NCBI GenBank assembly: GCA_047495785.1
Contig: JBLDXI010000019.1
Span: 1,612,001 to 1,676,000 of the forward strand
DNA: 64,000 bases
Direction of reading: 5' to 3'
DNA from: Lepidodermella squamata
Taxonomy: Eukaryota > Animalia > Gastrotricha
In this document: positions 1 through 64,000 of the stretch, one piece after another
Layout of the letters: every line of letters starts with the position of its first letter
Position numbering within the stretch: position 1 is the stretch's first letter
The notes under the pieces: generated by a model
The model's input: only the letters and a program-made list of their open reading frames with translations
Told to the model about the DNA's origin: nothing
The model's database searches: none
Position numbers and translations under genes: made by a program

Positions 1-3000
1 ATCCACTAGCACATCTATGATTTGCATCTATATACGGATTACCAGGATGGTAATTCAAGGCAACAACCTGAAAAATCAACGTGCAATTCAAGCAATACTT
101 AGCGATTTTTGATTAAAGCCTACTTGACCAGTATTATTGTGCAGGTGAAAGATGGGCCCATCGACGAAAGCAGTGAAATAAATCTATCAGGAGAGACTCA
201 TGAATATGGTTAGGATGAATAGGAAAAGCCAACCCAAAGCGATATAGTGAAGGCGTAATCGAGTGAATAATACGCTGGTATCTGGCTTTCTTGATAATTG
301 GAGCCAGCGAAGCAAATCGAGGAATAGGGAACGCTAAATTTATATGTCGGTGAACCACCCCATATAACTGAGCTGCTGTAGCCAAGTACCTGCCCAGAGA
401 CAGGGCGAACCATATCCAGGAAGTTCGAGTTGCATTGGAAAGCTTTGTAAGTAGTATACACAGCAATGGCTTTGAACTCGTTCGCTTCAGAATCATTAGC
501 ATTAGACTGCATACATGTACAATTAGATATAATTACTTACCAACACTGAGCGGGCAAGTGCGCAGCATATTGACATGCCGCTGGCTCAGGGATCGATCGA
601 AAATTTTGATACATGCAGCCCTTCCGCTCACTCCACCCACAGAGAGATACTGCCCCGTGGTAGGACTGATGGAGCAAGTTGACGAGAGGCTCCCGCTACC
701 AACTGGATGTCCTTCGATGAAGAATCGTAGCAGTCTCGTAACATGGTCAAAAGTGAAGCCCACATAGTAAGGAACATCCTGTCAAAAGTGACATCAGAAT
801 TATTCTTCCAAAATCAAAGTGCTCACCCTGGATAGAGACGCCGTTCCCGTAATTGTAACCAATGATCCACCGCAATTTATTGTGACATCGTGAGAATTCG
901 CTGTCCGGAACAAGTTGATACTCCAAGTGGCGTTACTGCCATTTGTTAGGATCCCAAAGGTGCAAACTCCAGTCGAACATGCCACATGATGGAAGAAGGA
1001 GAAGGACCTCGAAAGTCTGGTCAGCAGCGTCGTGTTATCAAACCTCACCGATGCAGTCGTTGACAGCTGATAGGCCTTATTTGGGAATTGCGCCAGGCCA
1101 GTCAAAGTTGGCGAGCCAACAGCTGCAGCATTGAACCCATTTCCACTCTGATCCGACAGGCCTGTCAAGCCGTCGAGATGGATCGAAGCGATAGGGCGCG
1201 GGAATTCAGCCCAGGGACATCTCATCGCTGCGTAAATCTCAGATTTGGTCAAAAGGCGGTTGTACCACTGCATGCAGAAAATTGAAATATCACCAAAGCG
1301 ATCGTCTTGACATGCAGCTTTGAACATCCCGATGAAGAACAAGTCTGTAGCATATCGTGGAATGTTGACCGTTGAGTAGAAATCAGTGTCGATTTCGCCG
1401 TTGTAGTACCATGTTAGCCTGTTTTTAGCTAACTCGAATGTCCAACCGATGTGAACCCAAGTGTCGACAGGAAAGCCAGTAGGTTTGTTGCCGATATACG
1501 ATGGTTCATTAGATGCTGATCCTCCTCGAAGAAATCTCCCGTTACTAGAAGAACAATATGAAATAAAATTCTAGGCATGAGCATTTTGAAACAGACACAA
1601 GCCAAATCTGCAGGCCTGGAAAATATACAACATCATTTGATCAAAATCATTTGAACGCAGGGAAAATGCCTCACCCCAAGCTGCTGTATCCGCGGTATTG
1701 TCTGGCCAATTGACTATGTTACCTTCAAAGTACCCCGTCGCACTTTTGACCCAAATGAAGAATGAGTGATCCGTCGCGGTGTTTAGAACAGGGTTGTGCG
1801 CAGCTCCATACATCATGCCATCCTCAACTTTTTGCACTCGGGATGCTCCATTGACTCGCCCGAATGGGTCCGGGACAAACGTGATCGACTGGGAGTAGTA
1901 GATGTGATTGCCGTTTCCACTCATGTCCTGACCCCGGCTGTAGATGTCGAAAAGCCATAAACCAGCCGGGTTTAGTTCTCCCTCCATTATCGGCGTGATT
2001 TCGACGTAGTCAACTGATTTGACTGAGCCCAAATCAACGGTTACCGAAGCTGCCTGAGTACCACTGGCTACGATCCGACTACATGTGTCCGCCCTGCCGT
2101 CGATCAACATCGAAACAGGTCGATGAAATACAGTAAAATTCGTGGAAACGAATGCACTGGACTGGCTGATCAAATCAGTCATGTAAGACCTAGCATCGAC
2201 GTCGTAACAGCCCATTACTTCCAGCCGCATGCAACTCAAAGTGCTGAGAGCTTTCGGCCAGATGCGGATCCATCTGGCGACTATAGGATAGTCGAAGTAA
2301 TTGGCGATGGCTTGATTTACGTTAGTATTTCCAGCAAAATCGGTATTCCCTGCTACGTTTGTCACGTATCTCCAATTCGGGTCTGAATCAGACCGGTACA
2401 AAACCGAGTAAGTCGTCACCCACCAAGAGTTCGTAATACAACCCTAATAATAGTTTTGTGAATTGGTGGTTATAAAAGATCTTCTATGTATATTACTTGA
2501 ATTATCACGCCCGTAACAATGCGGTTCCGTAAGAAGTCGACCTCAAGATGGGAATCGAGACGGCTTGGTGCAAGCTCGGCCCACGATCCACGTTTCGAGT
2601 TGAGCCGGGCGTAAAATGGAAAGAAATTATAACCCACAGAATTTGAAGACATCTGGCTGTCATTCACGTCAAATGATTGAATGCCAAGCGGGACTAGGAA
2701 ACAAAATCAGTCACAATTCAGGCTAGAGATGAGGGAAGGTTACGTCGGCAGATGGAGTTGCAGCCAAATACTGCAATTCGAAGGCACGGAGAACCGTTCC
2801 ACGTCATCGCCCAGAACCTTACAAAACGGGTGAGAAATGGCCTCCAAAGTCGGTTTGTGGCCACTGAACTTCGGTCGGTATTTCCAGTAATGATCTGTAT
2901 TATCGTGTCCTGAATTCAAAGGCCGTTTTCAACAAATGATTAGGATTCTTACTATATCCTGGCCATTCTGATCCTTGTACCGGAACCAGTTGACGCCAGT

Positions 3001-3812
3001 CGGATCCAGGCTGAATTCGAGACGATAAGTTTGCGTCCAATATTGGGCTGTATCACTATATACCCAGCCAGATGTTGCGACCTGAGTGACCCATCTCGGA
3101 AACCCGAGGTCGACTTGAAGGTAGCAGTTGGGGGTACATGAACAGCCACACCAAGAATACTGCGTCGCATTAACTCTCGCCGACCAGGGTTGCTAGACAT
3201 AACGTAGGCGATTCCCGTCTTGAAAGGCTACATCATAAGACTTACCTGTATATTGTTGGCGCATGTTCCAGAAGCTGAGAAGGCCGATGTTGGCAGTTCG
3301 TTATTGACCAAGCCGAACTCAAATTCGGTGTCACAGACCGGTTGAACATATGGCAGTTGCAAATCTCTCATAAATATCGAGTTGTTGATGCCTTTCATAC
3401 TGTCCTTGCCGCGGCTTAACTGCGGGTAATTTTTGCGACTGGTTTTCAGCACTTTGACGTAGACATCTTTCGTCGGACTGTTTGCCATGTTGAATGCTGT
3501 GCCATCGCCATAAGCATCCAGAATATCGCAACTTTTCGTCGCAGTGTCATGGACTGTTGTCAGGCAGTTGCGATTCGCTGAGCATACAGCCATACAATGC
3601 GATTTACCCACCACAGATGTCTCGACTGAGAGTCTGGAAAACACATCAGATGATGAATACACAGTGTTACAGGCCTAACAACTCGCAAACCTATGAGCGG
3701 TGTAAGAATCACCGGGAATTACCGTCACAAGATTCTTCCCGGAATATGTCTTGAACACTTCGGCCGCATTTATTACGCCAATTAGAATAAAAAAGTACGT
3801 CACCTTAATCAT
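1..3812 (-). CDS. Secreted multidomain lectin-like protein (signal peptide, PAN/Apple, 2x F5/8 type C, LamG/pentraxin-like), copy 1; 3' part runs off the window
   Basis: Multi-exon gene; ATG at 3812 (MIKVTYFFILIG...). Exon ORFs 3228-3662 (CMAVCSANRNC, PAN), 2470-2667 and 1571-2419 (LEVDF..IVTGVIIQ, RWIRIWP..CMRLEVMGC, F5/8C), 800-1342 and 533-763 (LamG-like). Colinear paralog at 10550-14880. Confidence 0.8.
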
Positions 3813-3949
3813 TGTTTTTTGCGCAATGATCGGAATTTTCTCTGTTGATGCATTGCCGCTTCTGTCTTCACACCTCGAAGCGCGCGGCGGTTATATCGAT
3901 CAGATAAGCGCGCGTTCCGTCTGAAAATCGTCACTTTCTTTTTACTGCT

Positions 3950-4350
3950 TCTCCTAGAAATTCGCACCTTGAAGTGCGAGGCAATAACTGCGGCCTAAAC
4001 ACCGCATAAGTACATACCTATCTTCTCCTGGAAGGAACTCGAAGGGGCTGAATTGGAAGAAATAGGTGAAAGGTAATTTTCGCACTTTTTTATTCAACTC
4101 TTAGCAACAAAACGTTGTTTTCGACGATAACGTACTGTTTACTGTTATTTTTACTGTTCATCCTAGCAATTCGCACTCTGGAAGTGTGAGACGTTAATTG
4201 TGGACTATGCACTTGCCTTATGTTTATCTTCTATCGGAAGTAGCTCGAACGAAAACGACGGTAGAGCGAAACTGATGGAAAGAAATTAATGGGAGGCAAA
4301 TTCTCGCAATTTTCTATTCAACTCTTAGCAACAAAACCTTGTTTTCGCCG
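3950..4350. repeat. ~210 bp imperfect tandem duplication in the upstream region of lectin gene copy 1
   Basis: cctag(a/c)aattcgcac..gaagtg and tattcaactcttagcaacaaaac each occur twice (~3953/4162 and ~4091/4315), but only once upstream of copy 2 (~15017, ~15163). Confidence 0.7.
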
Positions 4351-5221
4351 GCAGCGTAGAATAACACACATGTACACTCCAAAGGTACAGCCTGCATTCA
4401 GAATGCACATTTCCAGGCCCGCCTAAAATATGTTACGGCTCTGCGCGCATTATCATTGTTCTCTTGTTTTTGGCAAATTCAAGTTCGATTGAGGAATTTA
4501 TTAGGTATGTGCTAAAAAAGGTCACGCGCGTGATTATGATGGTAATAAAACTACATGTCGTCACTTTTTTCGAAGAGGTCTCTGGATCAGAACAGTTCCA
4601 GCCGCCCGAGTCGGCGATAGCAGCTGCTCAAGGGCTCGATTTTTCGAGTAATCAAACGCGGTGAAACCCGCGTGGTTTTTCAGCCCGAGATCCGCGCCAA
4701 ATTTCAACAACACCTTGGCCATTTCGACATCGCCATTTTCAGCCGCCCACATCAGAGGCGACATCCTATTAGCATCGTGCTGCGAATTTACAACCATCGC
4801 AGCTATTTTCGAATTATTTATCGTCTCGAGCATTTTCCGAGCCGAAGTGACATCGCCCAATTTTACGTATTTCAACAGGTAGATTTTGTTAATGTGCAAC
4901 GAAAGTCCTTGAATAATGTCCGGGAGTAACAGACGGCATTTAGGATTAGGCTCGAAAATTAAATCGGCAGTTCGTCCGTTTGTAGCCTTCAGGCTCCAGA
5001 TTGTCGTGCATTTGAATTCGTTGTCGCTTTCTAGGGCGATTGCGTTCACTGCGGGTGGCTGGAATTGCCAATCGCCGACGTAGTAACTGCCGCCGTGAGC
5101 GAAACACCTTTTATTCTGAAGATTCTAGACTTTGTTTACAAAGGCAATTAATCAATTTTGATAAGTTGAATTAAATTAAAAATTAATCTCCGGTTATTAC
5201 ATGGGTGTGGGCTACGATATA

Positions 5222-6534
5222 TCGTTCGTGTTGCGACGTAAGGGACCGCCAGTGCTAGCGCATAGTTCTATATATTATTATACCGCTATATTGCGATTGT
5301 TTACAACTGCGGAGCGGTTGCATCCCAAATTACTATCTTCGGTTCAGGGGCTATAAAATTGCCATTAGCTGCGATTGCTATCTTGCGCTCTTGGACTCAG
5401 CTTCTTCGCCTATCCTTTCTATAATTCTTCAAATTTTCAAAGCATTTTGCTCTTGACATAGTATTTCATTACGATGTCCGCGCAAAAATCGTGAAACCCA
5501 AACTTGAATGGTGGGTCAGGTTTTGTCGTATACGAATCAAGCCAATCGAGCATTACTCGAATACGGCGGAATCGCTGTTAATTGCTAATCATCAATTATC
5601 GCTAAATCGCTAACCAGATGACATTACCAAGACCATGGCCTTTTTTTTAGGATGTAGGGATGCAAGTCATCCTAGTAATTCTCGAATGCTACCAAGTTCG
5701 TAAACATTGTGCGATTCTACTATTGACCCTATGCGGCTGCGAATCTACATCCATGGTTCTACCAGCTTCGCGCAAGGTTGTAGGTTGTAGTTCACTTTGG
5801 TGCAACAGCTCAACGGCTCATAAAAAGTTGACAAAACATGAAATGCGATAGATTCTGTGATCGGAACAGAGAAATATGTGATCGATTTTTCATGTAATAA
5901 AATTTAAGAAGGATATCGAAATATCTGCGAGATAATGGAGAAGGATAACCACAAAATAGATTATGAATAATAGCGTAATAAGTGCTGTCTTGGCATTTTC
6001 AGGATTTAGGGGCTGAAAAGTAGAAAAATTGGCTCATCTAGTCCATAGTTCCATAATATGCATTTTTCGTGATGATAACTGCATGGGTCGCATGCAATGT
6101 TGCTCCGGGAATGAGAAACACAATTACAAAGTATGACCTATCGCAGTGGTTCGCAAATACCTTTCCCCAGGTTTTGTATTCTCATCAACTAGCCAATTGA
6201 AAGAACTAATTTGCAAAGTTTTTTCAAGAACTGTTTGGGTTTCCGCGAATTGTACCGAATTGGAGATGGATCTTCATATGCCATAGGTTAAAATATAGGT
6301 TCATAAGCCGTTCAATACAAAAATCGCTCTTTCGCGCCTTTCGAGTGAACTGATTGAACGTGAGGGTTGAATCACCCAAAGCGACCATACGACTGCGATT
6401 TCAAGGATGCGCCGCGATAATGATGCTATTACCAACGAATAAACAGTAGCTTATACCAGTACCAAGTATTTTATTACTATGTAACCGCATGAAAGTTCTG
6501 CCTAACGAGGTCTCTTACGTCGCAATTCGAACGA
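5222..6534. mobile_element. Non-autonomous DNA transposon with ~26-bp TIRs in a TATA/ATAT site
   Basis: Left end tcgttcgtgttgcgacgtaagggacc; right end ggtctcttacgtcgcaattcgaacga. Absent from the paralogous intron at ~18137-18150. No recognisable transposase. Confidence 0.8.
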
Positions 6535-7281
6535 TATATTCTACACCTTGAAACTAAAAAAAATCGAAATTTGAATTTGACCCGAATTTCTTCCGATTTT
6601 TTACAAATTCTACAGATATCACCTTCGCCTGATTGTTCTAATCATTTTTGGGGAGGAGGGAGGGGCCTTATACCTATAAAATATAAAAACTACCCAAGGA
6701 AAAAATCTTTGCAGTTCATTCTACTTACTCCTTAGTTTCTGCGAAAGAAATAATTATTTTGTCGATTTGATCGCATATTTAAAAAGATTATATATCTAGC
6801 TTCAATTCGATATATAATTCATCCCATTCGGGTTTCGTATTCGCATACAGCGAACCTTCGAAGATCGAGTAAATCATTAGGTAGAATAAAGTAAGAAAAT
6901 GAAAAAATTGAATACGCTGATAATCATGAAAAAATAAACGCGTTTTTCTTAAAAAAAATAATGAAACTGCAAAGTAAAAAAGGTGTAGGTTAAGTTCATG
7001 AAAAAAACATTTACTCCAGATGTTTGGTCATTCCAAAATTGCAGAGTTTGATCCTCTCCGGTTTTGGTCCCAGGATGAAGATATTCTGAAATATATGTAT
7101 GCTTCAGTGATAGTCGGCTGTTATTACATAAAATTAGGACATTTGGCCTAACGTCGCAGTGATAGATAGGAGGCTTACAAGAGTGCAGAAAGTCAACAGC
7201 CAAAGCGAGCTGTAACGAAAATCTCAGCGCTTGCTTTTCACTGAAAAATCCCTTCGTCTTGATTTTATCATTTAGTCGATG

Positions 7282-7879
7282 TGTTGGGGCCCGAGCCCGA
7301 ATTCTGCCCGTACGCGTTCGGGCCGGCCCGTACGCAGACGGGTAACATTGATTTGCCACTCCGCGTTCGGGCCGCTTTAAAACATGCCCGTATGCGACGT
7401 TTACTGTAAATTTAACAATTTCGATACTATCACGCTTCACCGCACACGGGCCGGCCAAGGTGTTGGCCCGAGCACGGCGGAGAACAATGGGATCCAGCGC
7501 TATTGTTCAGCGCCGCAGGGCTCGGGCCTCTGGAATCGATCGCCGGGCTTGGGCCGCTGGGCTCGGGTCATCCTACAACCAAAGCCCTACCCGGTAACTG
7601 TATCAAGTCCCGGCCCAAACCCGACGGCCCGAGTACGGCGCGCGCGAATGCCTAACAATAGCGCTGGATCCCATTGTTCTCCGCCGTGCTCGGGCTAACA
7701 CCTTGGCCGGCCCGTGTGCGGTGAAGCGTGATTCATTCGAATTTGTTAAATTTACAGTAAACGTCGCATACGGGCACGTTATAGACTGGCCCGAGCGCGG
7801 AGTGGTAAAGTGCTGTTACCCGGTCGCATACGGGCCGGCCCGAACGCGTACGGGCCGAAATCGGGCTCGGGCCCCAACA
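7282..7879. mobile_element. Foldback element with 226-bp imperfect TIRs, TGT...ACA ends and 4-bp TSD (Ginger-like)
   Basis: Arms 7282-7507 and 7654-7879. GATG is duplicated at 7278-7281 and 7880-7883, and the paralogous empty site (~18511) has a single GATG. Confidence 0.9.
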
Positions 7880-8290
7880 GATGCAATAGACTTTCTATCA
7901 TCAGAATAAATTTGAATGCATTTTTTAATTTTTAAAAATACCTCCAGGGCAATATTCAAATTCTAGGACGATTTTCCGAATATTTTTCACTGAAAACAAA
8001 ATATTTAAAAAATTTTAATGTATAAGTGCAAGTTGCAAGTAAACACGATGAGCACGTGCCTAATATTCCACCCGCGGATCAATGTAACGATTTAGTTTCA
8101 GGTTCCACAACTATGAAAATGACAAAAACCTTGAAAGCATTCTCGAACCAAGGTTCTCAGAATTTATTCAGCTGAACGATGCAGGTATTTATAGTCCAAT
8201 GAGTATCGTTCATGTTATTCATTATGAAACAGATTTTCATAAATCATTGAGTTTCACTGGTTATTGACTGTTCAAAAATATAAGGGAATG

Positions 8291-11200
8291 TCAAAATACC
8301 ATAATCTCCGATACCGGTATAGAGTTTGGATAGATTGCCAAAGCTCGGTAGATGAACACGTATCGACCATAGGTCGGCGCCAAGCACCACAGCGTGCTAA
8401 TGCCACCCGAGATCATGTCAGTCGGATCAACCGAGTCGCAGTATTTAGCTGAATTGACGTTTGTCGTATTGCCAACACGCATGTCAAGACTGGTTATTTG
8501 CGTTTCTTTAAAAAAAACACGAGTAAAAAACGCATTTTCCAAAGGAATTTACCTGTCATATCGTTAGCGTAAACTACGACTACTCTCGTTATTTTCGTTG
8601 GATAAACAAGGTCGAAATAAATATATTGACCAGTTGAGTTGAAACCCAATGAGTTGGATGTAGTCTGGGGTAAGCCGTCAGTTGTGTAGAAGGCAGCGTC
8701 AGGAGTCTGGAAACTTGCTCCAGCCAAAATGGGCCTCACATTTTTGACCATGGAAACAGCTTTAAGCAATGTAAACCATCAATTCGGCCAGCAAGCTTTG
8801 CTTGGCTTACCTGAGTCACTAGCAGCGTCGATTTCGCAGATTCCGAGACCAAGTGACGGGGCTGACGCAGCGATGGTCAAAAATCGACCAGTCGAGCCAG
8901 GTTTGCACCGCAGTTTAAGCTTGGCCCCGCTGTATGAATGGCTCGCAGTCGCGAAGCAAACCTGGTTGAAGGGATCTGCCGATGAGTTGGAGATGCCGAT
9001 AGTGATAGGCGGCATAACGGGTAGGGTATCATAATCAACTAAAAGCATTAATATCGGCTAATGAAAATGAAGGGGGTGACAATGCCTCACCGTCACAACC
9101 CCTCACGCCGAAACGTCCAGCCATAGGACCTGCGAAGTCTTGAGGGTAGAAGCGAACAAACTTTCCGATGAATGGTCCAACTGAAGTTTCGACAATGTCA
9201 TCTCTATTACCGGTCAACAGCTTAAAAACGTTAGACTTATGATTGGATAGTCTCCATAAAAGTTAGCACAATGAACCTTTAAAAACCCATCCGGATCTCG
9301 CGGACCGCCCCAGTTCAAACCATCTCGGCTATACCGAAAGTAATAACTCGTGATATACCAGTTGCCCCCGTTCCCCCGAATTGCTGCTTTTGTGATCTTT
9401 TTCAGTGAGTTCAGCTGAGCTTGCCACCACACATTCCCACTGGATGGCGCAGCAGGAACCGATGTCGAATAGCCAGCGAGCCAAAAACCAGCACTCCCTA
9501 TGTAGCCTCGAAAAGCCTCATTTCCAGCATATTCGTTCAATGCTGTTATCTGAGAATCCGGCACATCGGCCAACAGATCAGCATTGCAACTAGGCACTGA
9601 AAAAACAAGGATTTGCTTTGTATCCAGGAAACTTCGGTCAAACTCACAGTCACAGCCGTAGAGTGCGACGCGAAGAGCGACAGTAGTATTGAAATTGTTT
9701 GGAACAACGCGAATGAACATGGTATCAATTTCAGGGTACAAGCGGGAGTGTGCCGCAAGGTAGGCATCATTACTACTTCGGAATAGCTAAAATTGCGAAA
9801 AAATGTAGGCGCAAAAATAGTGAAATGAAGAATTTTCAAATTTACTTTGTTTGGGTAAATTTGCCAGTTAACAGCTGCGCTATTACCCCTTACAGCAAAC
9901 TGTACATAGTAGTCGAAGACAAAATAGTCGCCGCCAATCGACTTGTCGCTAGTGCCTTTCACAGCTACAGCCGCGACGCGTTTCACCATCGGAAATTTGA
10001 ACTGAAAACATTATTTCAGAAAATTATTGATTTCCAGTTTCCATAGAGCCTAAGTTATACTTGCAACCATCCCGGAGCAGTGGCTGGTCTCCAGCAGCAA
10101 GCTTTTGGTGAGCTGAAAACACCATCGAGACCTTTAGCCCGTTCGGGTGTCCAGTCAAAACCATCTGCAGCCATCGCGGAGGACGATGCTGTAACGTCAG
10201 CATCTGAAATAATGCTTGTAAGGTCGCTTTTGCATTGCCTCGGTTCGATTTGGGTCGTTGGGCAGCCGTTCATTACATCGTTGATTTCCTCCATGGTAAG
10301 TGCGTATTTGTGAATTCGCAGACAATGGTAGCAGAACTTCGAATATGTAGATGACCACGGGACTTTTGCAATACTCATCACCATCTGGCCTTGCAGGGTG
10401 CAATTTGCCAACGGTTGAGAACTAACGGTGGCGCCGTTTATGACTAATGATAGTTTTCCATTCGCTGGATCAGCGACGTAGGCGAAATGGTACCAGGTAC
10501 TTGTTGCTAAGTTATTTACTGAGTCTTTATAAATAGAAGTAGTACCGCCTGCATATGATCCATTAGCACATCTATGATTTGCATCGATATACCAGTAACC
10601 AGATCCGTAATGCATATTCATGGCAACAATCTGAAAGATTTATATGTGATTCCATATTCCATCATTTGTTGAAGATTTGCGATCAAAGCTTACCTGGTCA
10701 GTATTGTTGTGCATGTGAAAGACGGGTCCATCAATGAAGGTACTGATGTATATCTGTTAAGAGAGTGACGGTTATTTTCGAAGCCGTCTTCATGATAAAA
10801 TCTTTAAAGCCAGCTTTATCTGATATTATCGTCGATATTAGATAATGTTGACTTTATTATAAAGACGGCTTCCTATTTTCGAAAGCGTCATTAGCTTGAA
10901 GTCGACTTTATCGAATCAAGCTGACTTTATCTGGCAGAAAAAGAGCCAGTTTAAAATTACGCATCATTAGCCATGACCTACTTTACCAGCCTCTTTTACA
11001 ATTATGATTCTTTATAAAAATAGGCCAACACCTGTTTTTGAGGCAAAAACGTTAGATTTCAGACAAAAATCGACGCTGATCGAATTTAACAGCCGTATTA
11101 CATTCATGTTTGTGAGATAGAGCCGACTCTTATGGCATAAAGTTGACTTTCTGTTCGAAAATCATACTAGTCATAAAGCCGACTTTCCAGGCGATAAATT

Positions 11201-14200
11201 ATAGATAGAGACGGCTTCGACAATAACGTCTAATATTTACTGTCATCAATTAATTGAGAATTAGGAAAAACCAACCCAGAATGATACTGTGAATGCGTAT
11301 TCAAGTGAATAATACGCTGGCATCTGACTCTGTTGGTAATTTGCGCCGTAGAAGCAAATCGAGTTGCTCGGAAAGTCAGCTGCTTTATATGGCGGAGGAC
11401 CACCCCAGCCATAACCATTGGCACCGAAGCCAAGTACCTGCCCGGAGACAGGACGAACCATATCCAGGAGGTTCGAATTGCATTGGAAAGCTTGGTAAGT
11501 AGCATACACAGCAATGGCCTTGAACTCGTTCGCTTGGGAATCATCAAATTTGCGAAGGCACGTGTGCAATGATCAATTAACTCACCGACGCTCAGCGGGC
11601 AAGTACGCAACATATTGACATGCCGCTGGCTCAGGGCTCGATCGAAAATTTTAATGCAGGCAGCCCGCCCGTTCACTCCACCTACAGAAAGGAACTGTCC
11701 TATGGTAGGGCTGACCAAGCAAGTCGACGAAAGGATTCCACTACTGACAGGATGTCCCTCGATGTAGAATCGCAGCAGTCTTGTAACATGGTCAAAAGTG
11801 AAGCCAACATAGTATGGAACATTCTGGCTAAAGTCACATTAGAAAGTTTCTCTGCAAATCACAGTACTTACTCTTGAGAGTGAAGCTGTGCCCGTAATAG
11901 AAACTACTGATCCCCCGCAGCTAATGAGAACGTCATGGGAATTTGCAGTCCTGAACAAGTTGATACTCCAAGTGGAGTTCGTGCCATTGGTCAGGATCCC
12001 AAAGGTGCAAACTCCAGTCGAACATCCCACATGGTGGAAGAAGGAGAAGGACCTCGAAAGTCTGGTCAGCAGCGTAGTATTGTCAAATCTCAGCGATGCA
12101 GTCGTTGACAGCTGATAGGCCTTATTTGGGAATTGCGCCAGGCTAGTCAAAGTTGGCAAGCCAACAGCTGCAGCATTGAACCCATTTCCACTCTGATCCA
12201 CTAGACCAGTCAAGTCATCAAGATGGATCGAAGAGATTGGGCGCGGAAATTCAGCCCAAGGGCATCTCATGGCTGCGTAAATTTCAGATTTGGTCAAAAG
12301 GCGGTTGTACCACTGCATGCAGAACACTGAAATATCACCGAAACGATTGTCTTGACATGCTGCTTTGAACATCCCGATGAAGAACATGTCTGTAGCATGT
12401 CGTGGAATGTTGATGGTTGCGTAGAAATCAGTGTCGATTTCGCCGTTGTAGTACCATGTTAGCCTGTTTTTAGCCAACTCGAATGTCCAACCGATGTGAA
12501 CCCAAGTGTCGACAGGAAAGCCAGCAGGTTTGTTGCCGATATACGAATAGTCAGAAGCTGCAGATCCTGTTCGAAGCCATCGCCCGTTACTAGAAGAAAG
12601 AAAGAAAGAAAGAAAGAATGAAAGAAAATTCTAAGCATGAGCATTTTAAAACAGACACAAGCCAAATTTGCAGTCCTGGAAAAAAAATCGATGTACATCA
12701 TTTGAAAGAAAAGAAACTCACTCACCCCAAGCTGCTGTGTCCAAGGTATTGTCTGGCCAATTGACTATGTTACCTTCAAAGTACCCCGTCGCACTTTTGA
12801 CCCAAATGAAGAATGAGTGATCCGTCGCGGTGTTTAGAACAGGGTTGTGCGCAGCTCCATACATCATGCCATCCTCAACTTTTTGCACTCGCGATGCTCC
12901 ATTGACTCGCCCGAATGGGTCCGGGACAAACGTGATCGACTGGGAGTAGTAGATGTGGTTACCGTTTCCACTCATGTCCTGACCACGGCTGTAGATGTCG
13001 AAAAGCCATAGCCCGGCCGGGTTAAGTTCTCCCTCCATTATCGGCGTGATTTCGACATAGTCCACTGATTTTGCTGAGCCTAAATCAACCGTGACCGAAG
13101 CTGCCTGTGAAGCACTGGCTACGATCCGGCTACAAGTGTCCGCCCTGCCGTCAATCAACATCGAAACAGGTCGGTGAAATATAGTAAAGTTCGTGGAAAC
13201 TGATGCGCTGGCTTGACTGATCAAATCAGTCATGTAGGACCTAGCATCGACGTCGTAACAGCCCATTACTTCGAGCCGCATGCAACTCAGTGTGCTGAGA
13301 GCTTTTGGCCAGATGCGGATCCATCTGGCGACTATAGGATAGTCGAAGTAATTGGCGAGTGCTTGATTTACGTTAGTATTTCCAGCGAAATCGGTATTCC
13401 CTGCTATGTTTGTCACGTATCTCCAATTCGGGTCTGAATCAGACCGGAACAAAACCGAGTAGGTCGTCACCCACCAAGAGTTCGCAATGCAACCCTGAAA
13501 TTAGGTTTGTGAATAGGTTGTTATAAAATTTATTCCCAATTACTTGAATTATCACGCCTGTAACAATGCGGTTCCGTAAGAAGTCGACCTCAAGATAGGA
13601 ATCGAGACGGCTTGGTGCAAGCTCGGCCCACGATCCACGTTTCGAGTTGAGCCGGGCGTAAAATGGAAAGAAATTATAACCCACAGAATTTGAAGACATC
13701 TGGCTGTCATTCACGTCAAATGATTGAATGCCAAGTGGGACTAGGAAACAAAATCAGTCGATATTATTGCTCAGTTCGATCAAAATCAGTCGATAGAGAT
13801 CAGGAAAGGTTACCTCGGCAGAAGGAGTTGCAGCCAAACACCGAAATTCGCATGCACGGAAAGCCGTTCCACGTCACAGCCCAGAACCTTACAAAACGAG
13901 TGAGAAACGGCCGCCAAAGTCGGTTTGTGGCCACTGAAAGCCGGTCGGTATTTCCAGTGGAGATCTACATATCATGTGTTGAACAAAAGACTGTTATCAA
14001 TAAGAGGTTAGGATTCCTACTATATCCTGGCCATTCTGACCCTTGTAACGGAACCAGTTGACGCCAGCTGGATCTAAGCTGAATTCGAGACGATACGTTG
14101 TTACCCAATATTGAGCTGTATCTCCACCGGATGTTGCGACCTGAGAAACCCATCTAGGAAAGCCGAGGTCGACTTGAAGGTAGCAGTTGGTAGTGCATCC

Positions 14201-14880
14201 ACAGCCACACCAAGCATACTGCGTTGCGTTGACTCTCGCTGACCAGGGTTGCTGGACAAAAATTAAAGGATCCCGCCTTCAAAGGCTCCATCATAAGACT
14301 TGATGCTTACCTGTAAGTTGTTGGCGCAGGTTCCTGCAGCTGAAAAGGCCGATGTTGGCAGTTCGTTATTAACCAATCCGAACTCAAATTCAGTGTCACA
14401 GTTGACTGGTTGAATGTACGGCAGTTGCAAATCTCTCATATATATCGAATTGTTGATGCTTTTCATACTGCCCTTGCCGCGGCTTAACTGCGGGTAATTT
14501 TTGCCACTGGTTTTCAGCACCTTGACGTAGACATCTTTCGTCGGACTGTTTGTCATGTTGAATGCAGTGCCGTCGCCATATGCATCCAGAATATCGCAAC
14601 TTTTCGTCGCAGTGTCATGGACTGTTGTCAGGCAGTTGCGATTCGCTGAGCATACAGCCATACAATGCGATTTACCCACCACGGATGTCTCGACTGAGAG
14701 TCTGGAAAACAAATCAGATTATGAATACACAGTGTTACAGGCCTAACAACTCGCAAACCTATGAGCGGTGTAAGAGTCACCGGGAATTACCGTCACAAGA
14801 TTCTTCCCGGAATATGTCTTGAACACTTCGGCCGCATTTATTAGGCCAATCAGAAAAAACGAGAACGTCACCTTAATCAT
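8291..14880 (-). CDS. Secreted multidomain lectin-like protein, copy 2 (SP, PAN, 2x F5/8C, F-lectin-like N-half, 3x LamG-like, 2x F5/8C, F-lectin-like C-half, F-lectin-like)
   Basis: ATG at 14880 (MIKVTFSFFLIGLINA); stop at 8291; AATAAA at ~8163 on the minus strand. The GT-AG junctions I checked join in frame (e.g. AHR|LSVETS, GCD|VDYDT, NDMT|ETQ) and include a ~19-nt microexon near 12660-12678. Motifs WWQAQL..ITKAAIRG, RFYPQDF..GRFGVRGC, WYHFAYV. Confidence 0.8.
10767..11230. mobile_element. MITE-like intronic insertion with ~22-bp imperfect TIRs
   Basis: Left gacggttattttcgaagccgtct; right agacggcttcgacaataacgtc. Internal repeats of aaagYYgacttt(at). Absent from the ~50-bp orthologous intron of copy 1 (~185-234). 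No clear TSD. Confidence 0.7.
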
Positions 14881-15399
14881 TGTTTTTTTCGCTTTTCGCA
14901 ATGATGGGAATTTTCTGTTTTGCCGCATCTATCTTCTCACCTCGAAGCGCGGCGGTTATATCGATCAGATCAGCGCGCGTTCCGTCTGAAAATCGTCATT
15001 CCTTTTACAACACCATCTAGAAATTCGCACTTGGAAGTGCGAGGCGTTCATTGTGGTCTATGCATTAGAAGAAGTACTCACGCATATTCTCTCGGAAGGA
15101 ACTCGAAGAGGCTGTAGAGCAAAAATGATGGGGAAAATGGAAGGCAACTTCTCACACCTTTGTATTCAACTCTTAGCAACAAAACGTTGTTTTCGCCAAT
15201 AGCGTAATAGATAAACAAGGCAAAGGTTCAGCCCAGATTCAGAATTGCTAAGTTACAGTATCCGTTTGGTGTTACCCTAGATGCGCAACTATAAGCACGC
15301 TCATACGGCACGTGCCGTCTCAGCAACAAAACGCGTGTGTATTTACAACACGGCTATAGGTCTTATTTTTGAGTTTTCAAAATCAAGTTATATTTCAAA

Positions 15400-16136
15400 A
15401 TGAAGTGTGTCGTTTGCCCCGCTATATTTCATGACGGCCGTGGTTTAGCTAACCACCATCATTTTAAACATGATTTGAGCGCTGTTCATCAGGTACAAGA
15501 GATACGCGCAAATAATGCAAATATTGCTGAGCCAGAAGTCAACATCGTAGCGACTATTACTATCAACAGCAACGCCGCGGACCAGGTAACACCGAAAGCA
15601 GCTCGAATTAAGTTCTTGGAAGCGAGGCCTGTTGCAAACGGAAAATCGCAACAACATCAACAACAACAGTAGCAGCAGCGGGGAGTCTAGCGAGGAAGAG
15701 GCCGTAGTCGATGATGAGCTACCGGCAGAAGAGCCTTCCGATCCACAAGCCTACGTTATTTATTGGGGCCAACTCGGCGCTGAGGGTACCACCAAAGGCC
15801 AGCCGCTACTCTGCCACCTTAATTTTCACTGGCCTAGATCGCCTGCGTGTGTGCGAACGCTTGTTTGCTGATGGGACATTTAAGGTAGGTGGGCCGGTAA
15901 TCCTAATCCTAATCCCACTTACCTGTTTACTTTACAGATTGTCCCCATGCAGTTGTCGCGTACTAACAACGGCGCCGAGGGATTCAATTAAAAGCTAAAC
16001 AAACGAGCCAAAACACCGCATCAAAACGTTTGGCGGCTGATCGATCTGTTGAAGGAGGAGGAAAGCGAGGCCCAGGCCAAAGTGCTCCAGGCTGCCGTGC
16101 CCGGCCCTATCACGAAGCGCTCGAAGAAATACTAGG
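15400..16136 (+). mobile_element. Degenerate Mutator-like (MULE) transposase remnant
   Basis: N-terminal CxxC..HxxxH; RLFADGTFK, then a GT-AG intron, then IVPMQLSRTNNGAEGFN*KLNKRAKTPHQNVWRLIDLLKEEE (typical MULE motifs). Catalytic middle deleted; frameshifts and an in-frame stop. Confidence 0.8.
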
Positions 16137-16269
16137 AAATTAACGTCAATTAATGCCGCTGCTGTTGAGGAATTCATGGCTGGTCACCGTAATCAAGACA
16201 CGGTTTACGCGGTCTTAGACAAACTTAGTGGTCTTATTCTAGGCATGAAACCCATGAAAGTCCAAAGGA

Positions 16270-16990
16270 TAAAAACTCCATTTTTTTGGCGCACTTTTTT
16301 CGAACAGAGTGGCTATTCGTACATATATATGTACGTCATTTTGGCTATTCGTACATATATATGTACGCGAAAATGGCTATTCGTACATATATTTTTGGAA
16401 AAAAATTGAACTGATGCCATGTGTACAATTTTTGAGATAACACGTTGAATTTTTTACTACAGATCGGAAATTGGGTGAATTTAGAACCCTGAAATTTTCA
16501 GCTCCGTGGGCACATCCCTAAGGAAACTAGAGGGGTAAATGATGAAGCGGTTTTAGGCCCATCCCGAAAGGTAGGTTTGTCCCAGCATGTCAATCTTTTT
16601 GGCACAACTTCTGCACAATTAGGCGCATCTTCCCCTAAATTCTCAAGTCTCTGTGAGCTACCGTTAAAATTCAGCATCGAATTCAATATCAGCGAAAAAT
16701 GAGCTGTAAATATGTACGAATAGCCATTTTCGCGTACATATATATGTACGAATAGCCAAAATGACGTACATATATATGTACGAATAGCCAAAATGGCGTA
16801 CATATGTATGTACGAATAGCCGCACTCTTTTTCGAAATTAGCATTTTTCACTGGTAAACCTTAAAGCCCAAATTCTCAGCAATTCTGATGACTATCAACC
16901 TATTTTTGATATCGTTCGACTCCTCGTTAATTGATCTTGAAAGCGAAATTAAAATCTCGAGATGCCAAAGTTTTTGCCAAACCCAACTTA
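16270..16990 (-). repeat. Dispersed repeat family, copy a (interrupted by the MULE MITE)
   Basis: Reverse complement matches 22555-22760 and 39000-39200 (e.g. gagtcgaacgatatcaaaaataggttgatag). Confidence 0.7.
16306..16828. mobile_element. MULE-type MITE with TIRs built of ~31-bp tandem units and a 9-bp TSD
   Basis: Ends agagtg...cactct; unit ggctattcgtacatatatatgtacg..atttt about 3x on the left and 4x inverted on the right; flanks ttttcgaac (16297-16305) and ttttcgaaa (16829-16837). Confidence 0.8.
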
Positions 16991-17326
16991 TCACTTATCA
17001 ACTTGTCGATTTGCCTTAAAAATTTGAAAATATTGAAAACTTGCCTTCAACCTTAAAATTATCGCGGCTTGATAGCCTACGATTCTAAACTGAAACACGT
17101 GTTTAATACTCCAGCGGAACGGGTGAAATAGTTAAGTGGAGTGGAGATTTTCCGGGATTAAAAATGTTAACGAACGAATTTCATCGGGAAAATATCGGCT
17201 TTTCTTTACTACTTCAACTATAAAATTTCCAATCAAAAAATTTGAATAATGTCTGCGAAAAAAATGCAAGTTAAGTTGATTAATATAATATATTGTGCTC
17301 ACGGCAATTAAAATTACAAGCCATCA

Positions 17327-19124
17327 TCACTGTTTACGAAGAGGTCTCTGGATGAGAATATTTCCAGCTGCTCGAGTCGGCGATAGCAGCTGCTCAAGGG
17401 CTCGATTTTTCGAGTAATCAAACGCAGTGAAGCCCGCGTGGTTTTTCAGCCCGAGATCCGCGCCAAATTTCAACAACACCTTGGCCATTTCGGCATCGCC
17501 ATTTTCAGCCGCCCACATCAGAGGCGACATCCTATTAGCATCGTGCTGCGAATTTACAACCATCGCGGCTATTTTCGAATTATTTATCGTCTCGAGCATT
17601 TTCCGAGCCGAAGTGACATCGCCCAATTTTACGTATTTCAACAGGTAGATTTTGTTAATTTGCAACGAAAGTCCTTGAATAATGTCCGGGAGCAACAGAC
17701 GGCATTTAGGATTAGGCTCGAAAATTAATGGCAATAAATTCGCTATCGATTTCGAGTGGCGACCAGCCGTCTGAATCGGACTTGGCAGGCCCTTCGCGAT
17801 TGAATTTAACACGTCGCCAGGGCAAGTTCCCGGGAATGGCACCTGAATTGTCATGAGTTGGTACAGCACACAGCCAATGGCCCAAATATCGGCAGTTCGG
17901 CCGTTTGTAGCCTTCAGGCTCCAGATTGTCGTGCATTTGAATTCGTTGTCGCTTTCTAGGGCGATTGCGTTCACTTCGGGTGGCTGGAATTGCCAATCGC
18001 CGACGTAGTAACTGCCGCCGTGAGCGAAACACCTTTAAAAACAAGGTCAAGAATATTCTTCAGAGTAAAAGGCAATTAATCAATTTTGATAAATTAAATT
18101 AAATTAAAAATTAATCTCCGGTTATTACATGGGCTACGATATATATATTCTACACCTTGAAACTTAAAAAAATCGAAATTCGAATTTGACCCGAATTTCT
18201 TCCGATTTTTTACAAATTCTAGATGAAGTTCATGAAAACAAATTTACTCCAGATGTTTTGTCATTCCGAAATTGCAGAGTTTGATCCTCTCCGGTTTTGG
18301 TCCCAGGATGAAGATATTCTGAAATATAGGAAGGCTTCAGTCATAGTGGACTTTTTATCCATAAAATTAGGACCTTTGGCCTAACGTCGCAGTGATAGAT
18401 AGGCGGCTTACAAGAGTGAAGAAACTCAACAGCCAAAGCGAGCTGAAATGCAAACCTCAGCGTTTGCTTTTCACTGAAAAATCCTTTCGTCTTGATTTTA
18501 TCGTTTAATCGATGCAATAGACTTTCTATCATTAGAATAAATTTGAATTATTTGAATAATTTTAAATAATTCAAAAATACCTCCAGGGCAATATTCAAAT
18601 TCCAGGACGATTTTACGACTATTTTTAACTGGAATAATTATTTTTTTAATTAAGAGTTGTCAAAAAATCAGTTTTAATACCTTCGAAAAAATCGAGCAAT
18701 TTAATCACGTGATCGTGGTTTGGAATATTTTTCAACTTCCGAACTTCCTCCAACGCGTTTTCATAATGGCAATGATGTTTGAAGCATCGCCCGATGAGAA
18801 AATTTAGTTTCCTAACAACAACAACCTGTCCATTCTCGCCGTGGTGTTTTACGAGGTAGACATTCGCGCATCTCGAGCATCGCCCACGGCCTATCAATTG
18901 CTTGTTGTACCAATCGAATCGACCTTCAACCAGCTTTCTAAGCTCCCTGTCCGAGCTTTTTGATCGAGGAGTTATTGGCCGAGGTGTCCTGGGCGTTGAA
19001 GGGGGTAAAACATTCGTCGGTGAATAGGGACGTGGGGTTCTTGGTGACGAGACCGCCAGCCTCGTAGTTCGAGGTGTTCGTATCGCATTTGCATGCCGCA
19101 AATCGTATAAATTTAGTGTAGCCA
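17327..19124 (-). CDS. NEK-like (probably pseudo-)kinase domain + C-terminal ankyrin repeats
   Basis: 5 exons splice in frame: MATLNLYD..GRGRCSRCANVY..VVVRK..|..EFEYCPG|E..YHCDVRPK|NIFI..KLCNFGMTKHLE|CFAHGGSYYVGDWQFQPPE..ADIWAIGC..SPLMWAAENGDAEMAKVLLKFGAD. Confidence 0.8.
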
Positions 19125-20160
19125 TTATATAAAAATAAAAAAAATCACTCAAACGCCGTAAAAGTTTTTACTGTGAGTAGAGACCTTATCGATAGTAATA
19201 TTAATATGCTGAAAAAACTGTTTTGAGTGTCCCTCAATGGCGCGATCGCGACAAAAAACCAACCGTCTTTCTATAGGTGTGACCTGCGGCGACGCATTGA
19301 CCTATTTTTTTTATTACAGTGCAAAAGGAATATTGCCCTATATTTAATATGCCATAATTTTTTCATGTCACTCAAATTGATGAACGAGGCGGATAATATC
19401 CGTAATTAGCTTGTTAGTTGTGGTCTATTTTCAAGTCATTTCAAATTATTCAGTGACAACACCGTTTTCAATCATCGTGACCTTAAAAATTTAGTTCAAA
19501 TGTGTTGAATAGTTCCATGATTAGCTGGCAGTTGGGACTCGATACAATCAGGTGGTGCAAGTAATAATGACTCGAATACGTGGTGAAATATTTCGTGACT
19601 AACTATAGGATTTCCGATGAAATCAGTATTTTTGAACGTTCAACTTCTACAGGATTCACGTAGGTTGCAGGTCCGGTTTGTTAATCACGATGACAGCGGG
19701 CAATTTCCGTAATGGAAGGTGACCTAGAAGATATTAATAGCTTCAATTGACTGATTATCAGAAGCCACCCATACAGTTAAATGTTGGGTCTTACTTTTTG
19801 CGGAACTGAATTTTCATAATTAAACCGTCTAAAGATGCTTTTTGAAAATTGAGTAATTACAGTAAAATGTTCAGGTAAACGCCTAATCAGAACGTCTAGA
19901 ACTATGGCGCTCCCTTTCGCTAAAAAATATTTTTCCAAAAAACAAGCAACAAAGTTTTTTTTATACAAAACATGTTTATTTCTAAAATTCGAAATTCCTC
20001 GCCTATATTGAAGTAATTCATAAAAAATAATTTTCAAAGATAATATAATAGAAAATAGAAAATAGAGTAGAAATCGGCGACCAGCGTTGAAGACGGTTTA
20101 AACCGCTATAAAGTAGAATATAAGTTGAATATAATAAAATTTTCCATCTGCGGTGGAATG

Positions 20161-21105
20161 TCAGCATTCTCGATCACTGGTAGCGTCGTTAGTCTCATCG
20201 GCGTCGATGAGATCGAAAATAGCCGCCGCTGAACTGTGACGACCGTCGAAAGCGCTCATGCAAGTCAGGCCACTTTCGTCAAAAATCACGCGGCTATTTT
20301 CGATAAGGAATTGAGTTACCTCAATCTGCTTATCGATTTCATTCAGTGATGAAGCTGAAGCTGTTAGAGCCGCTCCGCCGAATATATTCGGCGCCCAAAC
20401 TTTCGCCAGCGATTCGGCTGTCATTTTCGTCGCTGATTCCCGCTCTAACAGGTGACCAAGGTGGCCAAATAATTTCGCGCATAATTCCCGATTTTCGGCT
20501 GGAATTTTCGCAATGGCGGATTTAAGCGCTTGAATTTTGTTCGATTCATCGCTGCTTGATTTTTTGAAATTTTCCAACAGATTTTTTCGCCCGTTTTTAG
20601 TGACCAGCGGCTCGGGTAGAGAGCGGATGTATCGTTTTAAGGTGTCTGCAACGCAGCGAGCATCAGTGCGCATGTCGCTAGTTGGCATCGAGCCAATTTC
20701 GAAACAGGCTTGCAGCTGGTTAATCGCAGCGCATGAGCCTGATTTACGGTAGATGCCCTCCAACTCGGCGCTATCGGCCGCTTCGATTTTATCGATGCAC
20801 CACGCTACGATTTGGTCGCGTGACATTAAGCCGTGCGTGACGCTCGCTTTTCGACTCCGCCCACTCCCGGCGACTGAATCACTGCGTGCGTTGCGTAATA
20901 TCATCTTTCGAAATCGCTGATGATAACGCATCGGTTGGTCGCTGACGCTTCGGTTCAGTTCGTTGGCAGCACTCGAATTATTATTCATCATCGATCGATT
21001 TTTCTGCTTGAGTGAATTTATACCGTCGACGGTGATTTTCAGCATGTTGAACAAAGCTCCGCACTCGCGAAAGCGAATATTCGCGCCTTGATCGAGGCTT
21101 TCCAT
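20161..21105 (-). CDS. RhoGAP-domain protein (intronless)
   Basis: WCIDKIE..EGIYRKSG (Arg finger)..VADTLKRYIRSLPEPL..LFGHL..MTAESLAKVWAP. Confidence 0.85.
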   Translation of the reverse strand: MESLDQGANIRFRECGALFNMLKITVDGINSLKQKNRSMMNNNSSAANELNRSVSDQPMRYHQRFRKMILRNARSDSVAGSGRSRKASVTHGLMSRDQIVAWCIDKIEAADSAELEGIYRKSGSCAAINQLQACFEIGSMPTSDMRTDARCVADTLKRYIRSLPEPLVTKNGRKNLLENFKKSSSDESNKIQALKSAIAKIPAENRELCAKLFGHLGHLLERESATKMTAESLAKVWAPNIFGGAALTASASSLNEIDKQIEVTQFLIENSRVIFDESGLTCMSAFDGRHSSAAAIFDLIDADETNDATSDREC

Positions 21106-22554
21106 ATAAAAAGTAAAAATAACAAGACTAGCTTTTCGCCTTGATCAACAAGACTAAAAATAAAGAAAAAATTAAACGTTAAATTTCGAAAAATCATCTC
21201 AGCAAAATGTCTAAATCGAGTTGCGAGTAAAAAGGACATCCTTCACTATCAATTGGATCAGACATGGGTCTTGAGGAAAAAATTATAAAATTGGCGCAAT
21301 TTTGTGGCTAAATGACGTAAATCCAGGAACAGTTTTCTTACTGACGTGAATGCGGGGTAAATTTGGCAAATAATTATGAAGATAATTGGCAGAATTCGAA
21401 AATTATTAGCTGCTAAAAAACTTCAAGGTACGGCGCACCTCCACGAATTTCAAAGCTGCAAGCTAGCTGAATTTAGCAGTGATGTTGTATCGAATTTCAC
21501 AGAGGCAAAAGTCGTGCTTTCGCATCTAACGGGTGATAACATTTCTTGAGCATTTATATTTCGATCGGATTATTGATAATAATAATATATATAACGCATG
21601 ACACATGACAGCAGGGCGGAGGGATGAGGGAGCGCGCGCGCGCGTGTTTTTTTATTAAATTAAAAGCCTATAGCCGTATCAACATCAGCACGGCTGTTCG
21701 ATATTGATTATCAGCGTGTGACTAGATTTGTCATTCGCATTTTATAAAAAAAAATCTCGTGCTGATGAAACGCTGAAAACAAGCGGAACGAAACGATGGA
21801 TGTTTTGCTCCGGTGCGCTCACACCGTGCGCATGGACTCGGGGAAATGTAATTTGCCTCACACATGACAGACACCGCGCACTACTTATTTTGGCCATAGC
21901 TCAATTTAAACAGGTGACAGTTAATAAAATATAGCCTGTGTCGAGTGTGTCAAAAGTGAGGTTTTAATCGAGCGTGTGAAATTAAGTTGAAGCGATATCT
22001 ACGACAACACGAAGCAAGACTCGTCACGAAATGTGCCAAAACGTTAGAAAAAAATGGTGAGTTTTTGTTTAAAAGCGAAGAGTGAAAGTAGAATATATTC
22101 GCGAATTTTTACGTGGTCATACGGGTTAATGAACAAGATAATATAAGTGCTTGGGCAACTGCGCTATGAAATTTACATTTGAGGTATCAATTTCGAGTTG
22201 TTGCAAAATGAGCGAAAAGTAGGCTACGGCTAATTATGTTTTTGTTGCACCCGAAGTTTCGCGAAGTTAAATGATTGCGTGATGCGTGTTTTGTATTTCT
22301 GGCGAATTTGTCATGGTAATTGGAAGTATCAGTTTCTCCTGCAATGGTCACTACAAATTGACCTATTTTTGACAATGACAACTAATTGAAGCTATATTAT
22401 CGAAGATCATGTTTTTGCACAGAATTGTTCGATGTTTCTCATAATTTGATTGTTCATAGGGTGAACAACAGCTTGGAGCTTGGAGAGCAAATTTGGGACT
22501 AAGGTAACTAAGAAAATTAGGCGCATTTAGGCATTTGATTTCAATGATCGAAAA

Positions 22555-22880
22555 TGACCGTTAAAAAGTGAAAATTGGGAAAATTGGTTAGGCGAAATTT
22601 TGGACATTGTGAGATTTTGATGCCACTTTAAAGGTCAACGAACCAGGAGTCGAACGATATCAAAAAAGGTCGATGGTCATCAGGGTTGCTGAGAAAACGG
22701 GCGTTAAAGTTTACGGGTGAAAATTTCGAAAAATGCGCAGTTCAAAAAGTGTAGTTTTTTATTGCAGCAATCAATAATGCCCCACGCAAAAATGTTATTT
22801 TCGTATTCGCATTGGGAATTTTTTGGGGTAACCTGAAGTGAGGAATCTAGCTAGATATTCAAAATTGTTGATGGAATCTG
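22555..22880 (+). repeat. Dispersed repeat family, copy b
   Basis: Shares gaccgttaaaa.gtgaaaattggg, gtcgaacg.tatcaaaaa.aggt and gggta.cctga.gtgaggaatctagcta.atattcaa with 39000-39385. Confidence 0.7.
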
Positions 22881-24534
22881 CTTCGACCTAAATCGATAAG
22901 CATTTTTGGCAACACTTTAGGGTTTTCCGTCTTTTATAAGGAGGATAGGAGCCCTCTATAGAGGTATGGAATTACTAAAATGAAAATTCCTGAAGAAAAA
23001 TGGTGTGGGAGAATCTAATAATCGTCCCTATTCAAGTCAACACACAACTCTTAAGATTTTCTGGACAATACAGAAAATTCACCCACTTTTCACTTGCTAA
23101 AGATCAAATGAAAATGGCAATCTTTTTGGCTGGAAATTATTTGAGCAAAAATATACTGAAACGAACTGGGTATAAGAGATCCTCTTATATCCGATTTTGT
23201 ATGCTGGATACAAAGACATGGCAAAATTAAGTTCAGGTCTTAGAGCCCTATATTAAATGTTGAATATCAGTCTATATTTCTTGGAAAATGAGTGTTTTTG
23301 TTTGAAAATCGAGCCACAATTTCTAAGCGCGCTACGACAGCTTGTCAACTTCCTACGACCTCACACGGAGACGTTCGGGGGACATTTATATAAACTTAAC
23401 GACGGAGAAAATAATGAAATCAAGCAAGGTTTGGCTGCCTTAACATGCTTAACAATTTACAAAAGCTCGCAATATATGATATAAAGGAAAAACCGAGTTC
23501 ACAATGAATAATTTGACGGAATCCTTCGACAGGATAAGAATATCAGAGCCAAGTTTGCTACGGTTTTCGTTTAAAATTAGGTCTTAGATGGCTATTCGAG
23601 GGTCAATTTCCCGATATTCAAATTTTTTTTAAGGAGTTTCAGGTGACAAATAAAATTATCTGAAAGTATAATGGCCAAATATATGGAATAATTGAAGACA
23701 CATTTTGGCCGTCGGATAAAATTCGTCAAGTTGTCCACGCGATAAAGGCCCAAAAATGAAGGCGATAAATCGTTACAGCCGTGCGTCATCATTTTTTTTT
23801 ACGTCAATAGAAAAAGCGTATAAACAAAAACGGCTTAACTTGGCTCCTGTCACCTTAAAACCGAAATGTATAAACAAGTCTGACTCCATAGCGCTCATTC
23901 CGCTTTAGCCGACTTAATTATTCAACGCCGCCTTAAATATTTAAAAAAGCGCTCGCTGGAATGCATGTGACGGCGGTGTGTGTCCCGCTGCGGCGGCGGG
24001 TACGTCGTCGATTCGAGCAGAAAATCGGATGCGCTTTTTGCGTCATTTCAGCATCAGCGGCGCTGACCACATAGCTGTCACGCGGAAGCAGAGAGAAATG
24101 ATCAGATGATGAACACGGCGCGTGGATTTTGTCCGCGATTCGCGTTCAAAAGTGATTTATTTTACGACATCACGACTCATCATCGCATCAGTAGTGGTGG
24201 GTCGATTATTTCCGCATTTTCGCCTGTGAGATACCGGCATATTTTTCCCACGCGTAATTTTTGTATCTTTCAAACAATAAAACACGCATGACTAATTCCT
24301 TACATACTGCGGATAAGTATTACCAACACATTATTCATATAATATAGCGAATAGTGTACTTACTGAAATAAAATAACAGAAATACTACCCCACGTTTGTT
24401 TGCCTTCAGATGCTACTAGTATATGTAAGTAATCTCAGGTGTAAGGTAGAAAAAATGCAGCATAACAGATGACTCACCCAGCCTGTTTAAATAGCGCGAG
24501 AAATTCCGCCTTTTTTCCAATTTTTCCGTAAAAA

Positions 24535-25266
24535 ATGCACGACAATTCCATGAATAGCTTGAAAAATTTGGGCAAATCAATTCTCCGGAAAATACCCCGG
24601 GTCGAACTCATCCGTCGGCCTCAGAGAACTTCACCGAATGCATCACGGCAGAACTCGGCAGAAAAACCAAGTCTCGTGCCACCTATCGTGTTATTCTGCA
24701 TCGAAAAAATCGAGCAAATGTCGCCGAAAACGGGGCTATTAAGTGGCATCTACCGGCGGCATGGAACTTGGGACACGGTTGAAAGGCTGCGGGAATTGGA
24801 GCAAATCCTATCACCCGCCGATTTTTACGACGAACTCGATAAGGTCAACGATCTTCAGTCAATAGCCGGGCTGCTGAAGCGGTATTTATATTCGACGAGA
24901 ACTGAGCCGGTTATTCCCGCTGAGCATTATCAAAAAATTGTTGGAGCAAACTCAGTGGCGGAGTTGAAGCGGATTTTCTGTGAAGATTTTACGCCTGAGC
25001 AGTACGCGATTAGCGAGGCGATTTTCAGCCACCTTGGCCGGTTGGCTGGGATGCCGGCGGCTGTTTCGATGACTTCGTTGCAGTTGGCTAGTTCTTGGGC
25101 GCCGATTTTGTTCTATGTCGCGGCGGCTGAGTGTGAATTGATGGCGCTACCAGAAGCTGTTACGGCGATTCAGCGGGAAATTAAAATTGTTGAGCTCATC
25201 ATCCGGCAATATAGTGATATATTTGATAGCAGCGAACCTCCTGCCTTTTCATTTTACGAAAAATAG
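24535..25266 (+). CDS. RhoGAP-domain protein (intronless)
   Basis: VPPIVLFCIEKIE..SGIYRRHG..IAGLLKRYL..EPVIP..FSHLGRL..MTSLQLASSWAP; AATAAA at ~25277. Confidence 0.8.
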   Translation: MHDNSMNSLKNLGKSILRKIPRVELIRRPQRTSPNASRQNSAEKPSLVPPIVLFCIEKIEQMSPKTGLLSGIYRRHGTWDTVERLRELEQILSPADFYDELDKVNDLQSIAGLLKRYLYSTRTEPVIPAEHYQKIVGANSVAELKRIFCEDFTPEQYAISEAIFSHLGRLAGMPAAVSMTSLQLASSWAPILFYVAAAECELMALPEAVTAIQREIKIVELIIRQYSDIFDSSEPPAFSFYEK

Positions 25267-26145
25267 CAATATTCAAATAAAATATTACATATGATACGAT
25301 ATTTTTGAGTACTTGAATGCTTTCGAAATTTCGAAATTTTTTTAGGGAAATTGATCTAACTTTTCGAAATTAAGCCCACACAAGGGAATCTTCCATCCTC
25401 TATCCATGATGTCACCGAAGAAATTAACCGAAGAAATTTTACCGGGGAAAACCCTGAAAATTTCCATGATAACCGGTTCGGTAATTTTTGGGCTTTACCT
25501 GGTTGAATCAAATTTCTTCGGATTTTTCAATCCCCTTCACAAGAGACATACTAGATCACCATTCTGATGGCATTTAGATTTTCGAAAGATTTTCTGGCCA
25601 TGAGATATGATTTCGCCTCTCATTTCAGAGTTTCTGGTCCCTTTTCCATGCATTTCCTTTGTTTGTGTTACTTATGGGACACGATGAGGCGGGACCTCCA
25701 ATAATTTCCGGACACATTGCTCCAACAAATTTCGCTAAAAACCCGACTATACTTCTCCATAAATTCCTCTGCTAAAAACGCAGAAACTATTCAAATTGCT
25801 GCGCCAGAATCAAATGCTCTGTAACCTTTTCAGATCGATAATGAGCTAAATCATCATCTGCCACATATAACAACCCACCTTTCTAGCCAAAAGTCAATAT
25901 GGGACATTTTGTATTAGGCGAAGGGTCCCTAAAATAATATCTTCTATATTACTCCAAACCCCAAACAGATGATAGCTTTGGTAGTATTTCTAGGTTAAAT
26001 CAGCATTCAAAATTTCAAAAAAATTCAGCAGGTGATACAATCCCAGTCTGAGGCAACATGAGGACATCTTGAGCAAAGATTGTCTCTACCGAAGGCGAGA
26101 ATCAACCATTCGTCACATAAATCGTGTAAGGTGTGCATTTTAGAA

Positions 26146-27585
26146 ATGCTGCTCCTCAAGGGTTCACTCTACTGGTATCTAACTATATTTGCCGGGACAA
26201 TCTTTGTCCTCAGCGAAGGCGTTCTTTCCGTTGATGTGCCAAAGTGTATGAAGCAAATGAACGACCAAGCGGCAAAGGACGCTACAAGTATGCTGTCGAG
26301 TTTGTCTGCTCTTGTTCCGACGCCGGGCCCGATTGGCGGCTTCATCAGTGCAGCTTTCGGATTTGCCTCGAACCTCTTAGACGGTCAACAGGAGCAAAGT
26401 TGCTACGATGAAATCATACGCTACGTCGACCAAGTTGTAGGCTCACGGAATACGAAAACCTTAGAGGAATTTCTGGCGGGTTTCGCGAACAGCGTTCAAA
26501 AGTTGAAGCTGGACAGATCGCACGAATGCAACGAAACATCTTACGACCCGCATTACGTCAATTCTGTAACTGGTCTCTACTATCAAATGAACGCACATCG
26601 TGAGCGATTCGTGCAAGCTCCAGAGGCTGCTAGCTTCTACCTGATTTCACCATTCGGTCAGCTTCAGTTGATGCTCGCCAGCGAGATAATCGCTACGACC
26701 GATAAATCGTCCGTCGCCAATACTTTTAAGAAGCACTTCGCTGACGATATCGAATTTTACTTCAGAAATGTGCCTAAGATCTTGGAAGATGTAGCTGAAA
26801 CTTCGGTTCATGGTCTGCAAGAGATCCAAGACCAGCGGGTGAAGTTCATGAGGCACGTGTCGCCCTGGTTAGACGTACTGGCTCGACTTTACAAACGGAA
26901 TGCGAACGCAAGTTTCACTATGGAGGACAGCGGGCGAAGTAAGTTGACGCATAACACTGGCGTTGCGCTCAAGTTCGGCGGCGATAAATGGTTCTCTTGC
27001 TGGGGAGCTGAACAGTACGATTTGAGGGTGAAGAAATGTAGCTTAGATGCATCCTGTCCGAGCAAAGGCCCGCGGTTGGGAGAAGTCTGGCCCGGAGCAG
27101 ATGTGACAAAGGCTGGCTGGAGATGCAGGGGCGAAATGTTTTGGATTCTGCATCATGACCTGTCGGCGTCTTCATCGTCCAGGGATTTGATTAAGGTTGG
27201 AGATCCTGTCAAGATCATGTTTGGCTCCGACAGGCAGGTTTATCGCGGCAACTTCATTTGGGGAACTGCTTGCTTCGTTCGCGAGAGCGCCTCTGGTAAT
27301 CAGGATAACTTGAAATGGTGGATTAAAGCATACGATTGGTATGGCAATTTGAAGAGCAAGGGTGCGCCTGTTTATGACCGAGACTTGATACTTCTCGAAA
27401 GAAATGAAACTCCAACTCCGAACACGGGAGAGTGCAAGGAACTGAGCGCCATTATTTTCGACACAAAGGTATCGATAGAGCCTGCGCCCGCGCCGTGCGA
27501 TATGGTTGGCGGATTCAGTAAGCATTACTTTTTTATCCAAATTACAGATAAGTCTAATAGTCAAAACCGTGACAATTTTCGTTAA
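26146..27585 (+). CDS. Secreted protein with Cry/delta-endotoxin-N-like helical region and Cys/Trp-rich C-terminal domain (candidate pore-forming toxin)
   Basis: Single exon. Signal peptide from M at 26146; hydrophobic hairpin LSSLSALVPTPGPIGGFISAAFGFASNLL; LISPFGQLQLMLASEI resembles Cry helix 5; C-terminal WFSC..C....CP..W.C.GE.FWI..IKVGDPV. The CDS itself is secure; the function is inferred. Confidence 0.6.
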   Translation: MLLLKGSLYWYLTIFAGTIFVLSEGVLSVDVPKCMKQMNDQAAKDATSMLSSLSALVPTPGPIGGFISAAFGFASNLLDGQQEQSCYDEIIRYVDQVVGSRNTKTLEEFLAGFANSVQKLKLDRSHECNETSYDPHYVNSVTGLYYQMNAHRERFVQAPEAASFYLISPFGQLQLMLASEIIATTDKSSVANTFKKHFADDIEFYFRNVPKILEDVAETSVHGLQEIQDQRVKFMRHVSPWLDVLARLYKRNANASFTMEDSGRSKLTHNTGVALKFGGDKWFSCWGAEQYDLRVKKCSLDASCPSKGPRLGEVWPGADVTKAGWRCRGEMFWILHHDLSASSSSRDLIKVGDPVKIMFGSDRQVYRGNFIWGTACFVRESASGNQDNLKWWIKAYDWYGNLKSKGAPVYDRDLILLERNETPTPNTGECKELSAIIFDTKVSIEPAPAPCDMVGGFSKHYFFIQITDKSNSQNRDNFR

Positions 27586-29152
27586 GTTCGCCAAATTTTG
27601 AGCTTTATCTGTTTTGGTAGCTGTATATTTTGCATGAACTGATCATGTTTCGATTTGCTCGTAGTCTGCCACGTCTAATAGCTTACCTATCTTAGTGATA
27701 TTTTGGGGATCGATTACAAACAATCTTGAACTGCTTTGCAAGGTCGTTTTTGCTCAATTGTTGTTTCATTTTCCTCTTTGTAATTGCAGGTCGCTGTTGC
27801 TCAGGGGCATGGATTTTCGATAATTGCAGTACCAAGTGCTATGACGAATGCTCGATTAGCAACGGTTGTTCTCGCGGGAGAGCTTGCTGATGGCTGATAC
27901 TGCTGATGTCTTTCGTGCGTCCGCAAAAGCTGGCGTGGTTCTTCTGCTCTCAATGACTGCATTTTAATAGCATGATTTTAGCTGTTTTTATTCAACCTAA
28001 TTAACGTGTACTGTCGATTTAATAGCTTTGGTTTCGAACTTGTGTATCCTACTTCTACTTTCATTGCATCATTCGTTACATCCTCCTCCAATTTATATTC
28101 AAACCCGCTTTTGATTGATTTTACCGCCTTCTTAGTTCTCCGAGGTGTACGCGGAAAATCTTGTTCATCCTCTAGTTAATTCTCGTTAATTTGTATTCAC
28201 CATTCGTTACACTTTTGGCTTACGTGTTTCGAAGTAAATTTGGGTTCGAAAACCTGTCAGGCCCAAGTGTTTTTTCTCTCAAACTAAATAGGGGCTAGTT
28301 CACGTAGTTGTGAACGTCCTTGTTTCAGCTGTTCTTTATTTATTGAGGGGAAACGTTAGTGCCGTGATCTTTGCTTCACCTGGTATCCGTTCCCATTTTT
28401 CTGTTCGGCTGAACACAACAGGTTGTTTCACGCACGTTGTAGGCATTTTCCTGATCCGCCAAAAGTGGTTGCCAGTTAAAAGCTTGCAGCGGAAAAGGTG
28501 TAAAAGCGGAAATATCTTCGAGCGGAAATAGACTTAAAAGCGGCGGAAACGTTGAAACCGTGGACATTTCACTAACGTGGCCGATTATTTATTTGGAGCG
28601 GAAATGATGTAGCAACACCAGGCTAGTATAAATATATTGAAGAGCAAAGGGCTTTTCGTTCAAGTTTAACCTGTATTTCAGGTAAGCAATGGGATCATCT
28701 CGAAGTTTCTCGCGACTCTTAAAGCAAGGAGCCTGTGCCAACAAAGGTTGTTTGTAATTCACGATGGCGTTAATGCAATATATAACCCAGGTGCCTGGAT
28801 TTTAAATTCAATAAAAAATGGCGTTGTATGAGTTCACGCTTTTCACAGCTGAGAACGTGTAGTCTACCACTTCTTGCGTTAGTATGATGCAATTTTGATT
28901 ATTTTGTTAGCTGCTGTTATGGCTATTTAGAGATTATTCATCGCAGAGGAGGCACATGAAGAGGTTTTAAAGGTATAAGCAGCCTCATACATGCACTCTC
29001 GCACTTGTAGTAAGAGGCCGAAAGAGACTTTATTCGTTCAGCAGAACAATAATATGTCATCCAATAATTGATCTTAAAAATCTCTCATCTTATCTAATAA
29101 TCCTTGACTATTCTATTTAGATTTTAAAGTTTAAATTCCAAGCTCTTAACAA

Positions 29153-29602
29153 ATGTCCGAAGTCGCCCCTGTTGGCCATCCAAATCGAAATTACTTGAAC
29201 TTCCGCGGCGCCTGGACTGTTTACCTACTCATCCTCACCGCTCTACACCTATGGCTAATGTCCTGCTTCGAATCCATGTCACCCGCTTGGGGCTGGACGA
29301 TGACGGTCGTGGCGCATAGCATCATAACATTCTTCATGTTCCACATCACAAAGGGCGTTCAATGGCTGCCGCTTTTCGACAAAAGCGACCGAGATTTGAC
29401 GGTTTGGGAACAACTCGACAACGGCACTCAGTGGACGCCGACGAAAAAATTCCTGACCACCGTTCCGGTTGCTCTGTTTTTCATCGCCAGTTTCTTCGGC
29501 GGAAATGACAATTTGCAGTTTTTACTCAATTTGAGCGCCCTGGGACTTGCGATTATCCCGAAACAGCCCCTAATGCATAAAGTTCGGTTATTCGAATCTT
29601 GA
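29153..29602 (+). CDS. ORMDL: ORM1-like protein (sphingolipid biosynthesis regulator)
   Basis: PNRNYLNFRGAW..FHITKG..LTVWEQLDNGTQWTPTKKFLTTVP..IIPKQPLMHKVRLF; 149 aa. Confidence 0.95.
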   Translation: MSEVAPVGHPNRNYLNFRGAWTVYLLILTALHLWLMSCFESMSPAWGWTMTVVAHSIITFFMFHITKGVQWLPLFDKSDRDLTVWEQLDNGTQWTPTKKFLTTVPVALFFIASFFGGNDNLQFLLNLSALGLAIIPKQPLMHKVRLFES

Positions 29603-29844
29603 ACATTGGCTTTGACACCGGTAATTTTCGCCTTTCATTGTGCAATGCTATAATTAAACTCGAACTTTGAATTGATCTGAAAATACATTAGTCGCAGTTA
29701 CGTGATGTTTTTCTTCTTCAATTTAATAACGCGTGACCTAGTTGTTTCATCTTGCCAGAATATGTAGGTCAGTGAGTTGAAAACTGGTTTATTATTGTAG
29801 GTCATCTACGTCAATGAGTGAATCACAAAATCGCGTGTTTTGTG

Positions 29845-31649
29845 TCAAATTGATCCTCTGTTTAGCGTTGACACGACCTCATCGTCGTGCGCCCAGTCTT
29901 GCGCCGTCCAGCCGAATTTATTGCGCGCCGTCGGGTTGGCGCCGTGTTTCATCAGAAATTCAACGATCGGCTTGTGGCCGTTCTCGGCGGCCCACATTAG
30001 CGGTGTGTACTCGGCGGCATCTGTCATGTTGACGTCGACTTTTTCGTGGAGTACCAACTGCTGGACGGCTTCGTAATTGCCGTCCTTAACGGCCTTAAAC
30101 ATGTCGTGCTTGTGGAGTTGATGGCGGAGTACCTGTAGAAAAATATGATTAATGCATATTTCATTTTAAAACGCGTTTACTTTTTCGAGTTCTCCTTCTT
30201 TAATTCGCTCTGACGGTTCGATGCAAAGCAAGCGACGGGGCAATAATCGTAATTCATTCGGATAATCACGAACTGCTGGAACAATCAGCTGAGCCAATGG
30301 CATTTGACTAATAAATTTTCGATAAAAGTCACAAAAAATCGATTAAAATTCAAACTCACTTTCCAATCATTTTTTGAACAGCTTTCGGGGTTCTACCTGG
30401 GAACTTGATAATTTCGCAAAAATTACAATAAAATTCTATAAATGGATTCAGTTTACCGGAACTTTCAAGCAGAGAAGTTCGAAAAGAACAACGCCCATCG
30501 ACCAAATATCGGACGCGGCGACGTAGCGGTCTGGCTCAGTGATGTGGATGTCCTTTTTAGATGGGAATCTGAACTCGCACATGATTTCGATCGGCATGTA
30601 AGGCCAGGAGTTCGGCGGGCTCAAGCAGCAGTGATGTGGCCCGGCGTTGAGGCGATTAATTGCCGTCCAAAATGCGCCTGGGTAACGCGAGGCATGTGAC
30701 CGGTTTTGAAACACCTTGGGACTGCCAACATCGCCGAGTTTCAGAACGTCGTTTTCGATGATAAAAATGTTCTAAAAATATTCGAATAAATTTCACTTAT
30801 AACTTGAATAATTTATTAAAATTTGTTTATTTAATTTAAATTTACTAAAAATTAATTAAAAATTCCACCTTAAATTTTCTTAATTGAAAAAATTACCTTG
30901 GGTCGAATGTCCCTGTGCAGGATCCCGTGAGAATGGAGGAATGAAACGGCCAAAGTCAGCTGATGCATGTAGCGTAGAATTTGGCGGTGCGAGAAAGCCC
31001 CTCGAAGCTCGAAATGCTTTTGAATCCTAGCGTTCAAACTGCCCTCTCGGAAATACTCGACCTCGAGAAATGGTTGAAGATGAACGGCAACTGCAAATTA
31101 AGAAATTGTTAATAAATTCCAGGATTTTTTGTGGGACTAACGTTTGAAGCTATCTTGAACTCCCGAACAAGCTCGGAATTTGATGAGATTTTGATGCTCG
31201 GGTAATTTTGTCAACCGCGTGACCTCGCTCATCGCATCGTTGACATCGACTGATCGACATATCGGCGACGCGACCTTGCGAATCGCCACGAATTTCCCAT
31301 CAGCAACACGCGGCACTTTGACCACCTCGTGGCAATTCGTACAACGACCCTTTCCCAGCAGCTGCTCGCGGCTCCAGTCGTAATCCGGGTGCAAGGGTAG
31401 CGGAGGAACAGGTGCTGTTTTAGGCCGAGTGGGCGTCGCAGGAGGCGCCGGTGATGCGGCTCTCATTTTCGGACTTTTCGGCGTTGACGGTCGCTTGTCC
31501 TTCAAGCTATTCGCAGACGACTTCCGAGGCATGGTTGGGGTATTTCTTCTGCTCTTAGGGGTGTCCAGAGGTGTCGTCGGCCGATCAGACCCGGGTGTCG
31601 CGGGTGGCTGGGTGACCTCAATTTTTATTGGCTCAGTGTTGGTCGCCAT
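29845..31649 (-). CDS. NEK-like kinase-like domain + ankyrin repeats, second family member
   Basis: 6 exons splice in frame: GKGRCTNCHEV..VAIRK..|..ILHRDIRPK|NIFI..LKLGDVG..YMPIE..SDIWSMG..VP|FPG..|..|..YTPLMWAAENGHKPIVEFLMKHGAN. Confidence 0.82.
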
Positions 31650-32784
31650 AATCAGTTTTTAACTCGTCGATTTATTTAATATAGAAAAGTTGCCTATGAC
31701 ATCTGCAAATAACCAGGTATTTTATATAACTTGAAGGCCCATTGATGGTTAGTGAAAGGTGGTCATTTATCGCGATCAAAGGTAGTCTTTTTACCTAACC
31801 CTGGCACGGCGCGTAAAAAATATATTCATTGATTTATTTTTGTCGCTTTTTATTATTTCGCGGCGCTTGATCAAAGGCGGCGCCGGATGTGTTCAACTTC
31901 TTCAGCTCTATGCGCCGAGTATAAAAAGTGTTATGAAGAATAAAAAAGGCGTCTTTGATTTACCAACATTGCGATCCTTAGTGCTAATAATGTTTCTTAG
32001 CAGGTAAAAGCGGAAATCGACTTCTTAACCACAGTCTGGGAGGATATAATTTCAATATCGAAAAATCGACCATTAGCAATCAAATAGTGGGAATTGTGAA
32101 AGTTGTAGCTGGTGTGCATGGAACATTGATTAATAAAAAAATGATTATAAATAAAATTGAATTTTTGCTAGGTAGCCGTAATGCATAAGCCTCATCGTAA
32201 TCCTCAATTATCTCGCTATTGTAGAAATTAGCTGCCGTTCAGTCGTGATCAGTGCTTGAAATAAAACGGATAAACATAGGTGCTACAATGGATTTGAGGT
32301 TGCTTCCGAATTTTGCGATGAATTTTCCCAAGTGGCAGACAATGATAATTTTGATCATATTGGCTTCCGATTGACTGCTTATATCGGAAAAATCATTGAT
32401 TTGGACAATCGATACTGAATATCGGCTCTCATTCCTCAAAATAATTCTGAAACTGACAGCTGATAGCTCAAAAAAATGTACTTATTATTCGTCTCTAATG
32501 AGTAAGAGTTCTCGAAAAACCTGTTTTCTCGCAAGTAACAAAAGTTGGAACCTTATATTTAGGTTGGCACTAGGCGATTATAATACTCAAAATTGAGGAA
32601 AAATTGGAAAAATCTCCGAAATACTCAAATTTCCCCATATTAATTCAATCGCGTAATGAGCCTAAATTTTTGTTTGCCATCGATAGTCGATCGCGTGTGG
32701 TCCAGACTGGGAAATGCCAAGGCCTTAGAACTATGAATGGCCGCTGTCAAATTAAAAATTCAAGCTCCAATAATGGTTGTATCG

Positions 32785-35700
32785 ATGAGTTTCAAATCTA
32801 TACTCTCGATATTTCTCCTGCTAGCTACTGATTTAGCGACCGGTATCGAAGACCATCATGAAGTTGCCTTTGACATCCACAACCTGTACACTGAAACTTC
32901 AAATCCATGCCTGTCGTGCATGGGCCGGCGAAATCACAAAGATCTATACGCTGATCCGGAAGATTGCCACGCCTACTACCACTGTTTATTCTTCAACTCG
33001 ACATCGGCAAGTGGCGTGAAACGGCGATGCCCAAGCGGCACATTCTGGCACGAAGAAATCCTACAATGCGCCCCGGAATCCGCTGAGACACCCTGCCAAG
33101 ATCGATGCCGCGATCACGTAATTGCCCAACTCGGCTGTTACTCGAACAACGATTCATGCTCAAGATTTTTTGTATGTTCAAACGGCATTTCTTACCAAAT
33201 GTGCTGCCCTGAAACTACGCGGTTCAACGCGTCGACTTGTCAATGCGATTCAGACCCGATTTGTCGCGACATTTGTCAACCGGTTGACACACCTGTCACG
33301 TCAACTGCAGCTCCGATTTCGAGCAATTCAACTTTTTGCGAGGATTCTTACGGGAATCTATTGAAAGCTGTACCGGATAAAGAAGCTGCTTTCATGGTTT
33401 TCGACCTGGCCTCGGGTGGGTCTTATGAGCTCGACTGTGCGCCAGGGACATTTTTTGACCTAATAACGTGCCGCTGTAATAATTTCATAGCCGATTACGC
33501 GACTGATTTATCGCCGCAAGATCGCCAGTGCTCGCTGTATCTGCCGTTCGATCAAAACACTGAAGATCAATCTATCCATCGATTTCAGGTCGATAGTTAC
33601 GGCTATACGGCTGTTAGTTATCACAACTACGCCAGGGGGAAAGGTTCGCTTTTTGTCGACGAAGGCTGGCTCGAGATTCCTGGGTTGAAAACGCTTGATT
33701 TCGGCAAATCAGCTAGTTGGTGCTTTTTCTACCGCTGCAACGAAGGCGTCGACCCGTTGGACCCGGCCAAGTGTTCGCGTTTCGCTGGAATTTTGAGCAA
33801 TAATAAAGACTTTCACAGCTCAGAATTTACGGTTGTTGTCGCAACGGCACCGGCGTCGAAGCTTGTGGCGACGTTGAAATTTCAAAATCAGCCGAAGAAT
33901 GAGACCAGTGTGGTGGCTAATGTTACTTCGCCAAGTGAACCGGAACAGTTCAATCAAGTTTGCGTGGTTTACGACGGAGTTGTTATCAATCTCTACTTGA
34001 ATAGTGTTCGTAAAAATGTATTAAAAAAATTAAAATTTAAGGCGGATTTTTCGCTTTGCCGCAGCAATAAGAGTAACTTGGACCAAACCATAATTTTCGA
34101 AAGTCGGACAAGGTGCATTCCACATATCCCTACATTTTTAGAGGATTTTTTTATATTATTTATTTCAAATTTTAAATAATGACTTTTGACCTTGATTTTT
34201 GAGGCTCATTTGCATATGCACGGCATTTTGGGGTCGAGACTCATCCGTAAAATTTCCATGAATATTCCATGTTTCCAACCTTGAAAAGCAATCAAATTTA
34301 AAGCATAAAGAGTCCAATGTTACCTTATCTAAAAATAGCCTACATTTCGGTATTAAATTCTTCAAATTATTCCAAGCCAATTATATTCTTTATTTCAATT
34401 AATTTATATTCCATTTAATTTTTTTTAATTTCAGGCTCTAGTGTCTTCGACTCCGACTTCAAACGGGTCTTTGAATATTGGCCACTGCCCTTACGCAATC
34501 GGCCTGGACCAATCGTACGGCACTTTTCAGGGTTTCATTGACGAAGTACTGATATGCCCTCAGGCTTTGACGAAAGAAGAGGTTCAGGCTCATTGGCAGG
34601 GCCGCGGTGCTATGTTTGCAGCCGGGTTAATCCCAGCCCCACCTCGATCGAGTTTGATGCTTTCCAGCCCTGGTAGCTACGTCGATGAAGCCTGGGCGAA
34701 ATTCAAAGCAGATTATGCGAGAAATTACGCCAACCCTGAGCAAGAAGACGAACATAAAGCTCTATTCATTAAACGGTTTAAAATGATAACAGAACACAAT
34801 TTACGGTTCAAACAAGGCCTGGAGCAGTATGAAATGAAAATTCACGAATCAATGGACCTGCCGTGGTCGAAGGTGGCGGCTGGGAAACTCGGCTTTGCCG
34901 CGGCTTCGGCGAAAAATCTGGCGAACGTCGGTAATAAGCCTAAAAAAGCTGTCGATGTTAATGGCAAATCGCTGCCGGCTAAAATTGATTGGCGCGAAAA
35001 GGGCTGTGTTAATGAGGTCAGAATGCAGGGTGAGTGCGGGGCGTGTTACAGCTTTGCGGCTACGTCAGCCATTGAAGGGCAATATTGCGCGAAATTTGGC
35101 AAACCTTTGAAGCCGTTATCGTCACAGCAACTTGTCGACTGCAGTCATGCGGAAGGAAACGCCGGGTTAGTCAAATTTTAATTAAATTATTTTAATTGAT
35201 TAATTTAATTTTTGACTATTTTATTCTATTTTTTTATTTCTGCTTACTTTTTTTTATTTAATTAAATCAATTTAAATTAATACTAATTTAACTAATTTTT
35301 CACTAATTTTAATCAATTTATTTTAATTTTTTCTAACCTCAGATGTTTGGGTGGCTTAATGGTTCAATCTTATGAGTACTACATGAGTAACAAGCGATTT
35401 CATTTCTGGGAAGAGTACCCTTACGTCGGATTCGGCGACGGGCAGTGCAAGGTGACTAATATGTTGACCAGCGTGCAAGTGCCGCTATCTATCGCCAGCT
35501 ACGTCACTGTTCCAGCTCAAGAAACCGAACTTCAAAAAGCAATCGCCCTCTACGGAACCGTAGCTTGTGCTGTTGATGTTAACGAGGCGTTTTTAGCGTA
35601 TTCCGGTGGGCTGTTTTACAGTCCGACTTGTACTAGCCAGGTGAATCATGCGATTGCAATTGTCGGATATGGCTGCACAAGAGGAAACAAAAATACGGTA

Positions 35701-36086
35701 TGATAAAATTAGTTAAAATTAAGGGTTTAATTATTTTTCAATTTTCCAGTGCTTTGGATCAAAATATTGGGTGAGTGATTGAAGCGATTAATATTCTTCG
35801 AAAATTTGGATTTTCCTTAAAGATCCTTCGGAACAGCTGGGGAGCTGTCTGGGGTGAAAATGGTGAGTTGGCTTCTTTCCAACTATTTTCTCATTTAATT
35901 TGATTAATTTTAAGGTTACATGAGAATTGCGAGAAATGTCAAAAGAACTTGTGGCGTTGAAACACTTTGCAGGTATAACCATTTATTAGCCGATTTCAAT
36001 GTCAAATCAGGTCAATTTTTTTCATCAGCTACGTTGTTATTGGCGACCCACAACCAACACAGGAAAACGTTAAACTTGAGGCCTGA
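32785..36086 (+). CDS. CBM14-LamG-I29-C1A fusion protease, copy A
   Basis: Approximate exons 32785-34005, 34435-35165, 35343-35697, 35750-35770, 35823-35862, 35914-35972, 36030-36086, all GT-AG and in frame. QGECGACYSF, NHA, RNSWG. Start could also be 32737 or 32773. Confidence 0.85.
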
Positions 36087-36272
36087 CACGCGCCGCATGA
36101 CCTATTTATTTTCAAATGATTTATTATTATTGTAATAAAATTACTGGGAGAAGCAGATTTATTTCGCCCGCTATTACCGCGTGTTGTGAAGACTTCAATT
36201 GTAAGACGTGCTCGTGTTACCGCGAAAATTTGTCGAATTGAAAACTTGAACCAGGCCAGCATTATTTCAGTT

Positions 36273-36299
36273 TCGCGTGCGAGGGAATTTTATCACGTG
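36273..36299. promoter_or_regulatory. Paired E-box-like motif (TCRCGTG x2) upstream of copy B
   Basis: tcgcgtg at 36273 and tcacgtg at 36293; equivalent pairs lie upstream of copies C and D. Confidence 0.4.
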
Positions 36300-36441
36300 T
36301 GCCTGGCTGCGGAATGACACGAGTCTGCGACACGAAATAATCTCCTGCGGTATCGTTATTTTACAAATTAAAGCTGCTATCGTAAACAGTTTCATTCTTA
36401 ATTTTGCTTGCAATGTTTTTTTACCTATAAGACAAAGCCGA

Positions 36442-39400
36442 ATGATGAAATTTATTTTAGCCTTTGTCTTCGTCCTTGCGACAAATGTTTCATTTTGCGT
36501 CGCCGATGGAGAGGATCGTTATGTAGAGGTGGTATTAAGCGACGCTCAACAATTTTGCCAACAAGCTTGCAAAAATCGCCAGAACCCGAAGGATGCCTAC
36601 GCCAGCCCGAATGACTGTCACAAATACTTCCAATGCCTGTTCGTGAATGAGACCTACATCATTGGCATCGAACGTGACTGCCCGAAAGGTCAATTCTGGC
36701 GCGATGAGATCATGCAGTGCGCACCCGAGGGCGAGACACCCTGCCAGGACCAGTGCCGCGACCCGGTGACAGCAGAACACGGCTGCTACGCCCACTCGTT
36801 CTCGTGCTCGACCTACTTTGTCTGCTCGAATGGCATCAGCCATCAGATGTGCTGCCCCGAGACGACCCGATTCAACGCGAACACGTGCCAGTGCGACTAC
36901 GACCCTGACAACGTGTGCCGCGAGCCGTGTCTGAGACCCCCTGCCAATCCGCCTCAGATCGGCAATCAGACCGTGGCGAGCAACGGCACGTACTGCACAG
37001 ACGGCTACGGCAACATCCTCCGCCCATCTCCGACCAGCAATTCGAGCTTTATCGTCGTCGATGTTCAAAGCGAGCCGGTAAATGGGTCGTTCCAGACCTA
37101 CGAACAGCCATGCGCCCCTGGGACACTTTTCGACCTGGAAGGATGCGCTTGCAATAGATTGGACGAAGCCTTCGACTACTCTCGTCAACCTAATCGGCAT
37201 CAATGCAAATTATTCATGCCATTTGATGTGGACAACAAGGACCACTCTGCCTATAAATGGGAGGTTCTCGACTATGGCTACACAATTTTGAGCCAACACT
37301 TCAAAGCTCATGGTCGCAGTTCGCTTTTCATTGACGGCGGCCGTCTTGAACTTCCTGGCTTGAAGACTTTGGACCTCGGAACTGAGGCTAGCTGGTGCTT
37401 TTTCTTCCGTTGCTACGACGGCATCGATCAGCAACAACCAGCTCGTTGTACCATGTACTCAGGTCTTCTCGGAAACAATAACGATGTCTTGGGCTCGGAA
37501 TTCACCGTCAACATCGCTTCGGCCCCGACCTTTGTTGTCGGAAATGTTCGGTTCAAGAATTTCCCTGGCGTTGATGTCACCGTCCAAGCTCCTCATGTCA
37601 TCGATACAACGGATGAAGACGCTTTCACTCATGTCTGTGTTGTCTACGATGGCTTCGACGTAAAACTCTACATCGACAACGTAAGAATTCCAAGCTTAAA
37701 TTATTTTAATGAAGAAAATAATATTAAATAATTATAATTTTATTTATTTTTTCGAGTTATTTCAAAATTTATATGAATAATTATTAATGATTATAATAAT
37801 TAATTAATATTATTATTAATTTAATTAATTAATTAATCTTTTTATATTCTCCAATTAATTTTTAATTTGTTTGATTTGAAAGAAATTGGTTTCAACGGCG
37901 CCTGTTCCAGCTAACCAGACACAGCTTCAAACTGCCCATTGTCCGTACACCATTGGTACCGATCACATGTATGGCGATTTCCAAGGCTTTATCGACGATG
38001 TCCTAATCTGCGACAAAGCTTTGACGCCCGAGGAGGTCGACGCCCATTACCAGGGCCAGGCGGCTCTTTTCGCAGCTGGATTGGTACCCGCACCACCTCT
38101 TGCCACTTCTTTCAACTTGGAACCACCAAACGTATGATTTTTCATTTTGGAATATTTCATTCAATTTTTTTCAATTCGGAGCAGTGCGCCGATCGGTGGA
38201 AGCAATACAAACACGACTGTAAGGTGTCGTTCAAGGAAAGGGCGAAGGAAGATGACGCTTACCGCCTGTTCAAGAAACGATACTCGAGCATTTTTGATCA
38301 CAACAAGCGATTCCTGATGGGCGAAGAATCCTACGAAATGGCCGTCGTCTGCGGTCTGCACCTCGATTACAAGGAATGGGTCGATGGCAAGTTCGGCTAC
38401 GATGGTAGCAAGGTGGCCGGCGTGCAGCGTACCATCGACGATGGCGAGGAGGAGGAGAGCAGTGAAGAGACAGAAATTCCGGAATTCTTCGACTTCCGCG
38501 AAACTAACTGCTTGCAACCGATCCGCGAGCAGGGCTCTTGTGGCGCCTGTTTCGCATTCTCAACTGTCGGTAAGACCGAAATTTCTTGTCTAACTTCTAA
38601 AACAAAACAGGCTATTCCAGCCAGCCAGAAATTACCGGATTTACCAGCCAGCGATAAACCGTTCTGCCAGAAAAATTGCTAAATTGTCATACTTTTTGCG
38701 CGAGTTAAGGCTCGTGAGTCCAACGTAGCTTCTTTTAGAGTTTTATGCAAGTAAGCAAAATTAAATCAATCAGCTTGAACGAAATTTTTTATTTTATCAA
38801 TAATTGCATATTTTGAAGGAAAAATTGGCGACCATATAGGTATCACTTTCTGCTACGGCAATTGCGGCCATTACTTATGCGATTGCAATTTTTTTCATGT
38901 TTTTCGAGCAGGCTTAAAATAAGATATTGTTCTAATAAAAATGATAAAATTTTACGCAAAAAAGGAAACAATTTTTCTTAATTTTTTCTGCAAATTTTGA
39001 GAGACCGTTAAAAGTGAAAATTGGGGTTTGGCGAAAGTTTTGACATCGTGACATTTCGATTCCGCTTTCGAGATCAAGGAGCGAGAAGTCGAACGGTATC
39101 AAAAATAGGTTGATAGTAAAAAGGTTTTCAAAATTGGGATTCAAAGTTAACGGGTGTAAATTGCGAATTTCGAAAAACACGCACTTATAAAATCCAATTT
39201 TTTTTATTATTTTGCGTAAATTAATTATTTAAATTCTGATTTCTGTAGTTTCACTCTAAAAATTGCAACTAGTAATGCGTTGACAGTCGAACCATTACAT
39301 TTCTGCAAATTTTTTATGCGCAGCCGAAATTGTTTGGGTACCCTGAGGTGAGGAATCTAGCTAAATATTCAACATTTTTGATTAAATCAAGCTAATGCTT

Positions 39401-40461
39401 CCTCGTCCACTCCTTTGACTTTCCCGTCTTTCGAGGTGGATGGGGGCCTCTTAAAGGTCTGAATTTTGAAAATTCTAAATCCTTTAGAACCCCTTGGAAT
39501 CCAAGAATCACCCACTACGATTGCTACGATTTCACATAATTCTACAAATTCTAACTTGATTAACAGCCACCATTGAGGGCAACTACTGCAAGCAATACCT
39601 CAAGCGATGCGAACCGCTGTCGCCGCAACCCCTTGTCGATTGCACGGCGAGCGGCAAGTACGACAACGCCGGCTGCAATGGCGGGCTCATGGTCGTTTCC
39701 TACAAGTTTCTAATGGAACGCCGAAAACTGTTCCCGCTCGCCAAGGTTCCTTACAAGATGAAGCAGGACACGTGCAGCTATCTAGACGATCCATTCCTTG
39801 CACCTGTGCCGTTTCACGTTGTTCACTACGTCACAATTCCGTTCAATTCAGAGGAAGGCTTGGCGAAGGTATATATATTCAAGTTTTATCGACTACGGTT
39901 GTTTTTAATAACAAAAATTGTAGGGTATCGTAAGAGCCGGCATTGTCTCGTGTGCCATCGACGCGACTCGTAACTACCTAACGTACTCCGGCGGTATTTT
40001 CTGTGACACAACTTGCTCTGATGTTATGCCTAATCACGCGATCAACTGTAAGATAATATTATAATTTTCGTACATTTACCTTTTTTACATCACAATTTTC
40101 AGTCGTCGGATTCGGTTGCACGAAGCCCGGCCGATCCTGCAAGGTGATTTCTAGACCACGCTCTATTTAGTAATTTCAATTATTCTTAATGTTTTTTTCA
40201 AGTTCGGATGTTGTGGATACCGTTATTGGATCATGCGCAACAGGTAGTATCTCAAAATATTGAAAAATAATAATTACTATTTTTATTGTGTTTTTAAGCT
40301 GGGGCGTTCGTTGGGGCGAAAAAGGTGAATTGATGCTCAATTTATTTGCTGGATTTAAATTCGTCAAATTTCAACTTTTTTTAGGTTATATGAGAATTCT
40401 TCGAGGTGGCATGCGAAGCTGCGCTATCTACGTTCTATGCAGCTACGTCATTGTCGGATGA
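36442..40461 (+). CDS. CBM14-LamG-I29-C1A fusion protease, copy B
   Basis: Signal MMKFILAFVFVLA; 9 exons splice in frame; QGSCGACFAF, NHAIN|FVGFG, MRNS|WG; stop at 40461. Confidence 0.85.
39000..39385 (+). repeat. Dispersed repeat family, copy c (in an intron of copy B)
   Basis: Similar to 22555-22880 and to the reverse complement of 16270-16990. Confidence 0.7.
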
Positions 40462-41354
40462 GCCCATCAGCCACAGACAACTTACAATTTTGAAAAATTT
40501 GAATGAATTATCGAATAATCTCTTCTATATGATAGTAATATTATACGTATTACGTTATTTAAATTGCAACAGAAGATGTTCAATAAAACGCAGCTATACA
40601 TTATATGTGTGTTCAATGCTAATTTCTAAAGCTTATTCATGTGCCTATGCGGGCATTTTTGGCAGAAAAATCGCAGAATGACCATAAGCTTCAGCTCAAT
40701 AATTGGAAAAAGTTTATAATATCACGTTGAGGTGGAATACAGTAAATCATTATTTCTATTTAAACCAGTTCTCTTTAAACCAGAAAAAGTCGAAGTTTCA
40801 AGTGCACTCTAAGGCAAAAACGAAGAAAATTTAACCCCGATCTGCTTTTCGATAATCAAGTATTTAAAAAATTGTATATTTTTTATTCTCACGGATTTTC
40901 TTCTAAAGCAGTCAGTTGAAAATTTTCGACAAAATAGCAATTGTTTCCGCCTCTTCTGAAGCCGACTAATCGAAAATCAGCTCGGAAACCAACTAAGGAT
41001 GTTTTGAATAACACCGTATTTTTTCCTATAGGGCTACTTTTGGAAAAAAAATCGGTATTTTGATCCAACCTTTTGATCCAAGCCGCCGAATCAGCAGACC
41101 GTTTCGCGCCCAGGGCGTCACACCCCGTGTCACGTGAGTAGTGAAGTTCCTTTAGCTTGGAGCTCTTCTAAAATTAGCTTGTTATTGATCAACTCGGGGT
41201 TAGATGCTGGGGTTGGTTCCCGCGACTGGATTAATTGTCTTTTGGCCTCAAAATTAGACGCATGACCCAACACGCGCGAGGCAGTCCTTTCAAATGTAAA
41301 CAAGTGACCAAGGGAAGTTGTTACGAATAGACAGGAAAATGAAACTTTGCCATC

Positions 41355-41383
41355 TCACGTGAGGGAAATTTTAGTCTCACGTG
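41355..41383. promoter_or_regulatory. Paired E-boxes upstream of copy C
   Basis: tcacgtga at 41355 and tcacgtg at 41377; a further gtcacgtga at ~41129. Confidence 0.45.
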
Positions 41384-41453
41384 CGATCCGCGGACAAATC
41401 TGTAAAATGCTCTAAAGCTTCAACAATTATTTCAAAATTTCATTCGATAAACT

Positions 41454-44400
41454 ATGATAATTTTGCTTGGATTTATTTCGACAGCAATAATATGCGCTGT
41501 CAAAGCTCATGAACATGACGATTTTTCGTCGTACGTCGCCCCGGAGATAAGCGACGCTCTGGCCTTCTGCCAACAAGCGTGTAACGGCCGGAGTAACACG
41601 CGAGATGCCTACGCTGATCCTGAGAACTGCCACAAATACTTCCAGTGCCTCTTCGTGAATGAGACCTACATCATTGGCATCGAACGCGACTGCCCGAAGG
41701 GTCAATTCTGGCGTGATGAGATCATGCAGTGCGCACCCGAGGGCGAGACACCCTGCCAGGACCAGTGCCGCGACCCGGTCACGGCCGAACATGGCTGCTA
41801 CGCCCACTCGTTCTCGTGCTCGACCTACTATGTCTGCTCGAATGGCATCAGCCATCAGATGTGCTGCCCTGAGACGACTCGATTCAACGCGAACACGTGC
41901 CAGTGCGACTACGACCCTGACAACGTGTGCCGCGAGCCGTGTCTGAGACCCCCTGCCAACCCGCCTCAGATCGGCAATCAGACCGTGGCGAGCAACGGCA
42001 CGTACTGCACGGACGATTACGGCAACATCCTCCGCCCATCTCCGACCAGCAATGCGAGCTTCATCGTCGTCGATGTTCAAAGTGAGCCGGTCAATGGGTC
42101 GTTCCAGACCTACGAACAGCCATGCGCCCCGGGGACCCTCTTCGACCTGGAGGCCTGCCGTTGCGATAGTCATGACGAGAATTACGATCACGGGAGCCAA
42201 CCCAAGACGCCCCATTGCAAATTATTCATGCCGTTTGAGGTTGACTCGAAGGACCACTCTGCCTATAAATGGGAGGTTCTCGACTATGGATACACCATTT
42301 TGAGTCAACATTTCAAGGCAAGGGGAGTGAGTTCGCTGTTCATCGACGGTGGCCGCCTCGAAATTCCTGGCTTGAAGACTTTGGACCTCGGAACTGAGGC
42401 TAGCTGGTGCTTCTTCTTCCGCTGCTACGACGGCATTGACCAGAAAGAACCAGCTCGTTGTACGATGTATTCCGGTCTCCTGGGCAACAATAACGATGCG
42501 CTGGGTTCTCAATTTACTGTTAACATTGCATCTGCTCCAACCTATGTAGTTGGAACTGTTCGGTTCCAGAATTTCCCGGGCGAAGATTTCACAGTTTCTG
42601 CGCCTCATGTCATCAACACTAAAGATGAAGATGCCTTTACCCATGTCTGCGTTGTCTACGACGGTTTGGAAGTGAAGCTCTACATCGACAATGTGAGTTA
42701 TTTAAAGGAAAATTAAAAGAATTTAATTCAATTTTAAAATAAAAAATCGGACATAGTTATTCATAGTTATCAACATTTGGTTAATTTCAAATAAATTTCA
42801 AAATTTCAAATTAAACTTTTTTAATTTAAAAAACACTTTGTCGAGTTTTGACAATTTGCAAAAATTAGAAATTGATGTCAACCGTCGCAGCCCCAGCTAA
42901 CCAGACGCAGCTTCAAACTGCCCACTGTCCGTACACGATTGGTACCGATCACATGTATGGCGATTTCCAAGGCTTCATCGACGATGTTCTAATCTGCGAC
43001 AAAGCTTTGACGCCCGAGGAGGTCGACGCCCATTACCAGGGCCAAGCGGCTCTTTTCGCGGCTGGGCTGGTACCGGCACCACCCCTTGCCTCTTCTGTCA
43101 ACTTGGAACCGCCTAATGTAGGTTTAATAGCCATAAAAATTGAACTTTTTGTAATATTGTCTCCAAACTTAAGGCTGCCGAGCGGTGGAAGCAGTACAAA
43201 TATGATTGTAAAATCACTTTCAAGGATAAATTGAAAGAATCTGACGCTTACATGCTGTTCAAAAAGCGTTACTCGAGCATTTACGAGCACAACAAGCGAT
43301 ACCTTCTCGGCGAGGAGACGTACGAAATGGCCGTTATGTGCGGTTCCCATCTCGAATGGAAAGAACTCGTCAGCGGCAAATTCGGCTATGACGGCACCAA
43401 AGTCGCCGGGGTTCAACGTAGCATCGGCGGCGAAGAAGTTGACAACACCACCGAGGAGCAGGTTGTTATACCTGACAGCTTTGATCTTCGAGCGAAAAAC
43501 TGCTTGCATCCCATCCGCGATCAAGGCTCGTGTGGGGCCTGTTTCGCATTCTCCACAATAGGTAATTCGACTTCAATTTGGAAATAATGCTAATGGCAGT
43601 CAATAAATCCATGGGAAAACTCGGCTTCAATAAAATTTTGCGACCTTTTTTAGAAAAATTGATGAGGCAAATTTAGCAAATTTAATTTAATTTAATATAA
43701 TTTGTAATTAATGAATTAAGTAAATAATTTTGAGGAGTTGTCAATTTTCAGATTTAAAAATTTCAATTTTTCAAATTTTTCGTTTTTTTAATTCCAAGTA
43801 TTTTAGTTTTGATTATTTAATTTTCGAAATTTCCATGTTAATTTTTTTAATTTTTTTTAATTTTGAAATTTAAAGTCTCGATTGAAGGCGCGTATTGTCA
43901 TCAGTACAAAGAGCGGCCGCAGCCGTTGTCGCCGCAAGTTCTCGTCGATTGCACCGTCGACACCCGGTACAACAACGCCGGATGTGATGGCGGTCTTATG
44001 GTCAATTCTTACAAGTTTTTCATCGACAACGAAAAATACCTGCCCCTCAGCTTGGTACCGTACAAAAACAAGCAGGAAAAGTGCAGCTACTTGAGCGGGC
44101 CGAACGTGACCATTGTCCCGGTTAAAATCGTTTCGTTCGTTATTGTCCCTCTCGGGTCAGAGGACGCGCTAATTAAGGTTTGAATTCGCGTGATTTTTCG
44201 ATTTTTTTCATCCAAATTTTGGGTTATTTTCAGGGCATTATCAAGGCTGGTATCGTGTCTTGCGCAATCGATGCGACGCGCAATTATTTGATGTATCAAG
44301 GCGGAATTTTCGCGGATACGACCTGCTCGGATGTGACGCCGAACCACGCCATAAATTGTAAGAAAATATAATTAAAAAAGAAGGATTAATTGAATGAAGA

Positions 44401-44892
44401 AGAAAAATCTAGATTTTTTGAATGCACTTTTTCCGAACTCTCACTTATGGTTACAATTTTTGTCGATTTCTCAATTTGCCTATACAAAGTAGAACCGAAT
44501 ATTTCCTTGAATATTCTATGAAATGTCCATTATTTTGCAGTCGTTGGATATGGATGCACCAAGCCATGCGCCACAGGCAAGGTGAGCTATTGTTTCCGTT
44601 GAAAAAATTGATGATTTGACATATCCCGAAAATAGTACAAATGCTGCGGTGTCCCGTTTTTAATCATGCGAAACAGGTATTTCACATTTTTTTGAGATTC
44701 ATTTAGCGAAGGTCATATCTGAGTTTTCTTTCAGCTGGGGAACCAGATGGGGCGAGAAAGGTAATTAAATGCGCCTTTTTCGGATTCAAAAACTGAGTTT
44801 TGTCATTAAAACTAGGTTATATGCGGATATTACGAGGAGCGAAGAGAACCTGTGGAATCTACGTGCTCTGCAGCTACGTCATCGTTGCTTGA
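41454..44892 (+). CDS. CBM14-LamG-I29-C1A fusion protease, copy C
   Basis: Signal MIILLGFISTAIICAVKA; same 9-exon structure as B; QGSCGACFAF, NHA, RNSWG; stop at 44892. Confidence 0.85.
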
Positions 44893-45302
44893 AAAGACTC
44901 ATTTCTCATTATTAATTCCTATTTTTCACTAATTGAATTATCGAGTTGAAATGTACTCAATCAAATGACCTATAATTGACTAATGAAATAATGGAAAATC
45001 GTATTTTTTCGGTCAACCTCGCCATGCATCATGAACGATTTTACCTAATAAAATAAGATGAATAAGTGATTAATAAAATATATTAATTTTCTTGATTTTT
45101 TTCAGTATGCAGTGTTGACTATCTGTTGAGATGAACTGGGAGATTTTTTGAATTGAGATGCCGATGGTATTAAAATGATTCTGACCCGAGCCTAAGGAGT
45201 GAAGCCGCTGGTAATCATAATTATTATCGTATTTATCATCAAGTGAAGGCCGCCTTCGAAAAACGCTGCATACCCTCAGAGGTTGACCCAGTAATTAAAT
45301 CA

Positions 45303-45946
45303 CCCATATCGGCACCGATTAGTCGAACCTAGTCGAACCTGTTTTAGCTTAGTCGAACTTAGTCGAACCCGGCCGAAGGTTTTTTAGCTTGGTCGAACCT
45401 AGCCGAACCTGTTTTGGCCTGTTTGAACCTTTTGGCACCGGTTAGTCGAACCTAGTCGAACGTCTTGAGATATGGTCAAACATTTCCGGGCGTGGACGAA
45501 CTTGGCCGAACAATTTTTGACATATAAAATTGCCATCCGAATCGTTGGCCGAACCTAGCCGAACAATTTGTTCGACATAGTTCGGTCAGGATTTAAAAGC
45601 ATTGACGTTGTAAAACAAAATCCTAAAAATGTGTTGCACGAACTTGGCCGAACATTTCTGAGGACTCCGATATGAGGAATTAGTTCACAAACCAACTCGG
45701 ATTTTTTTGGTTTTTTTTTTATTTTTTTGTTCTCAGGTGGTACTATATCATATGTCCCAGGGTGGCTGCAGGTAGGCATCCCACCTGGTTTACCTGTGCT
45801 TTTCTAGGATAGGTAGTACGCAATTCTGGCCGAACCTGGTCGAACAAGTGTAGGCCGAACCTGGTCGAACAAATGTTTCATTTTATCGTCTTAGTTCGGC
45901 CAAAATTTAGTTCGGCTTAGTTCGACTAAACCGGTGCCGATATGGG
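45303..45946. mobile_element. Non-autonomous CACTA/EnSpm-like element (CCC...GGG ends, 2-bp TSD, subterminal 10-bp repeats)
   Basis: TIRs cccatatcggcaccg / cggtgccgatatggg; CA on both flanks; many (a/g)g(t/c)cgaac(c/t)t units inside. Confidence 0.8.
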
Positions 45947-46297
45947 CAGCACTAGCCACGAGTCAAGGAGCGTGTAAATGGCAGACTGGCACGTGGTGAT
46001 AAGAATACTTGTATGACCCAGTAAAATAAAAGCTGGGCGAAAATCACAAGTCCTTAATAGTAGACGTGAACTTAGTGTATACTGGATACTGTAAAATTTG
46101 GCATACCCAATTTTGATCAATCTGAACTCAGCCCGATTGAATCATAGAATTCCGCGCTGAATTCCGCGTGTTGGAAGACAATTGATTTGCTCTAGAGTGC
46201 CGCGCTCGCGAAGCTAGGTCAATTACCTAAAAATTTGAATCACCTGATGTTAAAACTTAGAACGTAGGAAAAGTGAAAAACAAACACATTCCTGAAA

Positions 46298-46325
46298 TCA
46301 CGTGCCCTCCTATGGTCTCACGCGA
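46298..46325. promoter_or_regulatory. Paired E-box-like motif upstream of copy D
   Basis: tcacgtg at 46298 and tcacgcga at 46318. Confidence 0.4.
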
Positions 46326-46434
46326 TTCTGTTTTACCCCCAGGCACGAGCCGATCGACCTCACACTCATTCAGAAAAATTTAAATCGTATTTTGAATTTT
46401 ACCAAGGTAAAATTTGTAATATCTATTTTTAGCA

Positions 46435-49400
46435 ATGCTGTATTACGCAAAGCTGCTGATTTTATCTTTTTCGATTTCGTTATCAAATGTGAGTGGCGAC
46501 GAATTCGCTTTCCATGCTCCCGAGGTTAGCGACGCTCAAACGTTTTGCCAGCAAGCCTGTCAAGGTCGCCACAACCCGAAAGACGCTTATGCCAGCCCTA
46601 CCGACTGCCATAAATATTTCCAGTGCCTATTCGTGAATGAGACCTACATCATTGGCATCGAACGAGACTGCCCGAAGGGTCAATTCTGGCGGGATGAAAT
46701 CATGCAGTGCGCTCCCGAGGGCGAGACACCCTGCCAGGACCAGTGCCGCGACCCAGTCACGGCCGAACACGGCTGCTACGCCCACTCGTTCTCCTGCTCG
46801 ACCTACTTTGTCTGTTCTAACGGAATCAGCCATCAAATGTGCTGCCCTGAGACGACCCGATTCAACGCGAACACGTGCCAATGCGACTACGACCCTGACA
46901 ACGTGTGCCGCGAGCCGTGTCTGAGACCCCCGGCCAATCCGCCTCAGATCGGCAACCAGACCGTGGCGAGCAACGGCACGTACTGCACGGACGACTACGG
47001 CAACATCCTCCGCCCATCTCCGACCAGCAATTCGAGCTTCATCGTCGTCGATGTTCAAAGCGAGCCGGTGAATGGGTCGTTCCAGACCTACGAACAGCCA
47101 TGTGCCCCGGGGACCAACTTTGACCTAGAGACATGCCGATGCAATAAATTCATCGAAGATTTCCCAACCCAGCCAAACAGCCGTCAATGCAAGTTGTTCA
47201 TGCCGTTTGAAAGTGATTCGAAAGATTATTCCGTTAACAAATTCGAAGTTCTCAACTATGGCTACACTGTTATCAGTAAGCACTTCAAAGCTCACGGCCG
47301 TAGTTCCCTTTTCGTCGACGGCGGTCACCTCGAAATTCCCGGTTTGAAGACTCTGGACCTCGGAACTGAGGCGAGTTGGTGCTTCTTCTTCCGTTGCTAC
47401 GACGGCGTCGACCAGAAAAATCCAGCTCGTTGCACCATGTTTTCAGGCCTTCTCGGCAATAACCGCGATTTCATGAGTTCGGAATTTACAGTCAACATTG
47501 CATCGGCCAAAGATTCGATAGTTGGCGCTGTTCGTTTTCAGAACTTCCCGGGAACTGATTTTACTGTTAGCGCACCGCACGAAGTTGATACGACAGATGA
47601 AGACGCTTTCACGCATGTCTGCGTTGTCTACAATGGATTCGATGTGAAGCTGTATTTGAATAATGTTAGTAAAAAAATCCCATTTTTTATTATTTTATTA
47701 TTTATGTAAACCATCATAGAGAACGTAGTGATCACTACGTTCTCTATGATGTAAACATGTAATATAAAAATTAATTCCTCATTGAAATTCAAATTTTTTT
47801 TTCCAATTTAAAATTGTTTTAAAATTCATAATCATTTTCCCGTCGTCAAAATTTATTTTATTTTGAAAATTTAGGATATATTTTTCGAAGTTTAAAATTT
47901 TTGAAAATTTGAAAATTTCAAATGATTTTTCCTAAATTTTCAGACTTTGGTTTCAACAGTCGACGCCCCGGCTAATCGGACCAAGCTTCAGAACGCACAT
48001 TGTCCTTACACAATCGGAACCGATCAAAGCTACGGCGACTTCCAAGGCTTCATCGACGATGTCCTTATCTGCGACAAAGCTTTGACGCCCGAGGAAGTTA
48101 ACGCTCATTATGAGGGCCAAGCCGCCATGTTCGCTGCCGGCCTCGTCCCGGTTCCACCTCTGGCAACCTCACTTGATCTGGACCCGCCTAACGTGAGTTC
48201 AATCGTGCTTTCTCTAGGCTCAGGCTATTTTAGATTGAATTACATTTTTTGAATTTCATCTTCGAATTTGTGCTCATGCAAAGATCCCAGCTGAAGATGA
48301 ATAAATATCGATTTATTTATTTGATTTTCGATTTTGAAGGCTCTTGATATGTGGCTAAGCTATCGACAAGAATTTCACGTTAAATTCAAAACTACTGCCG
48401 ACGAACAAGCCGGCTTTGAGCTTTTCAAGAAGCGCTACTCGGCGATTTATGAACACAACAAGCGGTACCACATCGGCGAGGAAACGTACGAAATGGGCTG
48501 TTACGATGGCATGCACAAGCCGTGGAAGGATGTGGCAGCCGGCCTGCTCGGCTACAACGGCGCTTCGATCGACGAGGAAAAGCTGCAGCGAAGCAATGGC
48601 GACGGCAGTGGTAGTCAAGAGGAAGCCGCTCCTCCGCTTCCGGATGAGCATGATTTCAGGCGCACCGGCTGCGTTCATCCGATTCGCGAGCAAGGCACAT
48701 GTGGAGCTTGTTTCGCTTTCGCAACTGTCGGTGAGAAAAAATTGACAACATACCTATATAATATAAATTATCGGATAAATCTTATTCTTAAGGTATGTAT
48801 TGTACCATAATCCCATAATGTAAAGTTTGCTACATTCACTCAACATTTGCGACGCTCACTCAGATTTTTGCTACGCTCACCATTTAACTCATAAATAGGC
48901 ATATATAGGTATTTAGTATTTTTGGGTAGACACAGCTGAAATATAGGCTTTCAGCACTGAACTGGCACTGAACTGGAAAAAATTGTAAGCCTGTTGTGAA
49001 ACAAAATTTCGAAACTTTCTCGAAGTTCGAACTTCCGAATCGTAATTGCTTTTTAGAAAATGGCTACAACGTGTTCTGAAAATGAGGACCAGGCCTTATA
49101 AATTACCGTATTTTACGAATTATAAGACCCTGCCCTGTATTTTTTTCAAACGAGGTTCAAGTCCTGCCCTGTATTTAGGGTCTGCCCTTTATTTCGGCTC
49201 TGCCCTTTATTTTTTCGAACCTAATCAGTCACCTGAAGAGTACCTAGATCAACAGTTTATTCCACCGAATAACCACTATAGCTACTGCCTTCCACCTGTG
49301 GCTACACGCGTAAAGTGTTTGCTCAAGAGGATTAATGTGGATAAAGGGCGATTTGTGCACTTAATGACGAAAAATCTCAACCTATCCAACTCTAACCACT

Positions 49401-50941
49401 CACCCAGCAGGCGCTCATGTAAGCCACTTCATACAAGACCCTGCCTATTAATACGGTTCTGCCCTTTATTGTTTCAAATGACCATTACCCTCTGCCCTTT
49501 ATTCCGGTTCTGCCCTATAATTGGGTCCTGCCTAATAATTCGTAAAATACGGTATACAGGAAATTACGGGGAATCTCAACGTATTTTACTTGGATTCATT
49601 TTTTAATTATTTCTAAAATTCCAGAAAATTCAGAAAAATAGATTTAGGCGAATTAATTATTAAGAATTAAATAATACCACTACATAGTGGGGCAAATTTG
49701 GTTTTGCCAAAGACCATTATATTTGAGGCTTTCCAGATAGCGGAGCCGATATCGATTTCCATTATCGATTTTAACCCTGTTCATGTCAGTTTTAAGGTGA
49801 CATGACAAATAAAAATTCTTGTCAGGTTTCTGCAAATTCTTCGGTTTTGTTTTTTCATTCGAAAAACTGTTTCACTTTTCGCTTAAACCTCAAATCCGAC
49901 GTCTTCAACGACGCTAGCGCTAGGCGTCATATAAAGGCAACCTTTAAAATTGATCCACTGGCTACCAGGTTTCTAAAATGATAGGGAATCTTTATCAACC
50001 GAATTAGGAAATGTTTGATCAATCAAAATTAAATAATTTTCAGCAAGTTTTATCCTTATATTTTTTTAATTGTAGCCGGAATTGAAGGCGCATTCTGCAA
50101 GCAGACGGGCGAGCGCTTGGAGCCGTTGTCGCCGCAAGTCCTCGTCGACTGCACCGACCAGTACGACAACGCCGGTTGCGATGGCGGGCTCATGGTCAAC
50201 TCTTACAAGTTCTACAAAGACACTGGCAAATACTTCCCACTGCGCTGGCTGACGTACAGGAACCGCAAAGCTGTGTGCAACTACCTGACGAACGATTCAA
50301 TTCCTATTGTTCCCATCCAAATCGTGTCCTTCGTTATCATTCCGAGAAATTCAGAAGAAGCGCTTTTGAGGGTAATTGTTTGAGGTAAAAAATTGAAAAA
50401 ACGTGATTTTTCGGCGGTGATTTAGGCTATCATCAGAGCTGGAATTGTTTCATGTGCGATTGACGCGACGAGAAACTATTTGAGCTATCGCGGCGGAATT
50501 TTCTCGGATACAACATGCTCTGATACCACGCCAAATCACGCTATCAACTGTAAACTTATCGCTTCCTTATTTATTTTAATTTATCAATTTTCCACGCGCA
50601 GTTGTCGGCTACGGTTGCTCGAAACCTTGTACTACGGCGCGGGTAAAGCTATTAAATGATTTTATTCATTTTTTTATTTCGAGTATTGTTCAGAACCGAT
50701 GCTGTGGCAGTAATTTTTTGATCATGCGTAACAGGTATATTCGACTTTTGAAGGTTTAATTTGTGATCAATTTTTTTTATGAAGTTGGGGTACAAAGTGG
50801 GGCATCAATGGTAAGGTTTACCGTTGTTATGATTAATTATTATTCACTGAGTTATTTTTTATAGGTTACATGCAAATATTGCGAGGCGGCAAGCGAAATT
50901 GCGCAATTTACGTTTTATGCAGCTATGTCTTGGTCGCCTGA
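46435..50941 (+). CDS. CBM14-LamG-I29-C1A fusion protease, copy D
   Basis: Signal MLYYAKLLILSFSISLSNVSG; same 9-exon structure as B and C; QGTCGACFAF, NHA, RNSWG; stop at 50941; AATAAA at ~51057. Confidence 0.85.
47712..47751. repeat. 40-bp perfect palindrome associated with an 8-bp direct repeat (intron 1 of copy D)
   Basis: catcatagagaacgtagtga|tcactacgttctctatgatg; atgtaaac at 47704-47711 and 47749-47756. Confidence 0.9.
49106..49552. mobile_element. Tc1/mariner-pogo-type MITE with TA TSD (intron of copy D)
   Basis: ta|ccgtattttacgaattat ... ataattcgtaaaatacgg|ta; internal ctgccct repeats. Confidence 0.85.
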
Positions 50942-51479
50942 TAAGTTTCACCGGCCGTTTTAACCATAACAAGAAGAATTAAACTATCAATCATCATTAT
51001 TTATCATTTTTCGAAGCCGACTGCCCTTAATCGGTTTAACTTGAAACTTACACTTCAATAAACGCATTTTGCATATCAATAATATCTAATTTTAGAAAAA
51101 CTATGAGCTTTTCTTCCTGGGAAAACCCAGACACATGTGTGTTAGATAGAGGCGAAGAGCTGAGGCGGAAGGATGCTCGTATTTCAGCTAATCAACTTGG
51201 CTGCATTCGCGCTGTTATCGACGCGACTTTTTTATTTATCGCTAACTATAGATGATCATACTTGGCGTCTCTTTCGTTTCATTTTTTCATTTTCTTACTT
51301 TGATTTAGAGGTTCAAATGACTGCTGAACAAAAATAGTTTGCATTCTGACAAAGGATCGAATTTGTATGTGTTGACGGAAGTTCATCGCCCCCGGAGCAG
51401 CCGGACGTTAAATTCGAAAAGCTTTCACATCTTAAACCCCGAATACTTATCAATCGAATCATCACATTTCACGCGAAAC

Positions 51480-53873
51480 ATGATTCGAATAATTTTATTG
51501 ATGCTGCTCATGAGTTATGCAGATAGCCAATCACGGAAGCCGAACAAACTAACTTTCCTGAGCTTGGCGCCCTTCGCAAATGGAGTCTACGGCAATCCAA
51601 CTTGCCAAGCTGCTCTGAACGTTATAATCAACTACACAAACACCCGTCAAGACATTCTGCCCGACTACCATCTCGAAATTCGTGTGGAAGATGAAGGCAG
51701 CACTGCATATCTATCCCCAAGAAACTTATTTCGCTTTCTCGATAACTTTAACAAAGCTGGAGAGCAGAACTACCTGTCACCGATAGTATTTGGAACATCG
51801 GCGAATTGCCAGCATATTGCCCCGTCGCTGAAGGCTGTCAACCTCGCTGAATTCTCCCCGCAGTGCCACGGCCCGTTTTTGGTCGGGCGGAAGAGGCAGT
51901 ATAACAACTTGTTTAGATTTATCATTCCATCCGAATACGTCACGATAGCCCTGTTGCTTTTCGCGAAGCAGGTCGGTGGGTGGAGAGAGATAGGCGTTGT
52001 AACGAATAGCGCTAATCCGAATGATTACATGATTGCTCAATCTCTTTTAAGCATCGCGACCCCGAGCGGCGTAAACATCATCTATTTAGGAATAGCAGAC
52101 GGAACAATCACGGAGGAGCACGTTCAGCCGCTGAAGGATAGCCATGCTAGAATTTTTGCTCTCATAACAACAAATGTGCAGATGTGTGTTCGATTCCTGT
52201 GCACGTCTCACAAGCTTGGACTCCGGGCGCCTCAGTATGCGATTTTCATCATGTTCAGCTGTTTTTTCCAAGCGGATACCATCGCCCTGCCGCCAGATTG
52301 CTCGCGTTCTGATTTGTATGAACAGCTTGACATTGTTCTGTGGACGGGAATGTATCGTGGGACGATGCTACCCACGGTCAAAACGACAATGGGCTATGAC
52401 GCAGCGTGGCTTAATGGCAAAATCGATCAGGAGTTGAATTACAAGAAAGCTGCGGATGATGATAATCGAGCGTATTGCAGCGATGTGGCCATGGCGGCTG
52501 TCCTAGCCCTCAACAAAACGGAAACCATTCTTCAGGACGTTTACAAAATGTCTCTTATGGATTTTTTGAAAAGTCCACAGTTAGTCGCTCAAGTTACAAA
52601 CTCATCTGCCGTCGCGATGGATTTCGTGGGCTTAAGACTGGGGCGTATGAAGTATTCCGAACGCCTGGAACTTGAAGCGGAAGACATGTGGATAGGACAG
52701 CGATCTCGTTTGTCAGGCGACGTTCAAATGCTGTACAGAATTACAAGACTGAACAACGAGGCGGATCTAAATATATCCGCTTATCGAATGACGCAGCTAA
52801 GGAAACCTAATTGGATGACAAAATCACGAAATCCACCAAGTGATTTGTCGGAAGTTTTTGTAATCCTCAACGGAATTTCTTTGTCGGCATGTATCGTGGT
52901 AAGCGTCATTGCAGGTTTAGCAATTCTCGTACAAATTGCTCAAGCTATCAAGATTATCAAGCAGCACCGCTCAAATATGTATTTTAATTGCTTATCTAAG
53001 CTTGCTCTGTTCGCCGGATTCATATTTTTGGACATCTCAGCGTTTACGTTAACATTGGGTGGCAAGTATTTTCATAGCATCAGCTGTATTGCCAAAGTTG
53101 TTCTAGTCACTGTTGGATTATCGATTATCAGTGGTGTGTTTTTCACTCAGAGCTTCAGCTACGCGAGAGTAGCGAATTTCCCTCGCAAAAATTCGACGCC
53201 ACATCACTCGGCTATGGTTGAAAACGGAAGCTCAATTGCCACCTATCGTTCAGTTCGGAGTCGCGAAAACAATACTAGGAGACGAAAGTTGGGTGGGAGT
53301 TCTTCATATCGAATATCTACACGAACGGAATACTCCTCAAGACTTGACTTCAGATTGAAGTTCCTAGCTACGGTACTCATCGGAATTCCTATCGGTGTTC
53401 TGCTAATCTGGCTCATTGGCGTTGACCCAATAAGAACTGACATCAAACTATTACCAGTTGAGTTCGATAACGTCTCTGACAAGTATTTCATAACCAGTTT
53501 CAAAATATGTTCTTCTGACTTCTTCACCTATTGGATTTCGGCTTTGCTAGCGTATGAAACCTTGATATTGTTGGTTAGCGGCTTATTCGCGTATCAAATG
53601 GGCACCTTACTGATACCGAAGGATTTCGAAAGCGAATGCAGAGCGCTGAGGTTTGCAATTGCGAACGTCTGTGTTATGTTCTTCTCCACTTGCCTGGCAG
53701 TTGTTTGCTTCACGTCTCCTCAAAATGCGCCCTGGCTTCCAGATTTGGTTCTAGCGATTGGCTCTGTAATTCTGTCTTTTTCGACGAGTTCTTTGCTTTT
53801 TTATCTTCTCAGTGGTTCTGTGATGAAGCTAAGACCCGGTCGAAGTACAATTACGGTGATGCCGGAAAGTTGA
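51480..53873 (+). CDS. Class C GPCR, GABA-B-type architecture (Venus flytrap + 7TM), copy 1
   Basis: Intronless; signal MIRIILLMLLMSYADS; NTRQDILPDYHLEI (ANF receptor domain); seven hydrophobic segments; IWLIGVDP, CSS, ESECRALRFAI; no Cys-rich domain. Confidence 0.85.
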   Translation: MIRIILLMLLMSYADSQSRKPNKLTFLSLAPFANGVYGNPTCQAALNVIINYTNTRQDILPDYHLEIRVEDEGSTAYLSPRNLFRFLDNFNKAGEQNYLSPIVFGTSANCQHIAPSLKAVNLAEFSPQCHGPFLVGRKRQYNNLFRFIIPSEYVTIALLLFAKQVGGWREIGVVTNSANPNDYMIAQSLLSIATPSGVNIIYLGIADGTITEEHVQPLKDSHARIFALITTNVQMCVRFLCTSHKLGLRAPQYAIFIMFSCFFQADTIALPPDCSRSDLYEQLDIVLWTGMYRGTMLPTVKTTMGYDAAWLNGKIDQELNYKKAADDDNRAYCSDVAMAAVLALNKTETILQDVYKMSLMDFLKSPQLVAQVTNSSAVAMDFVGLRLGRMKYSERLELEAEDMWIGQRSRLSGDVQMLYRITRLNNEADLNISAYRMTQLRKPNWMTKSRNPPSDLSEVFVILNGISLSACIVVSVIAGLAILVQIAQAIKIIKQHRSNMYFNCLSKLALFAGFIFLDISAFTLTLGGKYFHSISCIAKVVLVTVGLSIISGVFFTQSFSYARVANFPRKNSTPHHSAMVENGSSIATYRSVRSRENNTRRRKLGGSSSYRISTRTEYSSRLDFRLKFLATVLIGIPIGVLLIWLIGVDPIRTDIKLLPVEFDNVSDKYFITSFKICSSDFFTYWISALLAYETLILLVSGLFAYQMGTLLIPKDFESECRALRFAIANVCVMFFSTCLAVVCFTSPQNAPWLPDLVLAIGSVILSFSTSSLLFYLLSGSVMKLRPGRSTITVMPES

Positions 53874-55069
53874 CATAACGGTGAAAAAAGAACCTGAGCC
53901 ATGTTCGCTTCGAACTTCTAATAAATAATAATGTATTAAATCTGATAATTGATTGCGTTTTTCAAGAAAATCTTCTGGTTTAAACAACGAAATAATGGAG
54001 CCAATGCGCTAATACCTGCAGACCACCATTTCTTTCTTTGAGATCAACGATTTTGTTTATCTAATTTAATTAGCTTAAGGCCGTTGTCGCGCAGTCGAGC
54101 GTGTGATTACTGGCTACTGTCCTCCCTTGTCTAGTCTCGACTTTCGTCGGTTTGAGAAAGATTTTGCTGCTGCTGCCCGCCTCGGCCTCCTATGTTTTTT
54201 AAGCAGCAATCTCAATGTGAAATCTTCGTTCTGGGGAAAGCAGGACCTTTGGAATGCCAACGGCTTTTCGCTCCGCCATGCTGCAACTCAACTTGGCCTC
54301 GTGATTCTGCCGCCCCTGAAACCGACTCACCATCACCTTGCCAATGGCACCTTTTCAACCCTCGATGTCTAGGTACTCAACGACGCTGCACTGCGCCTGC
54401 GATGCGTTGGAGTACTTGTTGGAGACCAGTACACGAGCGATCACTTTTGCGATATTTAAAACTTCAACTAATTAATTTTAAATTTTCAAAATTTAATTAT
54501 TAAACAAAGTCGAATGGAGCCCGGCATTTTAATTTGTTAGGCTGCAAAATATTTAGAATATTCACGAGCAAAAATTTGAACACGTCTTATCGTCAGCCGG
54601 CGTGCTCTGAGTCCTGTCTACGTCACATGGTCGGCTCAGGGTCCTTGACGCCCGGTTTCGTGAGGCGAAGCAAGCCCATCAACTCCATATGCACGCAAGG
54701 TTCCTCCACACGTCGCTCACACAATTCACACTTACCTTTTGCATCTTCGCCAAGTCAGTGTCAGTTCCTCGACAAGTGTCACATGTTATCACCATAAAGG
54801 CACGTATATACGGGCATAACAAGACATCGATAATTTGTATTGTTAGCAGTTAGCAATATATTGTGTGTGCCCAAAAATCATCCCATGATACGGTCTAATT
54901 ACTCTGGAACAACCCGCAACTCATTATCACATGATTTGAAGCAATCAATCACGAAAATGCTTAATGACTGAAAGAGACATAAAGCGACGATCTCAAGTCA
55001 TTTTTCCACTATTTTCATGCGGAAATATTTTTTTGCTGTCGGTTACTCTCTTACAAGTCGATGGAAATA

Positions 55070-55446
55070 ATGGTCGTTCCGCTTATATCAATAACTCTTT
55101 TATACCTTTTTATGAGTTCAACAGTATCATCATCACTGCCTATTGATGAAACTGGCAAGAACACATCGGAAAGACTACATTCTCTTTGTAATATTTATTC
55201 AGATTTAGAAGGATTTTCTATCTATACAGTAATTTTCTCTCTACAGGTAGGCTCGTTTCAATGTTGGTGGAAAGGCAGGATTTCAAAACGTTGGCTGACG
55301 TTTGGGAAGCTGCTCGGGCTCGCCAGCAACGGCAGCGAATGCGAAAATGCATAGCCCACCTTGGCTCGGCTGCCATCTGTAAGAACACGGTGGGCTTCTA
55401 CATTTGGGCCCAAATGCTAGCTCGCGACATAATGGCTGGCAACTGA
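55070..55446 (+). CDS. Small secreted peptide precursor candidate (2 exons, GC-AG intron 55155-55246)
   Basis: Joining gives MVVPLISITLLYLFMSSTVSSSLPIDETG|RLVSMLVERQDFKTLADVWEAARARQQRQRMRKCIAHLGSAAICKNTVGFYIWAQMLARDIMAGN*; donor ctg|gcaaga, strong acceptor ttttctctctacag. Confidence 0.5.
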
Positions 55447-57828
55447 GCTGAAAGCTGAACCCTGGGTCTATAAAGCTATTTGCCTAATGTCGAAACGAAT
55501 TATTCAGAAAACTCCACGCGAAAAACTTTTATTACTTTATTTTTCATTGTGATGGATTTTTTAAATATCGCATTTTCCGACTTCTGGCCTACCGTCAATA
55601 GGAATAATTCAAGGAAAAGCGACCGGGCCTGTTTCATTTTTATTTCACTCCAATGCAAAACATTGCTTTTTAATTTCAAACCATGCATCTTGCTTCAACA
55701 GTCGCAACAGTTGCTGTATTGCAAGATTCCCTCAAAAGCCAACACCCAAGAGACCAATTTGCGATGTTTAACAATTTGATTGTACGCCCGAAATATACTA
55801 GTTTGTTGACAACATTCTCGGATTCTCTCATTTGCAAGTTGATGCAACTTGCTTGTCAAAACTGCTATGCTTGGTGGTGATAACCAGTTTTTTGGAGTAA
55901 AGAAACTGTATAAAACAAACTGCTTGGTTTTGATTTTGATAGCTTGGTGTTGATGACCAATAAACAATCAGCTGCACCAGTAATAGTACCTGTAATTAGC
56001 ATAATTAATGAAATAACTTAATAACTAATAAAATGCTGCAACAAGTCGTTTTTGAAAACAAACCGATGTTTTAGTTGGGTAGATCGATCCCATGACCGTT
56101 TTAGCAATGTTCAAATCATTAGGACATCGAGTCTCTACTTTCCATCAGCCATCTCATTACACATCTCATTGCACAAGCATGCAACTCATCATCTCATCAT
56201 AGCTTGGCTCTGTCCTGAATTGAAACTGACTTAATTATATTAGCCTCGATATTGCCGGCTGATTTCAGCTCACAGACTAATGCAGTGGGGCCTCGATCTT
56301 AATTAGAGTGTCCGATGTCCTCGAAGCTGACGCCCTTAAAGCAAATTAATCGTGAGTGTAACGGGCGGAATGTCTCCTCATTTTTCATGGCATGTTGAAA
56401 TTCCGTGCTAAAAAGCTAAAAAAGCTAAAAAATGAACTTCAAACAGTTATACTCATTTGTGAGATATTACTAGTTAATTGAGCTTGGAATGCATCCTATC
56501 TTAGGGCTATGCAATTAGGTATATCTCGTTTTCAAGCTGATTGAACTTCCCTTTCAGTAGTTTGGGGCACATATTTGGATTCGGCAGTAGCTTGCCCAAG
56601 AACTACTTGCGAAGAACTACTTGAATGCTGAGGCTTTTCCGAGTGATTTCTGCGTGTCGAGGTGGCTGAAATTTGATTTTCGAACCTTCTTTGAGCGAAA
56701 GCTTTTGATGACTCGCCACATTTTACCACAATCGCCACCAGCTTCCGCGATTTGTCAGCAGGATTTGGCTCATCGCACTTTGCATTGGTGTCGTTGGTAT
56801 TCTCAATTTTTCGCGGGCGAGCAGCATATCTACTGTCAATGTTTGTTTCGTTCTCTTCGTTGGCGTGGTTTCCGACGGTTTTTTCACGGGACTTTCTGGT
56901 GCCACCTCTTTGATTGAGGTAATGTTTCGGTACTTGCTCGTATCATCTTCAGACTCGAGAACAAATATAAAAGGAATTACAGTAAAAATCACAAAAATTG
57001 AGAAAAACAAAACAAGAATTCTAAAATAATTTTAATTCGACCCAGTTTGTCAGCACATGCTAATTTTGATGCTAATGCTAATTTTGAGCATCTTAATTAG
57101 AAGATTTTTGTGCAAGAGGCACTCCCACCTGCTGCGGCATTTGCGCATTACGGTCAAGCAAATTTTTCGCCATTTTATTCCGCTTATACCCGCACCTGGC
57201 TTCACGTCATGGCATTCGATAGGGGATAGGGTTTCAGATTTTTACTTAAAACTTGCTCAACATTTATAAATGCATTTTTCATATCGGGTGGTCGACTGAA
57301 CTACCTGCCTAAAATAGAACCAATTTTTTTGCATCGCCACCAAGTCAGTCACGTGCCGGAAAAAGTGAGCGCCAGTTTTTTCTGTCAGTTTTTTCTGTGC
57401 ATCAAAAATCAAAAGCATTACGCCAATCGTTTCTATTTTAGGCAGGTTATTCTGTCGCCCACCCCGCGTGGATTTTTCCTCGGAAAAAATCACGTGATAT
57501 CAAGGTGGAGTGAGTAATAGCAGAAGGATGCCAATGCTTCTCGTATATCAGCCATTCGTCTCGTCCGCGTCAATGTTCGCATCTCCTTTTCAGCTGCTGC
57601 TAAATATGGATGTTTATTAATATATAATGTTCATTCAGAGAATCGACTACTGAATACAGTTTAATCAGTTAAAAGACTGTCAAAAAATAAAGTTGATGCG
57701 AGTGTTGACGGAAGTTCACCGCCTTCAGAGCAGAGTCGGACGTTCGAAAGGTTTTCGGAGCAGAGTTGGATTTACCATTAGCAATGTTTTCTCTCATATT
57801 ACCGCGAAAATTCTCAATCGCAATAAAA

Positions 57829-60246
57829 ATGCTTCAATTACTTTCGTTAATGCTGCTCATGAGCTATGCAGATTGCCAATCGCGAAAGCCCAATAAACTA
57901 ACCTTTCTTCACTTGGCACCCTTCACAAATGGGGTCTACGGCAATCCAACTTGCCAAGCTGCTATGAACGTGATCATCAACTACACAAATACCCGTCAGG
58001 ACATTCTGCCCGACTATCATCTCGAAATTCGTGTGGAAGATGAAGGAAGTACTGCATATCTATCCCCTAGAAATCTGTTCCGTTATCTCGATAGCTTCAA
58101 AAAAGCTGGAGAGCAGAACTATCCGGGTCCTATAGTATTTGGTACATCGGCGAATTGCCAGCATATTGCCCCGTCTTTAAAAGCTATGAACCTTGTCGAG
58201 TTCTCACCACAGTGCAACGGCCCGTTTTTGGTCGGGCGCAAAAGGTTGTATAACAATCTGTTCAGATTTATCATTCCATCCGAATACATCACGATTGCCG
58301 TGTTGCTTTTCGCTAAGCAAGTCGGTGGTTGGAAAGAGATAGGAGTTGTAACGAATAGCGCTAATGCAAATGATTACATGACTGCTCAATCTCTGTTAAG
58401 AATCGCAACACCGAGCGGCATTAACATAGTCTATTTAGGAATAGCAGACGGCGCAATCACCGAGGAGCACGTTCAACCGCTCAAGGACAGCAATACAAGA
58501 ATCGTCGCCCTCATAACAAGTAATTTGCAGATGTGTGTTAGATTCCTGTGCACGTCTCACAGGCTTGGACTCCGGGCGCCTCAGTACGCGATTTTCATCA
58601 TGTTCAGCTGTTTTTTCCAAGCGGATACCATCGCCCTGCCGTCAGATTGCGCGCGGTCTAATTTGTATGAGCAGCTTGAAATTGTTCTATGGACGGGAAT
58701 GTATCGAGGAACAATGCAATCCATGGTCAAAACGACACTGGGCTATGACGCATCCTGGCTTAATAGCAAGATCGATCAGGAGTTGAATTACAAAAAAGCT
58801 GCGGATGATGATAATCGAGCGTATTGCAGTGATATGGCCATGGCAGCTGTCCTAGCGCTCAACAAGACGGAAACGATTCTTCAGGATGCATTCAACAAGT
58901 CGCTTTTGGATTTTTCGAAAACTCCAGAGTTGGTCGTTCAAGTTACAAACTCTTCTGCAGTTGCCATGGATTTCGTGGGCTTGAGGCTAGGGCATATGAA
59001 GTATTCCGAACGCCTGGAACTTGAAGGGGAAGATATGTGGATAGGGCAAAGGTCCCGTTTGTCCGGTGAAGTCGAAATGATGTACAGAATTACAAGACTG
59101 AACAACGAGGCGGATCTAAATATATCCGCTTATCGAATGACGCAGCTAAGGAAACCTAATTGGATGACAAAATCACGAAATCCACCAAGTGATTTGTCGG
59201 AAGTTTTTGTAATACCCAACGCAATTTCTTTGTCGGCATGTATCGTGGTAAGCGTCATTGCAGGTTTAGCAATTCTCGTACAAATTGCTCAAGCTATCAA
59301 GATTATCAAGCAGCACAGATCAAAAATGTATTTCCACTGCTCATCCAAGCTAGCTTTGTACGCCGGATTCATCTGTCTTGACATCTCAGCGTTTACGTTA
59401 ACATTGGGTGGCAAGTATTTTCATAGCATCAGCTGTATTGCCAAAGTTCTTCTAGTCGCAGTTGGATTCTCAATAATTAGCGGCGTTTTTCTGACGCAGA
59501 GCTTCAGCTACGCCAGAGTAGCAAATTTTCCTCCCAAAAATTCGACGCCAAATCACTCAGCTATGGTTGAAAACGGAAGCTCTATTGCCACCCACCGCTC
59601 AGTTCGAAGTCGCGAAAACAGTACCAGGAGACGAAGGTTGGGTGGAAATTCTTCAATTCGGTTGGGTGGGAGTTCTTCATATCGAATATCTACACGAACG
59701 GAATACTCTGCAAGAACTGACTTTAGATTGAAGTTCCTATCTACCTTGCTCATCGGAATTCCTATCGGTGTTATGCTAATCTGGCTCATTGGCGTTGACC
59801 CAATAAGAACTGATATCAAACTATTACCAGTCGAGTTCGATAACGTGTCTGATAAGTATTTCATAACCAGTTTCAAAATATGCTCGTCCGACTTCTTCAC
59901 CTATTGGATATCGTCTTTGCTAGCCTATGAAACCTTGGTGTTGTTGGTTAGCGGCTTATTAGCCTATCAAATGGGCACCTTACTGATACCGAAGGATTTC
60001 GAAAGCGAATGCAGAGCGCTGAGGTTTGCAATTGCTAAACTCAGCGTGATGTTCTTCTCAACTTGCCTCGCAGTTGTTTGCTTCACGTCTCCTCAAAATG
60101 CGCCCTGGCTTCCGGATTTGGTTCTAGCGATTGGCGCTGTAATTCTGTCTCTGTCAACGAGCTCCTTGTTTTCCTATCTTCTCGGTGCCTCTGTGATGAA
60201 GCCAAGAGCTGGCCGTGGTACAATTACAGTGATGCCCGAAGGTTGA
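57829..60246 (+). CDS. Class C GPCR, GABA-B-type, copy 2
   Basis: Intronless close paralog of copy 1 along its whole length; signal MLQLLSLMLLMSYADC. Confidence 0.85.
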   Translation: MLQLLSLMLLMSYADCQSRKPNKLTFLHLAPFTNGVYGNPTCQAAMNVIINYTNTRQDILPDYHLEIRVEDEGSTAYLSPRNLFRYLDSFKKAGEQNYPGPIVFGTSANCQHIAPSLKAMNLVEFSPQCNGPFLVGRKRLYNNLFRFIIPSEYITIAVLLFAKQVGGWKEIGVVTNSANANDYMTAQSLLRIATPSGINIVYLGIADGAITEEHVQPLKDSNTRIVALITSNLQMCVRFLCTSHRLGLRAPQYAIFIMFSCFFQADTIALPSDCARSNLYEQLEIVLWTGMYRGTMQSMVKTTLGYDASWLNSKIDQELNYKKAADDDNRAYCSDMAMAAVLALNKTETILQDAFNKSLLDFSKTPELVVQVTNSSAVAMDFVGLRLGHMKYSERLELEGEDMWIGQRSRLSGEVEMMYRITRLNNEADLNISAYRMTQLRKPNWMTKSRNPPSDLSEVFVIPNAISLSACIVVSVIAGLAILVQIAQAIKIIKQHRSKMYFHCSSKLALYAGFICLDISAFTLTLGGKYFHSISCIAKVLLVAVGFSIISGVFLTQSFSYARVANFPPKNSTPNHSAMVENGSSIATHRSVRSRENSTRRRRLGGNSSIRLGGSSSYRISTRTEYSARTDFRLKFLSTLLIGIPIGVMLIWLIGVDPIRTDIKLLPVEFDNVSDKYFITSFKICSSDFFTYWISSLLAYETLVLLVSGLLAYQMGTLLIPKDFESECRALRFAIAKLSVMFFSTCLAVVCFTSPQNAPWLPDLVLAIGAVILSLSTSSLFSYLLGASVMKPRAGRGTITVMPEG

Positions 60247-60968
60247 CATTATAAAAAGAGTCTGATCGAGCTTCCAATTTGAAGAAGGAAGAATTTTTAG
60301 AATTAAATCTGATGACTGACTGAGTTTTAATCTCCTAGTTTAAGCAAAGAAGCAATCGTTTAACATGCTCAAAGACAAACGCTAGTGATCAGATGTGGAA
60401 GGGACAATCGTGAAAGAAGCAAAATGGCTTAAATCTATATGATCCAGGTGGTTTCTTGCACATGCTCTCCGATTTCCGCGCATATTGGATGGCACATACT
60501 ACCATTGCTTCCTGTGTTGGTATGATAGAGTTATATCTATCTCTGACGCATCAAGTTCGCCCCTGCAACCGGAAATAGAGACTTCAACGGTTTAATTTCA
60601 AAGTGATGACATTCGAGGCCGTGACCGATTTCAACGTGAATTTGCGTTAAAAGCTTTCATACAGCTAGCTGATCAGGATTTCCACTGCGAAGTTGGCGTT
60701 GGCGGTTTTAGCGAAAGTCTTCAAAATTAAATAGATTTATTTGGCTTCAATACTAGGAAAAATGTAGCTGCTTATAGCTGAAATTTAGCTCACACTGCTA
60801 CTCAGGCTTATGACGCAAGGCATTTCAGTAAATTAAATTAAAAGGCAGTACCTAGTAATTCGATATTTACAGTGGCTGAGTTTTCGCTGCAATACATCAT
60901 GAATTACTTTTAATATCTTTTGATTTTTATGGTCTATTTAATTAATTTAATTTATTTCCTAATAGTGA

Positions 60969-63353
60969 ATGCCGCTCCAGACAGCTTCAATTCTCCTGCC
61001 TGTTTTACTTTTGGTCAATTTAAATCCAACCGATACCAGAAAGCAGCATAAACTTGTTATACTATCTCTATCACCAATAACTAACGGAATCTACGGTTTC
61101 CCTACATGCGAGGCAGCGAAAAATGTAGTTGTAAACTACACAAATTCCCGTCTTGATATTTTGAGCGATTACCACCTCGAAATCAGGGCAGAGGACGAAG
61201 GAAGCGCTGCAACGTTGGCACCGCGTAATTTCATCCGATTCTTAGACAATTTGAACTCAAAACCTTCTAATGAGACAAACTTCCTATCACCACTTGTATT
61301 AGGAGCTTGGACAAGTTGCAACAACATCTCGCCGACATTAAAAGCTCATTTTTTGACCCAATTCTCTCCTCAATGCATCGGTCCATTTCTAGTTCAAAGG
61401 AGGCAGCAATACAACAATCTTTTCAGGTTCACTTTACCTGGCGAAACCTCTGTCGTGGCAATAGCTCTATTTGCTCGACAAATCGGTTGGAAACAGATTG
61501 GAATAGTCACTAATACTGGTAATATCAATGATTACGTAATAGCGATATCGTTAGTTAAAGTCGGGCCCACGGCTGGGATCGACGTTATCTACCTCGGTAT
61601 TGCCGATGGTGTCATGAATGACGAGCATGTTTTTCCGTTGGTAAACTCAAAAGTTCGGATTGTCGCCCTAATTACGACTAATATCGTAATGTGCGTCCGG
61701 TTTCTTTGCATAACCCATCGATTCGGATTAAGAGCCCCTCAGTATGCGCTGATATTGATGTTCACGTGTTACTTCGACCCTGAGATAGTAGCTATCCCTC
61801 CAGATTGCACTCGAGAGGCTCTATTTGAGCAATTTGAGATAATTATTTGGGCTGGAATGTATCGCGGTATCATACAGACCACAGTGAACTCAACGCTTGG
61901 ATATGACGCTGCTTGGATGAATGAACAAATAAGTCGGGAACTCAGGTTCAGAAAAGCATCAGATGACGACAATCGAGCAAATTGCAATGACGTCACAACA
62001 GGTGCCATCCTCGCCCTGAACAAGAGTGAAACAATTCTGAAAAGAGACTACAACCTTACTCTCAGAGATTTCGCGGCCTACCCAAAGCTGATTGGGAGTG
62101 TTGTTAACCAATCGGCTGCAGAGTTGGATTTTATTGGAATTCGACTCGGGAGGATGAAATATTCCCCCAGACTAGAGATGGACATTGAAAACATGTGGGT
62201 TGGTCAATGGACGAGGCAGACGAATGAAGTCAGAATGCTGTTTAAGGTATATCTGATCGATAGTGGCTTTGACATCAATATTTCGTCTTATTCGATGCAA
62301 CTGTTGAATGAACCAAAGTGGAAGACTCAGTCGAAAGATGCTCCTAAAGACCTGTCTACTGTCATCCATAGATCGGACGAAATTCATGTTATAGCAGTTG
62401 GGATTCTTGTAACGTTAGCTGGACTAAATTGCATTTTTCATATCATTCAATTCTCCGTCATTCTGAAAGCTAAGAACGGCATATATTTTGATAAGGATGC
62501 CAAGTCTTACTTATATTTTGGGTTGGTCCTCCTCGATTTTGGTGCAGTTTTCTCTGTTTTGGAGGGTACTACTCATATGGTGGTCTTCTGCAGTTTAAAA
62601 ATAATTTTCTCATCACTTGGACTAACCCTATGTAATGGCGTCCTCTTAAGCTTAGGATTAGCCATTGTAAAACTTGCGAATTTCCCACGCAAGCTTCGAA
62701 AATCATCGAACGTCGAAACGACCTATTTGCCCTTGCAGAACATGAGTAAACGAAGTTCTATTATGGAGCACCGACGAGCGTCCTCTATCTTGAGCATACC
62801 CGCCGACATCCAGCAACGGCTTTCTACAATTTCACTATCGAAAGTGACCACGAAATCGCGAAAAATCATCCGTTGGATTCAGTTGGCTTTGGTTTCAGTC
62901 TGTGCCTTACTCCTTTTGATTTGGCTCTGCGGTGTCAATCCATTAAGCAACAGACTATTCACCTCGGAGGTCATGTTTGATGAGGCATCAGATTCGTATT
63001 TTGCCATCGATGTCATGTTGTGTTCTTCTGATAACTTTTCGTATTGGCTCCTGGCTCTCGTCGCGCTTAACAGCTTTTTACTAATCATAAGCGGTCTGTT
63101 TTCTTACCAAATGGGTACTTTGTCGGTCCCAAGTGACTGTGAAAGGGAATATAAAGCTGTCCGTTTCAGCATTGTGAATTCGGGCGTTGTGTTTTTCGCT
63201 TTTGTTCTGATTTTCGCCTTATTTTCATCACCAACAATCCCACACTGGATTGCAGATGTCGTTCTTGCCGTAGGCAACACCATGTATTCTTCAACTGATG
63301 GCTTCATCGCTTATTTCTTCATGAGAAGTCAGAGAAACTACAACGTGACATAG
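60969..63353 (+). CDS. Class C GPCR, GABA-B-type, copy 3 (more divergent)
   Basis: Intronless, 794 aa; shares DILSDYHLEIRAEDEGS, CVRFLC..GLRAPQY, LFSYQMGTL; 7TM. Confidence 0.85.
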   Translation: MPLQTASILLPVLLLVNLNPTDTRKQHKLVILSLSPITNGIYGFPTCEAAKNVVVNYTNSRLDILSDYHLEIRAEDEGSAATLAPRNFIRFLDNLNSKPSNETNFLSPLVLGAWTSCNNISPTLKAHFLTQFSPQCIGPFLVQRRQQYNNLFRFTLPGETSVVAIALFARQIGWKQIGIVTNTGNINDYVIAISLVKVGPTAGIDVIYLGIADGVMNDEHVFPLVNSKVRIVALITTNIVMCVRFLCITHRFGLRAPQYALILMFTCYFDPEIVAIPPDCTREALFEQFEIIIWAGMYRGIIQTTVNSTLGYDAAWMNEQISRELRFRKASDDDNRANCNDVTTGAILALNKSETILKRDYNLTLRDFAAYPKLIGSVVNQSAAELDFIGIRLGRMKYSPRLEMDIENMWVGQWTRQTNEVRMLFKVYLIDSGFDINISSYSMQLLNEPKWKTQSKDAPKDLSTVIHRSDEIHVIAVGILVTLAGLNCIFHIIQFSVILKAKNGIYFDKDAKSYLYFGLVLLDFGAVFSVLEGTTHMVVFCSLKIIFSSLGLTLCNGVLLSLGLAIVKLANFPRKLRKSSNVETTYLPLQNMSKRSSIMEHRRASSILSIPADIQQRLSTISLSKVTTKSRKIIRWIQLALVSVCALLLLIWLCGVNPLSNRLFTSEVMFDEASDSYFAIDVMLCSSDNFSYWLLALVALNSFLLIISGLFSYQMGTLSVPSDCEREYKAVRFSIVNSGVVFFAFVLIFALFSSPTIPHWIADVVLAVGNTMYSSTDGFIAYFFMRSQRNYNVT

Positions 63354-64000
63354 TAGCTTTGATTTTCATCCGCCTTTCGCATATACCCCCGCAGCACGTT
63401 TGTAAACCTTTTAGCCTCAACGTTTGATTTCGTGTATGAAATTTCATAGTGTTAGTTGACATTGAGCTTAGAATGCTGGGTGATGATTGCATCAGACAAA
63501 TCACTCATCGCCTATAAAACATCTTAAAATTTGCAATTTCTGGAAAATATTATCAATAATTGTAAATAAACAATGCCTCATTTCTTGAGTTCTGTGTTCC
63601 CAATGAAAAACCATAATTAAAAAAATATGCCATTCGAGCACAAATTTGAAAATGTGTCATGCGGAAGTTAATGTTAATGTTCAGGCTAAAAAGCGTGTTG
63701 CGCTTCGATTTGTGAATCACTAAAACATCCCGCACATAATGCCTGTTTTTGCTCTGCGACGGCGACGTTAGGCGGAATTCCGTCTCTAACAGCCCAGCCT
63801 TGTCGTGCCCATTCCAAAGTCAAAAAGGACAGCAATGCGATGATTTTTCCAGGCGGCGGCTACATAGCATTTTAAATAGTTTTCAACATGAGACGCTTTA
63901 TGCACCTACTCGAAGAATAATAATAATCATATCAAACCGGATTATATGGTTTATTCGGCCACTTTTGCGATTTTCAAAATGCGGGGGGAGATTCTCATCG

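What the first reader, a model, noticed from the sequence alone, without database searches (positions are those of the whole stretch)
32785..50941. Four-gene tandem array of chitin-binding Pif-like/cathepsin-L fusion proteases (CBM14-LamG-I29-C1A)
Seen: the ORF track fragments these genes, but in all four copies GT-AG splicing gives one frame running signal peptide, two CBM14-like domains plus a partial third, a LamG domain, an I29-like propeptide and a papain-family domain. In copy A the LamG end, propeptide and protease start lie in one exon (34435-35165), so the fusion does not depend on my splice model. Gln, catalytic Cys (CGAC[F/Y]), His (NHA) and Asn (NSWG) are all retained. Known: CBM14+LamG is the core of Pif/BMSP-like extracellular matrix proteins, and cathepsin-L zymogens normally carry only I29 or cystatin extensions. 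Inference: a chitin-tethered protease zymogen system for a chitinous matrix (gut peritrophic layer, cuticle or tube) or for chitinous prey or pathogens. I do not know of a described family with this architecture.
Basis: partly seen in the sequence, partly recalled or inferred. Interest (0 to 1): 0.88.

Follow-up and report, generated by a model that had tools for sequence, protein, structure and literature searches.

The report
Chitin-binding module fused to procathepsin L
Four neighbouring, intact genes in an unidentified invertebrate each join a shell-matrix-type chitin-binding module to a complete cathepsin-L zymogen; I found no description of this protease design, which probably deposits a latent protease on chitin-containing material.

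Summary
My own spliced alignment gives four intact + strand genes (A 843, B 827, C 828, D 824 aa). Each gene encodes a signal peptide, CBM14 x2 plus a third CBM14-like unit, a LamG jelly roll, an I29 propeptide and a C1A protease with Gln/Cys/His/Asn intact.

The fusion is real:
- In copy A, the LamG end, I29 and the catalytic Cys lie in one exon.
- In copy B, an RNA-derived contig joins the LamG-end exon, the propeptide exon and the next protease exon across two modelled introns.
- An 812-aa gene with the same architecture sits on metagenome contigs of a second animal.

All domains are under purifying selection (omega 0.04-0.29 among B-D). The N-terminal module is the Pif/BMSP core. Elsewhere it occurs alone, behind VWA, or fused to trypsin-like pseudoproteases. 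No paper or database protein with CBM14+LamG+C1 turned up, though search sensitivity was limited.

Function is inferred: chitin-directed delivery of a latent cathepsin L. The anchor lies upstream of the propeptide, so activation should release the enzyme rather than leave it tethered. I rate this a new variant of known kinds, of moderate to high interest.

The parts
32737..36086 (+). Gene A, 843 aa, 7 exons: 32737-34005, 34435-35165, 35343-35697, 35750-35770, 35823-35862, 35915-35972, 36029-36086
   Evidence: Spliced model, all introns GT-AG, single terminal stop. No RNA coverage in run X1.
34435..35165 (+). Gene A exon 2: LamG C-terminal strands, about 20-aa linker, complete I29 propeptide, and the start of the C1A domain including Gln19 and Cys25, all in one uninterrupted exon
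   Evidence: Pfam on window:34435-35163 gives Laminin_G_3 at aa 5-51, Inhibitor_I29 at 87-139 (30.2 bits, above the cut-off) and Peptidase_C1 at 180-240. The best solved match is procathepsin L-like 3qj3, aligned from query residue 78 to chain residue 13.
36442..40461 (+). Gene B, 827 aa, 9 exons: 36442-37680, 37883-38131, 38185-38569, 39567-39868, 39924-40047, 40103-40143, 40203-40243, 40299-40324, 40385-40461
   Evidence: Spliced model. RNA-derived contigs of run X1 cover the exons only. They show the joint 38131->38185 and a contig running on from 38569 into the start of exon 4.
41454..44892 (+). Gene C, 828 aa, 9 exons: 41454-42692, 42869-43117, 43174-43561, 43876-44177, 44234-44357, 44541-44581, 44636-44676, 44735-44760, 44816-44892
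   Evidence: Spliced model with the same intron positions and phases as B and D. Pfam CBM_14 in 3 stretches, Laminin_G_3 end, Peptidase_C1.
46435..50941 (+). Gene D, 824 aa, 9 exons: 46435-47664, 47944-48192, 48340-48730, 50076-50371, 50426-50549, 50602-50642, 50694-50734, 50785-50810, 50865-50941
   Evidence: Spliced model. Pfam CBM_14, I29 at 23.8 bits, Peptidase_C1.
38132..38184 (+). Gene B intron 2 (53 nt, phase 0) between the LamG end ('..EPPN') and the first residues of the propeptide. Equivalent introns are 43118-43173 in C and 48193-48339 in D. Copy A has no intron here.
   Evidence: GT..AG joint seen in an X1 contig at depth 102. A profile of B-D exon 3 aligns to procathepsins from the start of their propeptides.
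36600..37250 (+). Approximate gene-conversion tract covering the CBM14-coding part of B. The equivalent parts of C and D are about 41600-42260 and 46580-47230.
   Evidence: In B/C/D the CBM14 region is 88-90% identical in nucleotides, with third codon positions 74-80% identical and dS 0.34-0.65. The protease region has third positions 45-52% identical and dS above 1.3 or saturated.

Best explanation
These are four functional paralogous genes for secreted chimeric zymogens. Each joins a Pif/BMSP-type matrix-binding module in frame to a complete procathepsin L that lacks its own signal peptide. The module consists of two peritrophin-A/CBM14 domains, a third CBM14-like unit and a LamG jelly roll.

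Shown:
- The architecture, and intact catalytic and disulphide residues.
- Purifying selection on every domain.
- Transcription and cis-splicing of copy B across the LamG/propeptide/protease junctions.
- The same architecture in a second animal.

Inferred mechanism:
- The signal peptide sends the protein out of the cell.
- The CBM14 domains dock it on chitin, and LamG may add a second matrix or glycan contact.
- The I29 propeptide keeps the C1A domain latent.
- The anchor sits upstream of the propeptide, so activation cleavage (autocatalytic at low pH, or by another protease) frees the mature cathepsin-L-type endopeptidase of roughly 220-240 residues at that site. The anchor plus propeptide stays on the matrix.

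The system therefore stores and locally releases protease on chitin-containing material. It does not permanently tether the active enzyme.

Likely origin: a stand-alone module gene that ended just after '..GLIP' lost its stop and spliced into the propeptide exon of a downstream cathepsin L gene, skipping that gene's signal-peptide exon.
For: - Gene models with all-canonical introns and single stops.
- LamG end, I29 and the C1 start lie in one exon in copy A.
- X1 contigs cover B exons only, with zero depth over B intron 1, the intergenic DNA and copy A. They carry the GT..AG joint 38131->38185. A 655-nt contig runs from 32 nt of exon 2 through exon 3 into 238 nt that read as the start of exon 4.
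- Catalytic Gln/Cys/His/Asn are present in all four copies.
- The nearest solved relatives are procathepsins L, S and K, aligned from the first propeptide residues.
- omega is 0.04-0.29 in every domain among B-D. A versus the rest has saturated dS with dN 0.3-0.6 in the CBM14 x2, LamG and C1 regions; the third CBM14 unit and the linker+I29 region reach 0.6-1.0.
- Second species: L006/L007 carry an 812-aa gene with signal peptide, CBM_14, Laminin_G_3 end, I29 and Peptidase_C1. It shares the intron after 'VNN'. Only 7 nt separate the LamG-end ORF from the propeptide ORF, so there is no room for a separate cathepsin first exon.
- Stand-alone homologues end exactly at '..GLIP', where the window proteins continue.
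- Module identity: P0001 is homologous over the whole module (E 6e-101). It passes the Laminin_G_3 cut-off and models as CBM14 units plus a jelly roll at pLDDT 88. Its best matches are Pif and shell matrix proteins.
Against: - There is no biochemical evidence for chitin binding, protease activity or the activation site.
- The B exon 1-exon 2 junction was not seen in RNA. That stretch was skipped as a repeat.
- Copy A had no RNA coverage in the only RNA-like run. C and D lay outside the stretch that was laid on reads, so they were not examined.
- The active-site motif is CGAC[F/Y] rather than the usual CGSCW.
- I29 is below Pfam's cut-off in B and C.
- Some C1A enzymes keep N-terminal parts associated after processing, so release on activation is not certain.
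- The organism, the expressing tissue and the presence of a chitinous structure are unknown.
Confidence: 0.6

Rival explanations
1. Polyprotein for co-secretion only. The fusion is a precursor cut soon after synthesis into an ordinary Pif-like matrix protein and an ordinary procathepsin L. These then act independently. The link ensures joint expression and export, not targeting.
For: - Pif itself is made as a precursor containing Pif97 and Pif80 (PMC11291548).
- The module exists as a stand-alone protein in relatives, ending at the very point where the fusion continues.
- The procathepsin part has no signal peptide of its own and would need the module's.
Against: - No dibasic or furin-type site is visible in the 15-25 residue linker of A-D by inspection (alignment).
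- The linker is short.
- The same module is also fused to catalytically dead trypsin-like domains, which fits targeting better than mere co-secretion.
Confidence: 0.12
2. The target is foreign chitin, not the animal's own matrix. The proteins are digestive or defensive enzymes that dock on chitinous prey, fungi or parasites, or on a gut peritrophic layer, and release cathepsin L there.
For: - The array is tandemly expanded, with divergent protease domains (63-68% aa identity among B-D, about 45% to A) behind a homogenised chitin-binding part (92-96%). A constant anchor with diversifying catalytic ends is typical of digestive and immune gene families (my own knowledge).
- Chitin-binding modular serine proteases of insects (Sp22D, Tequila) are linked to immunity (PMC1761132).
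Against: - The module's nearest relatives by sequence and fold are structural matrix proteins (Pif/BMSP, VWA-module proteins).
- There are no expression or localisation data.
- This shares the molecular mechanism of the best explanation and differs only in the biological target.
Confidence: 0.2
3. Two separate genes at each position (a module gene and a cathepsin gene), wrongly merged by the gene model.
For: - In B-D a short intron lies exactly at the module/propeptide border.
- In copy B, intron retention would end the module protein after '..PPNV' (ORF 37886-38137).
- An earlier unchecked scan note (s1-392005) raised trans-splicing for a similar cathepsin elsewhere in this genome.
Against: - Copy A has the border inside one exon.
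- The RNA-derived contig joins the two sides in B.
- No copy has a cathepsin signal-peptide exon. Only 50-147 nt (window) or 51 nt (L006) separate the two parts.
- Frame and phase are conserved in five genes of two species.
Confidence: 0.04
4. Non-catalytic matrix proteins. The C1A domain has become a binding or structural module (a pseudoprotease), like the dead trypsin-like domains fused to the same module in other animals.
For: - The module-trypsin fusions in L002 and L005 have lost the catalytic Ser, and L002 has also lost His.
- The window proteins have an atypical CGAC[F/Y] motif, and B-D carry an extra Cys-rich insertion before the NSWG motif.
- Unchecked scan notes report cathepsin pseudoproteases elsewhere in this genome (s1-387861).
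Against: - Gln19, Cys25, His159, Asn175 and the flanking Trp/Gly residues are retained in all four copies and in L006, despite saturated synonymous divergence between A and B-D.
Confidence: 0.04

Closest known systems
Cathepsin L-type zymogens (MEROPS family C1A with I29 propeptide)
   Same: Complete I29 propeptide followed by a papain-fold domain with Gln19, Cys25, His159, Asn175 and NSWG. The best solved matches are procathepsin L-like enzymes of Tenebrio and Fasciola and human procathepsins L, S and K, aligned from the first propeptide residues.
   Different: No signal peptide of its own. It is preceded by a module of about 480 residues (CBM14 x2-3 plus LamG). The active-site motif is CGAC[F/Y] instead of CGSCW. 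B-D have an extra Cys-rich insertion before NSWG.
Pif / BMSP shell matrix proteins and related ChtBD2-LamG matrix proteins (molluscs, tubeworm tube)
   Same: The CBM14 repeats followed by a LamG jelly roll form one unit. The fold model of the homologue P0001 matches Pinctada Pif, a Mytilus shell matrix protein and 'Matrix protein-1' best. VWA+module relatives were also found (P0004, P0008, P0011). The domain set is described in PMC11291548 and PMC8476170.
   Different: No VWA domain and no acidic or basic low-complexity Pif80-like region. In every Pif-type match the module is C-terminal, whereas here a protease zymogen follows it.
Modular chitin-binding serine proteases of insects (Anopheles Sp22D, Drosophila Tequila)
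   Same: Secreted proteases whose N-terminal part carries peritrophin-type chitin-binding domains. Sp22D binds chitin (PMC1761132). This is the closest functional analogue for how the proteins may work.
   Different: The catalytic class differs (S1 serine protease versus C1A cysteine protease), as do the accessory domains (SRCR, LDLa versus LamG). They are unrelated in descent.
CBM14-LamG module fused to trypsin-like pseudoproteases (metagenome loci L002/L005, found here)
   Same: A homologous N-terminal module with the same intron after 'LYxN(G/N)', and a protease-fold domain attached right after '..GM(I/V)P'.
   Different: The C-terminal domain is trypsin-like, with the catalytic Ser replaced (GDGGTP, GADAGTP). 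It has no propeptide-type inhibitor domain.
C1A enzymes with other extensions (cathepsin F with a cystatin-like N-terminal part; Sarcophaga 26/29-kDa protease; plant RD21-type enzymes with a C-terminal granulin domain). This entry rests on my own knowledge and was not checked here.
   Same: They show that the papain fold tolerates large added domains and that extensions can direct or regulate the zymogen.
   Different: None of these extensions is a carbohydrate- or chitin-binding or LamG module.

Membership tests
Peptidase family C1A (papain/cathepsin L-like) | Significant match to the Peptidase_C1 profile above the curated cut-off | tested here: met
   28.6-72 bits per exon piece against a cut-off of 20.7, in all four copies.
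Peptidase family C1A (papain/cathepsin L-like) | Catalytic Cys25/His159 dyad with Gln19 and Asn175 | tested here: met
   All four residues are present in A-D in the QGxCGAC, NHAI and NSWG motifs. They are also present in L006.
Peptidase family C1A (papain/cathepsin L-like) | Cathepsin L-type I29 propeptide directly upstream of the mature domain | tested here: met
   Pfam I29 scores 30.2 bits in A (cut-off 24.4), 23.8 in D and 13.5 in C, with no hit in B. A profile of B-D exon 3 aligns to procathepsins L, K and S from propeptide residues 3-19 onward, E 6.5e-11.
Peptidase family C1A (papain/cathepsin L-like) | Thiol-dependent, E-64-sensitive endopeptidase activity | not testable with these tools
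   Needs expression and an enzyme assay.
Pif/BMSP shell matrix proteins | VWA domain N-terminal to the chitin-binding domains | tested here: not met
   No VWA hit in any exon 1. The signal peptide is followed directly by CBM14.
Pif/BMSP shell matrix proteins | CBM14 (peritrophin-A) domains followed by a LamG domain | tested here: met
   CBM_14 at E 1e-12 to 9e-15. The homologue P0001 (E 6e-101 to the exon 1 profile) has Laminin_G_3 at 44 bits. Its model shows a jelly roll at residues 204-416 and matches Pif best.
Pif/BMSP shell matrix proteins | Presence in a biomineral or chitinous matrix | not testable with these tools
   Needs proteomics or localisation.
Laminin_G_3 / ConA-like jelly roll | Pfam match above the cut-off in the window's own proteins | tested here: inconclusive
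   Intron 1 splits the domain in all copies, and the pieces could only be submitted separately. They score 12.9-17.5 bits (profile positions 55-102) and 16.5-22 bits (104-151) against a cut-off of 27.6. For A the two adjacent pieces sum to about 34 bits, which would pass. Contiguous homologues do pass.
CBM14 / peritrophin-A chitin-binding domain | Six-cysteine pattern with conserved aromatic residues; binding to chitin | tested here: inconclusive
   The profile match and invariant Cys/aromatic columns are present. Chitin binding itself is not testable here.
Modular chitin-binding serine proteases (Sp22D/Tequila type) | S1 (trypsin-fold) catalytic domain | tested here: not met
   The catalytic domain is Peptidase_C1. 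This is a functional analogy only.

The most novel reading that the evidence does not exclude
The CBM14-LamG unit is a mobile 'chitin address tag' that animals have attached repeatedly to protease-fold domains of different classes (cathepsin L here and in L006; trypsin-like domains in L002/L005). This would define an unrecognised family of matrix-addressed zymogens. The anchor-propeptide part stays on chitin and the active enzyme is launched locally, giving a programmed-release system for moulting, hatching, or remodelling or attacking chitinous matrices. The homogenised anchor and divergent protease ends in the four-gene array would then be a substrate-diversified set sharing one address.
Probability: 0.3. 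Interest if true: 0.75.

Novelty: new variant of a known kind. Interest (0 to 1): 0.58.

Why it matters
Papain-family proteases are among the best-studied enzymes, yet large N-terminal targeting modules on them are rare. I found no description of a chitin-binding/LamG module on one.

If the inferred mechanism holds, the proteins show a simple way to place a latent cysteine protease on a chitin scaffold and release it on activation. That bears on how animals remodel or dissolve chitin-protein composites such as cuticle, eggshell, jaws, tubes and gut linings.

The proteins also link the Pif/BMSP biomineralisation toolkit to proteolysis. They are a clean natural example of gene fusion by loss of a stop codon and exon skipping. 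The design is directly testable, and it resembles engineered chitin-binding protease fusions already being tried in biocontrol (bioRxiv 10.64898/2026.07.24.740453, listed; only its abstract was seen).

Tried and rejected
1. The search for homologous proteins with the B exon 1 ORF, with the junction region of A exon 2 and with a 22-sequence module alignment gave nothing, or only P0013 and two relatives. The word index misses relatives below about 50% identity: it missed P0001, which the exhaustive profile search found at E 6e-101. These blanks therefore say little.
2. A scan of JGI metagenome contigs with the LamG-end alignment failed at first because no stretch was conserved enough. With a narrower alignment it returned 23 loci. 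All match only the LamG C-terminal half and have no CBM14 or C1 match. They look like unrelated, probably bacterial, LamG proteins.
3. An ESM Atlas search with A exon 2 gave only low-scoring LamG or pentraxin clusters.
4. Rfam on the whole window gave no hits.
5. The module tree puts the five C1 fusions on one side of a branch, but with weak support (70/40). Single versus repeated origin of the fusion is left open.
6. A contig of run X2 appears to join copy A intron 1 to a copy C-like exon (loose end at 34431). Both introns end in the same AT-rich low-complexity run, so I treat this as an assembly-graph artefact or another paralogue. It is not evidence about the gene models.
No model of a whole zymogen was made.
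8. The organism could not be identified with these tools.


Full report
**Observation**

ORF listing shows long open frames with CBM14-like and papain-like content recurring four times on the + strand between 32.7 and 51 kb. I wrote a splice-aware protein-to-DNA aligner with GT-AG introns of any phase. I built copy A by hand and used it to model B, C and D.

All four models are single open frames with only canonical introns:
- A: 843 aa, 7 exons.
- B: 827 aa, 9 exons.
- C: 828 aa, 9 exons.
- D: 824 aa, 9 exons.

The coordinates are given in the parts list. Most introns are 50-60 nt. B, C and D share every intron position and phase. Compared with B-D, A lacks three of these introns and has one of its own inside the protease domain. 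tblastn with copy A finds no further copy in the window.

**Domains**

- Pfam finds CBM_14 (two to three stretches) in every first exon, and Peptidase_C1 in every copy.
- Inhibitor_I29 is above the cut-off in A, borderline in D, and weak or absent in C and B.
- A profile of B-D exon 3 aligns to solved procathepsins L, K and S from the first residues of their propeptides. A exon 2 does the same. The propeptide is therefore complete in all copies, and the fusion point is exactly where a normal cathepsin's signal peptide would end.
- Laminin_G_3 is split by intron 1 in all copies, so each piece scores below the cut-off on its own.
- Contiguous homologues pass the Laminin_G_3 cut-off. An AlphaFold model of the closest one, P0001 (pLDDT 88), has a jelly roll at residues 204-416. 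It matches LamG/ConA-like folds. Over the third CBM14-like unit plus LamG it matches mollusc Pif and shell matrix proteins best.
- The catalytic Gln, Cys, His and Asn are present in all copies.
- Each N-terminus has a hydrophobic signal-peptide-like stretch. This was judged by a hydropathy calculation and by eye only.

**Is the fusion real?**

Three independent lines say yes.

1. In copy A the LamG end, linker, I29 and the first 60 residues of the protease, including the catalytic Cys, lie in one uninterrupted exon.

2. The older public run X1 is labelled as probably RNA. It covers only exons of copy B: depth is zero over B intron 1, the A-B intergenic DNA and all of copy A. It contains a GT..AG joint 38131->38185. 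One 655-nt contig consists of the last 32 nt of the LamG-end exon, the whole propeptide exon, and 238 nt that read as the start of exon 4 at 39567. This confirms introns 2 and 3 of B and moves the start of exon 3 to 38185. The exon 1-exon 2 joint of B was not seen, because that stretch was skipped as repetitive. C and D were outside the 6-kb stretch allowed.

3. A second animal has the same gene. On ENA metagenome contigs (L006, L007) a signal peptide/CBM14 ORF, a LamG-end ORF, an I29/Peptidase_C1 ORF and a Peptidase_C1 ORF follow one another on one strand. My aligner joins them into an 812-aa protein with canonical QGKCGSC, NHAM and KNSWG motifs. It shares the window's intron after 'VNN'. Only 7 nt lie between the LamG-end ORF and the propeptide ORF.

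**Selection and array evolution**

Among B-D, omega is 0.04-0.29 in every domain. A versus the others has saturated synonymous sites, with dN 0.3-0.6 in the CBM14 x2, LamG and C1 regions and 0.6-1.0 in the third CBM14 unit and the linker+I29 region. All four are therefore maintained genes.

The 5' half of B-D is much more alike than the protease half. CBM14 nucleotide identity is 88-90%, third positions are 74-80% identical and dS is 0.34-0.65. In the protease half third positions are 45-52% identical and dS is above 1.3. This indicates gene conversion of the anchor while the protease ends diverge.

**Relatives of the module**

An exhaustive profile search of exon 1 against 1.84 billion representative proteins gave 500 hits. 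Full-length module hits fall into three classes:
- Stand-alone proteins that stop right after '..GLIP', the point where the window proteins continue (P0001, P0003, P0007, and P0009 in L003).
- VWA+module proteins, which is the Pif/BMSP arrangement (P0004, P0008, P0011).
- Module fused to a trypsin-like domain whose catalytic Ser is replaced. P0013 in L002 is one ORF from the signal peptide into the trypsin domain. P0005 and the following ORF in L005 are the other example. L002 and L005 come from the same organism and form a tandem pair.

None of the 150 best hits has a C1 domain. However, genomic hits are exon-sized ORFs, so this undercounts fusions. L006 itself was found only by looking at neighbours. 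In AlphaFold cluster representatives the module is always at the C-terminal end. A module tree groups the five C1 fusions only weakly.

**Mechanism**

Shown: a secreted-type precursor in the order anchor, propeptide, protease.

Inferred: the CBM14 domains bind chitin and I29 keeps the enzyme latent. Because the propeptide lies between anchor and enzyme, the normal activation cut would release the mature enzyme from the anchor. I therefore read this as a chitin-addressed zymogen depot rather than a permanently tethered enzyme.

The fusion most simply arose when a stand-alone module gene lost its stop and spliced into the propeptide exon of a downstream cathepsin gene. The phase-0 intron at the border in B-D and L006, and the absence of any cathepsin signal-peptide exon, fit this origin.

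Whether the chitin belongs to the animal (cuticle, eggshell, jaws, gut lining) or to prey or pathogens cannot be decided here.

**Comparison with known systems and novelty**

The protease half is an ordinary cathepsin L-type zymogen by every sequence test. The anchor half is the Pif/BMSP core without VWA, so it is not a Pif family member in the strict sense. The nearest functional analogues are insect chitin-binding serine proteases (Sp22D, Tequila; PMC1761132).

Full-text searches for combinations of cathepsin L, chitin-binding, laminin G, CBM_14, Peptidase_C1, ChtBD2 and Pept_C1 found no paper describing this architecture. I rate it a new variant of known kinds.

Caveats: an InterPro-style architecture query could not be run, the word-indexed protein search was insensitive here, and the organism is unknown.

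Earlier unchecked notes of this scan mention a 'cathepsin with no first exon' next to a chitin-binding gene about 107 kb beyond this window, and Pif/BMSP-like genes elsewhere in the genome. The family is probably larger than four.

Noticed in passing
L002:7905-10345 and L005:693-3123: In another metagenome-derived animal the same CBM14-LamG module is fused to trypsin-like domains with the catalytic Ser replaced (GDGGTP in L005, GADAGTP in L002; L002 also lacks the His). The two genes form a tandem pair. The second gene of L002 is identical to the L005 gene.
   Followed up: partly
L003:175-1738 and L006:6457-9183 (same contig, opposite orientations): A stand-alone module gene (P0009, stop right after '..AGLIP') and the module-cathepsin fusion gene lie about 9 kb apart in convergent orientation in the second species.
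   Followed up: partly
window 36535-37203 (-), 41427-42215 (-), 46627-47058 (-): Long antisense ORFs (143-262 aa) run across the CBM14-coding part of copies B, C and D. This is probably a by-product of the codon composition of the conserved, gene-converted tract.
   Followed up: no
window 34244-34421: The DNA-like run X2 carries an allele lacking 176 nt inside copy A intron 1. X2 also shows many 90-99% identical variant contigs at roughly half depth, suggesting high heterozygosity or near-identical paralogues.
   Followed up: no
window 51339-53873 (+): An intronless 844-aa ORF with an ANF_receptor ligand-binding region (E 1.4e-8) and hydrophobic C-terminal segments lies about 400 nt downstream of copy D. 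It looks like a class C receptor-like gene.
   Followed up: partly
window 36086-36442: Only 356 nt separate the stop of copy A from the start codon of copy B. RNA contigs of B begin at 36405, 37 nt upstream of its ATG, while A is silent in the same run. The two neighbours are therefore regulated separately despite the tiny spacer.
   Followed up: no
window 40103-40243, 44541-44676, 50602-50734: Copies B-D carry an extra Cys-rich insertion (such as GCTKPGRSCKFGCCGY) in the loop before the NSWG motif. It is encoded by two 41-nt exons and is absent from copy A and from L006.
   Followed up: no
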